Sequence record: PX502252.1
Direction: 5' to 3' (one strand)
DNA length: 44,418 bases
Source of the DNA: a phage
In this document: positions 1-44,418 of the stretch, one piece after another
How positions within the stretch are numbered: position 1 is the first letter of the stretch
How the letters are laid out: every line of letters starts with the position of its first letter
Position numbers and translations under genes: made by a program
Notes under the pieces: generated by a model
What the model saw: only the letters and a program-made list of their open reading frames with translations
What the model was told of the DNA's origin: nothing
Database searches by the model: none

Positions 1-88
1 TATCTGACTATTGCTTCGCATAATATTGATAGGCCATTCCTTCGGGAGTGGCCTTTTCTTTTACCTACTACCTGTAACATTTCATTAA
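1..88. repeat. Exact duplicate of window end (1-88 = 44331-44418); circular-permutation or assembly overlap carrying the last 23 nt of the RNAP gene and its terminator
   Basis: Direct comparison of first and last 88 bases of the window: identical. Confidence 0.9.
31..62 (+). terminator. Hairpin terminator downstream of RNA polymerase gene (copy of 44358-44389)
   Basis: AGGCCATTCC-TTCG-GGAGTGGCCT stem (9 bp, one G-U) with tetraloop, followed by TTTTCTTTT. Confidence 0.6.
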
Positions 89-97
89 CATAAACGT

Positions 98-113
98 GTC
101 TCACATGTGAGAC
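98..113. promoter_or_regulatory. 16-bp perfect palindrome GTCTCACATGTGAGAC (site 1 of 7), immediately upstream of a phage promoter
   Basis: Sequence is its own reverse complement; recurs at 281, 2649, 3757, 8492, 24999, 38880 (variants). Confidence 0.7.
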
Positions 114-115
114 TT

Positions 116-138
116 ATTTACCGGACACTATAGGAGAG
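116..138 (+). promoter_or_regulatory. SP6-type phage RNAP promoter (ATTTACCGGACACTATAGGAGAG)
   Basis: Match to SP6-family promoter core GACACTATAG with conserved upstream ATTTAC; position analogous to T7 phi1.1A. Confidence 0.7.
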
Positions 139-280
139 CCGTCGGAGACGGGAAAGAAAGGGAATATAAAGGATATAAAGGAAGTAATAGGTATTAAAGG
201 TTATATAGGATTACCTAGGAATACCTATTACCTTCTTCCTTCCTCTTATTACTAATTAGAGGAAAGGGCAGACTTAGGTT
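139..280. other. AT-rich promoter-flanked element, candidate primary origin of replication
   Basis: Lies between two phage promoters just after the RNAP gene and before a gene-1.1-like ORF (T7 primary-origin architecture); 5' hairpin CCGTCggaGACGG; inverted repeat GTAATAGGTATT / AATACCTATTAC around CCTAGG; shares TATAGGATTACCTAGG with 32218-32345. Confidence 0.45.
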
Positions 281-296
281 GTCTCACATGTGAGAC
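281..296. promoter_or_regulatory. 16-bp perfect palindrome GTCTCACATGTGAGAC (site 2)
   Basis: Exact copy of the palindrome, 5 bp upstream of promoter at 302. Confidence 0.7.
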
Positions 297-301
297 TTCG
301 T

Positions 302-324
302 ATTTACCGGACAGTATAGATAAG
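302..324 (+). promoter_or_regulatory. SP6-type phage promoter, divergent variant (ATTTACCGGACAGTATAGATAAG)
   Basis: Upstream half matches consensus; core CAGTATAGATA differs at 2 positions from CACTATAGAAG. Confidence 0.5.
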
Positions 325-349
325 ACTAACTCACTTTGGAGATTTAACT

Positions 350-478
350 ATGCGTAACTTTGAGAAGATGACCCGTAAAGCTAATCGTTTTGACATGGAA
401 GAAGGGCAGAAGAAAGGCAAGAAGCTGAACAAACCTGTCCGCGACCGTGCATCTAAACGCGCTGCGTGGGAGTTCTAA
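350..478 (+). CDS. Small basic protein (42 aa), resembles T7 gene 1.1 product
   Basis: ATG with GGAG upstream; MRNFEKMTRKANRFDMEEGQKKGKKLNKPVRDRASKRAAWEF; N-terminus and size match my recollection of T7 gp1.1; below ORF-track size cutoff. Confidence 0.6.
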   Translation: MRNFEKMTRKANRFDMEEGQKKGKKLNKPVRDRASKRAAWEF

Positions 479-481
479 GTT

Positions 482-2470
482 ATGGCTATTATTCAGAATG
501 TACCGTGTCCTGCCTGTCAAAAGAATGGACATGATGTTACCGGCAACCATCTCATGATCTTTGATGATGGTGCTGGCTATTGCAACCGTGGTCACTTCCA
601 CGATAACGGAAAGCCATACTACCATAAGCCCGAAGGTGGTATCGAGATAACCGAGTTGCCTATTACTGGCAATATCAAATATACACCTTCTCAGTTCAAA
701 GAGATGGAGAGGGAAGGGAAGATAAGCGACCCTAAGCTACGCGCCATCGCACTAGGTGGTATGCGTATGAAAGACCGTTGGGAGGTTATGAATGAGCAAG
801 AAAGGGCAGACCAAGAAGCAGAGTGGAAACTCGATGTTGAATGGTTCCTCACGCTTAAGCGTAAGAACCTTGTATCCCGACACATTCGCGGTGACATCGC
901 AGCACTATATGATGTGCGAGTGGGCCATGATGAAGATGGAAGAGTCAATCGTCACTATTATCCACGATTCGAGAAGGGTGAGCTAGTAGGCGCTAAGTGC
1001 CGTACATTACCTAAAGATTTTAAGTTTGGTCACTTAGGTAAACTCTTTGGTATGCAAGACCTTTTCGGGATGAATACTTTGTCTCACGTGTTAGACAAGG
1101 GAAGACGAAAGGATTGCTTACTTATCGTAGGCGGTGAACTTGATGCACTAGCAGCACAGCAGATGCTTCTTGATTCTGCCAAGGGTACTAAGTGGGAAGG
1201 CCAGCCTTATCATGTATGGTCTGTCAATAAGGGTGAGTCTTGCCTCGAAGAGATAGTGCAAAACCGTGAGCACATCGCCCAATTCAAGAAGATTATCTGG
1301 GGCTTCGATGGTGATGAGGTAGGGCAGAAGCAGAACCAGCAAGCGGCTCGCCTGTTCCCCGGCAAATCCTATATCCTTGAATACCCTTCTGGTTGCAAAG
1401 ATGCCAACAAGGCATTGATGGCTGGCAAGGCTAAAGAATTTGTGGATGCTTGGTTTAATGCAAAGTCATCTGATGAAGTCTTTGGTAGCCAGATTAAATC
1501 TATCGCATCTCAAAGAGATAAGCTCAAGGCTGCACGTCCAGAACAAGGGCTGTCATGGCCTTGGCCTAAGCTAAACAAGGTAACGCTGGGTATCCGTAAG
1601 AACCAGCTTATCATTATAGGTGCAGGCTCTGGTGTTGGTAAGACAGAGTTTCTCCGTGAAGTAGTTAAGCACCTCATTGAAGAACACGGTGAATCTGTAG
1701 GCATCATTTCTACAGAAGACCCGATGGTCAAGGTGTCCCGTGCTTTTATCGGCAAATGGATTGATAAGCGTATTGAGTTACCGCCGACCAACGACCCGAA
1801 AGAAGATGGATACCGTGAGGTATTCGACTATACAGAGGAAGAGGCTAATGCTGCCATTGATTATGTAGCTGATACAGGGAAGCTATTTGTGGCTGACCTA
1901 GAGGGTGATTATTCAATGGAGAAGGTAGAGCAAACTTGCCTAGAGTTTGAGGCTATGGGTATTTCTAATATCATCATTGATAACTTAACGGGGATTAAAT
2001 TAGATGAGCGTGCTTTTGGTGGGAAGGTTGGTGCACTTGATGAATGCGTCAAGCGGATTGGTACTATCAAAGACCGACACCCAGTTACTATATTCCTTGT
2101 ATCACACCTTACACGTCCTCCGGCAAACCGTACCCAACACGAAGAAGGTGGCGAGGTTATCCTTTCTGACTTCCGAGGCTCAGGAGCTATCGGATTCTGG
2201 GCATCTTACGCCTTGGGGATTGAGCGTAACACAAGAGCTGAAACGCTTGATGAAAGGACTACCACGTACATCTCATGTGTCAAAGATCGTGACCAAGGTA
2301 TCTACACAGGAACCAAAGTCATGCTTAAGGGTGACATTCAAACCGGACGTTTGAGAGAACCACAGGCTAGAACAAGGTCATTTGATACAGGTGAAGCAAG
2401 GCAACAAGAAGTACCGGATTTACCGGACACTATAGAAGAGACAACCTTTGATGATGAACAGGAGTTTTGA
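482..2470 (+). CDS. DNA primase/helicase (T7 gp4-like)
   Basis: N-terminal Cys4 zinc ribbon (CPACQ...CNRGH), helicase Walker A GAGSGVGKTEF, acidic C-terminus ending DDEQEF; 662 aa. Confidence 0.95.
   Translation: MAIIQNVPCPACQKNGHDVTGNHLMIFDDGAGYCNRGHFHDNGKPYYHKPEGGIEITELPITGNIKYTPSQFKEMEREGKISDPKLRAIALGGMRMKDRWEVMNEQERADQEAEWKLDVEWFLTLKRKNLVSRHIRGDIAALYDVRVGHDEDGRVNRHYYPRFEKGELVGAKCRTLPKDFKFGHLGKLFGMQDLFGMNTLSHVLDKGRRKDCLLIVGGELDALAAQQMLLDSAKGTKWEGQPYHVWSVNKGESCLEEIVQNREHIAQFKKIIWGFDGDEVGQKQNQQAARLFPGKSYILEYPSGCKDANKALMAGKAKEFVDAWFNAKSSDEVFGSQIKSIASQRDKLKAARPEQGLSWPWPKLNKVTLGIRKNQLIIIGAGSGVGKTEFLREVVKHLIEEHGESVGIISTEDPMVKVSRAFIGKWIDKRIELPPTNDPKEDGYREVFDYTEEEANAAIDYVADTGKLFVADLEGDYSMEKVEQTCLEFEAMGISNIIIDNLTGIKLDERAFGGKVGALDECVKRIGTIKDRHPVTIFLVSHLTRPPANRTQHEEGGEVILSDFRGSGAIGFWASYALGIERNTRAETLDERTTTYISCVKDRDQGIYTGTKVMLKGDIQTGRLREPQARTRSFDTGEARQQEVPDLPDTIEETTFDDEQEF
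2418..2440 (+). promoter_or_regulatory. SP6-type phage promoter embedded in 3' end of primase/helicase gene (ATTTACCGGACACTATAGAAGAG)
   Basis: Full consensus match; in-frame encodes LPDTIEE. Confidence 0.65.
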
Positions 2471-2631
2471 TGGAAATTATTAAACCAGTATTGAGTATCG
2501 GTATTGACATCCTATTCATGCTTATGATTGCGGACTATGCTGCACGATACGGATTCAAGAAAGCTGTGAAACTTATAGTTGCATCTGGTTTTATTATGTC
2601 AATGTTCTTTATTGTAACACGCCTTATCTAG
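2470..2631 (+). CDS. Small hydrophobic membrane protein (53 aa)
   Basis: ATG overlaps helicase TGA stop (ATGA coupling); MEIIKPVLSIGIDILFMLMIADYAARYGFKKAVKLIVASGFIMSMFFIVTRLI; two hydrophobic segments; below ORF-track cutoff. Confidence 0.45.
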   Translation: MEIIKPVLSIGIDILFMLMIADYAARYGFKKAVKLIVASGFIMSMFFIVTRLI

Positions 2632-2648
2632 TGTATTTATCAGGGCTT

Positions 2649-2664
2649 GTCTCACATGTGAGAC
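2649..2664. promoter_or_regulatory. 16-bp perfect palindrome GTCTCACATGTGAGAC (site 3)
   Basis: Exact copy; intergenic. Confidence 0.7.
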
Positions 2665-2703
2665 AGGCTCTTATTAAGTACATTAAATAACTGGAGGTTG
2701 ACT

Positions 2704-3318
2704 ATGTATAAATTAGTATTGAATGTAGGTGACTCTGTACGCAATATCAAGAAAGGCTCAAGTCGCTACCTTTGCCGTGGTATCGTAACCTTTGTAGGTG
2801 AGAATTTGTACTATGTAGAATATAGTAATGGTGCTAAACAGTATTACCATAAGAAGACAGCACATAACTTTCTTGAGAAGATTGTCGAATCACTCAATGA
2901 CAAAGTATGTAATGCATATATCAGTATTGCTAATAGCGTTACTGGTGGTACACGTACCACACTTAAGAAAGAGCGCCGCAATGTAATCACTGGTAAGACT
3001 CAAAGTGAAATGGTTAAGCAGTGCGGCACTGCATTAGGTGTTACACAGTTTAATACTCGTGCATTGGGTAAATCCACAGGGCAAGCTATGGTAAAGATTG
3101 GCGAAGCCATGATGCATCCAAATGTGCCTGTACGAATCATGGATGTTGACCATGCAATCACAGAACACGGTACGCAACGACGTGTAATTAATAAGCATTT
3201 TGCCGACACTATAGAAGGTATTATTCGTAAGCAAGGGTTGAAGGGTCTTCACATCTTAAATGGTGAAGAATTACTGTACCTGCCTATCGTTACTGAAGAA
3301 ACATACGTGAATATCTAA
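2704..3318 (+). CDS. Hypothetical protein (204 aa)
   Basis: ATG 6 nt after CTGGAGG; ORF-track frame 2698-3318; no motif recognised. Confidence 0.7.
   Translation: MYKLVLNVGDSVRNIKKGSSRYLCRGIVTFVGENLYYVEYSNGAKQYYHKKTAHNFLEKIVESLNDKVCNAYISIANSVTGGTRTTLKKERRNVITGKTQSEMVKQCGTALGVTQFNTRALGKSTGQAMVKIGEAMMHPNVPVRIMDVDHAITEHGTQRRVINKHFADTIEGIIRKQGLKGLHILNGEELLYLPIVTEETYVNI
3197..3219 (+). promoter_or_regulatory. Possible intragenic phage promoter (CATTTTGCCGACACTATAGAAGG)
   Basis: Core GACACTATAGAAGG exact, upstream region partially matching; in-frame encodes ADTIEG. Confidence 0.4.
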
Positions 3319-3328
3319 GGAGTTAATC

Positions 3329-3547
3329 ATGACTAAGGTATTAATTTATATGCGTGGACCTCATAAATGCTATGCAGTTGTAGCACCAAATGGTGTTAAG
3401 CCCTATAGTACTTCAAAAGGATTGGCATTAATAGGCGCTAGTAGTAGTGCAAGTTTCCAAATGGAACTTTTGGGTCGTTGGACTGAATGGCAATTCCGTG
3501 AGCGTTTTAAAGTCATTGGCAGCTTCATGGTGAAACATGCAGAATAA
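3329..3547 (+). CDS. Hypothetical protein (72 aa)
   Basis: ORF with AAGGAG 7 nt upstream of ATG. Confidence 0.55.
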   Translation: MTKVLIYMRGPHKCYAVVAPNGVKPYSTSKGLALIGASSSASFQMELLGRWTEWQFRERFKVIGSFMVKHAE

Positions 3548-3746
3548 ACATAGTCTTAAAATGCTCGATGGTCATGAAGACCTGCAAGCCAAGATTACTA
3601 ACCAAGCCTTCCTGTTCGCACAGTTAACTATGGCTGAGGCCAAGAAGAATAGTCTCACTCGTGAACAGGTTATCAAGGAGGCCACTTGGGAACCACACCA
3701 AGGTAAATACATGGGCCAGAAATTAACTGTAACACGCAGTCGATAA
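3537..3746 (+). CDS. Hypothetical protein (69 aa)
   Basis: ORF overlapping previous stop by 11 nt; weak SD. Confidence 0.45.
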   Translation: MQNKHSLKMLDGHEDLQAKITNQAFLFAQLTMAEAKKNSLTREQVIKEATWEPHQGKYMGQKLTVTRSR

Positions 3747-3755
3747 GTCAAGGGT

Positions 3756-3780
3756 TGTCTCACGCGTGAGACAGCCTTTT
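3756..3780 (+). terminator. Palindrome variant TGTCTCACGCGTGAGACA followed by GCCTTTT (site 4); hairpin plus T-run
   Basis: 18-bp perfect palindrome with centre CGCG instead of ATGT, then T-tract. Confidence 0.5.
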
Positions 3781-3897
3781 ATCATATTGATTGGAGGTGC
3801 ATTATGCCACGTGATTATGATTCTGATTGGGACTACTATGACTCAATGAATCCAAAACCCGAACGTTCAAATGATTACTACGAAACAGAGGCAATGT

Positions 3898-6408
3898 ATG
3901 AAAACTATTGATTGGAAGAAGGAAGCAGAAGGGCGAATCCTAGTGATGGATGCGGAAGCTAAAGGTCTGCTTGATGCTATCCGCTATGGTCATCGTGAAG
4001 ATGTACACATCATTTGCTGCATGGACTTGCTCACCACTGAGGAGTTCCTCTTCTTCGACCCATATGAGATGCGTGACCCTGAAGCAAGGGAACACCTGAA
4101 AGAGTGGGAAGGACATCAAGATGGAACCTTAGTTGACGGTGTTAACTTCCTGAAGCACTGTGAAGCTATTGTGTCGCAGAACTTCCTAGGATATGACGGT
4201 CTTCTCTTTGAGAAAGCATTCCCTGATATCTGGAAAGGCTTTAATTATACCGAGAAGCGCGGCAAGGGCAGACTCCGTGCCGACCTGTGCCCTATCCGTG
4301 TTGTCGACACGCTGGTGATGAGTCGCCTGTTAAACCCCGATAGACGCCTTCCTCCGCAAGCATATGCCAAAGGTATGGGTAACGTCGCCCCTCACTCAAT
4401 TGAGGCGCACGGCATCCGTATAGGTCGCTATAAACCGGAGAACGAGGACTGGTCTAAACTAACTGACCACATGGTTCACCGTGTACGTGAGGACGTGGCG
4501 ATTGGTCGTGACTTGTTCCTCTGGCTCTTTAACGGGGAATGGATGGAGCACAAACGCCGTGGCGTGAACAAACGTACTGGCCTAGGGATTGAGACAGCCT
4601 TCCACATGGAGTCCATTGTGGCGCTGGAGATGAGCCGTCAGGCAGAGCGTGGATTCCGTCTGGATATTGACAAAGCACTAGCGCGATGCGAAGAACTGGA
4701 CGCTAAGATTGATGAGACAGTCGCAGCGTTCCGTCCGCACATGCCTATGCGTATCAAGTCTAAACCTTTTAAACCGGAAGAAAAGAATGAAGTATGCCAA
4801 CGCGCAAATGAGTATGGAGCTAGCAACAATATACCTACTGTCCTGGACCCCTCACACTTTCTTCATGCCGAGAGACGAGGAGATCGCAAGACAGTATGGA
4901 GTGTCACTACTAAGTCTGGTGATTGGTCGGCTAGTGTCAAGAAAGACTTTCCTCACCTTAGAGGAAACCGTAATGACACGCCAAGCATCAAGTGGATTGG
5001 CGCTTACTCGCCTGTTACTTTCGAAGAGATTCCCTTGGGTAACAGGGATGCAGTTAAGCAAGTGCTCTATGATTATGGATGGAAAGGTGTTGAATTTAAC
5101 GATACCGAGCAAGCGCATCTCGATGAGCACGGAGTGTTACCCAAACCTTGGAGTGGTAAGATAAATGAAAAGTCCCTTACTTTATGGCAAGAAAGAGCCG
5201 CACGTGAAGGTAAAACAGTCCCTGATTGGTGCTTGGGTATCGCTGCATGGTACATACTCGTATCCCGTCGTGGTCAGATACTCAACCGGGGTGACGTTGA
5301 AGCCTTCAACGAGAAGGGAACGTGGCCCTCGCAGGCTGGTGTACGAAAGTGTCGCGGCCTTGTACCTGTAGCATTCAACAAGGAGTTAGGAATCAATGCG
5401 CAGCAATACTACGAGAGGTACGGATGCTGGCCTACGTCAGACAAGGATGACGGAGAGTGGCGTGTGCCAGGCAATGCTGTTACTATTGGCACTAATACGT
5501 TCCGTATGCGTCATCGTAACATTGTTAACATTCCTTCCCGTGGGTTGTATCCTTTACGTGATTTATTCATAGCTAGCAAGGGCAAAATGATACTTGGGTG
5601 TGATGGAGCAGGTCTTGAGCTACGCATCTTAGCCCATTTTATGGGTGATCCTGAGTATATTGATATAGTCTTGAATGGTGATATTCACTCGCACAACCAA
5701 GCAAAGGCTGGATTGCCCTTACGTGACACTGCGAAAACATTTATCTACGCTTTTCTCTACGGATCTGGCATACCAAATCTTGCCGCTGTATGTGGCATGA
5801 CTGAAGCACAGATGAAAGAATGTGTTGCTCGCTTTGAAGTAGAGTTACCTCATTTAGCTAAACTTAAGGAAGGGGTGGAATCCGCTGCTTCAACATTTGG
5901 ATATATGCACGCTGTAGATGGACGCTGGGGACGTGTACGCGTTAGTAATGGTGAGATTAAGATTCACACTTGTCTTAACGTACTGCTACAGATGACTGGC
6001 TCCCTCACTATGAAGTACTCAAAAGTGAAGGCTCTCGCTACTATGCGAAAAGAAGGTGTTGCCCTTGATGAGAATGGAAACCCTGCTATGCTTGTAGATT
6101 ATCATGATGAATGGCAGATGGAAGTACCTGAAGATGAAGTCTTAGAGATTCGCTACTCTATTCCTTCTTCCGAATGGAAAGAGGAAGAGAAACGTCAATA
6201 TCGTGATAGCGAAGGGCGCATGTGGTCTGCACCCAAGATTGTGGAAGGCAATCCTAAAGATGACGAAGAGGTAACAGTACGTCGCAGGTATCATCGTGCT
6301 GGTGAAATCTTAGCTGAATCTATTACGTGGGCTGGAGAATATCTCAAGCTACGTATCCGAATGGATGGCGAATATATGCTTGGATATTCATGGGCTGAAA
6401 CACACTGA
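3898..6408 (+). CDS. DNA polymerase, family A (T7 gp5-like)
   Basis: Exo I motif ILVMDAEAKGL; motif A GCDGAGLELRILAHF; motif B RDTAKTFIYAFLYGSG; motif C YHDEWQ. Start placed at ATG 3898 (AGAGG 7 nt upstream); in-frame ATG 3871 lacks SD. Confidence 0.93.
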   Translation: MKTIDWKKEAEGRILVMDAEAKGLLDAIRYGHREDVHIICCMDLLTTEEFLFFDPYEMRDPEAREHLKEWEGHQDGTLVDGVNFLKHCEAIVSQNFLGYDGLLFEKAFPDIWKGFNYTEKRGKGRLRADLCPIRVVDTLVMSRLLNPDRRLPPQAYAKGMGNVAPHSIEAHGIRIGRYKPENEDWSKLTDHMVHRVREDVAIGRDLFLWLFNGEWMEHKRRGVNKRTGLGIETAFHMESIVALEMSRQAERGFRLDIDKALARCEELDAKIDETVAAFRPHMPMRIKSKPFKPEEKNEVCQRANEYGASNNIPTVLDPSHFLHAERRGDRKTVWSVTTKSGDWSASVKKDFPHLRGNRNDTPSIKWIGAYSPVTFEEIPLGNRDAVKQVLYDYGWKGVEFNDTEQAHLDEHGVLPKPWSGKINEKSLTLWQERAAREGKTVPDWCLGIAAWYILVSRRGQILNRGDVEAFNEKGTWPSQAGVRKCRGLVPVAFNKELGINAQQYYERYGCWPTSDKDDGEWRVPGNAVTIGTNTFRMRHRNIVNIPSRGLYPLRDLFIASKGKMILGCDGAGLELRILAHFMGDPEYIDIVLNGDIHSHNQAKAGLPLRDTAKTFIYAFLYGSGIPNLAAVCGMTEAQMKECVARFEVELPHLAKLKEGVESAASTFGYMHAVDGRWGRVRVSNGEIKIHTCLNVLLQMTGSLTMKYSKVKALATMRKEGVALDENGNPAMLVDYHDEWQMEVPEDEVLEIRYSIPSSEWKEEEKRQYRDSEGRMWSAPKIVEGNPKDDEEVTVRRRYHRAGEILAESITWAGEYLKLRIRMDGEYMLGYSWAETH

Positions 6409-6417
6409 GTTATACTA

Positions 6418-6445
6418 AAGGTCACTTACGAGTGGCCTTTATGAA
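6418..6445 (+). terminator. Hairpin downstream of DNA polymerase (AAGGTCACT-TACG-AGTGGCCTT) with weak T-tract
   Basis: 9-bp stem with tetraloop; 3' arm AGTGGCCT resembles RNAP-downstream terminator. Confidence 0.35.
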
Positions 6446-6476
6446 TAACTTACTCCCACCTATTTTGTATAACAGG

Positions 6477-6499
6477 ATTTACTGGACACTATAGAAGGA
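6477..6499 (+). promoter_or_regulatory. SP6-type phage promoter (ATTTACTGGACACTATAGAAGGA)
   Basis: Consensus match, intergenic. Confidence 0.75.
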
Positions 6500-6562
6500 A
6501 AGCCTAGGTAATCTAGTTTATAAGGTAGTATAGGTAATTAAGTAAATATAGGAGGTATAAAT

Positions 6563-6940
6563 ATGTCTATGGTAACTACTCTGGTATTCGTAGCTCAATA
6601 CTTTCGTGGCTTGGCTAACAAGTTCAAGCAGAAAGCCATCAAGCATATTGAGAAACGTATTGCTGCAATTGAAGATGAGCAGGTTCAAGTAGAGGAGCAG
6701 CGTAGCTCTCAGATGGTTGACTTGCACAATCGACTGTATAAAGACCGTGATGAAATGCGTCACCGTCATGCGAAGGAAGTCGAAGACATGCTTAACCGCC
6801 ATGCGGAAGAACAAGCTAAACTGGAAACAACCTTCCATGAGAATAAGCGTAGCATTGCTCTAGTACATCAAGCTGCATCTGACAGTCTGAAGAAAGAGAT
6901 TGTTATGCTGGAAATTGAACTGGACAACCTAACTAAGTAA
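6563..6940 (+). CDS. Hypothetical protein (125 aa), charged helical/coiled-coil-like
   Basis: ATG with GGAGG upstream; K/E/R-rich. Confidence 0.65.
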   Translation: MSMVTTLVFVAQYFRGLANKFKQKAIKHIEKRIAAIEDEQVQVEEQRSSQMVDLHNRLYKDRDEMRHRHAKEVEDMLNRHAEEQAKLETTFHENKRSIALVHQAASDSLKKEIVMLEIELDNLTK

Positions 6941-6946
6941 GGAGCT

Positions 6947-7246
6947 ATGATGGAAGAAGTAATTCAAGCTAAACATGTAGGTATCATCTTTCGTGATTTA
7001 GAGCAGCGTAAAGTTGCAGGTCACACTCGTCTGGCTAAAGAAGAAGACACAGCAATCACTACTGTTGAACAAGCAGATGCCTATCGTGGGCCAGAGTTTA
7101 CTCAAGGTGAAACTTGTCACCAATTGAGCCTGTCGCTTTGTGATACTATTGCTAGTGTGAATGTTCAAGAAGTTGAAGACGGTGAGATTGTTAGTTACGT
7201 CTACCCTCTAGACACTATTGCACGCATTAAAGTAATTCATAAATAA
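6947..7246 (+). CDS. Hypothetical protein (99 aa)
   Basis: TAAGGAG upstream; start 6947 or 6950. Confidence 0.6.
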   Translation: MMEEVIQAKHVGIIFRDLEQRKVAGHTRLAKEEDTAITTVEQADAYRGPEFTQGETCHQLSLSLCDTIASVNVQEVEDGEIVSYVYPLDTIARIKVIHK

Positions 7247-7267
7247 TTACTGGACACTATAGAACAA
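7245..7267 (+). promoter_or_regulatory. SP6-type phage promoter variant (AATTACTGGACACTATAGAACAA) overlapping stop codon of upstream gene
   Basis: Core ACTGGACACTATAGAA conserved; downstream AAGAG replaced by ACAA. Confidence 0.6.
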
Positions 7268-7455
7268 TAGGACGTGGGTTTGTCAGAGACAGTAAATCCA
7301 AGGTGCTCAGTGAGCGTAAAGCCTAAGCACGTCCTATGATTGTAAAGTGTTGAACCTTATTGTGCATCTTGCACAACCCGATATAGTATCGGGCTTTCTA
7401 GTGAGTACATGCTTGTGCTCAGTACAAAGCTAACTGACAATAGGAGACTAAATAA

Positions 7456-8262
7456 ATGGCACGTTCTGAATTTAACTATGGTGCTGATGTAACTAAGACA
7501 GAGGGTAAGGTATTTAAGAACCCTGAAGTAGGTGATCATGAAGCAGTAATCTCTGGCATCATTCATGTTGGTTCCTTCCAAGACATTTTTAAGAAAGGCA
7601 ATACCACTGAAGTCAAGAAGCCAGCAAACTTTGTTCTTGTTAAGATTGTCCTGATGGGCGACGATGATAAGAACGAAGATGACTCTCGCATGGAACAATG
7701 GATGGCTGTGCCTCTGAAGTCTGGTGATAAGGCAACACTAACTAAGTTCCTGAATGCAGTTGACCCTAAAGAGTTGCTGGGTGGCTTCGATGATTTTATC
7801 GGTGAATGTCTGACTGCAACTATGGTTGGCTCTGGCGACAAGAATGATGATGGTACTTTCAAGTATGTTAACTGGAAAGGCTTTGGTGGTATGCCGGATA
7901 AGCTGAAGAAACTTGTCATTGCTCAGGTTGAAGAAGAGGGTCTGTCTATGACAGGTCATATTACCTTCGACAAGCTGACCAAAGAAATCCTTGATGATAT
8001 TCCTGCTAACTTGGTGCGTCAATACTTCCTGAACGAGACGCCTCGTGGCAAGAACCTGTCTGTTGCTGGCTCTCACGTAGAAGCAATCATCAAAGCTGCT
8101 CGTGAAGAAGACCCAGAGTGGAAGAAAGCTAAGAAGAAAGATGAAGAGGATGCCACTCCAGCTAATCGTAGATCTCTGGATACAGACGAGTCTGTTCCAC
8201 AGGAAGTACCTGAAGCGGAGGACAACCCTGCACCTGAAATGGATGAAGACGCGGAATACTAA
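7456..8262 (+). CDS. Hypothetical protein (268 aa) with acidic C-terminal tail ending in Tyr; candidate ssDNA-binding protein
   Basis: TAGGAGA upstream; C-terminus ...EAEDNPAPEMDEDAEY; function inferred only from tail and position among replication genes. Confidence 0.7.
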   Translation: MARSEFNYGADVTKTEGKVFKNPEVGDHEAVISGIIHVGSFQDIFKKGNTTEVKKPANFVLVKIVLMGDDDKNEDDSRMEQWMAVPLKSGDKATLTKFLNAVDPKELLGGFDDFIGECLTATMVGSGDKNDDGTFKYVNWKGFGGMPDKLKKLVIAQVEEEGLSMTGHITFDKLTKEILDDIPANLVRQYFLNETPRGKNLSVAGSHVEAIIKAAREEDPEWKKAKKKDEEDATPANRRSLDTDESVPQEVPEAEDNPAPEMDEDAEY

Positions 8263-8271
8263 GGAGGGCGG

Positions 8272-8490
8272 ATGAAAGTACAAATTGTAACTCTGCATTG
8301 CAAGAAAGGCATCACCACGCTTGGCGGTGGCACTTTCCACTCCTTCTCCGAAGGAGATACATACTCTGACCTGCACTACATCTGGCGCGATGGGCAGCAC
8401 GTGGTGAACTATAGTGACCCGGCTACGGGGAAACGCCACGGCGTATCGCTTCCGGCGCATGACATTGCTCAGGTGAACACAGTTTTATAA
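8272..8490 (+). CDS. Hypothetical protein (72 aa)
   Basis: Strong SD AAGGAGGG 4 nt upstream of ATG. Confidence 0.6.
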   Translation: MKVQIVTLHCKKGITTLGGGTFHSFSEGDTYSDLHYIWRDGQHVVNYSDPATGKRHGVSLPAHDIAQVNTVL

Positions 8491-8491
8491 A

Positions 8492-8507
8492 GTCTCACGT
8501 GTGAGAC
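8492..8507. promoter_or_regulatory. Palindrome variant GTCTCACGTGTGAGAC (site 5), 15 bp upstream of phage promoter
   Basis: Same arms GTCTCAC/GTGAGAC with centre GT. Confidence 0.65.
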
Positions 8508-8522
8508 AAATCGGTGTCCGGT

Positions 8523-8545
8523 ATTTACTGGACACTATAGAAGAG
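8523..8545 (+). promoter_or_regulatory. SP6-type phage promoter (ATTTACTGGACACTATAGAAGAG)
   Basis: Full consensus match. Confidence 0.8.
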
Positions 8546-8595
8546 AAGAATTTTAATCGGCGATAATGCCATAACCAACAAAAGGAGAATTTAAT

Positions 8596-8970
8596 ATGTT
8601 CAAGATTGAAACTATCGTAAACCGTGTTGTCAAAGGTGCTGCTCTGGTATCCGTTGAGTCTTTCATTATCGTCGATGAAGCTGATCAACTGGTAGCTGGT
8701 ACTAAGGCTTACGATACCCGTGAAGAAGCTCAGGCTAAGATTGACAGCATGGGTAACTTCGCTGCTGGTCTGGAGTTCGCTCGTGCTTGCTTCCCTGAGC
8801 AGGCTGACAAAGCTCAGATTGGTAAGGCTAATATCGTAGCTGAATATCTGGATTGGGTTGCTGCTGGTAAACCAGTGAAAGAAGTTAAGGCTGCTGAAGA
8901 AGCTGAAGCTCCAGCAGCAGAAGAAGTAGCTGCACCGGAAACTCCGGTAAGCGAAGAGGAAGAATTTTGA
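8596..8970 (+). CDS. Small acidic protein (124 aa) ending EEEEF; own promoter and terminator, likely abundant
   Basis: AAAGGAGA SD; flanked by promoter 8523 and terminator 9030; codon usage biased to common codons; C-terminal acidic tail with terminal Phe. Confidence 0.8.
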   Translation: MFKIETIVNRVVKGAALVSVESFIIVDEADQLVAGTKAYDTREEAQAKIDSMGNFAAGLEFARACFPEQADKAQIGKANIVAEYLDWVAAGKPVKEVKAAEEAEAPAAEEVAAPETPVSEEEEF

Positions 8971-9029
8971 TAATAGCAGGTGTTGCCTCTGTTAGTCCTG
9001 GTTGACTATCACGCTCACCTCATCTAATG

Positions 9030-9061
9030 CCCTGTCTGCCTTAGTGTAGGCAGGGTCTTTT
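9030..9061 (+). terminator. Stem-loop plus T-run terminator (CCCTGTCTGCC...GGCAGGGTCTTTT)
   Basis: GC-rich inverted repeat followed by TCTTTT; same architecture as terminator at 18121. Confidence 0.65.
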
Positions 9062-9087
9062 GCGTAATAGTTATTGGAGAATGAATT

Positions 9088-9360
9088 ATGCCGACTATTG
9101 AATCTCGAATTGAACTGGACATTAGCTATAATGCAATCACCAGACAATACATTGGGGTGGCCTATGATTACAAAACTGGTGAGAAGCTAGTGGAGGTGAG
9201 ACAATGGGATGACTATTGGTTAAGACAGAACCTCCATGATGCGGTGTCCTCCTTCTTGAAGGAGTGGCCTACATGCGACCAAACTTCGACTTCGGAGCTA
9301 CAGTATCGGAAGACAATAATCTCATCCTGTGGCCAACTGAAGGTAATAGAATCGCTTTAA
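9088..9360 (+). CDS. Hypothetical protein (90 aa); 3' end overlaps exonuclease start in another frame
   Basis: ATG with GGAGA upstream; overlap of about 88 nt with next gene makes extent uncertain. Confidence 0.4.
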   Translation: MPTIESRIELDISYNAITRQYIGVAYDYKTGEKLVEVRQWDDYWLRQNLHDAVSSFLKEWPTCDQTSTSELQYRKTIISSCGQLKVIESL

Positions 9361-10301
9361 TAGATGCTGATATGCTACCTTATATTGTAGGGTACACAAT
9401 CAGTGACATGACTTATGTACGAGCCACAACTCGTGTTAAGTCAGGACAAGTCCCATCAATCAAAGATACACCTGAGTGTAAGCAAGCATGTGACCGTGTG
9501 AACTCCTTGCTTAACTCTTGGGTGTATGCAGCAGAGTGCGATGCAGCTAAGTTATTCATGACGAAATCAGAAGCTAACTTCCGTGTTCGCCTAGCATTCA
9601 CCAAGCCTTACAAAGGTCAACGTAAGACTGAGAAGCCTCCATTCTTCTATGAATTGCGAGAGCATCTCTTAGAGGTTCATGGTGCAATCTTGGCAGATGG
9701 AGAAGAAGCGGATGACCTCATGAGCATCACACAATGGGATAGCCACCGCCGCTTCCAGCAAGATACAGGTAACGAGTTCCCTATCGGTAGTCCAGAGCAT
9801 AAAGCATTCTCTGACACTTGCATCGTTTCCTTGGATAAGGATTTGATGATTGTTCCCGGTTGGCATCTACAGCCGGGAGGTGAGAAGAAATGGGTAGAGC
9901 CTATGGGTTGGCTTGAGCTACGCCGCAAGGCTAATGGTCAAGTGAAAGACCTTAAAGGTGCTGGCCTCATGTTCCATTATGCACAGATGATTATCGGTGA
10001 TGATATTGATAATTACGCTGGCATACCCGGACGTGGTGCTAAATACGCCTATGATCTTCTCAAAGATTGTAAGACAGAGAAAGAGTTGTACATGGCAGTG
10101 CTTGGTGCATATAAGGCTAAGTTCGGACATGGACAAGTTAAGATTAAGAATTACCGAGGTGGTTATCGTATCGGCAAGGCTTTTGATCTCATGCTTGAAT
10201 GTGGTCGCCTAGCTCACATGGCAAGATTCAAAGGTGACATCTGGCGAGCCGATAAGAATGAAATCTTATGGGGAGAAGGTGATGGATGGCTAGTAAACTA
10301 A
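9273..10301 (+). CDS. 5'-3' exonuclease, FEN family (T7 gp6-like)
   Basis: IALIDADMLPYIV (N-terminal Asp cluster), GEEADDLM, SLDKDLM motifs; ATG 9273 with AAGGAG 8 nt upstream (ORF track shows GTG 9264). Confidence 0.85.
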   Translation: MRPNFDFGATVSEDNNLILWPTEGNRIALIDADMLPYIVGYTISDMTYVRATTRVKSGQVPSIKDTPECKQACDRVNSLLNSWVYAAECDAAKLFMTKSEANFRVRLAFTKPYKGQRKTEKPPFFYELREHLLEVHGAILADGEEADDLMSITQWDSHRRFQQDTGNEFPIGSPEHKAFSDTCIVSLDKDLMIVPGWHLQPGGEKKWVEPMGWLELRRKANGQVKDLKGAGLMFHYAQMIIGDDIDNYAGIPGRGAKYAYDLLKDCKTEKELYMAVLGAYKAKFGHGQVKIKNYRGGYRIGKAFDLMLECGRLAHMARFKGDIWRADKNEILWGEGDGWLVN

Positions 10302-10696
10302 AATCTTCAGAGGTGGCAGCTTATAAGAAAGAGCTTATGGAGAAGCAAGGTTGGAAGTGCCCTCTGTGCGGAGGCAGCCTCAAGGCAGTAAGTCCTATCA
10401 ACCGTGTACTTGACCATGATCATGAGACAGGTTTCTGTCGTGCTGTTGTGTGTCGAGGTTGCAACGGTGCAGAAGGAAAGATTAAAGGTGTTATATCTGG
10501 CTACGGAAAGGCAGGTAATAACCGCTACTTCCAACTACAATGGTTAGAACGCCTGTATAACTACTGGAAGCTACATAGTACACCTCAGACAGATAAGTTA
10601 TATCATAATCATAAAACGGAGGCAGAGAAACGAGAGGCTAAGAATCGTAAAGCTCGCCTTGCTTATGCAAGAAAGAAGGAGGTTAAGAGTAGCTAA
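10286..10696 (+). CDS. Endonuclease VII-like Holliday-junction resolvase
   Basis: CPLCG...DHDHETGFCRAVVCRGCN matches T4 endo VII zinc/His motif pattern. Confidence 0.8.
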   Translation: MASKLKSSEVAAYKKELMEKQGWKCPLCGGSLKAVSPINRVLDHDHETGFCRAVVCRGCNGAEGKIKGVISGYGKAGNNRYFQLQWLERLYNYWKLHSTPQTDKLYHNHKTEAEKREAKNRKARLAYARKKEVKSS

Positions 10697-10960
10697 ACTT
10701 CGTAGCCTTTATAAAGACTCCGAGGTGCTTGATGCAATCGAGCAAGCTACCGACGAGAAAGGTAATGTTAACTATAATGAGATGGCGAAGATTCTATCTA
10801 GCCACCCTGTGGGTAAGAAGATCACCGTCAACTTGCTCGCTATTGGCATGGTCAATTCAAGAAGACCAAGAAGAATGGTGATTACTACCAGACTCTTCTG
10901 CAAGAGGATAAGCGTATCAAAGAAGAGCGTAAGCTCAGGACTCCTGACCGCTACGAGGAT

Positions 10961-11695
10961 TTGGCTATTGTACCATTGCCTGACTCGCCTCATCGAAGTG
11001 TACTGGTAATCCCTGATACTCATGCACCTTATGAGCACCCCGATACCTTAGAGTTCCTTGCAGCAGTGGCAGCACGTTATCGACCAGACACAGTGGTACA
11101 TCTTGGAGATGAGGCAGATAAACATGCCCTGTCATTCCATGATTCGGATCCAAATTTGGACAGTGCTGGCATGGAGTTAGAGAAAGCTCGTGTCTTCATG
11201 CACAAGTTGCACAAGATGTTTCCTGTGATGCGCCTGTGTCACTCTAATCACGGCTCTATGCACTTCCGTAAGGCAAGCGCCAAGGGTATTCCAGTGCAAT
11301 ATCTTCGTACCTACCGAGAAGTCTTCTTCCCGCAGGGAGGTGGCGACCAGTGGGATTGGCAGCATACGCATGTACTTGAGTTGCCGAATGGCGAACAGGT
11401 GGCATTCAAGCATCAACCTGCTGGCTCTGTCCTAGCAGATGCAGCGCATGAGCGTATGAATCTTGTGTGTGGTCACTTGCATGGTAAGATGTCTGTGGAG
11501 TACGCACGTAATACACATGAACAGTATTGGGCTGTGCAGGGTGGCTGCTTAATTGATGAGTCATCCCGTGCATTTGCCTATGGGCGTGAGTCTAAATACA
11601 AGCCAGCATTAGGTTGTGTGGTTATTCTGGAAGGTGTGCCTCATATTGTCCCGATGCAAACCAATAGCGACAACCGTTGGATTGGCAAGATTTAG
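10961..11695 (+). CDS. Calcineurin-like metallophosphoesterase; start codon uncertain (TTG at 10961, no in-frame ATG upstream)
   Basis: VLVIPDTHAPYEHPD (DxH), HLGDEAD (GDxxD), NHG, GHLH motifs; frame open from 10817 without ATG/GTG. Confidence 0.7.
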   Translation: MAIVPLPDSPHRSVLVIPDTHAPYEHPDTLEFLAAVAARYRPDTVVHLGDEADKHALSFHDSDPNLDSAGMELEKARVFMHKLHKMFPVMRLCHSNHGSMHFRKASAKGIPVQYLRTYREVFFPQGGGDQWDWQHTHVLELPNGEQVAFKHQPAGSVLADAAHERMNLVCGHLHGKMSVEYARNTHEQYWAVQGGCLIDESSRAFAYGRESKYKPALGCVVILEGVPHIVPMQTNSDNRWIGKI

Positions 11696-11712
11696 TTGAC
11701 ACTATAGAACAA
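11690..11712 (+). promoter_or_regulatory. SP6-type phage promoter variant (ATTTAGTTGACACTATAGAACAA)
   Basis: Core TGACACTATAGAA conserved; upstream ATTTAG as in SP6 itself. Confidence 0.6.
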
Positions 11713-11795
11713 AGGGCTAGGTAAGACTTTATCGGCTGGCGTATCCAAATGATATTGCACTAGCCCTTGATTGTATAGTGAATGGAGGATTCAAT

Positions 11796-12299
11796 ATGTC
11801 ACACTATGAATGTAAGAAGTGTCATAAGCGTTATGATTACTGTACTTGTGGTCAAGAGAAAACATCTTTTAAAGTTGGAGACAAGGTAATTCGTAATGAA
11901 AAAGATTCGATTCCTTGGAATCAATACTGCAAAGAAGCTGGTATTGACCCTGATAGCCCTGTAACCATAGATGATATTGATGGCATTAACTTGTGCTTTC
12001 GTGAGGTGAGGGGTACAGGTTGGGATTCCAAAAAATTCAAACTTGCATCTGATAAGTTAGACAACAATATGGTAACTCAGCCTAAGCACTACGAGTTCTT
12101 TGATGGCGTAGAGGCAATCACTATCATTGCCCGCAGTATGACTGAAAAGCAATTCGCTGGGTACTGCATGGGTAATGCCCTTAAGTATCGCCTGCGTGCA
12201 GGTAAGAAGTTCAATACTGAAGAAGACCTGAAGAAAGCAGACTACTACAAAGAGCTATTCCAGAAGCACCGTCACGAATGTATTGATGAGGATATTTGA
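11796..12299 (+). CDS. DUF3310-like protein with N-terminal Cys-rich zinc ribbon (167 aa)
   Basis: GGAGGA 6 nt upstream of ATG 11796; CKKCHKRYDYCTC; C-terminal HYEFFDGVEAI...GNALKYRLRAGKK...EDLKKADYY resembles DUF3310 signature. Confidence 0.7.
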   Translation: MSHYECKKCHKRYDYCTCGQEKTSFKVGDKVIRNEKDSIPWNQYCKEAGIDPDSPVTIDDIDGINLCFREVRGTGWDSKKFKLASDKLDNNMVTQPKHYEFFDGVEAITIIARSMTEKQFAGYCMGNALKYRLRAGKKFNTEEDLKKADYYKELFQKHRHECIDEDI

Positions 12300-12300
12300 T

Positions 12301-13248
12301 ATGAATATCTTTGAGTTCCTAGGTCTTCCAGAAGACCACCGCAATCACCCATTCATGCTGGTGAAGCATCGCGGTGAAGTTCCTGAGAAGAAATTAACTT
12401 TTCCATGTTATGCACAGGTGAAACGAGATGGTATCTTTTCTGCTGTTGTTGTTCGCACTGATGGTGTCGTTGGCATTTTTGGTCGCACTGGTAAGAAATT
12501 GGCAAACACTGAAGGACTCGAACAAGCCTTTGCTACCTTTCCGGTTGGCATTTATCTTGGTGAGCTTCAGTCTATGGCCATTGATATCTACCTTGAGGCA
12601 ATCTCTGGGGTTGTGAACCCTAATCGTACCGAGCCACTTGATTTCATAGGCCAGCAGATTAAAGACAACCTGTATATCGACTTCTTCGATATGTTAACCA
12701 TTAAGGCATTCCATGATGGATTCACTGATGTTTCTTATCTCAAACGTTACGATGCTTTACATCGTCGCATCGGCACTCATCTTAGCGGGTACAACGCTAT
12801 TCTTCCTATTACTCCTTGCCATAATGAGCGAGAAGTTGAAGCGTTTGCGCAAGAGCAAATAGATGCAGGCCGAGAGGGTGCTGTGTTTAAACTTGACGTG
12901 GAGTATGAAAGTGGGCACAAGGGCTATCGTCAAACGAAGATCGTTCGTATGGTATCTTACGACCTAACCTGTATTGGGTGGGAGGAAGGAAAAGGTAAGT
13001 ATAAAGGTAAAGTAGCTAACCTCATTTTCAAATGGAAAGGAGGCAAGTCTGTTAAGGCTATGCTGGGTCGTGGCTGGTCACATGAGGATGCAGCCCAAAT
13101 GTATCACGATATTAAGCACGGTGGCGAACTGAACGTCATTGGGAAGATCTTCGCTGTCAAGGCGTTGCAGGAATCTAGCAAGGGAGTCCTGAGACTTCCC
13201 AAGGTTTCTGAATTACGCCACGATAAGGAGGTTCCTGATGTTTATTGA
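12301..13248 (+). CDS. ATP-dependent DNA ligase
   Basis: KxDG adenylation motif (AQVKRDGIF); position and size as in T7-like ligases; start ATG 12301 right after upstream stop (alternative 12286). Confidence 0.85.
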   Translation: MNIFEFLGLPEDHRNHPFMLVKHRGEVPEKKLTFPCYAQVKRDGIFSAVVVRTDGVVGIFGRTGKKLANTEGLEQAFATFPVGIYLGELQSMAIDIYLEAISGVVNPNRTEPLDFIGQQIKDNLYIDFFDMLTIKAFHDGFTDVSYLKRYDALHRRIGTHLSGYNAILPITPCHNEREVEAFAQEQIDAGREGAVFKLDVEYESGHKGYRQTKIVRMVSYDLTCIGWEEGKGKYKGKVANLIFKWKGGKSVKAMLGRGWSHEDAAQMYHDIKHGGELNVIGKIFAVKALQESSKGVLRLPKVSELRHDKEVPDVY

Positions 13249-13363
13249 TTTGAACGAAAAACAGCTTGAATTGTTAATAGAAGCCATTGAGCAATACTAT
13301 TACATGTGGGGCTATCAGTCAGAAGAATTAGACTCCTTATATTCACAACTAAAAGGAGGTTAA
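13238..13363 (+). CDS. Small protein (41 aa)
   Basis: Strong SD AAGGAGG 6 nt upstream; MFIDLNEKQLELLIEAIEQYYYMWGYQSEELDSLYSQLKGG; below ORF-track cutoff. Confidence 0.45.
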   Translation: MFIDLNEKQLELLIEAIEQYYYMWGYQSEELDSLYSQLKGG

Positions 13364-13365
13364 TT

Positions 13366-13563
13366 ATGTCTTTTGATTCTATGAAGGCAACTCGTGCTGT
13401 TGAGGTAGCAGAGGCCATCTTCGAAACTCTATCCTGTGGCATGGAAGTGCCATATACTTTACTGGCTGATGCAGAAGAACTTGGTCTTTCTGTAGAAGCT
13501 ATCCAAGAGAAGGTTGAGGAATTATATGGCACAGACGAAGAAGAAACCGACGATTTCATTTGA
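13366..13563 (+). CDS. Small acidic protein (65 aa)
   Basis: AAAGGAGG SD 5 nt upstream of ATG 13366 (ORF track started upstream at 13306). Confidence 0.6.
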   Translation: MSFDSMKATRAVEVAEAIFETLSCGMEVPYTLLADAEELGLSVEAIQEKVEELYGTDEEETDDFI

Positions 13564-13696
13564 AGGGATGGAGATGCTTGAGGTGATCCTCAAGCCTTCC
13601 TCTCCGAAAGTGACTAAGACTCATGAAGAGTTAGTCGTAGATGAAGTGAAGCGTTACATTATGGATTGTGTTAGAGCACAACTGGTGGTTCAATGA
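13526..13696 (+). CDS. Small basic protein (56 aa), overlapping neighbours
   Basis: GAGGAA upstream of ATG 13526; stop overlaps next start (ATGA). Confidence 0.4.
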   Translation: MAQTKKKPTISFEGMEMLEVILKPSSPKVTKTHEELVVDEVKRYIMDCVRAQLVVQ

Positions 13697-14154
13697 TACG
13701 TCCAGCTTCCTTCCTAGATATTCCTGAGATTATTAATCTCGGAGACAAGTATGTAGAAGAAGAAGTCAAGGTAGTGGCACATCATTCTGCGTCGTGGAAT
13801 GCGGAACAAAGTGCAGCTAACCTATGTGCCTCTCTAATCAGAGAGGATTTATTCCTGTGGGTTGCTGTAGATGAAGGGCAGATTGTAGGCTTCCTGTGGG
13901 CTGGTTATCATGACCTAGCACCTTGGACGCCAGTGCGTGTTGCGTCTGATATTCTCTTCTATATTGTACCGGAGAAGCGAGGGACGCTACTTGGTATGCG
14001 ACTAATCAAAGCCTACAAGCAATGGGCTTTTGAGAAAGGGTGTGCTGAGGTACGCATGTCAATAGCCTCTGGTATTAATGAGGAACGTGTTGGACGTATG
14101 TATAGGCGACTAGGCTTTGAGACGTTCGGCACTGTATATAACTTAAAACTTTAA
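13693..14154 (+). CDS. GNAT-family N-acetyltransferase
   Basis: Acetyl-CoA binding-like segment EKRGTLLGMRLIKAY and C-terminal YRRLGFE typical of GNAT fold. Confidence 0.7.
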   Translation: MIRPASFLDIPEIINLGDKYVEEEVKVVAHHSASWNAEQSAANLCASLIREDLFLWVAVDEGQIVGFLWAGYHDLAPWTPVRVASDILFYIVPEKRGTLLGMRLIKAYKQWAFEKGCAEVRMSIASGINEERVGRMYRRLGFETFGTVYNLKL

Positions 14155-14163
14155 GGAGATAAC

Positions 14164-14373
14164 ATGGGTGTCGTGAAGAAGGCATTTAAAGCAATTGGTC
14201 TTGCATCTGATACGCCGAAAATTGAGGCAGCGAAAGTGCCAGCACAACAACTAGAACGTCAGCCTGAGACGGAAGCAGAAGATGTGACGCTGGGTCAGGA
14301 CGAGGACACCACAACCACTTCTCGTGGTAAGCGTGGGTTAGTTCGCCCTGTAGCATCAAGCTTAGGAGTATAA
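14164..14373 (+). CDS. Hypothetical protein (69 aa) upstream of portal
   Basis: AAGGAGA SD; position analogous to small T7 virion genes 6.7/7.3. Confidence 0.6.
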   Translation: MGVVKKAFKAIGLASDTPKIEAAKVPAQQLERQPETEAEDVTLGQDEDTTTTSRGKRGLVRPVASSLGV

Positions 14374-14377
14374 TATA

Positions 14378-15925
14378 ATGCAAGACACCGACCTTGAGTA
14401 CGGTGGTAAGCGGTCGAAGATACCTAAGCTTTGGGAGAAGCTATCTACTAAGCGTAACCCTTTCATGGACAGGGCAAAGCACTATGCGAGGTTGACTTTG
14501 CCTTATCTCATGAATGAGGAGGGAGACAACAATACCTCTCAGAATGGGTGGCAAGGTGTAGGTGCTCAGGCTACTAACCACTTAGCTAACAAGTTAGCGC
14601 AAGTTCTCTTCCCGGCTCAACGCTCTTTCTTCCGAGTAGACTTGACAGCAAAAGGGGAGAAGATATTAAACAACAGAGGTCTTAAGAAGACCAAATTAGC
14701 TACACTGTTTGCTCAAGTAGAGACTGCTGCTATGAAGCAATTAGAGCAACGGCAGTTCCGCCCAGCGGTGGTGGAGTGCTTCAAGCATTTGATTGTTGCT
14801 GGCAACTGTATGTTGTACAAGCCAAGCAAGGGTGCAATCAGTGCTATACCTATGCACCACTATGTAGTTAATAGAGATGCCAATGGTGAACTGCTGGATA
14901 TTATCTTACTGCAAGAGAAGGCTCTCAAGACATTCGACCCTGCAACTCGCATGGCTATTGAAGTAGGCATGAAAGGTAAGAAGTGTAAAGATAGTGATAA
15001 TGTAAAACTTTATACACATGCCAAGTATGAAGGTGAAGGTTTTTGGGAACTAAAGCAATCTGCTGATGATATTCCTGTAGGTAAGGTGAGTAAAATCAAA
15101 TCAGAAAAGCTACCTTTCATTCCACTGACTTGGAAGCGAAGCTATGGTGAGGATTGGGGTCGGCCTCTTGCAGAGGATTATTCTGGAGACTTATTCGTAA
15201 TCCAATTCCTATCCGAAGCAGTTGCCCGTGGCGCTGCTTTGATGGCCGACATTAAATACCTGATTCGTCCAGGTGCTCAGACAGATGTAGACCACTTTGT
15301 TAACTCAGGTACAGGTGAAGTAATTACTGGCGTGGAAGAAGACATCCATATTGTACAGTTAGGTAAGTATGCAGATCTAACACCCATAAGTGCTGTACTA
15401 GAGGTTTATACCCGCCGCATAGGTGTAGTCTTCATGATGGAGACAATGACACGTAGGGATGCAGAACGTGTAACTGCTGTAGAGATACAGAGAGATGCTC
15501 TTGAGATTGAGCAGAACATGGGTGGTGTGTATTCCCTCTTTGCAACTACCATGCAGACGCCCGTGGCTATGTGGGGTTTGCTTGATGCAGGTGACTCTTT
15601 CACTAGTGACCTAGTAGACCCTGTTATCATCACAGGCATTGAAGCGTTAGGTCGCATGGCAGAGTTGGATAAGCTGGCTAACTTTGCTCAGTATATGGCA
15701 TTACCTATGAGTTGGCCTGAGCCGGTACAGGCAGCAGTAAACTGGCCGGATTATATGGATTGGGTTCGGGGTCAGATCTCTGCTGAACTTCCATTCTTAA
15801 AGTCAGAAGAGCAGATGAAGCAAGAACAAGCACAGATGGCACAAGCACAGCAAGAGCAGATGCTTAATGAAGGAGTAGCTAAAGCTGTGCCGGGTGTCAT
15901 TCAACAAGAACTTAAGGAGGCGTAA
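14378..15925 (+). CDS. Portal (head-tail connector) protein, T7 gp8-like
   Basis: 515 aa; position before scaffold and capsid; N-terminal region resembles T7 gp8; acidic/Q-rich C-terminus. Confidence 0.88.
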   Translation: MQDTDLEYGGKRSKIPKLWEKLSTKRNPFMDRAKHYARLTLPYLMNEEGDNNTSQNGWQGVGAQATNHLANKLAQVLFPAQRSFFRVDLTAKGEKILNNRGLKKTKLATLFAQVETAAMKQLEQRQFRPAVVECFKHLIVAGNCMLYKPSKGAISAIPMHHYVVNRDANGELLDIILLQEKALKTFDPATRMAIEVGMKGKKCKDSDNVKLYTHAKYEGEGFWELKQSADDIPVGKVSKIKSEKLPFIPLTWKRSYGEDWGRPLAEDYSGDLFVIQFLSEAVARGAALMADIKYLIRPGAQTDVDHFVNSGTGEVITGVEEDIHIVQLGKYADLTPISAVLEVYTRRIGVVFMMETMTRRDAERVTAVEIQRDALEIEQNMGGVYSLFATTMQTPVAMWGLLDAGDSFTSDLVDPVIITGIEALGRMAELDKLANFAQYMALPMSWPEPVQAAVNWPDYMDWVRGQISAELPFLKSEEQMKQEQAQMAQAQQEQMLNEGVAKAVPGVIQQELKEA

Positions 15926-16824
15926 TGTCTTTTGAAATTATTAATGAACCTGTAAGTCAGTCTGACGTTACTGAATCTAAGGAGGCTGCTGATGTTAATA
16001 CTACCGACAACGATTCTACTGTTGATTCTTCTGGCAGCGATGTACAAGCTGACACAAGCAGTACAGATGTACAAGACACCAGAGGAGAAGATGCTGGAGA
16101 AGATGGAGCGGGAGCAGAGGCTGGTGGACAGGATGATAAATCTGAGCCAAATGACACCACAGATGCGCGGTTCTTCTTCGGTGAACAAGAAGTAGAGATT
16201 GAGATTCCTGATGACGTGTCAACTGCCTTGAAAGAGAAAGGTATTGATGCTATGCAGGTTGCCAAGGAGTTGTATGGCGAAGGTGGTAAATTTGAACTCA
16301 AGGAAGAGACAAAGCAGAAGTTGTATGATGCTTTTGGTAAGTTTGCTGTAGACGCCTACCTGAATGGCCTTAAGGCCTCCAACGAAGCATTCATGCTCAA
16401 AGCTGAGACTCAAGCAAAAGAGGCGGAGGCTGCTGATGCTCAGCGCTTCACTGATATTGCATCTGAGGTTGGAGGGGAAGAAGGTTGGTCACGCCTTGAA
16501 GAGTGGGCGCTTGAAACCCTCTCGGATGAGGAGCTAACCGCGTTTAATGCTGTTATGGCCTCTGGCAACCAGTACCTGCAACAATATGCTGTTCGTGAAC
16601 TGGAAGGTCGCCGTAAGCAAGCGCAAGGGGACGATAAGCCGTCTCTGATTGAGCCATCAGCACCTGCTAAGGCTAATGAGGATAACGGGCCATTAACTCG
16701 CGATCAGTATGTACATGCCATTGCAACTCTGAGCCAGAAGTATGGTAATGACCGTAAGGCTATGGCAGAAGCTCAGGCTAAACTGGATGCCCGTCGCCGT
16801 GCTGGCATGGCTCGCGGTATCTAA
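15925..16824 (+). CDS. Capsid assembly (scaffolding) protein, T7 gp9-like
   Basis: Highly acidic, D/E/A-rich 299 aa protein between portal and major capsid. Confidence 0.85.
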   Translation: MSFEIINEPVSQSDVTESKEAADVNTTDNDSTVDSSGSDVQADTSSTDVQDTRGEDAGEDGAGAEAGGQDDKSEPNDTTDARFFFGEQEVEIEIPDDVSTALKEKGIDAMQVAKELYGEGGKFELKEETKQKLYDAFGKFAVDAYLNGLKASNEAFMLKAETQAKEAEAADAQRFTDIASEVGGEEGWSRLEEWALETLSDEELTAFNAVMASGNQYLQQYAVRELEGRRKQAQGDDKPSLIEPSAPAKANEDNGPLTRDQYVHAIATLSQKYGNDRKAMAEAQAKLDARRRAGMARGI

Positions 16825-16830
16825 TTCAGT

Positions 16831-16853
16831 ATTTACTGGACACTATAGAAGGG
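16831..16853 (+). promoter_or_regulatory. SP6-type phage promoter (ATTTACTGGACACTATAGAAGGG) upstream of major capsid gene
   Basis: Full consensus match. Confidence 0.8.
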
Positions 16854-16903
16854 AGAAAAGTTCTCCCTAGTTATCAATTTGATTTATAAGGAGATTATAA
16901 CAC

Positions 16904-18112
16904 ATGTCTACACCGAATACTCTGACTAACGTTGCTGTATCTGCGTCCGGTGAGGTTGACAGCCTTCTCATTGAGAAGTTTAATGGTAAAGTCAATGAGC
17001 AGTACCTGAAAGGTGAGAACATTCTGTCTTACTTTGATGTACAAACTGTTACTGGCACTAACACAGTGAGCAACAAATATTTGGGCGAGACTGAGTTGCA
17101 GGTGCTGGCACCGGGTCAGTCTCCTAATGCCACCCCTACTCAGGCGGATAAAAACCAGTTGGTAATTGATACCACTGTCATTGCTCGTAACACTGTGGCT
17201 CACATCCACGATGTACAAGGTGACATCGACAGCCTGAAACCTAAACTGGCTATGAACCAAGCCAAGCAACTGAAACGTCTGGAAGACCAGATGGCAATTC
17301 AGCAGATGCTGTTAGGCGGCATTGCTAACACCAAAGCAAAACGTGACAAGCCTCGCGTAAAAGGTCATGGCTTCTCTATCAACGTTAACGTAACTGAAAG
17401 TGAAGCACTGGCTAACCCGCAGTATGTCATGGCTGCGGTAGAATATGCTCTGGAGCAACAGCTTGAGCAGGAAGTGGACATCTCTGATGTAGCTATCATG
17501 ATGCCATGGAAGTTCTTCAATGCTCTGCGTGATGCGGATCGTATTGTAGATAAGACTTACACTATTAGCCAATCTGGTGCAACCATTAACGGTTTCGTTC
17601 TGTCTTCTTACAACTGCCCTGTGATCCCATCTAACCGATTCCCTACCTTTACTCAGGGTCAGGCTCACCACCTGTTGTCTAATGAAGATAATGGCTATCG
17701 TTATGACCCCATCGCAGAGATGAATGGTGCAGTTGCTGTGCTGTTTACTGCCGACGCACTGCTTGTAGGTCGGACTATTGAAGTGACTGGTGACATCTTC
17801 TATGAGAAGAAAGAGAAGACTTACTATATCGATACCTTCATGGCTGAAGGTGCAATCCCTGATCGCTGGGAGGCTGTGTCTGTAGTTACCACTAAACGCA
17901 ACGGAACCTCTGGTGCTGCTCAGGGTGCAGGCGACGACCACGACACTGTACTGGCTCGTGCACAGCGTAAGGCTGTATATGTCAAGACCGCAGGCGCTGC
18001 GGCTGCATTCTCTGCTGCACCCGTAGGTATCCAAGCAGAAGACCTAGTAGCGGCGGTACGTGCTGTAATGGTAAATGACATCAAGCCTACTGCACTGAAA
18101 CCTACTGAGTAA
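16904..18112 (+). CDS. Major capsid protein, T7 gp10-like
   Basis: 402 aa; dedicated promoter and terminator; position after scaffold. Confidence 0.92.
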   Translation: MSTPNTLTNVAVSASGEVDSLLIEKFNGKVNEQYLKGENILSYFDVQTVTGTNTVSNKYLGETELQVLAPGQSPNATPTQADKNQLVIDTTVIARNTVAHIHDVQGDIDSLKPKLAMNQAKQLKRLEDQMAIQQMLLGGIANTKAKRDKPRVKGHGFSINVNVTESEALANPQYVMAAVEYALEQQLEQEVDISDVAIMMPWKFFNALRDADRIVDKTYTISQSGATINGFVLSSYNCPVIPSNRFPTFTQGQAHHLLSNEDNGYRYDPIAEMNGAVAVLFTADALLVGRTIEVTGDIFYEKKEKTYYIDTFMAEGAIPDRWEAVSVVTTKRNGTSGAAQGAGDDHDTVLARAQRKAVYVKTAGAAAAFSAAPVGIQAEDLVAAVRAVMVNDIKPTALKPTE

Positions 18113-18120
18113 TAACCTAT

Positions 18121-18156
18121 GCCCTATCTACCTTGCGTAGGTAGGGTTCTTTTGTT
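18121..18156 (+). terminator. Stem-loop plus T-run terminator after capsid gene (GCCCTATCTACC...GGTAGGGTTCTTTTG)
   Basis: Same architecture as 9030-9061. Confidence 0.7.
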
Positions 18157-18167
18157 TAGGAGGATTC

Positions 18168-18908
18168 ATGCCTTTAATTCAAAATACAAGTGATGTTGGG
18201 CGTATCATGGCTGAGGCTTCCTTCAATATCATTGATAGTAAGCTGGAGGCAGTCAACCTGTGTATGCGAGCTATTGGTCGTGAGGGTGTGGATTCCCTTG
18301 ACTCTGGCGACTTAGATGCTGAAGATGCTAACAAGATTATTGATATTGTCTCACAACGCTTCCAATACAACAAGGGTGGTGGTTGGTGGTTTAACAGAGA
18401 ACCTAATTGGCTACTTAAACCTGACACAAATGGTGAAGTGAACATGCCTAACAATTGTCTTGCTGTTCTCCAATGTTATGCTCTAGGTGAACGTAAAGTA
18501 CCTATGACTATACGCGCAGGCAAGTTGTACTCTGTTTGGAATCACACTTTCGATATGTCAAAGTATGTGAATCAGGATGGGCGTATTAGGTTGACTCTGG
18601 TAACATTACTGCCTTTCGAGCATCTACCTGCAAGTGTAATGCAGGCCATTGCCTATCAGGCTGCCGTAGAGTTTATTGTGTCTAAAGATGCAGATAAGAC
18701 TAAACTACAAGCACACCAGCAGATTGCAGCACAATTGATGATTGATGTTCAGTCAGAGCAGTCTTCTCAGAAGAGACTTAATATGCTTGTACATAACCCC
18801 ACTCAGCGCAACTTTGGCATCATGGCAGGTGGATCTCAGAATGTACCAGCGTTCTCCTATTCACCTTATGACACTTACCCTGTAAGGCCGTGGGAGGTTG
18901 ATAGATAA
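18168..18908 (+). CDS. Tail tubular protein A, T7 gp11-like
   Basis: 246 aa; synteny after capsid. Confidence 0.85.
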   Translation: MPLIQNTSDVGRIMAEASFNIIDSKLEAVNLCMRAIGREGVDSLDSGDLDAEDANKIIDIVSQRFQYNKGGGWWFNREPNWLLKPDTNGEVNMPNNCLAVLQCYALGERKVPMTIRAGKLYSVWNHTFDMSKYVNQDGRIRLTLVTLLPFEHLPASVMQAIAYQAAVEFIVSKDADKTKLQAHQQIAAQLMIDVQSEQSSQKRLNMLVHNPTQRNFGIMAGGSQNVPAFSYSPYDTYPVRPWEVDR

Positions 18909-21313
18909 TGGAAGTACAAGGTTCTTTAGGTCGTCAGATTCAAGGTATTAGCCAACAACCAGCAGCAGTACGGTTAGACGGTCAATGTACTGATATGGTT
19001 AATATGGTTCCAGATGTAGTCAACGGTACACAATCCCGCATGGGTAGCACTCATATTGCAAAGCTAATGGAAGCAGGCAGTGACAATATGGCAACACATC
19101 ACTATAGAAGAGGGGATGGGGTAGAAGAGTATTTCTTTGTCATGAAGAAAGGTAGCGTGCCAGAAATATTTGACAAAGAAGGGCGTAAATGCACTGTGAT
19201 CTCTCAGGATGCACCTATGGCTTATCTTGCTGAGGTTGTGAACCCGAGAGAAGACGTGCAGTTCATGACTATTGCTGATGTAACATTTATGCTTAACAGG
19301 CGTAAAGTAGTGAAAGCTCGTAGTGATAAGTCTCCAAGTGTGGGAAACAAGGCTATTGTGTTTTCTGCCTACGGGCAGTATGGCACTTCGTACACTATCT
19401 CTATTAACGGCGAGCAAGCGGCGACCTTCAAAACTCCAGATGGAAGTGACCCTAGTCATGTAGAACAGATTCGCACTGAGTACCTAGCCACTAAGCTATA
19501 TGAGAGTTTACAGACATGGAGTAAAGCGTCACAGTACACCTTGCAAAGAGAAGGCACTAGTATCTACATTGAAACTAAAGATGGTAGTGATTTCACTATT
19601 ACTACCACAGATGGGGCCAAGGGTAAGGACTTGGTTGCCATAAAGAACCGAGTGTCATCTACAGACTTACTTCCCTCAAGAGCACCAGAAGGGTACAAGG
19701 TACAGGTGTGGCCTACAGGGAGTAAACCAGAATCTAGGTATTGGCTAGAGGCTGTACCTAAAGAAGGAGGTAACTTAGTTGCTTGGCAAGAAACTATTGC
19801 AGCAGATGTGTTACTTGGATTTGATAAAGATACTATGCCCTATATTATAGAGCGTACAGGTATTGTAGGAGGTGTGGCGCAGTTTAAGATAAGGCACGGT
19901 GATTGGGAAGATCGTAAGGTAGGAGATGACCTGACTAACCCTATGCCTTCTTTTATTGATGAAGATGTACCACAGGCGATTGGCGGTATGTTCATGGTGC
20001 AGAACCGTCTTTGTGTTACAGCAGGCGAAGCCGTCATAGCAACTAGGACTTCTCACTTCTTTGACTTCTTTCGTTTCTCCGCAGTATCTGCTGTGGCAAC
20101 AGACCCTTTCGATATTTTCTCAGATGCAAGTGAGGTATACCAGCTTAAACATGCAGTAACCCTAGATGGGGCAACAGTATTATTCGCAGATACATCTCAG
20201 TTCATACTTCCGGGGGATAAAGTATTAGAGAAATCTAATGTCATACTCAAGCCTGCTACAACTTTCGAAGTTGACAACAGGGTGCCACCTGTGGCAACTG
20301 GTGAGTCCGTGATGTTTGCTACAAGTGAGGGTGCTTACTCTGGTGTGCGTGAGTTTTATACCGATTCTTACAGCGACACTAAGAAGGCGCAGGCTGTTAC
20401 TAGTCATGTTAACAAGTTGATAGAAGGTAATATCACTCATATGGTAGCGAGCACTAATATCAACAGATTACTTGTAGTAACAGACAAAGACCCTAATATT
20501 GTCTATTGCTACGACTGGTTGTGGCAAGGGACAGATCGTGTACAGTCTGCATGGCATAAGTGGGTGTGGCCTAAAGATACTTTGATTCGCTCTATGGTCT
20601 ATTCCTCAGAGATGTTATATCTCATTGTAGAACGAGGTAATACTGGTTTGTATCTAGAGGTTATGGATATGGGTGATGCTCTTACTTATGGTTTAGTTGA
20701 CAGAATTAGACTGGATAGGCAAGCAGAGTTGATCTTCACCTATGATGCTAATACAGACCAGTGGGTTTCTAATGAGTTGCCTTGGAAGCCTACTGACCCA
20801 GCCTTACTTGAGTGTGTGATAATTCAAGGGTGGCCTGCTTATATTGGTGGTTCTTTTCATTTTGAATATGATGAAGCCAGTAATAAGCTAATTACAACTT
20901 TTGATTTATCAGAAGAAGGCACTAATGCTATAGCTGTCGTAGGGCAGTTGTATCAGCAGGAGTTTGAGCCAACACAGGTCGTTATTCGAGATAACCAAGA
21001 TAGAGTGTCCTACATAGATGTGCCAGTGGTAGGCCTGGTTCACCTTAACTTGGATAAATACCCTGACTTTGAAGTTCATATCAAGAACTTAAAGAGTGGC
21101 AAATTAAGAAAGGCTTTGGCATCTAACAGGAAAGGCGGGGCACTTAATAATGTTGTTGGTTATGTCAAGCCAGAAGAGGGGTCATTCAAATTTCCACTAA
21201 GATCCCTTAGTACAGATACTGTTTATCGTATCATTGTTAACTCCCCTCATACATTCCAACTCAGGGATATTGAGTGGGAAGGTTCGTATAACCCAACTAA
21301 GAGGAGGGTATAA
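18908..21313 (+). CDS. Tail tubular protein B, T7 gp12-like
   Basis: 801 aa; synteny. Confidence 0.88.
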   Translation: MEVQGSLGRQIQGISQQPAAVRLDGQCTDMVNMVPDVVNGTQSRMGSTHIAKLMEAGSDNMATHHYRRGDGVEEYFFVMKKGSVPEIFDKEGRKCTVISQDAPMAYLAEVVNPREDVQFMTIADVTFMLNRRKVVKARSDKSPSVGNKAIVFSAYGQYGTSYTISINGEQAATFKTPDGSDPSHVEQIRTEYLATKLYESLQTWSKASQYTLQREGTSIYIETKDGSDFTITTTDGAKGKDLVAIKNRVSSTDLLPSRAPEGYKVQVWPTGSKPESRYWLEAVPKEGGNLVAWQETIAADVLLGFDKDTMPYIIERTGIVGGVAQFKIRHGDWEDRKVGDDLTNPMPSFIDEDVPQAIGGMFMVQNRLCVTAGEAVIATRTSHFFDFFRFSAVSAVATDPFDIFSDASEVYQLKHAVTLDGATVLFADTSQFILPGDKVLEKSNVILKPATTFEVDNRVPPVATGESVMFATSEGAYSGVREFYTDSYSDTKKAQAVTSHVNKLIEGNITHMVASTNINRLLVVTDKDPNIVYCYDWLWQGTDRVQSAWHKWVWPKDTLIRSMVYSSEMLYLIVERGNTGLYLEVMDMGDALTYGLVDRIRLDRQAELIFTYDANTDQWVSNELPWKPTDPALLECVIIQGWPAYIGGSFHFEYDEASNKLITTFDLSEEGTNAIAVVGQLYQQEFEPTQVVIRDNQDRVSYIDVPVVGLVHLNLDKYPDFEVHIKNLKSGKLRKALASNRKGGALNNVVGYVKPEEGSFKFPLRSLSTDTVYRIIVNSPHTFQLRDIEWEGSYNPTKRRV

Positions 21314-22038
21314 TGGCAGTAATGGCAACAGTAGGATCAAGCCTAGCCAGTATGTTCTCCAGTAGTGCAGGTGCTGCGGCTGCTAGTAGTGCTGCTGGTA
21401 GTGCCGCCGCTGGGAGTGGGGGTGTGCTTGGCTCTGTCGGAAGTTTCTTAGGTGGAAGCTCTGCTGGCTTTTCTAATGCAGGTTTGTTGTCTGCTGGACT
21501 ACAAGGCTTAAACTTACTAGGCGGCCTATTCGGTGGACGAGATACCGCTAAGGCTATGCAGAAAGCACAAGAAGAAGAGTGGAGACAAAGGCTAGAAGCC
21601 ACACGTGAAGCCTATTCTTCTGTGGCAAATGCAGAACGGTCTGCTGCAAAGCAATATCATTCTGACTTCCTTAATAATCAAATTTCACTGATGCAGCAAC
21701 GAGCGCAAGTTGCAGTAATGGCAGGTGCTACTGGAACAGGTGGTAGCTCCATCACATCCATGCTCAATGATTTGACGGCAGAAGGTGGTCGTAATCAGTC
21801 AACCATTATAGATAATTATGAGAATCAGCAAATCAACTTTGCCAACCAGTTGAAGTCTATTCAACGCAGTGGACAGATGCAGATGCGAACGTTTGACAAA
21901 CCTTCCGCTTTGGGTACTTTGGTGAAAGGTATACCAAGCCTTGCATCTTCCTATGTCACCGGAAGTAAAGCAGGTATGGCGCTTGGCAAGGCTATCACTG
22001 AGTCTCGTACTTATTCATCAGGAACTAGAGGAGTTTAA
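21313..22038 (+). CDS. Internal virion protein (Gly/Ala/Ser-rich N-terminus)
   Basis: 241 aa; low-complexity AAAASSAAGSAAAGSGG region; position of T7 gp13/14. Confidence 0.75.
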   Translation: MAVMATVGSSLASMFSSSAGAAAASSAAGSAAAGSGGVLGSVGSFLGGSSAGFSNAGLLSAGLQGLNLLGGLFGGRDTAKAMQKAQEEEWRQRLEATREAYSSVANAERSAAKQYHSDFLNNQISLMQQRAQVAVMAGATGTGGSSITSMLNDLTAEGGRNQSTIIDNYENQQINFANQLKSIQRSGQMQMRTFDKPSALGTLVKGIPSLASSYVTGSKAGMALGKAITESRTYSSGTRGV

Positions 22039-24981
22039 ATGGCAATTGAACGTCAAGCTGTACAAGGTTTAGAAAGAGTACAGTCAAGGGGCGCGCCAAC
22101 ACCTATGTCTTTCACACCACGACAAGTGAGTATCTCAGGGGGCGCTGATGCCTCCGGTAGTAGATTTTTGGAAGACTTAGTAAACGCCGCAAGTAGTGTG
22201 GCTGATGTCACTACTGCTATCCTTAATCAGCAAGTAGAAGACGATAAGGTTCGCCAGATGGATAGGGCTTTGTCTGGCATGATGCCTTCTGAGGATGCCA
22301 CGGTAGGCGGTGCTCGTGCTCATATGCTGGTTAGTTTACAAAATGATGTAATCGCACAGACAACTGCGCTACAAGCAGAAGCACAGCGATTTCAAGGTAG
22401 TGACGAGGATTGGGAAAACTATGTAGTTCAATCTCGTAATGAGGTACAAAATAGATTATGGCAAAGTTATCCAGAGCTTCGTGGTGACAAAGATTCTATG
22501 AGGCTTGTCACTAACGCGTTCATGGAGCAGCAACCTAGAATTACTGCAACTAGAGCAGAGGCTAAACTTCGTCAAGAAGAAGAAGCACGAATGCAATCTA
22601 TGCAGTCTCGTATTATCATGGCTACAAGGGACGTAGCGCCAGATGCCACTGGTGCAGCTCTTATCCAGCTACAAAAAGAAGCACTGGCGATGGGTCTTAG
22701 TAAACCTGAGTTTGATCAAATGGTTGCTAAGATTGCATCTGAAAGAGCGGCAGTAGGAGATGATAGTCTTATTCAGGGAACCAAGGCATTGGTGGATGAT
22801 AAGGGTGTCTCTTTGTATGACCGTGTTGGTGCTTTGCAAACTGGAGAAATTCAAGCTAACAGAACTTGGGCTGCTCAGAATCAGGTTGCCCTCTTCGAGA
22901 AGAAAGATGCAGCTATAAAGGCATTCGATGCAGGGCAACTTACTCGCGAAGAGTTACTTCAGGTAATGCAGAATCACAATGAATTGACTGGTGGCACTGC
23001 TTGGTCTGATAGCGAGATCAAGGCTATCTTCGATAGGCAAGCTAAGGTTAATGCAGAGAAAGCAAAGCTCGAAGATCTTATTGCACGAGGTGAATCTGGG
23101 TCGCCTTTAGGCTTACAGGACATTAGTAAGGATGACAGAAAGACATATGCTGAAGCCTTAGTTAGTACCTACACTAAGCTGGCAGAAGATGAAATTGCTC
23201 GTACTGGTGCAACGGGAGAACAGGCTGAAGCTATTCGCGGTAGGTATGAGCAGATGCGTTATCTTAAATTGGGTCAACAGCTTATTGAAGACCCGATCAT
23301 TAAGGAAAGGTATTCGTCGCTTATGCAGCTATCCTCTGCCAACCTCAAGGATATGAATGTTGAACCTGAAGCACTGCAAACTATCATGCGAGCACGTGAT
23401 TCTATTCCAGAGGATGCACGTCGTGCTGTTATGGGAGACAAAGAATATGCCTTTGTTGAGAACTATGACTTAGCAACTCGCATGGGATATAACACAGGTC
23501 AAGCTATTGAGTTTGCACAGAATGCCTCTCGCGGCGAGAAATTACAAGGTTCTGTGCTCAAAGAACTTAATGATGATGTAGATGGAGTAGTTAGTGACAT
23601 TGCAGGAGGTAGCTGGCTCACTTTTGGTGATAACATGAGTGAAATGGGACGTGACATTATGATGGAGGAGGCAAGTACAATTGCTAGAGCAATGAAGGTT
23701 GCAGGCCATAATAATGACACTATTAAGCGTCACCTTAAATCCTATCTTACAAGCCAGTATACACAATTGTCAGAAGGTTTCTTTACTCAAGGTGTTCTTG
23801 TAAAAGGAGACATTCGTACATTAGGGGACACTATAGGAGTAAACCAAGGAGACGTCCCAATGGCTCTCCGTCAGTACCTAGATAATAACAAACAAGCTCT
23901 ACTAGATGCATCAGGTGGGTTAGAGGAAGGCGACCTGTATTTTGATGTAGATGCGCAGCGTGGCCTCTTTACTATACGTGCAGGCTCTGGTCGTGTGCCT
24001 GTTACACAGGCAATGCCTTTGTCTGAAATCAAAGGTCAATCCTTGCTTAAGCAACGGTATGATGCAGAGGTTAAAGCACGTGATGAAGGGCGTAAGAATT
24101 TTGAAGCACAACAAATGCGAATGTGGGGTGCAGGTGGATATCAAGCACAGCCACCTGCAAAGACTACAGCCAAAACTGTAGGCTCACGTGGTATTGCTGA
24201 CTTCTTAATGTCTCCCGCCTTTGCATCAGGTGAAAGATTGCCAGCAAACTTTGAGTTTGGCTATAAGAGGAATAATATGGACTTTTATAACTATGTGGCT
24301 AAGACTGAGAATAGCGCCAATGTAGGGTTCGACCGAGTAGCGGGAGTTTATACACCATACAAAGATGCACATGGTCAGTCTGTAGGTTATGGTCACTTCC
24401 TTACTGCTGAAGAGAAGAAGAACGGATACATTATGATTGGTACAGAGAAAGTGCCATTCACTCCGGGGCAATCTCAATTAACACCAGAACGTGCCATGCG
24501 CCTCCTACAGCAAGACTTGAAGAGCCATGTGCCAAGCACTTCAGGGTGGGCTGTTCCCTTCGAAGAGATGCACCCAGGTGTTCAGCGTGGCCTTATGGAT
24601 TTGTCCTATAACTTAGGTAAAGGAGGCATCCAGAATGCTCCTAAGGCATATGCTGCGTTTAAGGCTGGCAAGTTTACTGATGGCTTTATCGAGATGTTAT
24701 CTACTGCATCTACTGAAGGTAAACGTAGCACTGGGTTGTTGGTTCGTAGGGCAGAAGCATATAATCTTGCCCAGAGCGGAGGTGCTGTTCCTAAGATTAG
24801 TGAAGTAGAGACACGAGCAGATGGGTCCATGTATGTGAAGTTTGCAGGTCAGATGTCAGAGGCTTTCGTAAGTAAATCAATCTATAATCAGATTGGTAAG
24901 GATGGGTGGATGCAAGTGTACCCTCCAAAACAAGGTGCGCTTGCACCTAACACTCAGGTTGGTAGAATCAAACTAAGCTAG
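22039..24981 (+). CDS. Internal virion protein with C-terminal T4-lysozyme-like (GH24) muramidase domain
   Basis: 980 aa; segment E...YTPYKDAHGQSVGYGHFLT matches the E/D/T catalytic region pattern of T4 lysozyme (YKDTEGYYTIGIGHLLT). Confidence 0.8.
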   Translation: MAIERQAVQGLERVQSRGAPTPMSFTPRQVSISGGADASGSRFLEDLVNAASSVADVTTAILNQQVEDDKVRQMDRALSGMMPSEDATVGGARAHMLVSLQNDVIAQTTALQAEAQRFQGSDEDWENYVVQSRNEVQNRLWQSYPELRGDKDSMRLVTNAFMEQQPRITATRAEAKLRQEEEARMQSMQSRIIMATRDVAPDATGAALIQLQKEALAMGLSKPEFDQMVAKIASERAAVGDDSLIQGTKALVDDKGVSLYDRVGALQTGEIQANRTWAAQNQVALFEKKDAAIKAFDAGQLTREELLQVMQNHNELTGGTAWSDSEIKAIFDRQAKVNAEKAKLEDLIARGESGSPLGLQDISKDDRKTYAEALVSTYTKLAEDEIARTGATGEQAEAIRGRYEQMRYLKLGQQLIEDPIIKERYSSLMQLSSANLKDMNVEPEALQTIMRARDSIPEDARRAVMGDKEYAFVENYDLATRMGYNTGQAIEFAQNASRGEKLQGSVLKELNDDVDGVVSDIAGGSWLTFGDNMSEMGRDIMMEEASTIARAMKVAGHNNDTIKRHLKSYLTSQYTQLSEGFFTQGVLVKGDIRTLGDTIGVNQGDVPMALRQYLDNNKQALLDASGGLEEGDLYFDVDAQRGLFTIRAGSGRVPVTQAMPLSEIKGQSLLKQRYDAEVKARDEGRKNFEAQQMRMWGAGGYQAQPPAKTTAKTVGSRGIADFLMSPAFASGERLPANFEFGYKRNNMDFYNYVAKTENSANVGFDRVAGVYTPYKDAHGQSVGYGHFLTAEEKKNGYIMIGTEKVPFTPGQSQLTPERAMRLLQQDLKSHVPSTSGWAVPFEEMHPGVQRGLMDLSYNLGKGGIQNAPKAYAAFKAGKFTDGFIEMLSTASTEGKRSTGLLVRRAEAYNLAQSGGAVPKISEVETRADGSMYVKFAGQMSEAFVSKSIYNQIGKDGWMQVYPPKQGALAPNTQVGRIKLS

Positions 24982-24998
24982 TGTTATACTCAAGGTTT

Positions 24999-25014
24999 GT
25001 CTCACATGTGAGAC
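24999..25014. promoter_or_regulatory. 16-bp perfect palindrome GTCTCACATGTGAGAC (site 6), between internal virion protein genes
   Basis: Exact copy, flanked by T/A extending palindrome to 18 bp. Confidence 0.7.
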
Positions 25015-25048
25015 ATGCCTTTATGAATGACACTAACTAGGAGGTAAC

Positions 25049-28000
25049 ATGGTTGATAGTATTAACCAAAACTGGGTGGCGGTGACTCAACGCAAGTTAC
25101 CGCCTACCTTCTCTCAAGTTGCTGAAGCCGAACGTAGGGTAGAAGACCAGAGAGCTAAGGATAAAGTATTTCAAACAGCAATAGAAAGTGAGTGGGCTTT
25201 GTACGGTGGACAACGTGCCTATGAACGCCACACTACAGAGTTTACTGAACAAGAAGGTTATGAAGTACCTGAATCAACTAAGGATGAACTATCCAAGTTG
25301 TATGGGTATGAAATAGCGCAAGACATAGTTAAGAATGTGAAGTCTCCAGAAGAGTTGCAATTCCGTATGTCTAATGCTGCTGCTGATAAAGACAGAGCAG
25401 ACATCTTAGCACGTAATGGTTTCACAGGTTTTAGCGCACAGATTGCTGCTGGCATTCTTGACCCTGTAGGTTGGGCGGCTTCTCTAGTAGCTGCACCTGT
25501 AGCTGGTGCTGTCAAAGTAGGTCGTCTAGGTAGGATTATCAAGACGGCTGCCTTATCTGGTGCTGAAAATGCTGCATTAGAAGCTGTGCTTGCACAAGGT
25601 GATTACCAACGAGGTGTCGATGATGTACTGGCTGCTGCCGGGTTTGGTATGATTATGGGCGGTACTATTGGCGCTGCAACTAGGGAACGCATAGCCAGTG
25701 CTGGTTCTCGTACAGCGGCAGAGAGAGCAGAGGTTGTATTTGATGACTTGGACACCGTAGTAAAAGGTGCTGATGAGTTTGACTCGTCTGCTGCTCGTGC
25801 TGTACGTGAGGCCATGGAGTATGACGCGTATATGGCAGCACGTAATTATGAACCACTTCGTGCAAGAGAGGTGGATGCAGATATGGCAATTCTATCTCAC
25901 ACAGACAACTTGAAAGCCAATGCGTCGGTAAGGATGAGTGCTAGTGAGAAAGGACTACTGAAGAAACAGATACGCCAACTGGAAGCAGAAGCAGCCACAC
26001 TTAAGGGGAAGAAGATAGATGCTGTAGCAGAGGCTGCCGCCGCTAAGGGTGCACCTAAATCTGCTGCGGACAGATTGGATTTAGATGTTCAGAAGAAAGC
26101 ACTGGCACGTAGATTCGATGAACCACTTGCTGATTTACAAGCGCGTCTAGATGAGTTGAATGCCAAGTTATCTCGTGCGAACAATGTAGGTAAGGCTAAG
26201 GAGGAGCTTAAGAGATTCTCATCGCTGTCCCGTGAAGATCAAATAAAGGAACTAGGTTTAGACGCACCAATGCGTAAGGTGGAGATGACCCGTGCTGTAC
26301 GCGATGCAGTAGCTGCAATCCGTGCCGAACGTAAGAAGACACCTACCGAAATACATGCTGGACAAGTTGCAGAAGAGGCAATCAAACAAAAGGCAGATGA
26401 CTCTATTGGTGCTAAACGTGTTGAAGGTTCAGAGATTGCAGGCGAGCAGTTTGACTTATCTAAAAACATGGAAGAGCTTATGGACGACTTGGCACGAGAA
26501 GCATATCAGTCAGATGTGCGGCCTATTAATCTTAAGGGTCTAGGTTCGGTGTCTTCTGTGATTCTTAACTCAGAGAACCCTGTGTTCCGAGGTCTAGGCC
26601 TTCGTCTGCTTGAAAATGCTCAGGGTGGTGCATATCAAGGTAAGACAGCTTCTATCTTATCAGATGTGTATGGCAACCTTATTCGTCATGCAGAACGTAA
26701 CAGGTACAATGATGGTTTCTCTCAATTCATCAAAGATAACAACCTGCGTGCAGTAGATTATCTTAATCCTGCAACGACACGGGATTTCAATAATCAGATT
26801 TATACAGCAATTGTTCGTGGCATACCAGAAGATACACCTCGTGGTGTTAAACTGGCAGCCGAAGGTATTGCTGATAAACTCAAGAAAGCACTTGAGATTC
26901 GTAAGCAAGCAGGAGAGCATGGATTCGAGGATGTACAATCTGCTAAGGATTACATCCCTGTTATCTATGACGGTATCAAAATCACAGAGGCAGTTAACAA
27001 GCTAGGTAGCAGTGAAGCTGTCATACACTTGCTGTCTAAAGGTTATCAGACAGGCAAGTACAAGCTTGGCAAGAAAGCTGCTGATGCACTAGCCAAAGTC
27101 CAGTATATTCGCGCATCTGACTCTACCCTCTCTAGTCGTGTTGCATTCGATAGAGTGGTATCCCAGCAGCAGCAGGTTCAGTTGATTGAGGATCTGAAGA
27201 AAGCAGGAGTACCAGATCGTATCATTGATAATTTCATTGAAGGTACGGAATTAGCAGAAATGGCTGAATCGGTATCCAATCGAGCTAAAGCCAGTATGGG
27301 TATTAATACGCAAGCCGAATACGGTGGTTTGAAGGTGCAGGATTTGCTTAATACCAACGTAGGTGAGCTAACTGAGAACTACGGCAAAGAGGCAGCGGGT
27401 GGTGCTGCATTAGCTGCTATGGGTTTCCCTACTCGCCAATCTGTGCTGAACGCAATAGATGCCGCAGAACGCGCAGGCCGCAATATGGCGGGGTCAAATG
27501 CTAAGGCAATCAAACAGCTTAGGTCTGAGGCAGAAATGCTAAGAGATGCCGTTAAGCTTATTTACGGCAACACTATAGACGCCGACCCTAACTCTGGAAT
27601 TGTCAGGGGCACTAGACGTGTCCGCGAGATTACAGGCTTGTTACGATTAGGCCAAATGGGCTTCGCTCAGATACCCGAACTGGCACGTGCAATCTCTAAG
27701 ATGGGGCTAGGGACTGTGCTGAAGTCTGTACCTGCCACTAAGTTCTTACGTTCGAGAGCGGCTCGTAAAGGTGGCACGGCTCAGGGTGAGCTGCTTGAAC
27801 CTGAACTGCGGGAAATGGAGGAACTCTTAGGCTATATCGGGGAAGATAACTGGCTTACAGGGTGGAACGTCCGTCATGATGAGTTCGGAGAAACTGCTGA
27901 TAACCTAGGTAAGCTGTCCGCTATTATTGATAATGGCTTGGCTATGGGTAGTAGAATCAACACAATTCTCTCTGGTTTTAAAGCAGTACAAGGTGGTTCA

Positions 28001-28852
28001 GAGAAAATTGTAGCTCGCTCTATCAATAAGAGACTAAAGCAACATTTGATGGGTGAGCGACAGCTACCCAAAGCAGACCTTGAAGAAGTTGGCCTAAGTG
28101 AAGATGTCATGAAGAGACTTAAACGTCACTTTGATGATAACCCAATGTACGCTGATTACAACGGTGAAAAAGTTCGTATGATGAACTTTGATGCTATGGA
28201 GCCAGATCTGAGAGAAACAGTAGGTGTTGCTGTGCGAAGAATGTCAGGCCGTCTTATTCAACGTAACTTCATTGGTGATGAAGGTATCTGGATGAACAAA
28301 TGGTGGGGTAAAGCATTAACTCAGTTTAAGTCATTCTCTATCGTCTCTATTGAGAAACAGTTAATCCATGATTTACGAGGTGATAAGATTCAGGCTGCAC
28401 AGATACTTGCATGGTCTACTTTACTAGGTTATGCATCTTATTCACTACAGATGCAGCTGCAAGCGATTGGTAGGGAAGATAGAGACAAGTTCTTGAGGGA
28501 TAAGTTTGACACACAGAACATCGCTATGGGTGTCTTTAATAAACTCCCACAAGTTGCAGGCTTCGGTCTTGCTGGTGATGCTTTGGCAACCTTTGGCCTA
28601 ATGCCAGACTCCATGATGCAAGCACCGGGACGTATGGGCTTCCGTCAGCAAGGATTTGGTGATTTGGTAGCAGGTGCTGGTGTAATCAGTGATACAGTTA
28701 ATTTGTCACAAGCACTGGTTAAGTATGCCAGTGGGGATGATGATGTCTCTACTAGGCAGTTGGTGGACAAGGTGCGTCGCCTTGTTCCTTTGGCAAATAC
28801 TATTGGTGTAGGTCAGATGACTAAAGCCAGTGTAGACTTATTGGAGGATTGA
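25049..28852 (+). CDS. Internal virion (core/ejection) protein, T7 gp16-like
   Basis: 1267 aa; size and position. Confidence 0.85.
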   Translation: MVDSINQNWVAVTQRKLPPTFSQVAEAERRVEDQRAKDKVFQTAIESEWALYGGQRAYERHTTEFTEQEGYEVPESTKDELSKLYGYEIAQDIVKNVKSPEELQFRMSNAAADKDRADILARNGFTGFSAQIAAGILDPVGWAASLVAAPVAGAVKVGRLGRIIKTAALSGAENAALEAVLAQGDYQRGVDDVLAAAGFGMIMGGTIGAATRERIASAGSRTAAERAEVVFDDLDTVVKGADEFDSSAARAVREAMEYDAYMAARNYEPLRAREVDADMAILSHTDNLKANASVRMSASEKGLLKKQIRQLEAEAATLKGKKIDAVAEAAAAKGAPKSAADRLDLDVQKKALARRFDEPLADLQARLDELNAKLSRANNVGKAKEELKRFSSLSREDQIKELGLDAPMRKVEMTRAVRDAVAAIRAERKKTPTEIHAGQVAEEAIKQKADDSIGAKRVEGSEIAGEQFDLSKNMEELMDDLAREAYQSDVRPINLKGLGSVSSVILNSENPVFRGLGLRLLENAQGGAYQGKTASILSDVYGNLIRHAERNRYNDGFSQFIKDNNLRAVDYLNPATTRDFNNQIYTAIVRGIPEDTPRGVKLAAEGIADKLKKALEIRKQAGEHGFEDVQSAKDYIPVIYDGIKITEAVNKLGSSEAVIHLLSKGYQTGKYKLGKKAADALAKVQYIRASDSTLSSRVAFDRVVSQQQQVQLIEDLKKAGVPDRIIDNFIEGTELAEMAESVSNRAKASMGINTQAEYGGLKVQDLLNTNVGELTENYGKEAAGGAALAAMGFPTRQSVLNAIDAAERAGRNMAGSNAKAIKQLRSEAEMLRDAVKLIYGNTIDADPNSGIVRGTRRVREITGLLRLGQMGFAQIPELARAISKMGLGTVLKSVPATKFLRSRAARKGGTAQGELLEPELREMEELLGYIGEDNWLTGWNVRHDEFGETADNLGKLSAIIDNGLAMGSRINTILSGFKAVQGGSEKIVARSINKRLKQHLMGERQLPKADLEEVGLSEDVMKRLKRHFDDNPMYADYNGEKVRMMNFDAMEPDLRETVGVAVRRMSGRLIQRNFIGDEGIWMNKWWGKALTQFKSFSIVSIEKQLIHDLRGDKIQAAQILAWSTLLGYASYSLQMQLQAIGREDRDKFLRDKFDTQNIAMGVFNKLPQVAGFGLAGDALATFGLMPDSMMQAPGRMGFRQQGFGDLVAGAGVISDTVNLSQALVKYASGDDDVSTRQLVDKVRRLVPLANTIGVGQMTKASVDLLED

Positions 28853-29811
28853 TGAGTTACACATTCACTGAACATACAGCGAATGGCACTCAAACTACTT
28901 TCCCCTTCCGGTTCGCTGGGAGGGACAAGGGGTACTTGAGGGCTTCTGATATTTTAGTTGAAGTAAGAAATGATGGTGTATGGAACACGGTAAGCGGTTG
29001 GACACTTACAGGCACTAACCAGATAACCTTTAATGTACCACCAGCGGCAAATACAAAACTTCGCATCAGGCGCGTTGTAGAGAAAGAAGAGCCTTATGCA
29101 GAGTTTGACCGTGGTGTGACCTTAGATATGAAATCTCTCAATAACTCCTTTATACACCTTTTGGAAGTATCTCAGGAGCTACTGGATGGTTTCTATCCAG
29201 ATGGTTACTTTGTAAAGCAAGATACATCTTGGGGTGGACATAAGATTACTGATTTGGCTGATGGCACAAATCCGGGAGATGCAGTAAATAAAGGACAGCT
29301 TGATGCCATCGACAAGAAGCATACAGATTGGAACGCCAAACAGGACATTGAGATTGCTGGCCTTAAAGCAGGTATGACTTCTGGTATTGCGCACAGAACT
29401 GTCCCTTGGTATACGATCGCACAAGGAGGTGAGATTTCCGTAAAGCCTCCTTATGAATTTCAAGATGCACTAGTTTTCCTTAATGGGGTATTACAACACC
29501 AAATCGTAGGCGCATACTCTATAAGCAACAACACTATTACTTTCGCAGAGCCACTTGTGGCTGGCACAGAGGTGTACGTGTTGGTGGGGAGTCGTGTGGC
29601 TACATCTGAACCTAATATTCAGTTAGAGCTGAACTTTGACTTAGTAGAAGGTCAACAAGTAGTAAAGATTGGCTCTGCATTTAAGTATATTGAGGTTTAT
29701 CTTGATGGACTATTACAACCTAAACTTGCTTATCAGGTAGATGGTGACATTGTTACTTTCTCAGAGGGAGTACCAGAATGTCGGATGACTGCTAAGATTA
29801 TCACAGCATAA
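28852..29811 (+). CDS. Tail fibre adaptor protein (T7 gp17 N-terminal domain-like)
   Basis: N-terminus FTEHTANGTQTTFPFRF...TKLRIRR resembles tail-attachment domain of T7 gp17; 320 aa. Confidence 0.7.
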   Translation: MSYTFTEHTANGTQTTFPFRFAGRDKGYLRASDILVEVRNDGVWNTVSGWTLTGTNQITFNVPPAANTKLRIRRVVEKEEPYAEFDRGVTLDMKSLNNSFIHLLEVSQELLDGFYPDGYFVKQDTSWGGHKITDLADGTNPGDAVNKGQLDAIDKKHTDWNAKQDIEIAGLKAGMTSGIAHRTVPWYTIAQGGEISVKPPYEFQDALVFLNGVLQHQIVGAYSISNNTITFAEPLVAGTEVYVLVGSRVATSEPNIQLELNFDLVEGQQVVKIGSAFKYIEVYLDGLLQPKLAYQVDGDIVTFSEGVPECRMTAKIITA

Positions 29812-29820
29812 GGAGGTGGG

Positions 29821-30015
29821 ATGATAAACTCCGAACTGGTAGACAATGGTGTGAAGCTAGCGCCACCTGCATTAGTCTCAGGTGGGTACTTCCTCGGTAT
29901 CAGTTGGGACAATTGGGTACTGATAGCAACATTCATTTATACAGTGTTGCAGATTGGCGATTGGTTCTATACTAAATATACAATATGGAGGAAGAAGCGT
30001 GAGCGTGCACAATAA
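29821..30015 (+). CDS. Holin-like small membrane protein (64 aa)
   Basis: AGGAGG SD; hydrophobic segment WVLIATFIYTVLQIG and basic C-terminus RKKRERAQ; position equals T7 gene 17.5. Confidence 0.6.
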   Translation: MINSELVDNGVKLAPPALVSGGYFLGISWDNWVLIATFIYTVLQIGDWFYTKYTIWRKKRERAQ

Positions 30016-30298
30016 ACATGCAGCCACAGAGGATGAAGTAGGCATCCTGCATGGCGCTATTACGAAGATGTTTAATAAGAAAGCAAAGGCTATACTGGAC
30101 ACTATAGAAGCAGACCCTGATTCTGCTATGCACCTAGTGTCAGGTAAAGATATTGGAGCCATGTGTAAATGGGTTTTAGATAATGGCATTACTGCCACCC
30201 CTGCTGCACAGCAGGAGGAGTCCAAGTTATCTAAGCGCCTCAAGGCTATCCGAGAGGCGTCCAGTGGCAAGATCATTCAGTTCACTAAGGAGGATTGA
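29999..30298 (+). CDS. Terminase small subunit (start uncertain)
   Basis: Immediately upstream of large terminase with stop/start overlap; GTG 29999 has GGAGGA 6 nt upstream; ORF track extends to 29954. Confidence 0.55.
   Translation: MSVHNKHAATEDEVGILHGAITKMFNKKAKAILDTIEADPDSAMHLVSGKDIGAMCKWVLDNGITATPAAQQEESKLSKRLKAIREASSGKIIQFTKED
30091..30113 (+). promoter_or_regulatory. SP6-type phage promoter embedded in small terminase gene (TATACTGGACACTATAGAAGCAG)
   Basis: Core ACTGGACACTATAGAAG exact; in-frame encodes ILDTIEA. Confidence 0.55.
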
Positions 30299-32193
30299 TG
30301 GCTAAGGCAAGAGAATCACAAGCGGAGGCTCTTGCCAGATGGGAGATGCTACACGAGTTACAGCAGACCTTCCCTTATACCGCAGAAGGTTTGCTTCTCT
30401 TTGCTGATACAGTTATTCATAATTTAATTGCAGGTAGCCCTCATCTGATTCGTATGCAGGCAGACATCTTGAAATTCCTATTCTATGGACACAAGTATCG
30501 CCTCATCGAAGCGCCCCGTGGTATCGCTAAAACTACGCTGGCAGCAATCTATACGGTATTCCGTATCATTCATGAACCTCATAAGCGTATCATGGTTGTA
30601 TCACAAAACGCCAAGCGAGCAGAGGAAATCGCAGGTTGGGTTGTCAAAATCTTCCGAGGATTGGACTTCCTAGAGTTTATGCTGCCAGACATTTACGCTG
30701 GCGACCGTGCATCAGTTAAGGCATTCGAGATTCACTATACACTGCGTGGAAGCGACAAGTCTCCTTCTGTATCCTGCTACTCTATTGAAGCAGGTATGCA
30801 GGGTGCTCGTGCAGACATCATTCTAGCAGATGACGTTGAATCTATGCAGAATGCGCGTACCGCAGCAGGTCGTGCATTGCTTGAGGAATTAACCAAGGAG
30901 TTTGAATCTATCAACCAGTTTGGTGATATTATCTACCTTGGTACACCACAGAATGTGAACTCTATTTACAACAACCTTCCTGCACGCGGTTATTCTGTTC
31001 GTATCTGGACTGCTCGTTACCCTTCGGTAGAGCAAGAGCAATGTTATGGTGACTTCCTTGCACCTATGATCGTGCAGGATATGAAGGACAACCCAGCATT
31101 GCGAACAGGTTATGGTTTGGATGGCAACAGTGGCGCTCCTTGTGCACCTGAAATGTATGATGATGATGTCTTGATTGAGAAGGAAATCTCACAAGGTGCT
31201 GCTAAGTTCCAACTTCAGTTCATGCTTAACACTCGCATGATGGATGCTGACAGATACCCATTACGCCTGAACACTCTAATCTTCACCTCGTTTGGTACAG
31301 AGGAAGTCCCTGTGATGCCTACGTGGAGCAATGATTCCATAAACATCATTGGTGATGCACCTAAGTATGGTAACAAGCCTACAGATTTCATGTACAGACC
31401 TGTGGCACGTCCATACGAATGGGGTGCTGTTACACGCAAGATTATGTATATCGACCCAGCTGGTGGCGGTAAGAACGGGGATGAGACTGGCGTAGCCATC
31501 GTATTCCTGCACGGCACATTCATTTATGTATATCAGTGCTTTGGTGTGCCGGGCGGATACCGAGAATCGTCCCTGAATCGCATTGTGCAGGCCGCAAAGC
31601 AGGCGGGTGTTAAAGAGGTATTCATTGAGAAAAACTTTGGTCATGGTGCGTTTGAGGCTGTTATAAAGCCATACTTTGAAAGGGAGTGGCCTGTGACTAT
31701 CGAAGAAGACTACGCCACTGGTCAAAAAGAACTCCGTATCATCGAGACATTAGAGCCGCTGATGACCGCGCATAGACTTATCTTCAATGCTGAGATGGTC
31801 AAGTCGGATTTCGCTTCAGTACAGAATTACCCTCTGGAATTGCGGATGTCTTATAGTTTGTTCCACCAAATGTCGAACATCACTATTGAGAAGAACAGCC
31901 TCCGGCATGATGACCGCTTAGACGCTCTGTATGGCGCTGTGCGTCAATTAACTTCTCAGATAGACTATGACGAGGTTACTCGTATTAATCGCCTCAGAGC
32001 GCAGGAGATGCGCGATTATATACAGGCGATGAACACACCTAAACTTCGTCGGGCTATGCTGTACGGAGACTATGGTGATGAGCGAAGAACAACCAACACA
32101 TCCTTGGCAATGCAGCAGAGAGTTTACGGGCAGAATTGGAGGAACCGCTCAGGCTCTAGAAATACACTTTCCTCAAGGATTTCAAGGATTTAG
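30298..32193 (+). CDS. Terminase large subunit, T7 gp19-like
   Basis: Walker A-like PRGIAKTT, Walker B ADIILADDVE; 632 aa. Confidence 0.92.
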   Translation: MAKARESQAEALARWEMLHELQQTFPYTAEGLLLFADTVIHNLIAGSPHLIRMQADILKFLFYGHKYRLIEAPRGIAKTTLAAIYTVFRIIHEPHKRIMVVSQNAKRAEEIAGWVVKIFRGLDFLEFMLPDIYAGDRASVKAFEIHYTLRGSDKSPSVSCYSIEAGMQGARADIILADDVESMQNARTAAGRALLEELTKEFESINQFGDIIYLGTPQNVNSIYNNLPARGYSVRIWTARYPSVEQEQCYGDFLAPMIVQDMKDNPALRTGYGLDGNSGAPCAPEMYDDDVLIEKEISQGAAKFQLQFMLNTRMMDADRYPLRLNTLIFTSFGTEEVPVMPTWSNDSINIIGDAPKYGNKPTDFMYRPVARPYEWGAVTRKIMYIDPAGGGKNGDETGVAIVFLHGTFIYVYQCFGVPGGYRESSLNRIVQAAKQAGVKEVFIEKNFGHGAFEAVIKPYFEREWPVTIEEDYATGQKELRIIETLEPLMTAHRLIFNAEMVKSDFASVQNYPLELRMSYSLFHQMSNITIEKNSLRHDDRLDALYGAVRQLTSQIDYDEVTRINRLRAQEMRDYIQAMNTPKLRRAMLYGDYGDERRTTNTSLAMQQRVYGQNWRNRSGSRNTLSSRISRI

Positions 32194-32194
32194 T

Positions 32195-32217
32195 ATTTAC
32201 TGGACACTATAGGAGGA
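32195..32217 (+). promoter_or_regulatory. SP6-type phage promoter (ATTTACTGGACACTATAGGAGGA)
   Basis: Consensus match directly after terminase stop. Confidence 0.75.
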
Positions 32218-32345
32218 AGACCAAGAGAATAAAGGAGTATTATAGGATAATATAGGATTACCTAGGTTATATAGGTATGCCTTAGTATGGGTGTACTCCT
32301 GTACACCTATTCCTACTTACTATTTACTTATACATATAAGGAGTG
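32218..32345. other. AT-rich promoter-proximal element sharing TATAGGATTACCTAGG with region 139-280; candidate secondary origin
   Basis: 16-bp identical core and similar AT-rich TAGG-containing flanks. Confidence 0.4.
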
Positions 32346-32349
32346 TTAG

Positions 32350-32631
32350 ATGGCTAATGATTATAGTAATCAGCCTTTAACTGGTCGTTATGACCGTAAA
32401 CAGATTACACCAACTAGTGAAGCATTAATGCTCCCTGTTGTTACAGAGGAGTCTATTAAGAAGAAAGCCAATGTTATCAATGATGCAACCAAATCTGGTA
32501 AACAGAAAGCAGCAATGGTATGTCGTCCTGTAGGTGGCACTCTTGAGATTGCCATTGCTACTGGTAGCAAAGAGGATGCAGACTGGTTGTCTGTTAAAAT
32601 GGATGGCGTTGGCCTTATTACACCAGCTTAA
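32350..32631 (+). CDS. Paralog-family small protein 1 (93 aa)
   Basis: AAGGAG SD; shares IN...SGKQKAAMV...IAIATGS...W core with next two ORFs. Confidence 0.7.
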   Translation: MANDYSNQPLTGRYDRKQITPTSEALMLPVVTEESIKKKANVINDATKSGKQKAAMVCRPVGGTLEIAIATGSKEDADWLSVKMDGVGLITPA

Positions 32632-32648
32632 TAAAAGGAGAAGATAAT

Positions 32649-32936
32649 ATGTCTAAGTATGGCGATGCAGGTACTACTACTGGTCAGGCTTTTCGTGTAA
32701 AAGCAGTACAAACTATTGCAACTGCAATCCCTATGCCTATCGTGGCAGAAGCTGACCTTAAAAAGAAAGATCATCCAATTAATATTGAACACCTATCTGG
32801 TAAGCAGAAAGGTGCTATGGTGGTTGTAGATAAGGGAGATAATAGCCTTTATATTGCTATTGCACGTGGTTCTGCACCAACTGACCAGTGGGATGTAACT
32901 ACTATGGAAGCTGTACCTGTAACACCAGGAGCTTAA
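32649..32936 (+). CDS. Paralog-family small protein 2 (95 aa)
   Basis: AAGGAGAAG SD; INIEHLSGKQKGAMVVV...IAIARGSAPTDQW. Confidence 0.7.
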   Translation: MSKYGDAGTTTGQAFRVKAVQTIATAIPMPIVAEADLKKKDHPINIEHLSGKQKGAMVVVDKGDNSLYIAIARGSAPTDQWDVTTMEAVPVTPGA

Positions 32937-32937
32937 T

Positions 32938-33627
32938 ATGCTGGGAGTAACAGGACAACGCAATAAGAATGTAGCCACCAAAGTAGTGGCTGATTTAGCT
33001 ACTGCTGCTACTGTCGAGGAATTACGAGATCAACATAGCTCTATTAACCGTGCTGACCTTTCTGGTAAACAAGAAGGTTCCGCTGTTATTGTTAAGAAAG
33101 AAGATGGGAATTATTCTATCTTTGTAGCAACAGGAAGCAAGCCGACTGATGTGTGGAAAGAGTTGTCTCCAACAATACCAGAGCAAGAGATGCCTGCTGA
33201 ATATATTGATATGATTGATGTTCAAATTCATCAAGATTCTGCAAGCAACTTACGCATAGACTCTTCTCGCACTAGTTTAATACAAACACCAATGTGGGAT
33301 ACTGAAGGTGAGTTGTTATTCCGTAATACACTAAGTGCAACATGTTCTTGTACTATTCTTGTTGATGGTGCGTCTGGTGTTCGTCAGGATTTTACTTTTA
33401 AGATTAATGGACTTTTAGAGCAGGAAGAGCAGTATTATGATATTGACACACTTATGTGCTCTATTCACTCTGCAACAGCAACTAATGGCCTTACCTTGTG
33501 TATGCCAGATGCTAAAAGTGCAAAGACTAATAAAATGGTAGTTAAGATCGACACTATGCAGTCATTAGCTATGAGCTTTGATCTTAACTTCCTTGTAGAA
33601 TGGACGTCACCAACGAGGTTACTATAA
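32938..33627 (+). CDS. Paralog-family protein 3 (229 aa), conserved N-terminal domain plus C-terminal extension
   Basis: INRADLSGKQEGSAVIV...IFVATGSKPTDVW then about 140 aa unique region. Confidence 0.7.
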   Translation: MLGVTGQRNKNVATKVVADLATAATVEELRDQHSSINRADLSGKQEGSAVIVKKEDGNYSIFVATGSKPTDVWKELSPTIPEQEMPAEYIDMIDVQIHQDSASNLRIDSSRTSLIQTPMWDTEGELLFRNTLSATCSCTILVDGASGVRQDFTFKINGLLEQEEQYYDIDTLMCSIHSATATNGLTLCMPDAKSAKTNKMVVKIDTMQSLAMSFDLNFLVEWTSPTRLL

Positions 33628-33971
33628 TGCTAAATCAATACTTCAAGCGTAAAGAGTTTGCTTGCCGTTGTGGGTGCGGCACATCTACTGTTGATGCTGA
33701 GTTACTACAGGTAATCACAGATGTGCGTGAGCACTTTGGTTCTCCTGTAGTTATCACTTCTGGGCATCGCTGTGCTAAGCACAATGCTAATGTAGGGGGA
33801 GCTAAAAACTCCATGCATCTTACTGGTAAGGCTGCTGACATTAAGGTACGAGGCATCTTACCATCTGAAGTGCATAAGTATCTTACTGATAAGTACCAAG
33901 GCAAATATGGGATTGGTAAGTACAACTCCTTCACCCATATTGATGTACGGGATGGGTGTGCACGATGGTAG
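33627..33971 (+). CDS. Endolysin, zinc peptidase M15 family (L-alanyl-D-glutamate / D-Ala-D-Ala peptidase type)
   Basis: SGHRCAKHNANVGGAKNSMHLTGKAADI and FTHIDVR motifs (His/Asp zinc ligands of M15); start ATG 33627 with GAGG upstream (alternative 33600). Confidence 0.8.
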   Translation: MLNQYFKRKEFACRCGCGTSTVDAELLQVITDVREHFGSPVVITSGHRCAKHNANVGGAKNSMHLTGKAADIKVRGILPSEVHKYLTDKYQGKYGIGKYNSFTHIDVRDGCARW

Positions 33972-34079
33972 GTTGTGTTGCATGGTGTGAACGCATGGTT
34001 GCTAAGGCTTCAGAGGAAGGTAACTATGAAGATTGGCAGAACTACTCAACTTTATTAGCTCAATGGAAAGGGAGATGCA

Positions 34080-34229
34080 ATGAAAAAGCTGTTCAAGTCT
34101 AAGAAGGTTGTAGGTGCACTAGTTGCATTGGCAATTGCTCTTGTTTCTGTAGGTCTTGGCGTAGACCTTGGCTCTGGCACGGAATCCTCTGTGACAGATG
34201 TGGTCTGCCAAGTGATCACCTGTGAATAA
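34080..34229 (+). CDS. Small membrane protein (49 aa), lysis-cassette associated
   Basis: AGGGAG SD; N-terminal basic then hydrophobic VVGALVALAIALVSVGLGV; below ORF-track cutoff. Confidence 0.4.
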   Translation: MKKLFKSKKVVGALVALAIALVSVGLGVDLGSGTESSVTDVVCQVITCE

Positions 34230-34443
34230 GTTTCTAGAAGTGCTGGCAGGTATTATTGGCCTGCTTGTATCTGCTAAGAAGAAACAAGAAGAGAAGGAGG
34301 CACAAAGTGAAGCGAATCATGCTAGCGACAATCCTGCTGATTGGTTCGCTGATAATTTCCGGGTGTCAGCAGGCGCTACAAGAGAAGAAAGGTGTGAAGC
34401 CGCTGAAGCCGACGCTGACGGCAGTTTACGAAATGGACGGTAA
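34222..34443 (+). CDS. Putative i-spanin (Rz-like), GTG start
   Basis: N-terminal TM FLEVLAGIIGLLVSA followed by charged helical region; contains overlapping o-spanin in +1 frame. Confidence 0.45.
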   Translation: MNKFLEVLAGIIGLLVSAKKKQEEKEAQSEANHASDNPADWFADNFRVSAGATREERCEAAEADADGSLRNGR

Positions 34444-34516
34444 GGTCTGCTTCAGTAAGCCTGACGCTACACAATTAGGTTTGTATATTCTTTCACTAGA
34501 GCGTGGATATAATTAA
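34307..34516 (+). CDS. Putative o-spanin (Rz1-like) outer-membrane lipoprotein, overlapping i-spanin
   Basis: Lipoprotein signal peptide KRIMLATILLIGSLIISG|C with lipobox ISGC; AAGGAGG 5 nt upstream of GTG 34307 (ATG 34319 alternative). Confidence 0.6.
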   Translation: MKRIMLATILLIGSLIISGCQQALQEKKGVKPLKPTLTAVYEMDGKVCFSKPDATQLGLYILSLERGYN

Positions 34517-34545
34517 TACATAGCTTTATGTATCAGTGTCTTACG

Positions 34546-34568
34546 ATTTACTGGACACTATAGAAGAG
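34546..34568 (+). promoter_or_regulatory. SP6-type phage promoter (ATTTACTGGACACTATAGAAGAG) upstream of receptor-binding protein genes
   Basis: Full consensus match; ORF track's 34536 start runs through it, so true CDS start is downstream. Confidence 0.8.
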
Positions 34569-34646
34569 ATAAATAGTGCCGTTCATTTGAGCGGCCTATT
34601 ACTAGCCAATCTTCATAGGGAGGGTTGGAAAGTAATAGGAGACAAT

Positions 34647-35714
34647 ATGGCTAAACTTACTAAAGTCTTCCAAGGCAGGGATGGTAAAGGTCAAGAGGAC
34701 TTTTATACCGGAGGTGGATGGAGCGGAGCCGATGGTGAGTCCGGTAGTATTTATAAAACTGTAGGCTCTCCACAAGAGAGTGCATCTAGGTGGAGATTTT
34801 CATTAAAAGAAAATGAACTAGTAGAAGAGCCTACCATCTGGTTAAATAAACGAACCAAAGTGTCTAGAAGTGATGGCATTAAAAGGTGGGATGCTGGCAA
34901 TTTATATTGCGGCCTAGATAAGATAGAAGGAGATGCATATGCTGCATCTTTAACTGGTGCAGCAAGACACCTAGGTGGGGAAGGGGATGTGATAGGTGTG
35001 CACGGAAGAGGTTGTGCCTATCATGGAAAAGCAAAAGTATGGGGTGGGTGGTTTTACGCTGCATCCAGAGTAGATAGCGAAGTTGTTGCAGGAGAAGCAC
35101 CTATTGATATGATAGGTGTTGAAATAAACTTAAACCATAAAAGAGAGGACATCTCTTGGACACCAGCAGAGGGTAAAGGCTTATACCGAGGCCTTGTAGT
35201 CACTACGGCAGATGGTGGAAAAAGATGCCATATAGGTATAGATGTTGGAGCACAAACCAGTAATAAATCAGAACCTTGGTATGTAGGGCTACGCATAAGA
35301 AAGGACAGCATAGTTCCTTTCAATGATGAAAGAGAAGGTAATGCGGCATCTGCAATATTAATAGAAGGCTCTACTCTACAATCCAAGGCGTATGGTGGTT
35401 TATCATTTAAGAATGGAACCCTAGCATATGGTATAGATTTTACAGGTATAGCTTTGATTGACAACCAAGCTGCATTGGTAATGAAAGATGACCATAGGAT
35501 CCGTTGGGGTTCAAGGGTGTCATCTAGATACATCTCAGGCAACAGTGTAACTGGTCAAGTAAATTTCAATAACTATGCAATTGCAGTAAATGGCAATAAA
35601 GTTATTGGAGAGCAACAACAAGCCATAAGTAATGCATCACAAGGTACAGAGGTTGATACTATAAATAATATCTTAGAAGCCCTAAGATCTCACGGACTAA
35701 TTAAGAGAGGTTAA
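34647..35714 (+). CDS. Putative tail fibre / receptor-binding protein 1 (355 aa), function unassigned
   Basis: TAGGAGA SD before ATG 34647; Gly-rich; located in the tailspike module; no confident domain call. Confidence 0.55.
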   Translation: MAKLTKVFQGRDGKGQEDFYTGGGWSGADGESGSIYKTVGSPQESASRWRFSLKENELVEEPTIWLNKRTKVSRSDGIKRWDAGNLYCGLDKIEGDAYAASLTGAARHLGGEGDVIGVHGRGCAYHGKAKVWGGWFYAASRVDSEVVAGEAPIDMIGVEINLNHKREDISWTPAEGKGLYRGLVVTTADGGKRCHIGIDVGAQTSNKSEPWYVGLRIRKDSIVPFNDEREGNAASAILIEGSTLQSKAYGGLSFKNGTLAYGIDFTGIALIDNQAALVMKDDHRIRWGSRVSSRYISGNSVTGQVNFNNYAIAVNGNKVIGEQQQAISNASQGTEVDTINNILEALRSHGLIKRG

Positions 35715-35718
35715 TATT

Positions 35719-35862
35719 ATGAAGGAAGAAGTTATTAAAAATATCTTAAAGTTTATGAGTCGAGTTGAATTACATGGGTATGAAGTTCCTGCTTTTGTTA
35801 TTTGTATGGACTCGCTTGAAGCTATGCTTCTATCAAGCAATGAAGACAAAGCGGATGTTTAA
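35719..35862 (+). CDS. Small protein (47 aa) between the two receptor-binding genes
   Basis: ATG 4 nt after upstream stop, GAGAGG upstream; followed by hairpin terminator; below ORF-track cutoff. Confidence 0.35.
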   Translation: MKEEVIKNILKFMSRVELHGYEVPAFVICMDSLEAMLLSSNEDKADV

Positions 35863-35868
35863 ACAGTG

Positions 35869-35890
35869 GCAGTGCGTAAGCACTGCTTTT
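35869..35890 (+). terminator. Hairpin GCAGTGC-GTAA-GCACTGC followed by TTTT
   Basis: Perfect 7-bp stem, GNRA-like tetraloop, T-tract. Confidence 0.55.
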
Positions 35891-35946
35891 CACGCAACTT
35901 TTCTTAAAGGTTATCATGGTGGTAGCCTTTCAGAAAAGGAGGGTAC

Positions 35947-37605
35947 ATGCTGCAACGATTAAGTGCTTCCTTAGTGAAGTACAAGAGCAAGCTCATAGGA
36001 GCTACCTATAGGTTGCTTGGTGATAAACTTTTAGAGCTAAATAGTGTATCAGATTTTGGTGCAATACCTAATCTTGAAACAGATAGTACTAACTCCATTC
36101 AAGCTGCAATTGATGCGACCCCGTCTGGTGGTACTCTAGGCTTCTATGGTGGGCCTTATAGATTTGGTACTGTTACAGTGGATAAACCAATTACACTAGT
36201 TGGAGATGCAGATTTGCAGTTTGAGTGCATTCGTATCAAGACAAGTAAGTTTCGTAGTTTCTTGACAGGAACACTAACTGCTGCAAGATACGACAGTGCA
36301 TGTCGTGCATTTCAAATCTTAGCCTATGAAGATGGGGAAGATTATGAGGACATCAAGGTACATGGTGCACGTTTCGAGGGTTTCTTCTATAACACAGACT
36401 TCCGAGGCCGTTCTTACGATGCGTCAGAAAGTGATCCCGCTAACAGAGTGGTTCGGGATACCTCCATTATGGGTTGTACTTCAGTTCAACCTAAAGATGG
36501 TAAAGACAGAGGGCACTTTCAACACGTAGGTGTTACCAATGCCAAGTGCATAGGTAACTCAACGTATGGTGGTAAGAATGCTACTTCTTATAACTTCATT
36601 AATGGTAATGGCTCTTTGGTGGTTATTGGTAATTATGACCATGACAATGAATACGGCTCCTTAGAGATTGAGAATAACAAGATAAGCTATGGTGTGGTTA
36701 CTGGTAATATCTTCCATAAACAACTATGGATAGATGATACTAGCAATATTAATGTAATAGGTAACACCTGTACAGATAGGATTTACATTACTGCACAATC
36801 TAACAACTCTGAGAACGTATCAGTAGTGGGGAATAATGTACCACGCATCTACGTCAGTAAGTTTGGTCAAAGCCCAACAGGGCGTCACCGTAACTTGACT
36901 ATACGTGGTAATCATATCACTGGCAAGGATGTTCCTAACTGTATCTTCTTAGATGATTCTGTTGATTCCGCTTCTATTGAAGGTAATGATTGTTATGGTG
37001 TGTCTGGTGTTAAAGGCATAGCCATTACTCGTCATGCAGATGCTAACCATACAGTGCGTCATAATAACTTACATGGCACTAACTTACTCTTTAGTGGTTC
37101 GGGCGGAAAAGTTTATAGTTATGACAACTTTGATGTTGGAGTTGATGAATCCCCTGTGGCAGACAGAACTGACGCAGTGCACATTGACAACCTTCTTCGT
37201 GTAAATGATGAGTACCTTGATTTGCCAGGAAAGTACCTATACAAATCTAAGTATACAAGAGACATTACACAAGGTGGCTCAACCACTATTGAGTTACCTG
37301 TAACCACAAGTGGTTCTTTGGCTTTTCGTGGTATTAGTTTATGGGTTCTTATCCGTAACACTTCTACGGGGAACTTGTCTTCTTATCGTGTAGATGGAAG
37401 ACATGCAGTAAGTGGTTCTTCTGTGACTGTTAGCTTTGGAGAGAAGTATGGGGTATTAGGAGTGAATACTGGTGATGTTACTGTTAGTAATGATGCCTCT
37501 ACGACTACTCTTATTCGTATCAAGGTAAGCAATGAGCATGTAAGTCAGACAATGCAGGTTACAGTTGTACCAGAGGTAACAAGCAGATTAGGGACTGAAG
37601 AGTAA
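35947..37605 (+). CDS. Tailspike with pectate-lyase-like right-handed beta-helix (polysaccharide depolymerase)
   Basis: AAAGGAGGG SD; N-terminal VSDFGAIPN...TDSTNSIQAAIDATPSGGTL...TLVGD typical of beta-helix depolymerase start; repeated GN-containing rungs (VIGNYD, VIGNTC, VVGNNV, IRGNHI, IEGNDC). Confidence 0.8.
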   Translation: MLQRLSASLVKYKSKLIGATYRLLGDKLLELNSVSDFGAIPNLETDSTNSIQAAIDATPSGGTLGFYGGPYRFGTVTVDKPITLVGDADLQFECIRIKTSKFRSFLTGTLTAARYDSACRAFQILAYEDGEDYEDIKVHGARFEGFFYNTDFRGRSYDASESDPANRVVRDTSIMGCTSVQPKDGKDRGHFQHVGVTNAKCIGNSTYGGKNATSYNFINGNGSLVVIGNYDHDNEYGSLEIENNKISYGVVTGNIFHKQLWIDDTSNINVIGNTCTDRIYITAQSNNSENVSVVGNNVPRIYVSKFGQSPTGRHRNLTIRGNHITGKDVPNCIFLDDSVDSASIEGNDCYGVSGVKGIAITRHADANHTVRHNNLHGTNLLFSGSGGKVYSYDNFDVGVDESPVADRTDAVHIDNLLRVNDEYLDLPGKYLYKSKYTRDITQGGSTTIELPVTTSGSLAFRGISLWVLIRNTSTGNLSSYRVDGRHAVSGSSVTVSFGEKYGVLGVNTGDVTVSNDASTTTLIRIKVSNEHVSQTMQVTVVPEVTSRLGTEE

Positions 37606-37754
37606 TGCCATTAATCAAATCAGTTAAGCAAAGTGCTGTACGCCAGAACACAGAAGAACTTATTCAATCAGGACGTGACCCTAAGCAGGCTTATGCCATT
37701 GCCAAGGATGTACAACGTCGTGCAATGAAGAAACCTTCTGCATCTTCTGCGTAA
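37605..37754 (+). CDS. Small basic protein (49 aa), translationally coupled to tailspike
   Basis: ATG overlaps tailspike TAA (TAATG); MPLIKSVKQSAVRQNTEELIQSGRDPKQAYAIAKDVQRRAMKKPSASSA. Confidence 0.4.
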   Translation: MPLIKSVKQSAVRQNTEELIQSGRDPKQAYAIAKDVQRRAMKKPSASSA

Positions 37755-37893
37755 GCAGGTTAATATCTTAGTTTACACAAGGACAGACCTATGATAGCTC
37801 ACAGCACACCCCTGAGTGCCGCTCTGGATTCTATGAATTGTTCCCTGACTATCTAGGTTTGCTCTTAGTGTATTCCAAAGGAGGTCACATGTA

Positions 37894-38154
37894 ATGTTGG
37901 TTGTATCTAGTAAGAAGAAGCAGAGTGAAATGGATAAGATAGTTCAGACTGGCCTTGCTGCTAAGTCTGGTCAACCTCTTAATACTGGAACTGGTTCAAT
38001 TGACAAGATTGTTGAAACAGGCAAACAGGCCATGTCTGTTGGGTTGGACAAGAGTGAAAGGAAGCAGGCTGAGTTCAATAAGATCATTGAGTTCGGTAAG
38101 GAAGCTAAGAGGAAGTTCTTAAGGCCGTCTGCGGTAGAACCAGTAAGACACTAG
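37894..38154 (+). CDS. Small protein (86 aa) with three internal [DN]KI[VI][QE]xG repeats
   Basis: AAGGAGG SD; repeats DKIVQTG, DKIVETG, NKIIEFG; last gene before repeat-dense terminal region. Confidence 0.5.
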   Translation: MLVVSSKKKQSEMDKIVQTGLAAKSGQPLNTGTGSIDKIVETGKQAMSVGLDKSERKQAEFNKIIEFGKEAKRKFLRPSAVEPVRH

Positions 38155-38159
38155 GAAAC

Positions 38160-38900
38160 ATCTTAGTGTTGTACAAGGAATAACCAAAGTCAAAATTTTG
38201 ATGTAGGCGTGTGTGAGGTGTCTCGCCCTCGCCCTCGCCGGGATGTCCCCATAGGGTGGCCTGAGGGAATCCGTCTCCGACGGGCAGGGCTGATGCACTC
38301 CTTGTACTAGCTTAGTAGTACACAAGGGATGACCGTACTAGTTAGCTGGTACAGCCTAGTCTTTGCTCATGTACTAGCAAGGTGGAACGCCGGAGAACGC
38401 CTAGGACGGCCTAGGGATGGCTTAGTGGTGGACAAGGTGATTGCCTTAGTGAAGCCTCTTAGTGCATTCCTGAGGCTATTCAGGGCCATTCCTGAGCGTT
38501 TGACAGGGTGGGCGTGGGTGGGCTATCTGTTCGTTTCGTCGCTGGCGCTCCTCACTTCGTTTCGCCTAGCGCTCCACTCACAAGCCTGACGTGTACCTTA
38601 GTCACTACCTTAGGTTGTTCCTTGATGGATAGCTTAGGTTAACCTTAGTGGATTGCCTTAGTTAAAGCCTTAGTGCTTCACTTAGTATCAGCTTAGTAGT
38701 GTACCTTAGTCAGTCTTAGTGTTAGACCTTAGTGACTACATAGCTACGCTATAAGATGCAAATAGGTCGCGGTCGGTAGACCGCTAATAAGAAGTAATAG
38801 TAATAAGATGCAGTAGGAGGAACACCAGAAACCTAGTCAGCCTAGCCTATCCTAGCTCTGTATCTATTGCGTTTCCTTAGTCTCACATGTTAGACAACCT
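38160..38900. repeat. Non-coding, repeat-dense genome-terminus region (GC-rich block then array of about 11 CTTAGT/CCTTAGT units); probable site of terminal repeat/concatemer junction
   Basis: CTCGCC x3, TACTAG x3, ATTCCTGAG x2, TTCGTTTCG x2, then CTTAGT repeats every 10-14 bp (38590-38750); no SD-led ORFs; analogous to T7 terminal-repeat heptamer arrays. Confidence 0.6.
38880..38895. promoter_or_regulatory. Palindrome variant GTCTCACATGTTAGAC (site 7, one mismatch)
   Basis: 15/16 match to the recurrent palindrome. Confidence 0.5.
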
Positions 38901-38962
38901 AGGTTTATCATAGTAGTTGTGACATGTATCACATAAATAATCTATCTTAGTGAAACTTAGTG

Positions 38963-38991
38963 TTGACACAGGCAATCAACAGGTATACATT
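38963..38991 (+). promoter_or_regulatory. Candidate host sigma70 early promoter (TTGACA - 17 bp - TACATT)
   Basis: Perfect -35 hexamer, 17-bp spacer, -10 with 3/6 match; positioned at start of early region. Confidence 0.4.
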
Positions 38992-39212
38992 AGCAATCAC
39001 TGAGGCGGACCTAGCAAGCTGCCTCAGGTTATAAGCAGGAGAATTGATGCGTAAGCCGTAGCTAGCGGATGTAGTCGCATGAAGGCTTGAGTAAGGGGCC
39101 GTTTAATACCTTCTTCTTCTGGAGACAAAGCTTATAATACCGCTCTTTAACAATTTGCTTAGTGTAACCTATGTATGCCGTGGTTAATTACTTATTGAAT
39201 GAGGTATTAACT

Positions 39213-39290
39213 ATGGGTAAGTTCCTTGCTGGTTTCATCCTTGCCACTGCTATCTTTGATAATGCAGCATTGGCTCTGGGTTTGTATTAA
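39213..39290 (+). CDS. Tiny hydrophobic peptide (25 aa)
   Basis: GAGG 8 nt upstream; MGKFLAGFILATAIFDNAALALGLY. Confidence 0.3.
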   Translation: MGKFLAGFILATAIFDNAALALGLY

Positions 39291-39311
39291 TAGACACAAG
39301 AGGGATTAACT

Positions 39312-39422
39312 ATGAGTTTAGCGACAACGAGTTACGAAGAATTATATGAAACCTACTACAACGCATTGGATGAAGGAGAAGAAGCATTATCCTTTGCTGA
39401 GTTTATGGAGGCTTTATCATGA
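39312..39422 (+). CDS. Small acidic early protein (36 aa)
   Basis: AGAGGGA SD; stop overlaps next start (ATGA). Confidence 0.4.
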   Translation: MSLATTSYEELYETYYNALDEGEEALSFAEFMEALS

Positions 39423-39601
39423 TTCTGAATAACCGTGAACTATCCGTTCTCTTCACCTTGTTATGCTATCTGATATATAGAAATGAGTCACTCAGTGATG
39501 ATGAGTTGTCTTTGTATCACCGCTTTCTTAACGATGGTTGGGTGGATACATTAAACCAGAAACGTGACTTGATGAAGGAGCTAACCAATGTATCAGCATG
39601 A
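39419..39601 (+). CDS. Early hypothetical protein (60 aa)
   Basis: ATGA-coupled to upstream ORF. Confidence 0.5.
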   Translation: MILNNRELSVLFTLLCYLIYRNESLSDDELSLYHRFLNDGWVDTLNQKRDLMKELTNVSA

Positions 39602-39812
39602 AGTTTTCTTTGAATCAGCCAGCGAAGCTATTCGCTTCTTTGAGGACATGCTGCGAAATGGTGTAGGTGTGCATGTACATAGCTTTCTACTAGATTATGA
39701 CACTGAATATCACCGCGTTACCTTGGTGTCTGAGTACGACCATCAAACGATTACCGAGTATCTAGGTAGCGAAGATTATGATTACGACCAAGTAATCACA
39801 ACAAACCTATAA
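39588..39812 (+). CDS. Early acidic hypothetical protein (74 aa)
   Basis: GAAGGAG 7 nt upstream of ATG. Confidence 0.6.
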   Translation: MYQHEVFFESASEAIRFFEDMLRNGVGVHVHSFLLDYDTEYHRVTLVSEYDHQTITEYLGSEDYDYDQVITTNL

Positions 39813-39991
39813 ATTAACTATTGACAGCCACGGCATACAAGGTTACATTAAGCATCAAGACGGCGACGTCTTTAAACATCCCGCTCTTTAACAATTTGGA
39901 TAGTCGCTTCTTAGTCTGGATAGGTTAAACCTAGGAGATTCTCTTGAGTCTCCTATAATGTAACCTAACTAACTAAATGAGGATTAATAAC

Positions 39992-40345
39992 ATGGCTATG
40001 TCTAATATGACTTACTCTCAGGTTTACAACACCGCTCACGCTGCATTAGTTGAACGTATCTGGGATGATGCTATTGATTGTATTGATAACGCACATGATG
40101 CAATCCATGAGGCGGCGGATAGGGCTGTACCAATCTATTATGCTGACATCTTCTCGGTGATGGCGAGTGAAGGCATTGATCATTTCTTCGAAGACTCCGG
40201 CCTGATGCCAGACGCTAAGGATGTAACGGTAGTATTGCAAGCCCGTATCTATGAGCAACTCACAATTGATCTGTGGGAACGTGTTCAGGATATGATTGAT
40301 GCATACATCGACTCCGCCGAAGATTTAGAAGAAGAGGAAGAATAA
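39992..40345 (+). CDS. ocr: Ocr-like DNA-mimic anti-restriction protein (T7 gene 0.3 homologue)
   Basis: 117 aa starting MAMSNMTY; shares HDAIH...[33 protein letters not shown]...[15 protein letters not shown] and acidic C-terminus with T7 Ocr as I recall it. Confidence 0.75.
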
Positions 40346-40346
40346 G

Positions 40347-40460
40347 ATGGAAAAACAATACAATTTCATCTTTTCAGACGGTGTGACCTTAAAATGTTCC
40401 TTGCGATTCGCACAGATTCGCGAGGAAGTGCTAGGAACTACATACAAACTATTTAGCTGA
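40347..40460 (+). CDS. Small early protein (37 aa)
   Basis: ATG 2 nt after ocr stop, GAGGAAG upstream; 3' end overlaps phage promoter. Confidence 0.35.
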   Translation: MEKQYNFIFSDGVTLKCSLRFAQIREEVLGTTYKLFS

Positions 40461-40473
40461 CACTATAAGAGAG
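40451..40473 (+). promoter_or_regulatory. SP6-type phage promoter variant (ATTTAGCTGACACTATAAGAGAG)
   Basis: Core TGACACTATA conserved; +1 region AAGAGAG shifted by one. Confidence 0.55.
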
Positions 40474-40533
40474 GGTTTAACAGGGTGCTCTTGCGAGAGT
40501 GCCCGATTAAATCAACTTAACGAGGTGTTAAAT

Positions 40534-40710
40534 ATGAAATACATACTGATTGCTATGTTTTCTGGCTTCATTGGCTATGCTGGTGCTTCTTATGACAACT
40601 ACAGAAGTAAGCAATTGGCTGCTGAAAAGTGGGATAAAACCTACTTTGCTTGTATGAAACAAGGTAATTTGATGCAAGATTGCATACTTAAAGCGCACAG
40701 CGAAGAGTGA
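40534..40710 (+). CDS. Small early protein with N-terminal hydrophobic signal/TM segment (58 aa)
   Basis: GAGG 8 nt upstream; MKYILIAMFSGFIGYAGA...; three Cys. Confidence 0.55.
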   Translation: MKYILIAMFSGFIGYAGASYDNYRSKQLAAEKWDKTYFACMKQGNLMQDCILKAHSEE

Positions 40711-40774
40711 TGAGCCTATAGCCTACTTAAGTGGGCTATGTGAACATCATTCATTAACTCAAAAGGTGACTATT

Positions 40775-41659
40775 ATGACTACTGAAAACACCCTCCTGTC
40801 TGTTCGTGAAGCTGCAACCGCTGAGATCAAGCAACACTTAGACAATATCGGCACTTCTTACATCAAAGTTGGCGCTTGTCTTAATGAGTTACGCGGTGAC
40901 TTTGAAGGTCAAAAAGACTTTTTGGCTTATGTAGAAGCAGAAATTGGAATCAAGAAAGCACAATGTTACAAGCTGATGAGTGTAGCCCGTGTCTTTGAAG
41001 GCGATGATCGCTTTAAAGGCGTGGCGATGCGTGTAATGCTGGCACTTATTCCTTTCGCTGATGAAAATATCATCATGGAGAAAGCCGCAGAACTTGCCGC
41101 AGCGGGCAAGCTGGACACTAACGCCGTGAACGCCCTGATTGAGCCTAAGAAAGAGCCAAAGTCTGAGACGGTACAACCCAAGGCTGAGCCTGTAAAACCG
41201 CAGGAGAACGCGACTGCGTCCGCAGAATCACAGGAAACGCAAGCGCCGCAGGAAGTGCCGCCAGCAAGTGAGTCTGATGACGACGAATCAGCACCGTGGG
41301 AAGAGGAAAGCAAGCCGGAAGCGCCTAAGGCCGCGCCACTGGATAACACGGCTAACACTGAGAACGCCGCCATGTCTGGCCTGCTGGCACAAATTAAGTC
41401 ACTGACTGAGCAATTACAGGCAGCTAACGACCGCATCGCCGCCCTAACCAGTGCACGCGAAAGCAAGAAAGCCGCCGCTCCTATGCTCCCGCAATTCAAA
41501 TCTTCTTGCTTTTACGCTCGCTTAGGATTGAGCGCTGAGGAGGCAACGAAGAAAACAGCGGTGAACAAGGCACGCCGCGAACTGGTTAAGCTGGGATATG
41601 GTGAAGGCCATGAGGCATGGGCTTTAATCTCTGAGGCAGTAGAAGAATTAACTAAGTAA
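40775..41659 (+). CDS. Early protein (294 aa), two domains joined by acidic P/E/A/K-rich low-complexity linker; function unknown
   Basis: Position of T7 gene 0.7 but no kinase motifs recognised; ATG 40775 preferred over GTG 40766. Confidence 0.7.
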   Translation: MTTENTLLSVREAATAEIKQHLDNIGTSYIKVGACLNELRGDFEGQKDFLAYVEAEIGIKKAQCYKLMSVARVFEGDDRFKGVAMRVMLALIPFADENIIMEKAAELAAAGKLDTNAVNALIEPKKEPKSETVQPKAEPVKPQENATASAESQETQAPQEVPPASESDDDESAPWEEESKPEAPKAAPLDNTANTENAAMSGLLAQIKSLTEQLQAANDRIAALTSARESKKAAAPMLPQFKSSCFYARLGLSAEEATKKTAVNKARRELVKLGYGEGHEAWALISEAVEELTK

Positions 41660-41722
41660 CCTTATCGGTGGCATCTTCTTAGGTGTCACCTATTAAGGTT
41701 TCTTTCACTAGGAGTAAACAAG

Positions 41723-44350
41723 ATGCAAGATTTACACGCTATCCAGCTTCAGCTTGAAGAGGAAATGTTTAACGGCGGTATTCGTCGCTTTGAAGCAGAC
41801 CAACAACGCCAGATTGCATCAGGTAATGAATCCGATACGGCATGGAATCGTCGCCTATTGTCGGAACTTATCGCACCTATGGCTGAAGGTATTCAGGCTT
41901 ATAAGGAAACCTACGAAGGCAAGAAAGGACGCGCACCGCGTGCACTGGCTTTCATTAACTGCGTAGAGAACGAAGTGGCAGCATATATCACGATGAAGAT
42001 CGTAATGGATATGCTTAACACTGATGTAACCTTGCAAGCCATAGCAATGAATGTAGCTGATCGCATCGAAGACCAAGTACGCTTCAGCAAGCTGGAAGGT
42101 CACGCCGCCAAATACTTTGAGAAAGTAAAGAAGTCGCTTAAGGCAAGTAAGACTAAATCATATCGCCATGCGCACAACGTAGCGGTGGTGGCTGAGAAGT
42201 CAGTAGCTGACCGTGACTCTGATTTCTCTCGCTGGGAAGCATGGCCTAAAGATACCTTGCTACAAATCGGTATGACCTTGCTAGAAATACTGGAGAATAG
42301 TGTATTCTTCAATGGTCATCCTGTTTTCCTCCGCACCTTGCGCACTAATGGTGGTAAGCATGGTGTTTACTACTTACAGACCAGTGAACATGTAGGGAAA
42401 TGGATTACAGCATTCAAAGAACATGTAGCGCAACTAAGCCCAGCGTATGCACCTTGCGTTATACCTCCACGTCCGTGGGTTTCTCCTTTTAATGGTGGAT
42501 TTCACACTGAGAAGGTGGCAAGCCGCATCCGTCTAGTTAAAGGAAACCGCGAGCACGTCCGCAAGTTAACCAAAAAGCAGATGCCAGCGGTTTACAAGGC
42601 TGTTAACGCTTTGCAGGAGACTAAATGGCAGGTTAATAAAGAAGTCTTGCAGGTAGTAGAAGACGTTATCCGTCTCGACCTTGGCTATGGTGTACCTTCA
42701 TTTAAACCACTCATCGACCGCGAGAATAAGCCAGCTAACCCAGTGCCGTTAGAATTCCAGCACTTGCGAGGCCGTGAGTTGAAAGAAATGTTAACGCCGG
42801 AACAATGGCAAGCCTTCATTAACTGGAAAGGTGAATGTACCAAGCTGTATACCGCAGAGACTAAGCGCGGCAGCAAGTCGGCGGCAACCGTTCGCATGGT
42901 AGGGCAGGCCCGTAAATACAGCCAGTTTGACGCTATTTATTTTGTATATGCACTGGATAGCCGTTCACGCGTTTATGCGCAATCTAGCACGCTCTCACCG
43001 CAATCAAACGACTTAGGCAAGGCGCTCCTACGGTTTACCGAAGGGCAGACTATAAACAGCGCTGAGGCGCTTAAGTGGTTTTTGGTGAACGGGGCGAATA
43101 ACTGGGGTTGGGATAAGAAAACCTTTGACGTGCGCACCGCTAACGTGTTGGATGGTGAATTCCAAGACATGTGCCGCGATATTGCAGCCGACCCGCTGAC
43201 CTTTACTCAATGGGTAAATGCTGATTCTCCTTACGGTTTCCTTGCATGGTGCTTTGAATACGCGCGTTATCTAGATGCGCTGGATGAAGGCACGCAAGAC
43301 CAATTCATGACGCACCTACCAGTACACCAAGATGGTAGCTGTTCCGGCATCCAGCACTACAGCGCTATGCTACGCGACGAAGTCGGTGCTAAGGCGGTAA
43401 ACCTTAAACCATCCAACGAGCCGCAAGACATTTATGGCGCGGTTGCTCAGGTTGTTATCCAGAAGAATTACGCCTACATGAATGCAGATGATGCGGAAAC
43501 TTTCACATCTGGAAGTGTAACCCTTACAGGTGCAGAACTGCGCAGCATGGCTAACGCGTGGGATATGATTGGGATCACTCGCGGCCTGACCAAGAAACCC
43601 GTTATGACCCTGCCATACGGCTCCACACGCTTAACCTGCCGTGAATCGGTGATTGATTATATCGTTGATTTGGAAGAAAAAGAGGCACAACGAGCTATCG
43701 CCGAAGGGCGGACGGCGAATCCTGTGCACCCTTTTGATAATGACCGTAAAGACTACCTGACACCGGGCGCGGCATATAACTATATGACTGCTCTCATCTG
43801 GCCTTCCATCTCTGAGGTTGTGAAAGCTCCGATAGTTGCCATGAAAATGATTCGCCAGCTTGCACGTTTCGCAGCTAAGAGGAACGAAGGATTAGAATAC
43901 CCCTTACCGACTGGCTTCATCTTGCAACAAAAGATAATGGCAACCGATATGCTTCGCGTATCCACTTGCTTGATGGGTGAAATCAAGATGAGTCTCCAGA
44001 TTGAAACAGATGTAGTTGATGAAACGGCAATGATGGGTGCGGCTGCTCCTAACTTCGTGCACGGTCATGATGCTAGCCACCTGATTCTGACTGTATGTGA
44101 CCTAGTGGATAAAGGTATTACATCCATTGCAGTCATCCATGATTCTTTCGGCACTCATGCAGGACGTACCGCAGACCTGCGGGATAGCTTAAGGGCAGAA
44201 ATGGTTAAGATGTATCAAGACCATAATGCCTTGCAAAACCTGCTGGATGTGCACGAAGAACGTTGGTTAGTAGATACCGGAATCCAAGTACCAGAGCAAG
44301 GAGAGTTTGACCTTAACGAAATCTTAGTATCTGACTATTGCTTCGCATAA
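41723..44350 (+). CDS. Single-subunit DNA-directed RNA polymerase, SP6-type
   Basis: 875 aa; N-terminus [32 protein letters not shown] and long stretches match SP6 RNAP as I recall it; motifs [14 protein letters not shown] and VHDSFGTH; cognate promoters throughout genome. Confidence 0.97.
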
Positions 44351-44357
44351 TATTGAT

Positions 44358-44389
44358 AGGCCATTCCTTCGGGAGTGGCCTTTTCTTTT
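44358..44389 (+). terminator. Hairpin terminator immediately downstream of RNAP stop
   Basis: AGGCCATTCC-TTCG-GGAGTGGCCT followed by TTTTCTTTT; same as 31-62. Confidence 0.65.
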
Positions 44390-44418
44390 ACCTACTACCT
44401 GTAACATTTCATTAACAT

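What the first reader, a model, noticed from the sequence alone, without database searches (positions are those of the whole stretch)
38160..38900. GC-rich, repeat-dense non-coding terminus with a CTTAGT array
A GC-rich block (38200-38590, far above the genome's composition) packed with short direct repeats is followed by about 11 copies of (C)CTTAGT at 10-14 bp spacing. T7 terminal repeats contain comparable heptamer arrays, so this probably marks the physical genome ends and the collapsed terminal repeat. The ORF-track ORF at 38329-38589 lies entirely inside it and is probably not a gene.
Basis: partly seen in the sequence, partly recalled or inferred. Interest (0 to 1): 0.6.

Follow-up and report, generated by a model that had tools for sequence, protein, structure and literature searches.

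The report
Collapsed terminal repeat of K1E-like phage
This stretch is the place where the two physical ends of a K1E/SP6-like (T7-supergroup) phage genome were joined by the assembler: one copy of its 305-bp terminal repeat, followed by a conserved array of twelve CTTAGT repeats; this is an ordinary, already documented feature of this phage group.

Summary
The window is a circularly permuted assembly (its first and last 91 nt are identical) of a Vectrevirus, a K1E/K1-5-like relative of SP6. Five linear reference genomes (SP6, K1-5, K1E, mutPK1A2, VEc3) carry exact direct terminal repeats. These start at (TCT)CTCGCCCTCGCCCTCGCCGG and end at ...GTGGGCTA|TCTGTTCG. Both boundary motifs occur once in the window. 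They place a single, collapsed 305-bp repeat at 38221-38525, which makes up most of the GC-rich block (57% GC against 45% for the genome). The CTTAGT array has 12 units, all on the + strand, at 38596-38733, spaced 10-13 bp apart (P about 5e-17). It lies 71 bp to the right of the repeat, not inside it. T7's (CC)TAAAG array sits in the same position relative to its own repeat. The array cores are better conserved than the spacers across 12 phages (0.89 against 0.72), and the spacing recurs in eight further metagenomic or isolate contigs. ORF 38329-38589 is not a gene. The function of the array is unknown, in T7 as well. My best guess is a cis-acting signal for concatemer maturation and packaging. 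Novelty is low.

The parts
38183..38220 (+). Conserved element at the right end of the unique genome, immediately left of the predicted left-end cut. It contains the perfect palindrome / A4T4 tract TCAAAATTTTGA (38190-38201).
   Evidence: Mean pairwise identity is 0.93 across 12 phages, against 0.44 for the 50 nt upstream. T7 has an A5 tract at the equivalent place (ATAAAAATCTGAGTGACTA|TCTC).
38221..38525 (+). Single, assembly-collapsed copy of the direct terminal repeat (305 bp). The predicted virion left end is at 38221 (TCTCGCC...) and the right end at 38525 (...GTGGGCTA). The exact end nucleotide is uncertain by about 2 nt.
   Evidence: Exact repeats at both ends of 5 reference records begin and end at the homologous motifs. 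Both motifs are unique in the window. Another IMG/VR record ends exactly at ...GTGGGCTA, and a metagenome contig stops 6 nt short of it.
38222..38256 (+). Conserved left-end motifs: (CTCGCC)x3 at 38222-38239 and CCCCATAGGG at 38247-38256.
   Evidence: CCCCATAG occurs 25-35 nt from the left end in T7, T3, K1F, SP6, K1-5 and Era103; K1E has the variant CCCCATATGG.
38263..38400 (+). Variable, indel-rich interior of the repeat, with GTACTAG-type short inverted and direct repeats.
   Evidence: Identity 0.46 and gap fraction 0.21. This segment accounts for the repeat-length differences of 174-305 bp between phages.
38500..38538 (+). Conserved context of the right boundary of the repeat: TTGACAGGGTG...GTGGGCTA | TCTGTTCGTTTCG. 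This is the predicted right-end cut site, between 38525 and 38526.
   Evidence: 38526-38538 identity 0.92. T7 and T3 have ...GTGTCCCT|ATCTGTTA at the same place.
38329..38589 (+). Mechanical ORF of 86 aa that spans the repeat boundary. It is not a gene.
   Evidence: None of the 11 relatives has its ATG, and they carry many indels whose lengths are not multiples of three. It has no Pfam or PHROG match. It lies upstream of every early promoter.
38539..38595 (+). Hypervariable GC-rich spacer between the repeat and the array.
   Evidence: Identity 0.22 and gap fraction 0.51.
38596..38733 (+). Array of 12 same-strand (C)CTTAGT units with a mean period of 11.9 bp. It is the positional counterpart of the T7 (CC)TAAAG array to the right of the T7 repeat.
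   Evidence: Cores are more conserved than spacers (0.886 against 0.717, Mann-Whitney p = 7e-7). The spacing pattern recurs in IMG/VR contigs. For the T7 array.
38734..38910 (+). Highly conserved non-coding block of unknown function. It contains ATAAGATGCA x2 (38751-38760, 38803-38812), which flank the hairpin GCGGTC-GGTA-GACCGC (38769-38784). It also contains a CCTAG cluster (about 38832-38858) and another CCTTAGT (38875-38881).
   Evidence: Identity 0.87 and almost no gaps. No Rfam match and no phage-type promoter.
38963..38991 (+). Best sigma-70-type early promoter candidate (TTGACA-17-TACATT), about 743-771 nt from the predicted left end, preceded by two more CTTAGT copies (38946, 38956). 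It lies outside the finding's coordinates but belongs to the same leader.
   Evidence: (10 of 12 consensus positions). It is conserved in most relatives. This is a consensus match only; function was not tested.

Best explanation
The region is the concatemer junction of a T7-supergroup phage (genus Vectrevirus; K1E/K1-5-like, SP6-related) as it appears in a circularised assembly.

Layout:
- The right-end unique DNA ends at 38220.
- One copy of the 305-bp direct terminal repeat follows at 38221-38525. It would be present at both ends of virion DNA.
- The left-end non-coding leader runs from 38526 to about 39212.

How it works. In the cell, replication and recombination produce concatemers with one repeat copy per junction. 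The T7-type terminase (TerS 29954-30298, TerL 30295-32193) cuts next to the conserved motifs at 38220|38221 and 38525|38526, and the repeat is duplicated, so that each packaged genome carries it at both ends. This step is inferred from T7/T3 biology.

The 12-unit CTTAGT array at 38596-38733 is the counterpart of the short-repeat array that follows the T7 terminal repeat. I infer that it is a cis-acting, multi-site protein-binding element used in concatemer maturation and packaging. For example, it could be a platform for the small terminase, or a signal met shortly before the terminal (left-end) cut, comparable in role to lambda cosQ/cosB.

The array also lies on the roughly 1 kb of DNA that enters the host first, upstream of the host-polymerase early promoters.

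What is shown: homology and position of the repeat, the conserved boundaries, purifying selection on the array cores, and absence of coding capacity.

What is inferred: the physical ends of this particular phage, and any function of the array.

My confidence is about 0.9 that 38221-38525 is the terminal repeat. It is about 0.4 that the array acts in packaging or maturation.
For: Identity of the phage: 98 phage records match, nearly all Vectrevirus/Zindervirus. The window ends overlap by 91 nt and are contiguous in relatives.

Terminal repeat:
- Exact repeats of 174-304 bp in SP6, K1-5, K1E, mutPK1A2 and VEc3 start and end at motifs that each occur once in the window.
- mutPK1A2 annotates the sequence as 'redundant repeat'.
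- IMG/VR locus L057 ends exactly at ...GTGGGCTA.
- The ends of the SP6-like UAB_Phi78 were mapped experimentally (PMC4837284).
- Short-read assemblers typically collapse such repeats and place them mid-contig (PMC10438801).

Architecture shared with T7/T3/K1F: TCTC at the left end, CCCCATAG about 30 nt in, the repeat ending next to TATCTGT, then a same-strand short-repeat array with a 12-13 bp period.

Terminase: TerL is 36% identical to T7 gp19 (E = 2e-99).

Array:
- Extreme same-strand clustering.
- Cores are more conserved than spacers.
- The base before CTTAGT varies freely, while units 5-12 are nearly invariant from K1E to SP6.
- Eight further contigs show the same or a similar spacing.

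Non-coding. No Rfam family matches.

Leader layout parallels T7, where about 850 bp of the left end enter first and host RNA polymerase then takes over (PMC11863960; PMC8954989).
Against: - No reads or virion DNA were available, so the ends of this phage are predicted by homology only. Reference records differ by 1-3 nt in where they start (TCTCGCC, CTCGCC or TCGCC).
- No experiment known to me assigns a function to the T7 array or to the CTTAGT array. A 2026 review says that initiation and termination in T7-type packaging are less understood than in cos or headful systems (PMC13595956).
- T7 packages right-to-left (from my own knowledge, not checked here). On that basis the array lies on the non-packaged side of the initiating cut, which argues against a lambda-cosB-like initiation role.
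- The array period differs between lineages (11.9 bp here, 13 bp in T7), so helical phasing is not conserved.
- The window has only a weak array to the left of the repeat: 3 CTTAGT in 520 bp.
- It has no phage promoters flanking the junction, unlike T7 phiOL/phiOR.
Confidence: 0.85

Rival explanations
1. The CTTAGT array acts at infection rather than at packaging. It would be part of the 'internalisation leader', the first roughly 1 kb to enter the cell. For example, it could bind an ejected internal core protein or a host protein to arrest or protect the leading end, or to modulate the nearby host-polymerase early promoters.
For: The array lies 376-513 nt from the predicted left end, and a sigma-70-like promoter lies at about 743-771 nt. 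This mirrors T7, where about 850 bp enter first and E. coli RNA polymerase then pulls in the rest. Further CTTAGT copies directly abut the early promoter (38946, 38956) and precede the first gene (39158). T7 promoter A1 likewise contains CTTAAAG.
Against: The DNA binding of T7 gp16 is reported as sequence-independent (PMC8954989). CTTAGT copies also occur inside the repeat and to the left of it, at the right genome end (38162, 38311, 38421, 38445, 38458), which enters last. T7 and K1E-like phages share the host E. coli but use different core motifs, which argues against a common host factor.
Confidence: 0.2
2. The array is an iteron-like replication origin or initiator-binding array.
For: Twelve direct repeats with a roughly 12-bp period resemble plasmid or phage iterons. 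From my own knowledge, T7 has a secondary origin near its left end.
Against: From my own knowledge, T7-group origins depend on phage-polymerase promoters next to AT-rich DNA. No phage-type promoter occurs between 34555 and 40460, and the array is not flanked by a marked AT-rich unwinding region (40-42% GC). I did not scan the gene set for an iteron-type initiator, so its absence is not shown.
Confidence: 0.05
3. The GC-rich block encodes a small protein (ORF 38329-38589, 86 aa, or the other short ORFs that some GenBank records annotate here).
For: An 86-codon open frame exists. CrRp3, Sem1 and 101117UKE2 annotate 'hypothetical proteins' in the homologous DNA.
Against: The start codon is absent in all 11 aligned relatives, frame-breaking indels are frequent, and the longest open run is 36-80 aa in shifting frames. 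There is no Pfam or PHROG hit. The ORF straddles the repeat boundary and sits upstream of all early promoters, with no promoter at the genome end.
Confidence: 0.02
4. The repeats have no sequence-specific function. They would be slippage or recombination debris tolerated in non-coding terminal DNA, or an assembly artefact.
For: The repeat interior and the 38539-38595 spacer are hypervariable. One public relative (NIC06P3) carries an obvious chimeric insertion here.
Against: The array is present with the same register in 12 aligned genomes and further IMG/VR contigs. Its cores are more conserved than its spacers, and it has almost no indels (gap fraction 0.024). An analogous array sits at the same position in T7, T3 and K1F.
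Confidence: 0.08

Closest known systems
Direct terminal repeats of SP6, K1-5, K1E and other Molineuxvirinae (Zindervirus/Vectrevirus)
   Same: The sequence is orthologous. It has the same start motif ((TCT)CTCGCCCTCGCCCTCGCCGG and CCCCATAGGG), the same end motif (TTGACAGGGTG...GTGGGCTA|TCTGTTCG), and the same position between the tail-spike end of the genome and the early region. The same CTTAGT array follows.
   Different: The length is 305 bp here, against 174 (SP6), 234 (K1-5), 286-288 (K1E, mutPK1A2) and 304 (VEc3), because of indels in the interior. The 4 nt before the cut read GGTG instead of the usual GCTC, a variant shared with P433.1. The window holds one copy instead of two.
Terminal repeat of phage T7 (160 bp) with its adjacent short-repeat array (CCTAAAG units, T7 positions about 175-357)
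   Same: The left end starts TCTC. CCCCATAGGG lies about 25-35 nt in. The repeat ends next to TATCTGT. It is followed at once by a same-strand array of a dozen or more heptamers with a 12-13 bp period, then by host-polymerase early promoters, with the first gene at about 0.9-1 kb. The large terminases are homologous.
   Different: The core motif is CTTAGT rather than CTAAAG. The period is 11.9 bp rather than 13 bp. The array starts 71 nt after the repeat rather than 15 nt. T7 also has a clear array left of the repeat and phage promoters phiOL/phiOR flanking the junction. The window has only 3 scattered CTTAGT copies to the left and no phage promoter within 2-3.7 kb. The small terminases are barely similar.
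Multi-site terminase recognition regions of other phages (lambda cosB/cosQ, SPP1 pacL/pacR); analogy only
   Same: These are clusters of short, oriented repeats placed next to a specific terminase cut site.
   Different: There is no sequence or protein homology, binding has not been shown here, and the packaging strategy differs (exact terminal repeats rather than cohesive ends or headful).

Membership tests
Short exact direct terminal repeat (DTR) of T7-supergroup phages | The same sequence is present at both physical ends of linear virion DNA. | not testable with these tools
   Only a circularised assembly with one copy is available. No reads or virion DNA were available.
Short exact direct terminal repeat (DTR) of T7-supergroup phages | Orthology to repeats that are terminal in related linear genomes, with conserved boundary motifs. 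| tested here: met
   Five reference records have exact repeats with the same start and end motifs. Each motif occurs once in the window, at 38222 and 38520.
Short exact direct terminal repeat (DTR) of T7-supergroup phages | Location between the last late genes and the early region, on a genome transcribed in one direction. | tested here: met
   A tail protein ORF at 35947-37605 and small ORFs lie upstream. Early small genes and the RNA polymerase gene (41723-44350) lie downstream. All are on the + strand.
Short exact direct terminal repeat (DTR) of T7-supergroup phages | The genome encodes a T7-type large terminase. | tested here: met
   ORF 30295-32193 matches terminase large subunit PHROGs (E = 3e-240) and is 36% identical to T7 gp19 (E = 2e-99).
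T7-type short-repeat array flanking the terminal repeat | About a dozen or more same-strand heptamer units with a regular 12-13 bp period, immediately right of the repeat. | tested here: met
   12 units with spacing 10-13, all on the + strand, starting 71 nt after the repeat. The T7 units lie at 175-357 with a 13-bp period.
T7-type short-repeat array flanking the terminal repeat | Core sequence (C)CTAAAG. | tested here: not met
   The core here is CTTAGT. Motifs are lineage-specific: T3 uses C(C/T)TAAAG, K1F CCATAAG/CCTACAG, and Era103 CCTTATGG/GGCTAGG. The array is therefore an analogue, or at most a distant homologue, not the same repeat family.
T7-type short-repeat array flanking the terminal repeat | A second array on the left side of the repeat, at the right genome end. 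| tested here: inconclusive
   Only 3 CTTAGT copies occur in the 520 nt left of the repeat (expected 0.15), widely spaced at 37767, 37864 and 38162.
Terminase small-subunit binding array (cosB/pac-like) | Demonstrated sequence-specific binding of the small terminase to the repeats. | not testable with these tools
   This needs a gel-shift or footprinting assay with the product of 29954-30298.

The most novel reading that the evidence does not exclude
The lineage-specific short-repeat arrays that follow the terminal repeat across the T7 supergroup (CTTAGT here and in SP6, CTAAAG in T7/T3, others in K1F and Era103) would be a genuine, co-evolving recognition platform for a phage protein, most plausibly the fast-diverging small terminase. 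They would control where concatemer cutting starts or stops. If so, this would supply the missing cis-element in the still poorly understood T7-type packaging pathway.
Probability: 0.3. Interest if true: 0.45.

Novelty: already known. Interest (0 to 1): 0.15.

Why it matters
The main value is practical.
- The true genome ends should be set at 38221 and 38525, not at the window's 91-bp assembly overlap.
- The virion DNA is predicted to be about 44,632 bp: 44,327 unique bp plus a second 305-bp repeat copy.
- ORFs called inside the repeat or the array should not be annotated as genes.

On the biology, the result adds one more instance to a long-standing loose end. The conserved short-repeat arrays beside T7-group terminal repeats have no assigned function. 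The contrast between conserved cores and variable spacers shown here makes them a reasonable target for a simple scramble-and-test experiment.

Tried and rejected
- Literature: the primary SP6 genome paper could not be retrieved by DOI or by a guessed PMC id, and the Serwer T7 packaging paper is not held. Full-text searches for CCTAAAG and CCTTAGT returned only unrelated papers. 'pacB' mostly matched 'PacBio'. Statements about the T7 SRL/SRR nomenclature, pacB, phiOR dependence and right-to-left packaging therefore rest on my own knowledge and are marked as such.
- Structured RNA: no Rfam match at E <= 1 in 37800-39500.
- Secondary structure of the repeat as single-stranded DNA: z = -2.2, which is not decisive.
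- Phage-polymerase promoter next to the junction (a phiOL/phiOR analogue): none. The best weight-matrix score in 37500-39400 is -3.5, against at least 25 for 12 of the 13 exact ACACTATAG sites.
- Coding hypothesis for ORF 38329-38589: rejected.
- The apparent 1.1-kb 'repeat' in NIC06P3 is a chimeric GC-rich insertion in that public assembly, not biology.
- The exact-pattern scan of IMG/VR with CTCGCCCTCGCCCTCGCCGG returned mostly unrelated high-GC contigs. Only 11 of 39 loci were SP6-like.
- The CRP-type palindrome is not statistically exceptional on its own.

Full report
**What the window is.** A megablast of 38100-39200 finds 98 phage records. Almost all are Escherichia, Salmonella, Klebsiella or Citrobacter phages of the genera Vectrevirus and Zindervirus (K1E, K1-5, SP6 and relatives), at 85-93% identity. 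The first and last 91 nt of the window are identical. In PDP21P6, the sequence matching the window end (to 14776) overlaps the sequence matching the window start (from 14686) by about 90 nt, which fits that overlap. The window is therefore a circularised, arbitrarily opened assembly. The break falls just after the RNA polymerase gene (41723-44350). Genes lie on the + strand in the conventional T7 order.

**Checking the observation.**
- 38200-38590 is 57.3% GC against 44.8% for the genome. This is z = 3.45 and the top 0.1% of equal-sized windows, although a block near 41096 is slightly higher.
- The block contains (CTCGCC)x3 and several 10-20-nt repeat families.
- CTTAGT occurs 55 times against 28.6 expected.
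- Eighteen + strand and no - strand copies lie in 38150-39170 (P about 3e-23).
- The array proper has 12 units at 38596-38733: nine exact CTTAGT plus CCTTAGG, CCTTGAT and GCTTAGG. Spacings are 12,12,12,11,13,12,12,11,13,10,13.

There are 12 units, not about 11. The array itself is 40% GC, and it is separate from the GC-rich block.

**Where the ends are.** I fetched both ends of five linear reference records. Each has an exact direct terminal repeat: SP6 174 bp, K1-5 234, K1E 288, mutPK1A2 286 (annotated 'redundant repeat') and VEc3 304.
- All five repeats start at (TCT)CTCGCCCTCGCCCTCGCCGG (CTCGGCCTCGGCC in SP6), preceded by ...CAAAATTTTGAT(A/G)TAGGCGTGTGT...
- All five end at ...TTGACAG(G/C)GTG-N9-GTGGGCTA. 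Four are followed by TCTGTTCGTTT; K1-5 has TCTGTTCCTTT.
- In the window each motif occurs once, at 38222 and 38520.

This gives a single repeat copy at 38221-38525, 305 bp, nearly the VEc3 length. An IMG/VR isolate record (L057) ends exactly at ...GTGGGCTA, and a metagenome contig (L052) stops 6 nt short of it. For the SP6-like phage UAB_Phi78, the ends were mapped by Bal31 digestion and run-off sequencing, giving a 179-bp repeat (PMC4837284). Collapse of such repeats to one mid-contig copy is the usual behaviour of short-read assemblers (PMC10438801).

The predicted virion DNA is 44,418 - 91 + 305 = 44,632 bp. The exact terminal nucleotide is uncertain by 1-3 nt, because the reference records start at TCTCGCC, CTCGCC or TCGCC.

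**Anatomy from a 12-genome alignment.**

| Segment | Coordinates | Mean pairwise identity |
|---|---|---|
| Element left of the left cut, with the palindrome/A4T4 tract TCAAAATTTTGA | 38183-38220 | 0.93 |
| Left part of the repeat, with (CTCGCC)3 and CCCCATAGGG | 38221-38262 | 0.89 |
| Repeat interior (21% gaps) | 38263-38400 | 0.46 |
| Right part of the repeat | 38401-38525 | 0.79 |
| 13 nt after the right cut | 38526-38538 | 0.92 |
| Spacer (51% gaps) | 38539-38595 | 0.22 |
| CTTAGT array | 38596-38733 | 0.79 |
| Conserved non-coding block | 38734-38910 | 0.87 |

Indels in the repeat interior explain the 174-305 bp length range between phages.

Within the array, the hexamer cores are more conserved than the spacers (0.886 against 0.717, Mann-Whitney p = 7e-7). 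Units 5-12 are almost invariant from K1E to SP6, while the base before CTTAGT varies freely. The array has almost no indels. The spacing 11,13,12,12,11,13,10,13 recurs in three further IMG/VR contigs and in two more with one extra CTTAG, and three others show a related 12-bp-period array. This pattern indicates selection on the repeated cores and their register. It is not what a coding sequence or neutral debris would show.

The conserved block at 38734-38910 contains ATAAGATGCA x2, which flank a GCGGTC-GGTA-GACCGC hairpin, and a CCTAG cluster. It has no Rfam match.

**The ORF.** The ATG of ORF 38329-38589 is absent in all 11 relatives (GAA, CAG or deleted). The relatives differ by many indels that are not multiples of three. 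The translation has no Pfam or PHROG match. The ORF crosses the repeat boundary and lies upstream of all early promoters. It is not a gene. Several GenBank records annotate comparable 'hypothetical proteins' here, probably wrongly.

**Comparison with T7 and others.**
- T7, T3 and K1F start with TCTC and have CCCCATAG about 25-35 nt in. The T7 and T3 repeats end ...GTGTCCCT|ATCTGTTA, and K1F has CTCTATCTGTAT at about 176-187.
- Each then carries a same-strand short-repeat array. In T7 this is (CC)TAAAG at 175-357 with a 13-bp period.
- T7 has only three copies inside its repeat.
- The core motif is lineage-specific: CTTAGT in SP6, K1-5, K1E and the window; CTAAAG in T7 and T3; CCATAAG/CCTACAG in K1F; other motifs in Era103. 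The position is conserved.
- The large terminase is clearly T7-type (36% identity to gp19, E = 2e-99). The small terminase is barely alignable with T7 gp18.

Differences from T7:
- A weight matrix built from the window's 13 ACACTATAG promoter sites (consensus ATTTACTGGACACTATAGAAG) finds no phage promoter between 34555 and 40460. There is therefore no phiOL/phiOR analogue.
- The left side of the repeat has only three scattered CTTAGT copies.

**Mechanism.** Shown: this is the orthologue of a terminal repeat, with conserved cut-site contexts, followed by a selected, oriented, non-coding repeat array.

Inferred from T7/T3 biology: concatemers carry one repeat per junction, terminase cuts at 38220|38221 and 38525|38526, and the repeat is duplicated during maturation.

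The function of the array is not established for any member of the group. A 2026 review states that initiation and termination of T7-type packaging are less understood than in cos or headful systems (PMC13595956). I rank the possibilities as follows:
- A packaging or maturation signal, either a multi-site protein platform or a termination-approach signal (about 0.4).
- A role in the entering leader (about 0.2). In T7, about 850 bp enter first and host polymerase then takes over. Here the best sigma-70-like promoter lies 743-771 nt from the end, and the first gene with a ribosome-binding site starts at 39213.
- No specific function (about 0.08).
- An iteron-type origin (about 0.05).

**Verdict.** The feature is an already documented property of this phage group. 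Its value is in setting the correct genome ends and annotation. The only open question, what the array does, is an old one shared with T7.

Noticed in passing
window 1-91 and 44328-44418: The first and last 91 nt of the window are identical. This is a circular-assembly overlap that completeness tools could mistake for a 'DTR'. The true terminal repeat is at 38221-38525. The break lies just after the RNA polymerase gene and its terminator-like hairpin.
   Followed up: yes
window 38918-38933 (with 38963-38991): A perfect CRP-type palindrome, TGTGA-N6-TCACA, is the only exact copy in the window. It is centred about 72.5 nt upstream of the start site inferred for the TTGACA-17-TACATT promoter, which is a classical class I spacing. 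It is conserved, with at most one substitution, in 10 of 12 aligned relatives, but it is not statistically exceptional by itself. It may mean that early transcription senses cAMP-CRP.
   Followed up: partly
L015 (OZ035778.1, Vectrevirus NIC06P3) about 550-1425: About 900 bp of 60-87% GC DNA with poly-C/poly-G borders, carrying actinobacterial-looking ORFs, is inserted exactly at the CCCCATAGGG motif of the terminal repeat. It is almost certainly a chimeric assembly artefact in the public record.
   Followed up: partly
L005 (K1E AM084415.1 44868-45083); L014, L016, L019: The annotated K1E gp48 CDS runs 120 nt into the right terminal repeat, which starts at 44964. CrRp3, Sem1 and 101117UKE2 annotate small 'hypothetical proteins' inside the repeat or array. 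These are probably spurious calls.
   Followed up: partly
window 34555-40460: No phage-RNA-polymerase promoter (consensus ATTTACTGGACACTATAGAAG) lies within 3.7 kb left or 1.9 kb right of the terminal repeat. T7 and T3, in contrast, have phiOR and phiOL flanking the junction.
   Followed up: yes
window 39139-39213: A very conserved untranslated element (GCTCTTTAACAATTTGCTTAGTGTAACCTATGTATGCCGTGGTTAATTACTTATTGAATGAGG) lies directly before the first small gene (ATG at 39213). A second, diverged copy of its 5' part occurs upstream in SP6 and PDP21P3. It may be an RNA-processing or 5'-UTR element.
   Followed up: no
window 37767, 38162, 38311, 38421 (and 37864): Outside the array, CTTAGT tends to occur as a longer composite, CTTAGT-N4-5-ACAAGG (17-nt family D2), in intergenic DNA left of the repeat and inside the repeat. 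The copy at 37864 is a looser variant ending CCAAAGG. This composite is distinct from the bare units of the array.
   Followed up: no
window 37894-38154 and 34536-35714: The last ORF before the repeat (86 aa, lysine-rich) has no Pfam or PHROG match, but an 87-aa homologue exists in NIC06P3. The 392-aa ORF at 34536-35714 also has no PHROG match.
   Followed up: no

What the first reader, a model, noticed from the sequence alone, without database searches (positions are those of the whole stretch)
39140..39898. 18-bp motif CCGCTCTTTAACAATTTG present twice in the early region
Identical copies at 39140-39157 and 39881-39898, each 70-110 bp upstream of an early gene (the first tiny ORF and ocr). 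The first copy directly follows a perfect TATAAT hexamer (39133-39138). These could be host-RNAP promoter/initial-transcribed elements, protein-binding sites or RNA-processing signals, comparable to the conserved elements between T7 early genes.
Basis: seen in the sequence. Interest (0 to 1): 0.5.

Follow-up and report, generated by a model that had tools for sequence, protein, structure and literature searches.

The report
Two boxA antitermination sites, phage early region
The repeated 18-base motif is two copies of boxA, the short RNA signal that loads the host's Nus proteins onto E. coli RNA polymerase; T7-type phages copy it from the host ribosomal RNA operons, so it is a known kind of element, here present twice and sitting at the joints where early-gene cassettes have been swapped.

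Summary
CCGCTCTTTAACAATTTG occurs exactly twice (39140-39157 and 39881-39898, + strand), with 0.04 matches expected by chance.

The motif is not a promoter. Its core, GCTCTTTAACA, is a perfect match to the gamma-proteobacterial boxA consensus GYTCTTTAANA. It shares 15 consecutive bases with the E. coli rrnB leader boxA and 17 of 19 with the rrnB spacer boxA. T7 carries the same element at 812-829, where boxA mutations are reported to have a phenotype.

The window is an SP6/K1-5-like phage (Vectrevirus). Each copy lies on the sense strand downstream of a conserved TTGACA-17-TACATT promoter, inside the only stretch transcribed by host polymerase alone. Copy 2 is followed directly by an RNase III-type hairpin and then ocr, as in T7 and T3.

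In 202 kb of related phage loci the consensus occurs 62 times on the + strand and once on the - strand (0.39 expected per strand). Relatives carry 1-4 copies. The TATAAT before copy 1 reads TATAAC or TATAGC in relatives.

The flanks reassort around the invariant core. Window copy 2 is a chimera of the relatives' copy-2 left flank and copy-3 right flank.

Most likely function: NusB/NusE loading sites that make host polymerase termination-resistant on the early operon. I file it as a new member of a known kind, of modest interest.

The parts
38963..38991 (+). P1, sigma70-type early promoter candidate TTGACA-17-TACATT. The predicted start is near 38998, so boxA copy 1 lies at about +144 of this transcript.
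   Evidence: Consensus scan, 10 of 12 matches. The same hexamers and spacing occur upstream of the first boxA in relatives, including SP6 and K1E. The start site is inferred, not mapped.
39140..39157 (+). Copy 1 of the 18-mer. The boxA core GCTCTTTAACAA is at 39142-39153, and the conserved extended element GCTCTTTAACAATTTGC at 39142-39158.
   Evidence: Exact match. Perfect fit to GYTCTTTAANA. 15-nt identical run with the rrnB leader boxA. Conserved in relatives joined to at least 7 unrelated left flanks.
39178..39216 (+). Hairpin that buries the Shine-Dalgarno sequence and AUG of the first ORF downstream of copy 1. It is part of the conserved leader that runs from boxA to the ATG.
   Evidence: Fold z = -3.1. 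The same hairpin occurs with a changed stem in SP6 and L011. Homology among relatives stops at the ATG.
39214..39812 (+). Four small early ORFs between the two boxA copies: 25 aa at 39214-39290, 36 aa at 39312-39422, 60 aa at 39419-39601, and 74 aa at 39588-39812. The last three are homologues of SP6 gp2-gp4.
   Evidence: ORF list. PHROG families 2061, 9275 and 6403, all of unknown function. Comparison with the SP6 ORFs.
39821..39849 (+). P2, a second sigma70-type promoter candidate TTGACA-17-TACATT. The predicted start is near 39856, so boxA copy 2 lies at about +27.
   Evidence: Scan. The promoter plus its spacer sequence is 94-96% conserved in relatives and is always followed by a boxA 46-62 nt after the -35 start.
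39858..39871 (+). Small 5'-proximal hairpin AGACG-GCGA-CGUCU with a GNRA-type loop, between P2 and boxA copy 2. It gives the hairpin-then-boxA order seen in rrn leaders.
   Evidence: Centroid fold. Relatives L010, L011 and L037 have a different hairpin at the same place, GCC-GAGA/GAAA-GGC. It is absent in L020 and L032-34, so it is not universal.
39881..39898 (+). Copy 2 of the 18-mer. The boxA core is at 39883-39894, and the extended element GCTCTTTAACAATTTGG at 39883-39899. It is the orthologue of the T7, T3 and K1F boxA, 109 nt before the ocr ATG.
   Evidence: Exact match. Position -106 to -114 relative to ocr in 30 or more loci. 17 of 19 identical to the rrnB spacer boxA. Predicted 72% unpaired, 94th percentile. 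Chimeric flanks.
39901..39986 (+). Long interrupted hairpin: lower stem, asymmetric internal loop, and a 10-bp upper stem at 39932-39955. Inferred RNase III processing site equivalent to T7/T3 R0.3. Its lower stem includes the ocr Shine-Dalgarno sequence.
   Evidence: MFE -32.7 kcal/mol, z = -4.4, 0 of 200 shuffles. Same topology as T7 R0.3 and the annotated T3 R0.3. Two compensatory pair changes in L009 and L037, and wholesale stem replacement in L032 and L020. Cleavage is not shown.
39992..40345 (+). The ocr (gene 0.3-like) anti-restriction gene, used as the anchor for the comparative analysis.
   Evidence: Translation MAMSNMTY.... Annotated as ocr in relatives.
40451..40473 (+). First phage-RNAP promoter (ATTTAGCTGACACTATAAGAGAG). 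It marks the end of the stretch transcribed by host RNAP alone.
   Evidence: One of 13 GACACTATARRA sites, all on the + strand, with none between 38300 and 40450.

Best explanation
The two 18-mers are rrn-type boxA elements. When host RNA polymerase starts at the early promoters P1 (~38998) and P2 (~39856) and transcribes them, the nascent RNA GCUCUUUAACAAUUUG is bound by the host NusB-NusE(S10) heterodimer. This nucleates the Nus complex (NusA, NusG, SuhB) on the elongating polymerase, as at rRNA operon leaders. The polymerase becomes resistant to Rho-dependent and other termination, and probably faster, so it traverses the leaders, the tiny ORFs and the processed intergenic regions of the early operon through to the phage RNA polymerase gene. 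No phage N-like protein is needed. There is one boxA behind each promoter, so polymerases starting at either promoter are modified, and polymerases from P1 meet a second loading site before the RNase III-type hairpin and ocr. What is shown here: the sequence identity to host boxA, its conservation, its strand and its position, the adjacent structures, and the recombinant flanks. What comes from established knowledge or the literature: boxA binds NusB-NusE, and the T7 boxA is genetically functional. What is inferred: that the two copies in this phage bind Nus factors and antiterminate. A secondary consequence, well supported by comparison, is that the invariant ~17-nt boxA acts as the crossover point at which early-gene cassettes are exchanged or deleted. 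Window copy 2 arose by such an event.
For: 1. Sequence. Both copies fit the published consensus GYTCTTTAANA perfectly. They share 15 consecutive nt with the E. coli rrnB leader boxA and 17 of 19 with the rrnB 16S-23S spacer boxA, including the AATyTGGAT extension. Lambda nutL and nutR share only CGCTCTTA. The rrn-type boxA binds NusB:NusE at 5-8 nM, against 80-90 nM for lambda nut.
2. Orthology with a functional site. T7 has CGCTCTTTAACAATCTGG 62 nt after the A3 start and 112 nt before gene 0.3. T3 has it between A3 and the annotated R0.3 site. Mutations in the T7 'boxA anti-termination element' make Gp2 dispensable (Savalia 2010, as reported in PMC3709561).
3. Conservation. There are 62 hits on the + strand and 1 on the - strand in 202 kb of related loci, against 0.39 expected per strand. 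Positions not fixed by the search pattern are also conserved: 10 (C, 51/52), 12 (A, 52/52), 13 (T, 50/52), 15 (T, 48/52) and 16 (G, 50/52). The bases 5' of G1 carry at most 0.66 bit.
4. Context. Both copies are on the sense strand, in untranslated RNA, downstream of conserved TTGACA-17-TACATT promoters, and upstream of the first of 13 phage-RNAP promoters. T7 RNAP is not subject to Nus regulation.
5. rrn-like anatomy at copy 2. A hairpin precedes boxA, and an RNase III-type stem follows it.
6. Crossover role. The left 80 nt of window copy 2 are 94-96% identical to the relatives' copy-2 left flank, and the right 80 nt are 96-99% identical to their copy-3 right flank. Unrelated flanks score about 51-60%. 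One right-flank type is joined to at least 7 left-flank types.
Against: There is no binding, ChIP or antitermination measurement for this phage or any SP6-like phage. The promoters and start sites are predicted only. Copy 1 is not predicted to be preferentially single-stranded (39% unpaired, 48th percentile), although Nus loading is co-transcriptional. No clear C-rich, G-poor Rho-utilisation tract is visible in the early region, and no terminator is predicted between the copies, so what needs to be antiterminated is not identified. Some relatives lack an exact consensus at the ocr-proximal position: L012 has none, L017 has GATCTTTAACAA, the third SP6 site reads AATCTTTAACAA (read by eye from the SP6 sequence behind, not from a dedicated scan), and K1E has an extra T. 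An individual copy can therefore decay. RNase III cleavage just downstream of copy 2 would sever that boxA RNA from the polymerase, and its effect on the complex is unknown. The primary T7 paper could not be read, so the genetic evidence is second-hand.
Confidence: 0.8

Rival explanations
1. Translational control through boxA. As in the E. coli suhB leader, the Nus complex assembled on boxA stays tethered to the polymerase and occludes the downstream Shine-Dalgarno sequence. On this reading the two copies tune translation of the first small ORF and of ocr, rather than (or in addition to) preventing termination.
For: BoxA-dependent repression of translation is documented for suhB and is proposed to be widespread. 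Both phage copies sit in 5' leaders, 57 and 94 nt before a start codon. In both leaders the SD is inside a hairpin.
Against: The genome search in that study was restricted to boxA 50 nt or less upstream of the start codon, although the authors note that longer distances are possible. In T7 the reported phenotype of boxA mutations concerns host-RNAP transcription interfering with development, that is, antitermination. The SD hairpins by themselves explain translational control without boxA.
Confidence: 0.1
2. Recombination linkers only. On this reading the repeats persist because they serve as short homology patches for cassette exchange in the early region. Their resemblance to boxA is historical, and they have no present role in transcription.
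For: Flank types reassort combinatorially around the core. Window copy 2 and NIC06P3 copy 2 are independent chimeras. Megablast homology to many relatives begins exactly at window position 39142.
Against: A mere homology patch would not need to keep the exact host boxA sequence across Studiervirinae and Molineuxvirinae, nor stay invariant in single-copy phages such as T7, T3 and K1F, where it cannot mediate intragenomic exchange. Conservation stops abruptly 5' of G1, which fits a protein-recognition element. The T7 site has a genetic phenotype. Any conserved island would look like a junction.
Confidence: 0.05
3. Host-RNAP promoter or initial-transcribed element. TATAAT at 39133 would be a -10 box, and the 18-mer the conserved start region of early transcripts.
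For: A perfect TATAAT lies one base upstream of copy 1.
Against: The scan finds no -35 at 16-18 nt. The hexamer reads TATAAC or TATAGC in L002, L008, L036, L037 and K1E. Copy 2, and all copies in T7, T3 and K1F, have no -10 in front of them. The distance from the conserved promoters to the motif varies from about 46 to 180 nt.
Confidence: 0.02
4. A double-stranded DNA binding site for a host or phage protein, for example a repressor of early promoters or a nucleoid protein. On this reading it is not an RNA signal.
For: The sequence is AT-rich, close to promoters, and repeated. DNA-binding repressors of T7 early promoters exist (the Gp5.7 paper is listed).
Against: It is identical to an RNA element with a solved protein complex and measured affinities. 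It has no dyad symmetry. It lies 27-144 nt downstream of the predicted starts rather than over the promoters. Hits are 62 on the + strand against 1 on the - strand, although synteny explains part of this bias.
Confidence: 0.03

Closest known systems
Bacteriophage T7 boxA antitermination element (T7 812-829, between promoter A3 and RNase III site R0.3)
   Same: The core and extension are the same: CGCTCTTTAACAATCTGG in T7, CCGCTCTTTAACAATTTG here. The position relative to ocr is the same (-112 in T7, -109 here). Both are on the sense strand, downstream of strong host promoters, and immediately upstream of an R0.3-type hairpin.
   Different: T7, T3 and K1F have one copy behind three clustered promoters. 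This phage has two copies, each behind its own promoter, with four small genes between them, and relatives have up to 3-4 copies. The upstream hairpin also differs: T7-type leaders carry a covarying stem with an invariant ACACUGAAA loop, which is absent here.
E. coli rrn operon antitermination sites (leader boxB-boxA-boxC and 16S-23S spacer boxA)
   Same: The core is identical to the leader boxA over 15 nt, and the 3' extension AATyTGGAT is identical to the spacer boxA. The order is hairpin then boxA. The spacing from promoter to boxA is about +27 here and about +31 at rrnB P2 by my count. Both have two boxA per operon, and boxA lies next to RNase III processing stems.
   Different: The phage element sits in a protein-coding mRNA operon. 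There is no demonstrated boxC. The RNase III stem is a local hairpin rather than a long-range leader-trailer helix. Involvement of the rrn-specific factors (S4, SuhB) is unknown.
Lambda nutL / nutR (boxA - spacer - boxB, N-dependent antitermination)
   Same: A phage hijacks host Nus factors through a boxA in early transcripts. The 5' half, CGCUCUU, is shared.
   Different: The lambda boxA diverges after CGCTCTTA and binds NusB:NusE about 10-fold more weakly. Lambda also needs boxB downstream plus the N protein. Here the downstream structures are an SD hairpin and an ~86-nt RNase III-type hairpin, and no arginine-rich N-like early protein is apparent among the early ORFs (by inspection).
Non-rRNA cellular boxA sites (suhB 5' UTR; CRISPR array leaders)
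   Same: They share a single consensus boxA in the 5' part of a non-ribosomal transcript that recruits the Nus complex.
   Different: At suhB the outcome is translational repression or autoregulation. At CRISPR arrays it is protection of a long untranslated RNA from Rho. Which outcome applies to the phage leaders is untested.
Promoter-early stem-loop (PeSL) cassettes of T4-type phages (Arbiol et al. 2010; from memory, not checked here)
   Same: Short conserved regulatory elements flank small early genes and act as the joints for modular shuffling of those genes.
   Different: The element here is a Nus-loading RNA signal rather than a promoter plus terminator-like stem-loop, and the phage family is unrelated.

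Membership tests
boxA (NusB-NusE binding RNA element, rrn type) | Matches the gamma-proteobacterial boxA consensus GYTCTTTAANA | tested here: met
   Both copies read GCTCTTTAACA. The consensus is from PMC5725501.
boxA (NusB-NusE binding RNA element, rrn type) | rrn-type sequence (GCUCUUUAACAA) rather than the weaker lambda-type (CGCUCUUA followed by divergent bases) | tested here: met
   15-nt run identical to the rrnB leader boxA. 17 of 19 identical to the rrnB spacer boxA. Lambda nutR and nutL diverge after 8 nt.
boxA (NusB-NusE binding RNA element, rrn type) | Lies on the sense strand of a unit transcribed by host (multisubunit) RNA polymerase, downstream of its promoter | tested here: met
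   Conserved TTGACA-17-TACATT promoters lie upstream of each copy. There is no phage-RNAP promoter before 40451. The promoters are predicted, not mapped.
boxA (NusB-NusE binding RNA element, rrn type) | Located in untranslated RNA and available as single strand | tested here: inconclusive
   Both copies are intergenic or in a leader. Copy 2 is 72% unpaired (94th percentile), but copy 1 is only 39% (48th percentile) in equilibrium folds. Co-transcriptional binding was not modelled.
boxA (NusB-NusE binding RNA element, rrn type) | Purifying selection on the element itself at orthologous positions in relatives | tested here: met
   The core is invariant while the flanks vary or are unrelated. Hits are 62 on the + strand and 1 on the - strand against 0.39 expected per strand. 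The element is present in T7, T3, K1F, SP6, K1-5 and K1E.
boxA (NusB-NusE binding RNA element, rrn type) | Binds the NusB-NusE heterodimer | not testable with these tools
   Needs EMSA or anisotropy. The identical rrnG core binds at 5-8 nM.
boxA (NusB-NusE binding RNA element, rrn type) | Confers termination resistance on host RNAP | not testable with these tools
   Only indirect evidence is available: T7 boxA mutations bypass the need for Gp2 (Savalia 2010, via PMC3709561).
Lambda-type nut site | boxB hairpin a few nt downstream of boxA, plus a phage N-type arginine-rich antiterminator | tested here: not met
   The downstream structures are an SD/AUG hairpin and an ~86-nt interrupted RNase III-type hairpin. 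Small hairpins lie upstream of boxA instead. No arginine-rich early ORF is seen by inspection.
sigma70 promoter / initial transcribed sequence | A -10 hexamer with a -35 at 16-18 nt, conserved in relatives, at a fixed distance from the motif at both copies | tested here: not met
   The scan reports no promoter at 39133. The hexamer reads TATAAC or TATAGC in relatives. There is no hexamer before copy 2.
T7-group RNase III processing site | The motif forms part of a long irregular hairpin with an internal loop | tested here: not met
   The 18-mer is outside the stem. The hairpin spans 39901-39986 and begins 3 nt after copy 2. That adjacent hairpin meets the topological criterion and shows compensatory changes, but cleavage is not testable here.

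The most novel reading that the evidence does not exclude
In SP6/K1-5-like phages the early operon may be built from exchangeable cassettes, each consisting of boxA, a conserved leader, one or more small ORFs, and a hairpin. The invariant ~17-nt boxA would then serve two roles. It would be a Nus-factor loading or re-loading site before each unit, mimicking the leader and spacer arrangement of the host rrn operon, including boxA placed directly before RNase III stems. It would also be the homology patch at which cassettes are gained, lost and swapped. On this reading boxA copy number (2-4) tracks cassette number, and the element is a driver of early-region mosaicism rather than a simple regulatory site.
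Probability: 0.35. Interest if true: 0.5.

Novelty: new member of a known kind. Interest (0 to 1): 0.3.

Why it matters
This assigns a concrete function to an unannotated repeat. None of the Vectrevirus, K1-5, K1E or SP6 records inspected annotate it. It shows that SP6-like phages, like T7, convert host RNA polymerase into an rrn-type termination-resistant form, without a phage antiterminator, during the first minutes of infection. Four practical points follow. First, annotation pipelines could flag GCTCTTTAACAATyTGs as a marker of host-transcribed early regions. Second, the sites predict a dependence of early expression on NusB, NusE and SuhB, which can be tested in host mutants. Third, anyone engineering these therapeutic K1-capsule phages should expect deletions or exchanges between the boxA repeats. 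Fourth, the 3' extension shared with the host spacer boxA, and with many unrelated phage contigs, suggests that the functional boxA is longer than the canonical 11-12 nt.

Tried and rejected
1. Rfam at a permissive E-value over 38300-41800 gave no match. boxA and the T7-type RNase III sites are not Rfam families, so this says nothing either way.
2. RNAalifold on a MAFFT alignment of the boxA-to-ocr segments gave a meaningless consensus, because the inner hairpin is replaced wholesale and misaligned. I replaced it with individual folds.
3. An accessibility test gave support for copy 2 only. The average over 54 relatives' copies is weak: 0.50 unpaired in the core against 0.43 elsewhere.
4. A C-minus-G profile to look for Rho-utilisation tracts showed no convincing tract.
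5. Literature. Searches for boxA together with T7-like, K1F, Autographiviridae, SP6 or 'T7 early' found nothing useful in the searchable library. Savalia 2010 (PMC2941873), the K1F genome paper and the SP6 genome paper are not held. I could not check whether multi-copy boxA in SP6-like phages has already been described.
6. My first label of the window as 'K1F-like' was wrong. Vectrevirus is Molineuxvirinae (SP6/K1-5/K1E-like), and K1F is a Kayfunavirus.
7. The regex for SD-ATG detection failed. I read the raw leader and ORF sequences it printed instead.
8. A lambda-type nut site, a promoter, an RNase III site and a DNA operator were each considered and rejected, as set out in the membership test and the rival explanations.
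Full report
OBSERVATION

No other copy exists on either strand with up to 3 mismatches. Dinucleotide-preserving shuffles give 0.04 matches on average. The similarity extends to 27 nt at 89% identity. TATAAT is at 39133-39138, and the next start codons are at 39214 and 39992.

WHAT THE WINDOW IS

The window is a circularly permuted genome of a Vectrevirus, which belongs to Autographiviridae, Molineuxvirinae (the SP6/K1-5/K1E group). The best matches in this region are 86-91% identical. My early label of 'K1F-like' was wrong.

The left end and early region lie at about 38300-44418. The gene after copy 2 is ocr (gene 0.3). The single-subunit RNA polymerase gene is at 41723-44350. There are thirteen phage-polymerase promoters (GACACTATARRA), all on the + strand, and the first one after the left end is at 40451-40473. 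The stretch from about 38998 to 40450 is therefore the only part of the genome that host RNA polymerase alone can transcribe. Both copies lie in it.

IDENTITY OF THE MOTIF

The core GCTCTTTAACA is a perfect match to GYTCTTTAANA. That consensus was derived for gamma-proteobacterial boxA from the E. coli rRNA and suhB sites (PMC5725501).

I fetched the reference sites rather than rely on memory:
- The E. coli rrnB leader reads TGCTCTTTAACAATTTATCAG, which shares 15 consecutive bases with the phage motif.
- The rrnB 16S-23S spacer boxA reads TGCTCTTTAAAAATCTGGATCAAGC. Copy 2 (GCTCTTTAACAATTTGGAT) matches it at 17 of 19 positions, including the 3' extension.
- Lambda nutR (CGCTCTTACACATTCCA) and nutL (CGCTCTTAAAAATTAA) diverge after eight bases.

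The rrn-type boxA binds NusB:NusE at 5-8 nM, against 80-90 nM for the lambda sites (PMC2800207). A crystal structure shows that NusB-NusE recognises single-stranded boxA (PMC3177189).

ORTHOLOGY WITH T7

T7 carries CGCTCTTTAACAATCTGG at 812-829. That is 62 nt downstream of the A3 start (750) and 112 nt upstream of gene 0.3. T3 has the element at 781, between A3 and the annotated RNase III site R0.3 (822-875). K1F has it at 669.

A paper citing Savalia et al. [quoted passage not shown] In other words, transcription by host RNAP that has been antiterminated at boxA is real and consequential in T7 (PMC3709561). I could not read the primary paper.

CONSERVATION

I used ocr as an anchor and collected 30 loci from IMG/VR, then added named references. 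The consensus is on the + strand at -106 to -114 relative to ocr in almost all of them. T7-type phages have one copy. SP6/K1-5-type phages have two to four.

Over 202 kb of these loci there are 62 hits on the + strand and 1 on the - strand, against 0.39 expected per strand.

A position table over 52 distinct-context copies shows the extent of the element. Positions not fixed by my search pattern are also nearly invariant: position 10 is C in 51/52, position 12 is A in 52/52, position 13 is T in 50/52, position 15 is T in 48/52, and position 16 is G in 50/52. The ten bases 5' of G1 carry at most 0.66 bit. The selected element is therefore about 17 nt, GCTCTTTAACAATyTGs.

In the 80 loci made available, none of the 82 sites lies next to an rRNA gene. 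Of those sites, 37 have a sigma70-like promoter within 250 nt upstream. A distinct hairpin-boxA class recurs in prophage-type contigs.

ANATOMY AROUND THE TWO COPIES

Two promoter candidates of identical format, TTGACA-17-TACATT, lie at 38963-38991 and 39821-39849. The same promoter recurs in relatives, with a boxA 46-62 nt after the -35 start for the P2 type and 80-180 nt for the P1 type. With predicted starts near 38998 and 39856, copy 1 is at about +144 and copy 2 at about +27.

Copy 2 is preceded by a small hairpin, AGACG-GCGA-CGUCU (39858-39871). Some relatives have a different GNRA-looped hairpin at that position.

Three bases after copy 2 begins an interrupted hairpin of about 86 nt (39901-39986; z = -4.4). 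It has a lower stem, an asymmetric internal loop and a 10-bp upper stem. This is the same topology as T7 R0.3 and the annotated T3 R0.3. L009 and L037 carry two compensatory pair changes in the upper stem, and in L032 and L020 the upper stem is replaced by unrelated sequence. The lower stem includes the ocr Shine-Dalgarno sequence.

Copy 1 is followed by a conserved leader whose hairpin (39178-39216; z = -3.1) buries the Shine-Dalgarno sequence and AUG of the next ORF. SP6 has the same hairpin with a different stem. Among relatives, homology runs from boxA to the ATG and then stops, and different ORFs follow.

THE PROMOTER READING FAILS

The scan finds no -35 for the TATAAT at 39133. The hexamer reads TATAAC or TATAGC in L002, L008, LF31P3, NIC06P3 and K1E, all of which share that flank. 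Copy 2 and the T7-type copies have no such hexamer. A start from that -10 would fall inside boxA.

MOSAICISM

I clustered the 60 nt on either side of each copy, excluding the element itself. This gave 20 left-flank and 13 right-flank types, which occur in many combinations. The right flank that leads to the first small ORF is joined to at least 7 unrelated left flanks. The promoter-type left flank is joined to at least 6 right flanks.

Window copy 2 is a combination seen in no other sampled genome. Its left 80 nt are 94-96% identical to the left flank of the relatives' copy 2. Its right 80 nt are 96-99% identical to the right flank of their copy 3. Unrelated flanks score about 51-60% in the same alignment. 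Relative to the three-copy phages (LF31P3, 6948, C91, fTuEco01, K1-5), this genome has lost the cassette between copy 2 and copy 3 through a crossover inside boxA. NIC06P3 shows an independent event of the same kind, with a different left flank.

In addition, megablast homology to many relatives begins exactly at window position 39142.

MECHANISM

The best-supported mechanism has three steps.
1. The nascent boxA RNA binds NusB-NusE. This step is established for the identical host sequence.
2. That binding nucleates the Nus complex on host RNAP. This is established for rrn, and T7 RNAP is not subject to it.
3. The modified polymerase reads through the early operon without premature termination. 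This step is inferred here, and is supported genetically for the T7 orthologue.

One site behind each promoter ensures that polymerases from both promoters are modified.

From my own knowledge, not tested here: rrn-type complexes also elongate faster, and in T7 host transcription helps to draw the genome into the cell. A faster, termination-resistant polymerase would therefore plausibly speed early development.

WEAK POINTS

- Copy 1 is not predicted to be preferentially unpaired, and no clear Rho-utilisation tract is visible.
- Some copies in relatives are degenerate.
- Nothing has been measured in SP6-like phages.

RIVALS

The rival readings are translational control of the suhB kind, recombination linkers only, a promoter element, and a DNA operator. 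They are weighed in the rival-explanations section. The first two are compatible with the main reading as additional roles.

NOVELTY

boxA in the T7 early leader is known. Here it is an unannotated member of that kind in a Vectrevirus. Two features may or may not have been described before for SP6-like phages, and I could not check: the presence of two to four copies, and their position at cassette joints. I rate the finding a new member of a known kind, with an interest score of 0.3.

Noticed in passing
L019 (T7) 768-786; also T3 (L039), K1F (L038), L013-L035; not in the window: In T7/T3/K1F-type leaders a 5-bp stem with an invariant 9-nt loop, ACACUGAAA, lies about 26 nt upstream of boxA. 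Covariation is strong: all 5 pairs change on both sides, 16 double-change cells, 0 of 500 shuffles, and 90% paired against 24-38% in the slid controls. The E. coli rrnB 16S-23S spacer contains AACACUGAA about 33 nt downstream of its boxA. I do not know whether this is a coincidence or a shared factor-binding loop.
   Followed up: partly
L003 1923-1942, L002, L010, L011, L020, SP6 (L040) ~891-910, K1E (L163); not in the window: In multi-copy relatives the internal boxA copies are preceded by a 7-bp hairpin (GGCUGGC-ACUA-GCCAGCC and variants), followed by a conserved UAUCAAGGCRCAA. It is 95% paired, with modest covariation: 2 pairs with double changes, and 5 of 500 shuffles reach the observed score. 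This gives a hairpin-then-boxA order, as in rrn leaders.
   Followed up: partly
window 39214-39290: A 25-aa hydrophobic ORF (MGKFLAGFILATAIFDNAALALGLY) follows the conserved copy-1 leader. It has no PHROG family. No sampled relative has it after the same leader. It is flanked by a duplicated translation-initiation region, GAGGTATTAACTATGGGT at 39201-39218 and GAGGGATTAACTATGAGT at 39300-39317, as if it was inserted by recombination at that repeat.
   Followed up: partly
window 39178-39216: A hairpin sequesters the Shine-Dalgarno sequence and AUG of the first early ORF (z = -3.1). It is conserved with altered stems in SP6 and L011. It could be a translational control element or a further processing site.
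   Followed up: partly
L163 (K1E) 2237-2250: The ocr-proximal boxA of the K1E reference genome reads GCTCTTTTAACAA, with one extra T, so it no longer fits the consensus. This is either a decayed copy or a homopolymer sequencing error. L017 (GATCTTTAACAA) and the third SP6 site (AATCTTTAACAA; read by eye from the SP6 sequence behind) are also degenerate at the same position.
   Followed up: no
L057, L070, L080, L085, L092, L094, L109-L111, L118 (IMG/VR prophage-type contigs): A recurrent context unrelated to T7-like phages reads AAAAAAGCGCCCnnnnGGACGCTT, immediately followed by GCTCTTTAACAATCTGG. The upstream part would be an intrinsic terminator on the opposite strand. This suggests that rrn-type boxA with the same 3' extension is also used by temperate phages.
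   Followed up: no
window 38300-38720: There is a dense array of short CCTTAGT/CTTAGT-containing direct repeats near the genome's left end, for example GTGTACCTTAGTCA at 38591 and 38699 and GATTGCCTTAGTGAA at 38439 and 38651. This resembles the repeat arrays near the concatemer junction and terminal repeat of T7-group genomes.
   Followed up: no
window 116-138 to 34554, and 40451-40473: There are thirteen SP6-type phage-RNAP promoter cores (GACACTATARRA), all on the + strand. The one at 40451 (ATTTAGCTGACACTATAAGAGAG) deviates from the majority form ATTTACTGGACACTATAGAAGAG.
   Followed up: no
T7 (L001) 686-701 against window 39828-39843: The spacer of the conserved SP6-group early promoter (TTGACAGCCACGGCATACAAGGTTACATT) contains CCACGGCATACAAGGT. 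T7 has the near-identical CCACGGCACATAAGGT about 15 nt upstream of the -35 of A3. The two subfamilies share this segment in a different register relative to the promoter.
   Followed up: no

Follow-up and report, generated by a model that had tools for sequence, protein, structure and literature searches.

The early gene block and its transcription signals

The DNA analysed here (the window; 44,418 nucleotides, PX502252.1) is the circularly permuted genome of a Vectrevirus that is K1E/K1-5-like and belongs to the SP6 supergroup. The block under study, positions 39213-41659 (2.4 kb), runs exactly from the start of A25 to the stop of G294 and comprises the early (class I) genes of this phage (Table 1). 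All eight ORFs, four before ocr, ocr itself and three after it, lie on the plus strand where a preliminary description had placed them. The ATGA coupling reported there is the overlap of B36 and C60, and C60 overlaps D74 by 14 nt. A Shine-Dalgarno (SD) match is found 5-8 nt upstream of every chosen start; none was found for the longer mechanical starts at 39977, 40525 and 40766. Together with purifying selection, measured as pN/pS against 24 related loci (reference value for the RNA polymerase gene, 0.08), these sites show that the seven unassigned early ORFs are genuine genes. Nor are they absent from all relatives, one of the conditions named there as refuting the proposal; they are kept in relatives.

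Table 1. Genes, signals and palindrome copies, in positions of the window
Feature	Position	Strand	Remarks
Left-end palindrome GTCTCACATGTTAGAC, one mismatch	38880..38895		about 70 nt upstream of P1
Early promoter P1, sigma-70-type, TTGACA-17-TACATT	38963..38991	+	consensus match only
rrn-type boxA GCTCTTTAACAA	39142..39153	+	leader of first early operon
A25, 25-aa hydrophobic peptide	39213..39290	+	one predicted membrane helix; SD GAGGT at 7 nt
B36, 36-aa very acidic peptide	39312..39422	+	phrog_2061; SD site
C60, 60 aa	39419..39601	+	K1E gene 1 (phrog_9275); core early gene
D74, 74-aa acidic protein	39588..39812	+	K1E gene 2 (phrog_6403); ferredoxin-like fold predicted
Early promoter P2, sigma-70-type, TTGACA-17-TACATT	39821..39849	+	consensus match
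Second boxA copy	39883..39894	+	ocr leader
Long irregular RNA hairpin, RNase III site-like	39901..39986	+	5' of ocr; -32.7 kcal/mol, z -4.9
ocr, 117 aa, DNA-mimic anti-restriction protein	39992..40345	+	PF08684, phrog_2568
E37, 37 aa	40347..40460	+	K1E gene 4 (phrog_11746); starts 1 nt past ocr stop
First phage-RNAP promoter core TAGCTGACACTATA	40454..40467	+	overlaps E37 stop
F58, 58 aa	40534..40710	+	rare gene, variable slot; signal-peptide-like or membrane-anchor N-terminus
G294, 294 aa	40775..41659	+	K1E gene 6 (phrog_4571)
Codons of predicted recognition helix K61-F74	40955..40996	+	AF2 helices 46-57, 61-74
K66 codon	40970..40972	+	
S69 codon	40979..40981	+	
SP6-type single-subunit RNA polymerase, 875 aa	41723..44350	+	downstream boundary of early block
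Palindrome GTCTCACATGTGAGAC	98..113		5 nt upstream of promoter core TACCGGACACTATA (119-132)
Palindrome GTCTCACATGTGAGAC	281..296		just upstream of second tandem phage promoter TTTACCGGACAGTATAG
Palindrome, one mismatch	1081..1096		within primase/helicase ORF (482-2470)
Palindrome, intergenic	2649..2664		flanks extend hairpin, CTTATTAA tail follows
Palindrome, intergenic	3757..3772		upstream of 845-aa ORF 3871-6408
Palindrome	8492..8507		18 nt upstream of phage promoter core at 8526
Palindrome, intergenic	24999..25014		between large late ORFs 22039-24981 and 25049-28852

The conserved early core of the lineage comprises C60, D74, ocr, E37 and G294, and A25, B36 and F58 are occupants of variable slots. 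C60, D74, E37 and G294 occur in 102-214 deposited phage genomes (PHROG 9275, 6403, 11746 and 4571, respectively), are 78%-97% identical to their K1E counterparts and stand in the same order before the RNA polymerase gene; K1-5 and SP6 also carry counterparts, annotated as hypothetical. K1E genes 1.5, 2.5, 2.8 and 5 are missing from the window, which has A25, B36 and F58 instead. The expectation that the block harbors undescribed functions holds insofar as none of these ORFs has an assigned function in Pfam, NCBIfam or PHROGs, but four of them, as K1E genes 1, 2, 4 and 6, had already been catalogued as hypothetical, in over 100 genomes. SP6, K1E and K1-5 are in standard use in the laboratory and are candidates for phage therapy. 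Literature searches on their early genes, DUF3102 and phage J-like proteins yielded no study of the genes considered here, and NCBIfam searches and single-protein sequence searches of the PDB were uninformative.

The block would be transcribed from two sigma-70 promoters, an rrn-type boxA following each, with additional transcription from a phage-RNAP promoter from 40454 onward. The core of this promoter has 13 plus-strand matches in the window, compared with 1.6 expected for both strands.

On sequence grounds, ocr alone among the genes of the block can be given a function. Its product scores 142.8 bits with PF08684 over the whole profile (cut-off 25; E 5.5e-42), shares 65% identity with T7 gp0.3 and is strongly acidic, as expected of a DNA mimic (net charge -23, pI 4.05); nothing essential distinguishes it from T7 Ocr. 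Inhibition of type I restriction or BREX has been shown for T7 Ocr and SP6 Gp5, the latter an Ocr homologue that inhibits BREX (PMC11341690).

The small early genes

A25 (GRAVY 1.40; pN/pS 0.09, from 15 synonymous and 4 non-synonymous differences) lies over a translation-initiation region that is duplicated. The coding body is absent from all 50,697 GenBank phage records, although 90 of them have the leader with 98% conservation, and the gene is present only in the IMG/VR loci L004 and L005; we read it as a rare accessory micro-gene. B36 (net charge -9.5) is likewise patchy, being found in 9 of the 24 loci with a pN/pS of 0.28. The same value was obtained for C60, which is present in all 24 loci and in 102 phage records. 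E37, also in 24/24 loci, is as constrained as the RNA polymerase gene (pN/pS 0.08; 326 synonymous and 93 non-synonymous differences) and occurs in 135 phage records, from phages of Escherichia, Klebsiella, Salmonella, Proteus and Citrobacter; its Shine-Dalgarno sequence is embedded in the poly-Glu codons of ocr. That A25, B36 and E37, the smallest ORFs, are untranslated and owe their conservation to regulatory DNA or RNA is very improbable: their lengths are indeed very small, a phage promoter overlaps E37 at its 3' end and A25 is missing from the GenBank phage records, but synonymous differences far outnumber non-synonymous ones in A25 and E37, all three frames remain open and their SD sites are kept.

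T7 gp0.4, gp0.5 and gp0.6 are small proteins of the same early transcripts, like the small ORFs of the window; gp0.4 is translationally coupled to ocr, as is E37, and gp0.5 is a hydrophobic peptide, as is A25. T7 gp0.4 and gp0.6 are known inhibitors of cell division and cytoskeleton. No sequence similarity to the three T7 proteins was detected for the small ORFs (best E 0.07-9), for which no search gave an informative match. A wider comparison with T7 gp0.4, 0.5, 0.6A, 0.7, 1.1, 1.2, 1.4-1.8 and 2 left Ocr as the only homologue.

D74 is acidic (net charge -12) and diverges fast (pN/pS 0.40). Its predicted model has a generic ferredoxin-like fold with best matches to CutA and PII-like proteins, small trimeric ferredoxin-fold proteins that are the nearest known systems. 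A role as a T7 Gp2-like inhibitor of host RNA polymerase was rejected, as D74 resembles Gp2 in neither sequence nor fold. A D74 homologue (AFH19829.1) was included in a 200-gene accessory-gene screen and is not among the ORFs listed there with a phenotype.

F58 is rare, with 7 of 50,697 phage records and three clusters among 5.8 billion proteins; its DNA differences (3 synonymous, 0 non-synonymous) are too few for a pN/pS test. The N-terminus has K2, a 15-residue hydrophobic stretch (residues 4-18, mean Kyte-Doolittle 1.79) and then AGA-S. Two diverged relatives (71%-74% identity) keep the length, both cysteines and the signal-like features of this N-terminus (basic, hydrophobic, small-x-small). 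There is no Cys before residue 40 and so no lipobox, and a bacterial lipoprotein was rejected. The corresponding slot of K1E is taken by a 75-aa protein that is unrelated but likewise has an N-terminal hydrophobic helix.

Predicted fold and family of G294

Structure prediction, proposed in the preliminary description as a check, gave a ferredoxin-like fold for D74 and a helix-turn-helix (HTH) plus J-like architecture for G294. The AF2 model of G294 (pLDDT 83) has two folded regions, both above 90, on either side of a disordered linker, which agrees with the two-domain organization first suggested for the protein. In this model, residues 10-122 would form a KorB/ParB-type HTH domain with a recognition helix at 61-74, and an acidic disordered linker (123-195) leads to a predicted leucine-zipper-like helix (196-234) and a J-like domain (235-294) that lacks the HPD motif. 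The heptad pattern of the zipper-like helix can be read from the sequence as L204, I208, L211, L215, A218, I222 and L225. The gene is under purifying selection (pN/pS 0.21) and turns up in 214 records of SP6-like phages, whose hosts span many genera.

The N-terminal region has the predicted fold of an HTH DNA-binding domain, although it is acidic (pI 5.0). KorB of plasmid RK2 and the ParB family (ParB, Spo0J, SopB, VirB) show no detectable sequence similarity to G294, and the architectures differ. G294 has neither the ParB/Srx-type N-terminal CTP-binding domain nor the C-terminal dimerization domain of KorB, and carries the coiled coil and the J-like domain instead. Its HTH begins at residue 10, which leaves no room for a CTP-binding domain, and Pfam gave no match to one. 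A Foldseek search of G294 against the PDB returned nothing below E = 4, and the fold similarity is moderate. Against Pfam, G294 itself stays below every threshold, with no match to DUF3102 (PF11300) at E<=1. Among its family members, 21 of 118 match DUF3102 at E<=0.001 (best E 1.2e-10), and the relative P0166 reaches 26.7 bits against a gathering score of 24.4. Since only relatives match, membership of G294 in DUF3102 is transitive only. A connection of DUF3102 to the leading regions of plasmids was rejected: 72,556 plasmids searched by tblastn with the N-terminal domain of G294 gave no match.

The helical fold of a J domain is predicted for the C-terminal region. The family profile matched many J domains in the PDB (E 9e-4 to 0.4) and 7 of the 118 members match PF00226 (DnaJ); G294 itself has no match to it, and the best of 10 individually scanned relatives scored 26.0 bits, short of the PF00226 gathering score of 27.8. 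The HPD tripeptide between helices II and III, needed for Hsp70 stimulation, is absent from G294, where GYGEGHEA is found, and from all 118 relatives. The nearest systems are J-domain proteins, the HPD-less Tim16/Pam16 and phage RB43 Rki; no fourth helix is predicted in the J-like domain of G294.

G294 shares with T7 gp0.7, a protein kinase that acts in host shut-off, its position immediately upstream of the RNA polymerase gene. The placement "in the gene 0.7 position" is correct in this sense, but G294 is not a positional stand-in for the kinase. As stated in the preliminary description it carries no kinase motifs (no kinase family in Pfam at E<=1). With a BLASTP E of 3.1 to gp0.7 and no kinase match, the idea of a gp0.7 analogue was rejected, and tblastn of gp0.7 against the window found nothing. 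The Vibrio phage locus L025 has a G294 homologue and, in another ORF, a motif that by eye alone resembles that of a kinase.

A dispersed palindrome and its possible relation to G294

The genome contains eight copies of a 16-base palindrome, GTCTCAC-N2-GTGAGAC, all outside 39213-41659. Six are perfect and two have one mismatch, compared with 0.15 copies expected and a maximum of one in 100 shuffles. The left-end copy has a counterpart at the corresponding site of K1E-type loci and of the genomes examined from the SP6 group and from Proteus, Pseudomonas, Vibrio, Shewanella and Erwinia phages. The promoter core at 119-132, next to the copy at 98, belongs to the first promoter of phage type that follows the RNA polymerase gene; the position of these tandem promoters is that of the primary replication origin in T7. 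The ORF downstream of the copy at 3757 is presumably DNA polymerase, by size and position only. No report of the exact palindrome sequences was found in the literature; the SP6 genome paper and the K1-5/SP6 comparative paper could already describe them. A CRP-type site was rejected on the sequence arrangement. An element of promoter specificity was rejected because the arms do not track promoter type: K1E and SP6 have nearly identical promoters and different arms, whereas K1E, Vibrio and Pseudomonas phages have different promoters and arms that agree.

Distant relatives were compared via whole genomes from a phage collection. In all of the approximately 14 lineages examined that have a G294 homologue, at least three dispersed 16-17-bp GTC...GAC palindromes are present, with arms 2 to 4 nt apart; in Ralstonia phage Reminis only an imperfect variant is seen. 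Neither T7 nor K1F has a G294 homologue. The one comparable element of T7 is part of the terminal repeat, hence its double count, and is not a dispersed family; K1F has three unrelated single copies and no palindrome family.

The arms vary together with the predicted recognition helix. K66 pairs with GTCTCA(C) in K1E-like, Erwinia, Pseudomonas, two Vibrio, Shewanella and Aeromonas phages; N or H at this position pairs with GTCCAAC in the SP6 group, Proteus, Pectobacterium and Klebsiella F4M1D phages. W63 together with R66 pairs with GTCTAG in Klebsiella RCIP0053, and the helix SSVSEW with GTTCGAG in two Marinomonas phages. The TC and CA arm types stay separate throughout a set of 25 close sequences. 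The copy in the primase gene also switches arm type despite the amino-acid cost, the homologous site in N-type phages having the other arm type and changed encoded residues. Neighbor-joining trees of both RNA polymerase and G294 place K1E inside the N-type clade, which requires at least two coupled helix/arm switches, including a reversal in the K1E lineage. The co-variation was examined for G294 alone among phage proteins and rests on few independent events.

A universal core gene, a DNA-binding-type fold and a co-varying palindrome argue for a role of G294 in regulation rather than in anti-defence. We consider the chances about even that G294 and the palindrome are a phage regulator and its operator, as this computational reading suggests. 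G294 would dimerize via its zipper and bind the 16-bp GTCTCAC-N2-GTGAGAC through helix 61-74. With G294 bound ahead of the early promoters, directly upstream of the two tandem phage promoters that follow the RNA polymerase gene and in further gaps, this phage group would have a control layer based on DNA binding, which could act on the early-to-middle switch, on origin-proximal transcription or on both. The J-like domain could conceivably contact DnaK or another partner.

The preliminary description regarded the early ORFs as candidates for host takeover or anti-defence. If all seven, including G294, were such effectors acting on host proteins, the palindromes would be unconnected with them; this appears unlikely, though it retains real weight. 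The genes sit in the early region beside ocr, B36 and D74 are strongly acidic like DNA mimics, and J and J-like domains are protein-interaction modules. No homologue of T7 gp0.7 or gp2 is detectable in the window, so some early protein may perform the shut-off of host RNA polymerase. The patchy distribution expected of accessory anti-defence genes also favours this view, though for A25, B36 and F58 only, joined by D74 through its fast divergence. Against it, C60, E37 and G294 are universally conserved under strong purifying selection, unlike typical accessory counter-defense genes; the N-terminal domain of G294 is DNA-binding-like and its helix co-varies with a genomic palindrome; the D74 homologue has no listed phenotype in the accessory-gene screen; and no unassigned ORF matches a known anti-defence family in Pfam or PHROGs. 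As candidates, the patchy and fast-diverging genes fit the proposal; G294 does not. The high acidity of D74 and B36, with the divergence of the former and the patchiness of the latter, weakly suggests that if any of the small proteins inhibit variable host proteins, it is most probably these two. For A25 and F58, with their predicted targeting to membrane or periplasm, a role at the envelope such as superinfection exclusion is plausible, on similarly weak grounds.

Alternatively, the palindromes may be RNA-level elements (terminators, pause or processing hairpins, 5' stabilizers) recognized by a factor other than G294. The match with the helix would then be a by-product of shared ancestry, and G294 would act on host DNA or the DnaK system. 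For some copies an RNA-level role is plausible. At 2649, 3757 and 24999 the flanks lengthen the stem via G-U pairs and a conserved, T-rich CTTATTAA-type tail comes next, as in their counterparts in Proteus, Pectobacterium and Klebsiella phages, and in Proteus PM116 a feature annotated as a rho-independent terminator contains one copy and is closely followed by another. In addition, the palindrome centre varies freely, like a loop, and strong hairpins are also found in the remaining intergenic gaps of the early region. As an account of the whole family it is nonetheless improbable, if far from negligible. Phages of E. coli share their 7-nt arms without any difference with those of Vibrio, Aeromonas and Pseudomonas, although the proteins are only 34%-39% identical, whereas a hairpin conserved for structure alone would be expected to drift by compensatory change. 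Copies next to promoters lack a T-run of their own and are located downstream of a separate terminator. After the RNA polymerase gene of Era103, Pectobacterium, Marinomonas and Proteus phages a separate intrinsic terminator precedes the palindrome, which is therefore not itself that terminator. Some copies lie inside primase and RNA polymerase genes. Finally, the arm type switches with the predicted base-contact positions of G294, in the genomes checked the sole HTH-type protein that shares the distribution of the palindrome.

To our knowledge, regulation in SP6, K1E and K1-5 is usually described as a T7-like change from one RNA polymerase to another, with no site-specific DNA-binding regulator. 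With G294 read as a regulator, the K1E gp6/SP6 gp6-type protein may be a previously unrecognized regulator of transcription or replication, with a zipper-dimerized KorB-like HTH and a J-like partner contact, a generalization that the sequences and models make possible and that we hold only tentatively. The candidates for anti-defence are narrowed to D74, B36, A25 and F58, and the largest ORF, G294, is taken off the list. The natural pairs of helix and arm variants offer a ready basis for a specificity swap. If the regulator reading is true, the recognition code could be read from natural variants (K66/GTCTCAC, N/H66/GTCCAAC, W63/R66/GTCTAG), and the conserved palindromes, some labelled as terminators by genome annotators, would be explained. 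SP6-like and Colwellvirinae phages would then possess an operator-based control layer missing from the T7 paradigm, a new control element for the timing of early/middle transcription or the firing of the replication origin.

The early block and its genes

The 875-aa ORF at 41723–44350 encodes an SP6-type RNA polymerase (RNAP), and the region 38600–41720 is 80%–99% identical to 104 phage records, nearly all from Vectrevirus or other SP6-like phages of ∼44 kb. This makes the window a circularly permuted K1E/K1-5-like genome whose early block is bounded by the left-end repeats and the RNAP gene. The K1E early block is annotated as genes 1, 1.5, 2, 2.5, 2.8, 3 (ocr), 4, 5, 6, and 7 (RNAP), all "hypothetical" other than ocr and RNAP. 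The early ORFs of the window, named here by a letter and their length in residues, are already catalogued as hypothetical genes; C60, D74, E37, and G294 are the equivalents of K1E genes 1, 2, 4, and 6. All were found with the places and sizes reported in the preliminary description; the ATGA coupling it ascribed to two small ORFs is that of the B36/C60 overlap.

Early ORFs, first phage promoter, and predicted regions of G294
Feature	Position	Remark
A25	39213–39290	
B36	39312–39422	
C60	39419–39601	
D74	39588–39812	
Ocr	39992–40345	
E37	40347–40460	
First phage-RNAP promoter core, TAGCTGACACTATA	40454–40467	Overlaps E37 stop codon
F58	40534–40710	
G294	40775–41659	
G294 predicted helical domain	Residues 10–122	
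G294 disordered acidic linker	Residues 123–195	
G294 long helix	Residues 196–234	Leucine-zipper-like heptad pattern (from sequence)
G294 small helical domain	Residues 235–294	

Each chosen ATG has a Shine-Dalgarno match 5–8 nt upstream, and no such match was found at the longer mechanical starts. When pN/pS was computed codon by codon between the window ORFs and 24 related loci, synonymous change was in excess in every ORF compared (A25, 0.09; B36, 0.28; C60, 0.28; D74, 0.40; Ocr, 0.30; E37, 0.08; G294, 0.21; RNAP, 0.08). E37 begins 1 nt beyond the ocr stop, and its constraint equals that of the polymerase. The DNA of F58 is almost invariant, and its two diverged relatives (71%–74% identity) preserve the length, the hydrophobic N terminus, and both cysteines. 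Judged by start sites and sequence constraint, the early ORFs are genes, not chance ORFs.

Absence from all relatives had been named beforehand as an argument against these ORFs; C60, Ocr, E37, and G294 are present in all 24 loci, and GenBank phage records number 102 for C60, 135 for E37, and 214 for G294. D74 was detected in 17 loci, and alignment shows its K1E-, K1-5-, and SP6-type versions to be homologous end to end and very divergent. B36 occurs in nine loci, F58 in three, and A25 in two. F58 is rare, with just 7 GenBank phage records and 3 clusters in a set of 5.8 billion proteins. A25 is underlain by a duplicated translation-initiation region; its leader and start site are 98% conserved in 90 phages, but its coding body is missing from all 90. 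PHROG families of unknown function hold C60, D74, E37, and G294, with none for A25 or F58; Pfam and NCBIfam gave matches for Ocr alone among the early ORFs, and no small protein showed similarity to the early proteins of T7.

No homologue of gp0.7 or gp2, the T7 inhibitors of host RNAP, was detected by tblastn in the whole window, so host-RNAP shut-off, if it occurs, would be due to something else in the block or elsewhere. The search with T7 proteins also placed homologues of gp1.1 (350–472) and of the gp1.7 C-terminal part (12072–12281). Since the first phage promoter core lies at the E37 stop, F58, G294, and the RNAP gene have both types of promoter, host and phage, upstream of them.

B36 and D74 carry net charges of −9.5 and −12. 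D74 is predicted to form a β-α-β-β-α-β ferredoxin-like domain (pLDDT 82, pTM 0.70, with agreement in only two of five models), a fold that the modeling suggests with fair confidence. Its homologue from phage ACG-C91 (AFH19829.1) was 1 of 200 accessory genes screened and is not among the ORFs listed with phenotypes (Silas et al., bioRxiv 10.1101/2023.04.06.535777). A25 is one hydrophobic helix, and F58 has a signal-peptide-like N terminus (MKYILIAMFSGFIGYAGA/S) and two conserved cysteines. In K1E the slot of F58 is taken by gp5, unrelated in sequence yet also with an N-terminal hydrophobic helix. Functional statements on the small proteins are guesses; the best inhibitor candidates might be the acidic, fast-diverging D74 and the patchy B36, and the best candidates for action on the cell envelope A25 and F58.

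Several other elements were noted. Both early operons with host promoters have an exact rrn-type boxA (GCTCTTTAACAA; extended, CGCTCTTTAACAATTTG) in their leaders (39142–39153 and 39883–39894); boxA occurs one to three times on the + strand in 25 of 25 related loci, one of them from a Vibrio phage, and T7 has it at 813. This suggests that early transcripts recruit the host Nus antitermination machinery. Long irregular hairpins in four early intergenic gaps (39895–39991, 40461–40533, 40705–40774, and 41655–41722; z −4.4 to −4.9 versus shuffles) resemble the RNase III processing sites between T7 early genes. Resembling the short-repeat arrays adjoining the T7 terminal repeats, a CTTAGT array spans 37767–39915 (21 copies, all on the + strand, 9 of them at 10–13 nt spacing, mostly 11–13) and is densest at 38597–38733; the whole window holds 55 copies versus 29 expected.

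The G294 protein

G294 had been described as lacking kinase motifs, and indeed it is not a kinase, no kinase match having been found. In one Vibrio phage locus, a separate ORF stands between the G294 homologue and the RNAP gene; inspection by eye alone suggests a kinase-like motif in it. The AlphaFold2 model, built with the family alignment, has a pLDDT of 83. An exhaustive HMMER search gave 135 clusters of relatives at 50% identity; when 118 relatives were scanned against Pfam, DUF3102 was matched in 21 and DnaJ in 7, the DnaJ scores stopping just below the gathering cut-off. A PDB search with the family profile matched many J domains. The HPD motif is absent from all 118 relatives, with GYGEGHEA in its place in the window protein; the C-terminal domain is J-like, not a canonical J domain, and its partner is a matter for guesswork. 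Just before it lies an "LPQF" motif (residues 235–242; window 41477–41500), nearly invariant in the family, with L238 kept in at least 90% of the 118 sequences; the motif may be a capping element of the J-like domain or a short binding motif.

All 214 phage records with a G294 match are podoviruses of 43–47 kb, in which the left end and the gene are 1–4 kb apart. Among the hosts are Escherichia, Klebsiella, Salmonella, Proteus, Erwinia, Pectobacterium, Vibrio, Pseudomonas, Marinomonas, Aeromonas, Shewanella, Ralstonia, and Edwardsiella. Many distant relatives (330–510 aa) have 70–150 extra N-terminal residues with recurring "TLK..K" and "RTK..F," which the window protein does not have. Some GenBank records give homologues unsupported product names ("endolysin," "andolysin," "late transcription factor VLTF-4," "periplasmatic protein," and "putative prolipoprotein diacylglyceryl transferase").

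A palindrome family and the predicted recognition helix

A dimeric helix-turn-helix (HTH) protein is expected to have a symmetric target, and repeated palindromes were therefore sought throughout the window. A single family stood out, GTCTCAC(A/G)(T/C)GTGAGAC, at 98, 281, 2649, 3757, 8492, and 24999, with one-mismatch copies at 1081 and 38880 (8 copies versus 0.15 expected; maximum of 1 in 100 shuffles). Copies 98 and 281 immediately precede the two tandem phage promoters that closely follow the RNAP gene; at the equivalent position, T7 has the tandem promoters of its primary replication origin. Copy 8492 lies 18 nt 5′ of another phage promoter core and copy 38880 precedes the first early promoter by ∼70 nt. 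The others occupy intergenic gaps, except 1081–1096, which is within the primase/helicase ORF (482–2470).

Repeated palindromes in the genomes of other G294-bearing lineages were tabulated against the predicted recognition helix (residues 61–74; residues 60–74 of the window protein are KKAQCYKLMSVARVF). K66 pairs with GTCTCA(C) arms in K1E-like phages, Erwinia Era103, Pseudomonas Alpheus, Vibrio VEN, a Vibrio AS51-like contig, Shewanella phiY2, and Aeromonas MJG. N or H66 pairs with GTCCAAC (N-type) in the SP6 group, Proteus PM116, Pectobacterium POP72, and Klebsiella F4M1D. Two Marinomonas phages combine a very different helix, GKSSVSEWCKAARFV, with GTTCGAG, and Ralstonia Reminis (W63, K66) has four to five copies of an imperfect GTCTC-N6-GAGAC. 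Klebsiella RCIP0053 has W63 and R66 with GTCTAG; just after its RNAP gene, at 6195–6370 of the locus, a 10-bp unit, CTATAGTAAG, is repeated in tandem at least 17 times, close to this phage's palindromes, GTCTAG-N4-CTAGAC.

Among the window and the 24 close loci, arm positions 4–5 are TC or TA, never CA, in 17 of 17 K66/S69 sequences and CA or TA, never TC, in 8 of 8 N/H66/N69 sequences; the intermediate arm GTCTAAC is common to both types. Neighbor-joining trees of RNAP (T7-rooted) and of G294 agree in nesting the K1E lineage within the N-type enterobacterial clade beside SP6, so that helix and arms must have switched together at least twice, besides the separate Marinomonas and RCIP0053 states. 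T7 and K1F have neither a G294 homologue nor such a palindrome family, the sole comparable palindrome of T7 being one element in the terminal repeat. At the primase site homologous to copy 1081, N-type phages have ATG-TCC-AAC-GTG-TTG-GAC (M-S-N-V-L-D), and the window copy encodes L-S-H-V-L-D; the element is thus preserved at the cost of protein changes. The N-type ATG might serve for internal initiation, as in T7 gene 4B.

Recognition of the palindrome

From the comparisons of sequence, the chances are roughly even that G294 recognizes the palindrome as a double-stranded DNA site, possibly beside an RNA role for some copies. The candidate targets of gp6, the G294-family protein of K1E, K1-5, and SP6, would be GTCTCACATGTGAGAC and GTCCAACGTGTTGGAC. 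Alternatively, the palindromes could act as RNA hairpins: G-U pairing in the flanks lengthens the stem of several copies, with T-rich tails beyond it, and in Proteus PM116 an annotated terminator contains one copy and is closely followed by another. However, the promoter-adjacent copies lie after a separate intrinsic terminator, some copies are within genes, and the primase-gene copy switches arm type with amino-acid changes as the price. A purely structural RNA role also sits poorly with arms that are identical across phages whose proteins are only 34%–39% identical. Together with arms that do not follow promoter type, these features favor recognition of DNA by G294.

The weaknesses of the DNA-binding reading are real: the HTH domain is acidic, the fold scores are moderate, and the co-variation rests on few independent evolutionary events and was examined for G294 only. 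The direction of any regulation can only be guessed at; repression of the early promoters, modulation of the first middle promoters or origin, and a roadblock might each be considered. A KorB-like HTH, zipper, and HPD-less J-like domain with a co-varying palindrome family was not found in the literature searched, and the original SP6/K1-5 genome papers may mention the palindromes. In kind, the finding would be a familiar one, a site-specific HTH regulator with its operators.

Follow-up and report, generated by a model that had tools for sequence, protein, structure and literature searches.

An Ocr-family DNA-mimic gene in the early region of a Vectrevirus phage genome

A short reading frame in the early region of an SP6-type phage genome raises the question of whether its product is a genuine counterpart of the T7 protein Ocr (gp0.3), what such a protein would do in this phage and whether its presence makes the genome unusual. 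Ocr is small, all-helical and highly acidic, and the carboxylates on the surface of its dimer mimic the phosphate backbone of bent B-form DNA. The family fold is all-alpha, and the curved dimer mimics about 24 bp of bent B-DNA. T7 Ocr inhibits type I restriction-modification (R-M) and BREX systems (PMC12455610, PMC11464382, PMC9122126). Herein, the whole 44,418-nucleotide stretch of sequence record PX502252.1, referred to as the window, was analyzed. We conclude that the frame very probably encodes a functional Ocr that blocks type I R-M and BREX, read as an early, host-transcribed gene near the genome end that enters first.

The window is a complete, circularly permuted genome of a Vectrevirus (K1E/K1-5-like; Molineuxvirinae, SP6 group; Autographiviridae). 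Its RNA polymerase, its phage promoters and its nucleotide similarity all place it there. An 8.4 kb query (window 36000–44418) gave about 88–91% nucleotide identity to Vectrevirus records. The RNA polymerase shared 98% amino acid identity with that of K1E, 86% with that of SP6 and 32–36% with that of T7, and SP6-type promoters were matched six times in the genome with 0 expected by chance. The SP6-type polymerase and promoters of the preliminary description were thereby borne out. Window bases 1–91 were exactly the same as bases 44328–44418, which looks like an overlap left by an assembler circularizing the contig; with this overlap counted once, 44,327 bp of unique sequence remain. Owing to the permutation of the record, the early region comes last in the window. 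By homology to where the SP6 and K1E records begin, the physical left end is placed near window position 38221, and ocr lies 1772–2125 nt from this inferred end. The features discussed below are collected in Table 1.

Table 1. Features of the window in order of position, followed by core genes compared with T7
Feature	Position	Strand	Amino acid identity to T7	Basis or remark
T7 gene 1.1 homologue, 42 aa	350..478	+		just 3' of the polymerase gene with the window ends joined
Sigma-70-like early promoter (TTGACA, 17 nt, TACATT)	38963..38991	+		10/12 positions match
boxA-like 12-mer GCTCTTTAACAA, first copy	39142..39153	+		exact
Sigma-70-like promoter (TTGACA, 17 nt, TACATT)	39821..39849	+		directly 5' of ocr
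boxA-like 12-mer GCTCTTTAACAA, second copy	39883..39894	+		exact, in ocr leader
Long irregular leader hairpin	39901..39986	+		3' end over Shine-Dalgarno
ocr gene, 117-aa Ocr-family DNA-mimic anti-restriction protein	39992..40345	+		PDB, Pfam and PHROG matches
37-aa ORF	40347..40460	+		K1E gene 4 homologue; phrog_11746, E 4.7e-30
First SP6-type phage promoter from left end (ATTTAGCTGACACTATAAGAGAG)	40451..40473	+		downstream of ocr
Early protein, 297 aa	40766..41659	+		phrog_4571; homologue of SP6 gp7 and K1E gp6
SP6-type single-subunit RNA polymerase, 875 aa	41723..44350	+	32%	amino acid identity to SP6/K1E; window-T7 comparison
Primase-helicase			25%	window-T7 comparison
DNA polymerase			36%	window-T7 comparison
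Portal			33%	window-T7 comparison
gp12			28%	window-T7 comparison
Terminase			36%	window-T7 comparison

The ocr frame is intact over 117 codons on the plus strand, from the ATG at 39992 to the TAA at 40343–40345, and its product begins with MAMSNMTY and carries the acidic C-terminal tail EDLEEEEE. The coordinates, length, first residues and acidic tail given in the preliminary description were exact. A GAGGA Shine-Dalgarno sequence at 39979–39983 lies 8 nt 5' of the start codon. An alternative in-frame ATG at 39977 would yield a 122-aa Ocr and is the start chosen in the vB_Ec-G9 record. Because this ATG overlaps the GAGGA sequence and is without a Shine-Dalgarno sequence of its own, the start at 39992 is preferable, and it agrees with the T7 start. 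On the minus strand, the frames 40046..40258 and 40260..40358 overlap ocr and each start with TTG; they were unsupported and were set aside.

Database comparisons identify the product as a genuine relative of T7 Ocr and a DNA mimic of the Ocr family. In a phmmer search against all PDB chains, T7 Ocr (1s7z) was matched with an E value of 1.7e-41, residues 1–117 aligning to residues 1–117 without a gap, and nine more PDB entries, including 6r9b and 6r9g, carry the 1s7z sequence. The Pfam profile PF08684 ("DNA mimic ocr") was matched over positions 1–100 of its 101 with 142.8 bits, the cut-off being 25, and PHROG 2568 ("ocr-like anti-restriction") was matched with an E value of 1.2e-47. Over the full length, 76 of 117 residues (about 65%) were identical to T7 gp0.3. 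The strong similarity to T7 Ocr claimed from the sequence was thus substantiated, and the objection of low identity, for which an alignment to T7 gp0.3 had been proposed as the check, fails. Conservation differed by segment. The first eight residues were all identical, as the preliminary description had it; residues 9–45 shared 46% identity; residues 46–96, the core, shared 86%; and residues 97–117 shared 33%. The acidic tail likened to that of T7 Ocr is present, though the segment that holds it has diverged.

The protein is small and strongly acidic, with 28 D/E against 5 K/R residues and a net charge of about -23. T7 Ocr has the same length of 117 aa, and with 34 D/E and 6 K/R residues its net charge is about -28, so the window protein has six acidic residues fewer. 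Acidic residues are retained at 24 of the 34 acidic positions of T7 Ocr. Residues F54, A58 and W95 of T7 Ocr are also kept, and F54 and A58 are invariant across the window, T7, SP6, K1E and G9 proteins. A58 has a role at the dimer interface, as the F53D/A57E monomer mutant (mature numbering) indicates; a literature search on Ocr F53D returned unrelated papers only. The F54A substitution in Ocr abolishes dimerization, which full inhibition requires, and F54 is also the residue altered in PARIS escape mutants (PMC9122126). A single-sequence AlphaFold2 model of the window protein was all-helical at low confidence (pLDDT 60.2, pTM 0.36). Family membership is settled by the 65% gapless identity to a crystal structure, and the same identity to 1s7z predicts the Ocr fold for the window protein.

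The surroundings of ocr resemble those of T7 gene 0.3 in several respects, with host-type promoters, a boxA-like motif, a leader hairpin and a small ORF right after the stop codon. Some 0.7 kb inside the inferred left end, three sigma-70-like promoters are clustered at 38882–38991; the strongest of them is that at 38963–38991, and a further one precedes ocr directly. In a scan of the early region, the total number of sigma-70-like sites was not above that of a shuffled control, so the assignment of these promoters rests on their position and on the analogy to T7 A1–A3. Each of the two best promoters has an exact copy of GCTCTTTAACAA downstream, on the plus strand of the early region, and no other exact copy occurs in the 44 kb window. 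The motif is also found upstream of T7 gene 0.3, and the SP6 copy has one mismatch. It matches the rrn boxA antitermination consensus. Its recurrence suggests a Nus-dependent antitermination of early transcripts that would be conserved in the T7 and SP6 groups.

Between the second boxA-like copy and the start codon, the ocr leader can form a hairpin with a minimum free energy of -40 kcal/mol (z -3.9). Comparable hairpins were obtained for the T7 and SP6 ocr leaders (z -2.5 and -4.5, respectively). The T7 leader contains the R0.3 RNase III processing site, and the window hairpin occupies the same position; cleavage of the window hairpin by RNase III would be expected by analogy. An Rfam scan of 38000–41800 at E <= 1 gave no match, and the hairpin and the boxA-like motif thus lie outside the curated RNA families.

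The ATG of the 37-aa ORF begins 1 nt past the ocr stop (TAAGATG). This ORF was rejected as a counterpart of T7 gp0.4, tblastn giving no match at E <= 0.01. The first phage promoter from the left end lies downstream of ocr, and ocr is therefore upstream of all phage promoters, in a class I position as in T7. By position, 1.77 kb from the left end with sigma-70-like promoters upstream, ocr appears to be a host-transcribed early gene, as gene 0.3 is in T7. The arrangement also departs from that of T7, where gene 0.3 comes first, whereas three to four small ORFs stand between the left end and ocr in the window; the small ORF after ocr is unrelated to T7 gp0.4, and the backbone is SP6-type. In the interval from ocr to the RNA polymerase gene, a conserved 297-aa protein is encoded; its middle part is acidic, rich in proline and of low complexity, and it shares 68% identity with the SP6 homologue. 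A series of short repeats of the CTTAGT/CCTTAG type was observed at 38560–38760, a little way in from the left end ("accttagtcactaccttaggttg...ccttagtg..."). These repeats resemble the repeated CCTAAAG-type elements found close to the left end of T7, and they may be concatemer-junction or packaging signals.

Based on these comparisons, a mechanism can be proposed for the window protein. Its dimer would display a DNA-like array of carboxylates and would fill the groove in which type I R-M enzymes, and likewise the BREX methyltransferase PglX/BrxX, bind DNA, leaving the incoming genome neither restricted nor modified. With ocr near the end that would enter first, host RNA polymerase would read it from the sigma-70-type promoters, the transcript would pass the boxA-like motif and the leader hairpin resembling an RNase III site, and the inhibitor would be made ahead of the entry of type I target sites. 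Activity against type I R-M is predicted from the sequence, and activity against BREX is probable on the same footing. Dimerization, targets and timing of expression we infer from T7 Ocr and from gene position, and DNA entry driven by transcription is assumed. Our search of the literature found no experiment on any SP6-group Ocr.

The distribution of target sequences was compared with this scheme. The genome holds 9 EcoKI, 6 EcoBI, 6 EcoAI and 3 EcoR124I target sequences. Up to 6.7 kb from the inferred left end, none of these 24 was present against about 3.6 expected, a gap that fits the T7 logic of inhibitor before targets but is only suggestive of it. The sequence GGTAAG, the E. coli HS BREX motif, occurs in 39 copies, the first of them 996 nt from the inferred left end. 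With six acidic residues fewer and with residues 9–45 and 97–117 diverged, the window protein could differ from T7 Ocr in its range of targets.

The main role of Ocr might instead be host transcription shut-off, the DNA mimic acting on E. coli RNA polymerase and blocking sigma factor recruitment. A phage with its own polymerase would gain from such a shut-off, and two of the structures that share the T7 Ocr sequence, 6r9b and 6r9g, are RNA polymerase-Ocr complexes. Passages in PMC12455610 and PMC13005862 also credit Ye et al. 2020 with transcription inhibition by Ocr. However, the phenotype of T7 gene 0.3 mutants is sensitivity to restriction (PMC9122126), and we regard shut-off as unlikely to be the main role. 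Inhibition of RNA polymerase is best seen as an additional rather than an alternative activity of Ocr; the window protein may bind the host RNA polymerase and may also trigger PARIS, in addition to the type I R-M and BREX inhibition that we favor.

The presence of ocr in this phage group is already known, and the gene is routinely annotated. The allele of the window is held by 46 phage records of 43.7–45.9 kb each, at 87.5–97.3% amino acid identity, many of them labeled Ocr. Among Vectrevirus phages, vB_Ec-G9 (XKC20103.1), VEc3, AAPEc6, ACG-C91 and a K1E isolate (KY435490) have the same allele at the same locus with the same flanks, and the labels in such records often read "protein Ocr" or "ocr-like anti-restriction". 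The closest relative differs from the window protein at 3 of 117 residues and has an acidic tail one residue longer. Neither the 117-aa nor the 122-aa form was found by exact look-up in a collection of 15 billion proteins. In RefSeq, SP6 gp5 (NP_853565.1) is named "ocr-like anti-restriction" and SP6 gp9 is also named "gp1.1", and K1E gene 3 (YP_424972.1) carries an ocr-like label and the remark "inhibitor of host endonucleases". SP6 gp5 and K1E gp3 belong to the same family and fill the same slot, after the small early ORFs and ahead of the RNA polymerase gene. Their alleles differ from that of the window: identity to the window protein is 61% for SP6 gp5, which reaches 77% to T7 Ocr, and 46–47% for K1E gp3, of 108 aa. 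"DNA mimic Ocr" and "bacteriophage 1.1 protein" appear in the gene lists of K1-specific SP6-like phages (PMC5582158), and a T7-like Ocr has been described as conserved among Vectrevirus phages (PMC13005862; bioRxiv 10.1101/2024.01.12.575291); the main text of the BASEL paper holds no mention of Ocr or Vectrevirus. Because the gene is present and annotated at the same place in SP6 and in dozens of K1E-like phages, the window ocr is ordinary.

Ocr is accompanied by other T7-like accessory genes. The product of 350..478 is a basic protein of the T7 gp1.1 family (PHROG 2490), 56% identical to T7 gp1.1 (E 4.9e-9), 100% to K1E gp8 and 78% to the C-terminal part of SP6 gp9, and the T7-like gene 1.1 of the preliminary description is therefore real. 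In the 173-aa ORF at 11778..12299 (plus strand), the C-terminal ~70 residues (window 12072–12281) were observed to match residues 122–194 of T7 gp1.7. This C-terminal region of 73 aa is 64% identical to T7, far above the 25–36% of the core genes in Table 1, and on that identity it is a further T7-like accessory module. That such a T7 flavor is unusual for an SP6-type genome is not supported, since both genes occupy the same loci in SP6 (gp5, gp9) and in K1E. The suggestion of mosaic ancestry stood in part: Ocr, gp1.1 and the gp1.7 region share 56–66% identity with T7, Ocr standing at 66% in this comparison, against 25–36% for core proteins, but the exchange behind this is ancient and group-wide.

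Comparisons across the group point to the same conclusion. Between T7 and SP6, ocr products are 77% identical with dS at 0.95, whereas the polymerases are 35% identical with dS saturated. Between the window and K1E the relation is reversed, with Ocr about 47% identical and the polymerases 98% identical (dS 0.66), and in DNA the ocr segment is 70.7% identical against 85–89% for its flanks. K1E-type Ocr is 77–84% identical to the Ocr of genomes of about 38–41 kb, one of them recorded under the name Kayfunavirus, and the nearest relatives of the window-type Ocr beyond the genus are T7-group phages at 63–71% identity. One genus thus holds two very different ocr alleles, seen in K1E NC_007637 (2346–2672) and in the window, and in another K1E-named record (KY435490) the allele is of the window type, at 97% identity. 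From gene 2 to ocr, K1E has two additional small genes, 2.5 and 2.8. By these identities, ocr alleles are discordant with the genome backbone and have been swapped within the genus. Judged likewise, the ocr locus has been exchanged repeatedly between two Autographiviridae subfamilies, which is a property of the group and not of this genome. That the SP6-like locus is a hot-spot of swaps with T7-like phages, the window allele having been selected for other targets or sensors, seems doubtful to us. On that doubtful reading, recognition of the window-type Ocr by abortive-infection systems that sense Ocr, for example PARIS, might be altered, with inhibition of type I R-M and BREX retained.

Substitution patterns bear on both the condition and the age of the gene. 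Over ocr codons, the window and T7 gave a pS of 0.75 (saturated), a dN of 0.28 and a third-position identity of 0.49. This synonymous saturation therefore speaks for an old divergence under purifying selection and against a recent capture. The dN/dS of ocr was 0.02–0.07, with 0.02 against vB_Ec-G9 at a dS of 0.48. A decaying or inactive relic, no longer inhibiting defense systems, might explain the six missing acidic residues and the N-terminal and C-terminal thirds diverged from T7 Ocr; however, the ORF is intact with a good Shine-Dalgarno sequence, the purifying selection is strong, the core and the dimerization residue F54 are conserved, and K1E Ocr has a similar charge (net -22), all of which makes decay highly improbable. 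That ocr was captured recently from a T7-like phage, making this genome an unusual SP6/T7 mosaic, is scarcely credible: the excess of identity to T7 over core proteins in Ocr, gp1.1 and the gp1.7 region speaks for it, but SP6 and K1E show the two genes ocr and 1.1 in matching places, relatives beyond the genus come no closer than the identities given above, and the strong form of such a capture is refuted by the saturated synonymous sites and the 46 genomes with the allele.

Herein, our findings point to a predicted inhibitor of type I R-M and BREX in this phage, as in those of its relatives that serve in phage-therapy work on K1 and UPEC. The phage should accordingly plate on hosts relying on these systems, and vulnerability to PARIS is possible. 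The practical value of this knowledge is small. For the family, the discordance of ocr with the genome backbone shows counter-defense cassettes moving between Autographiviridae subfamilies with common hosts.
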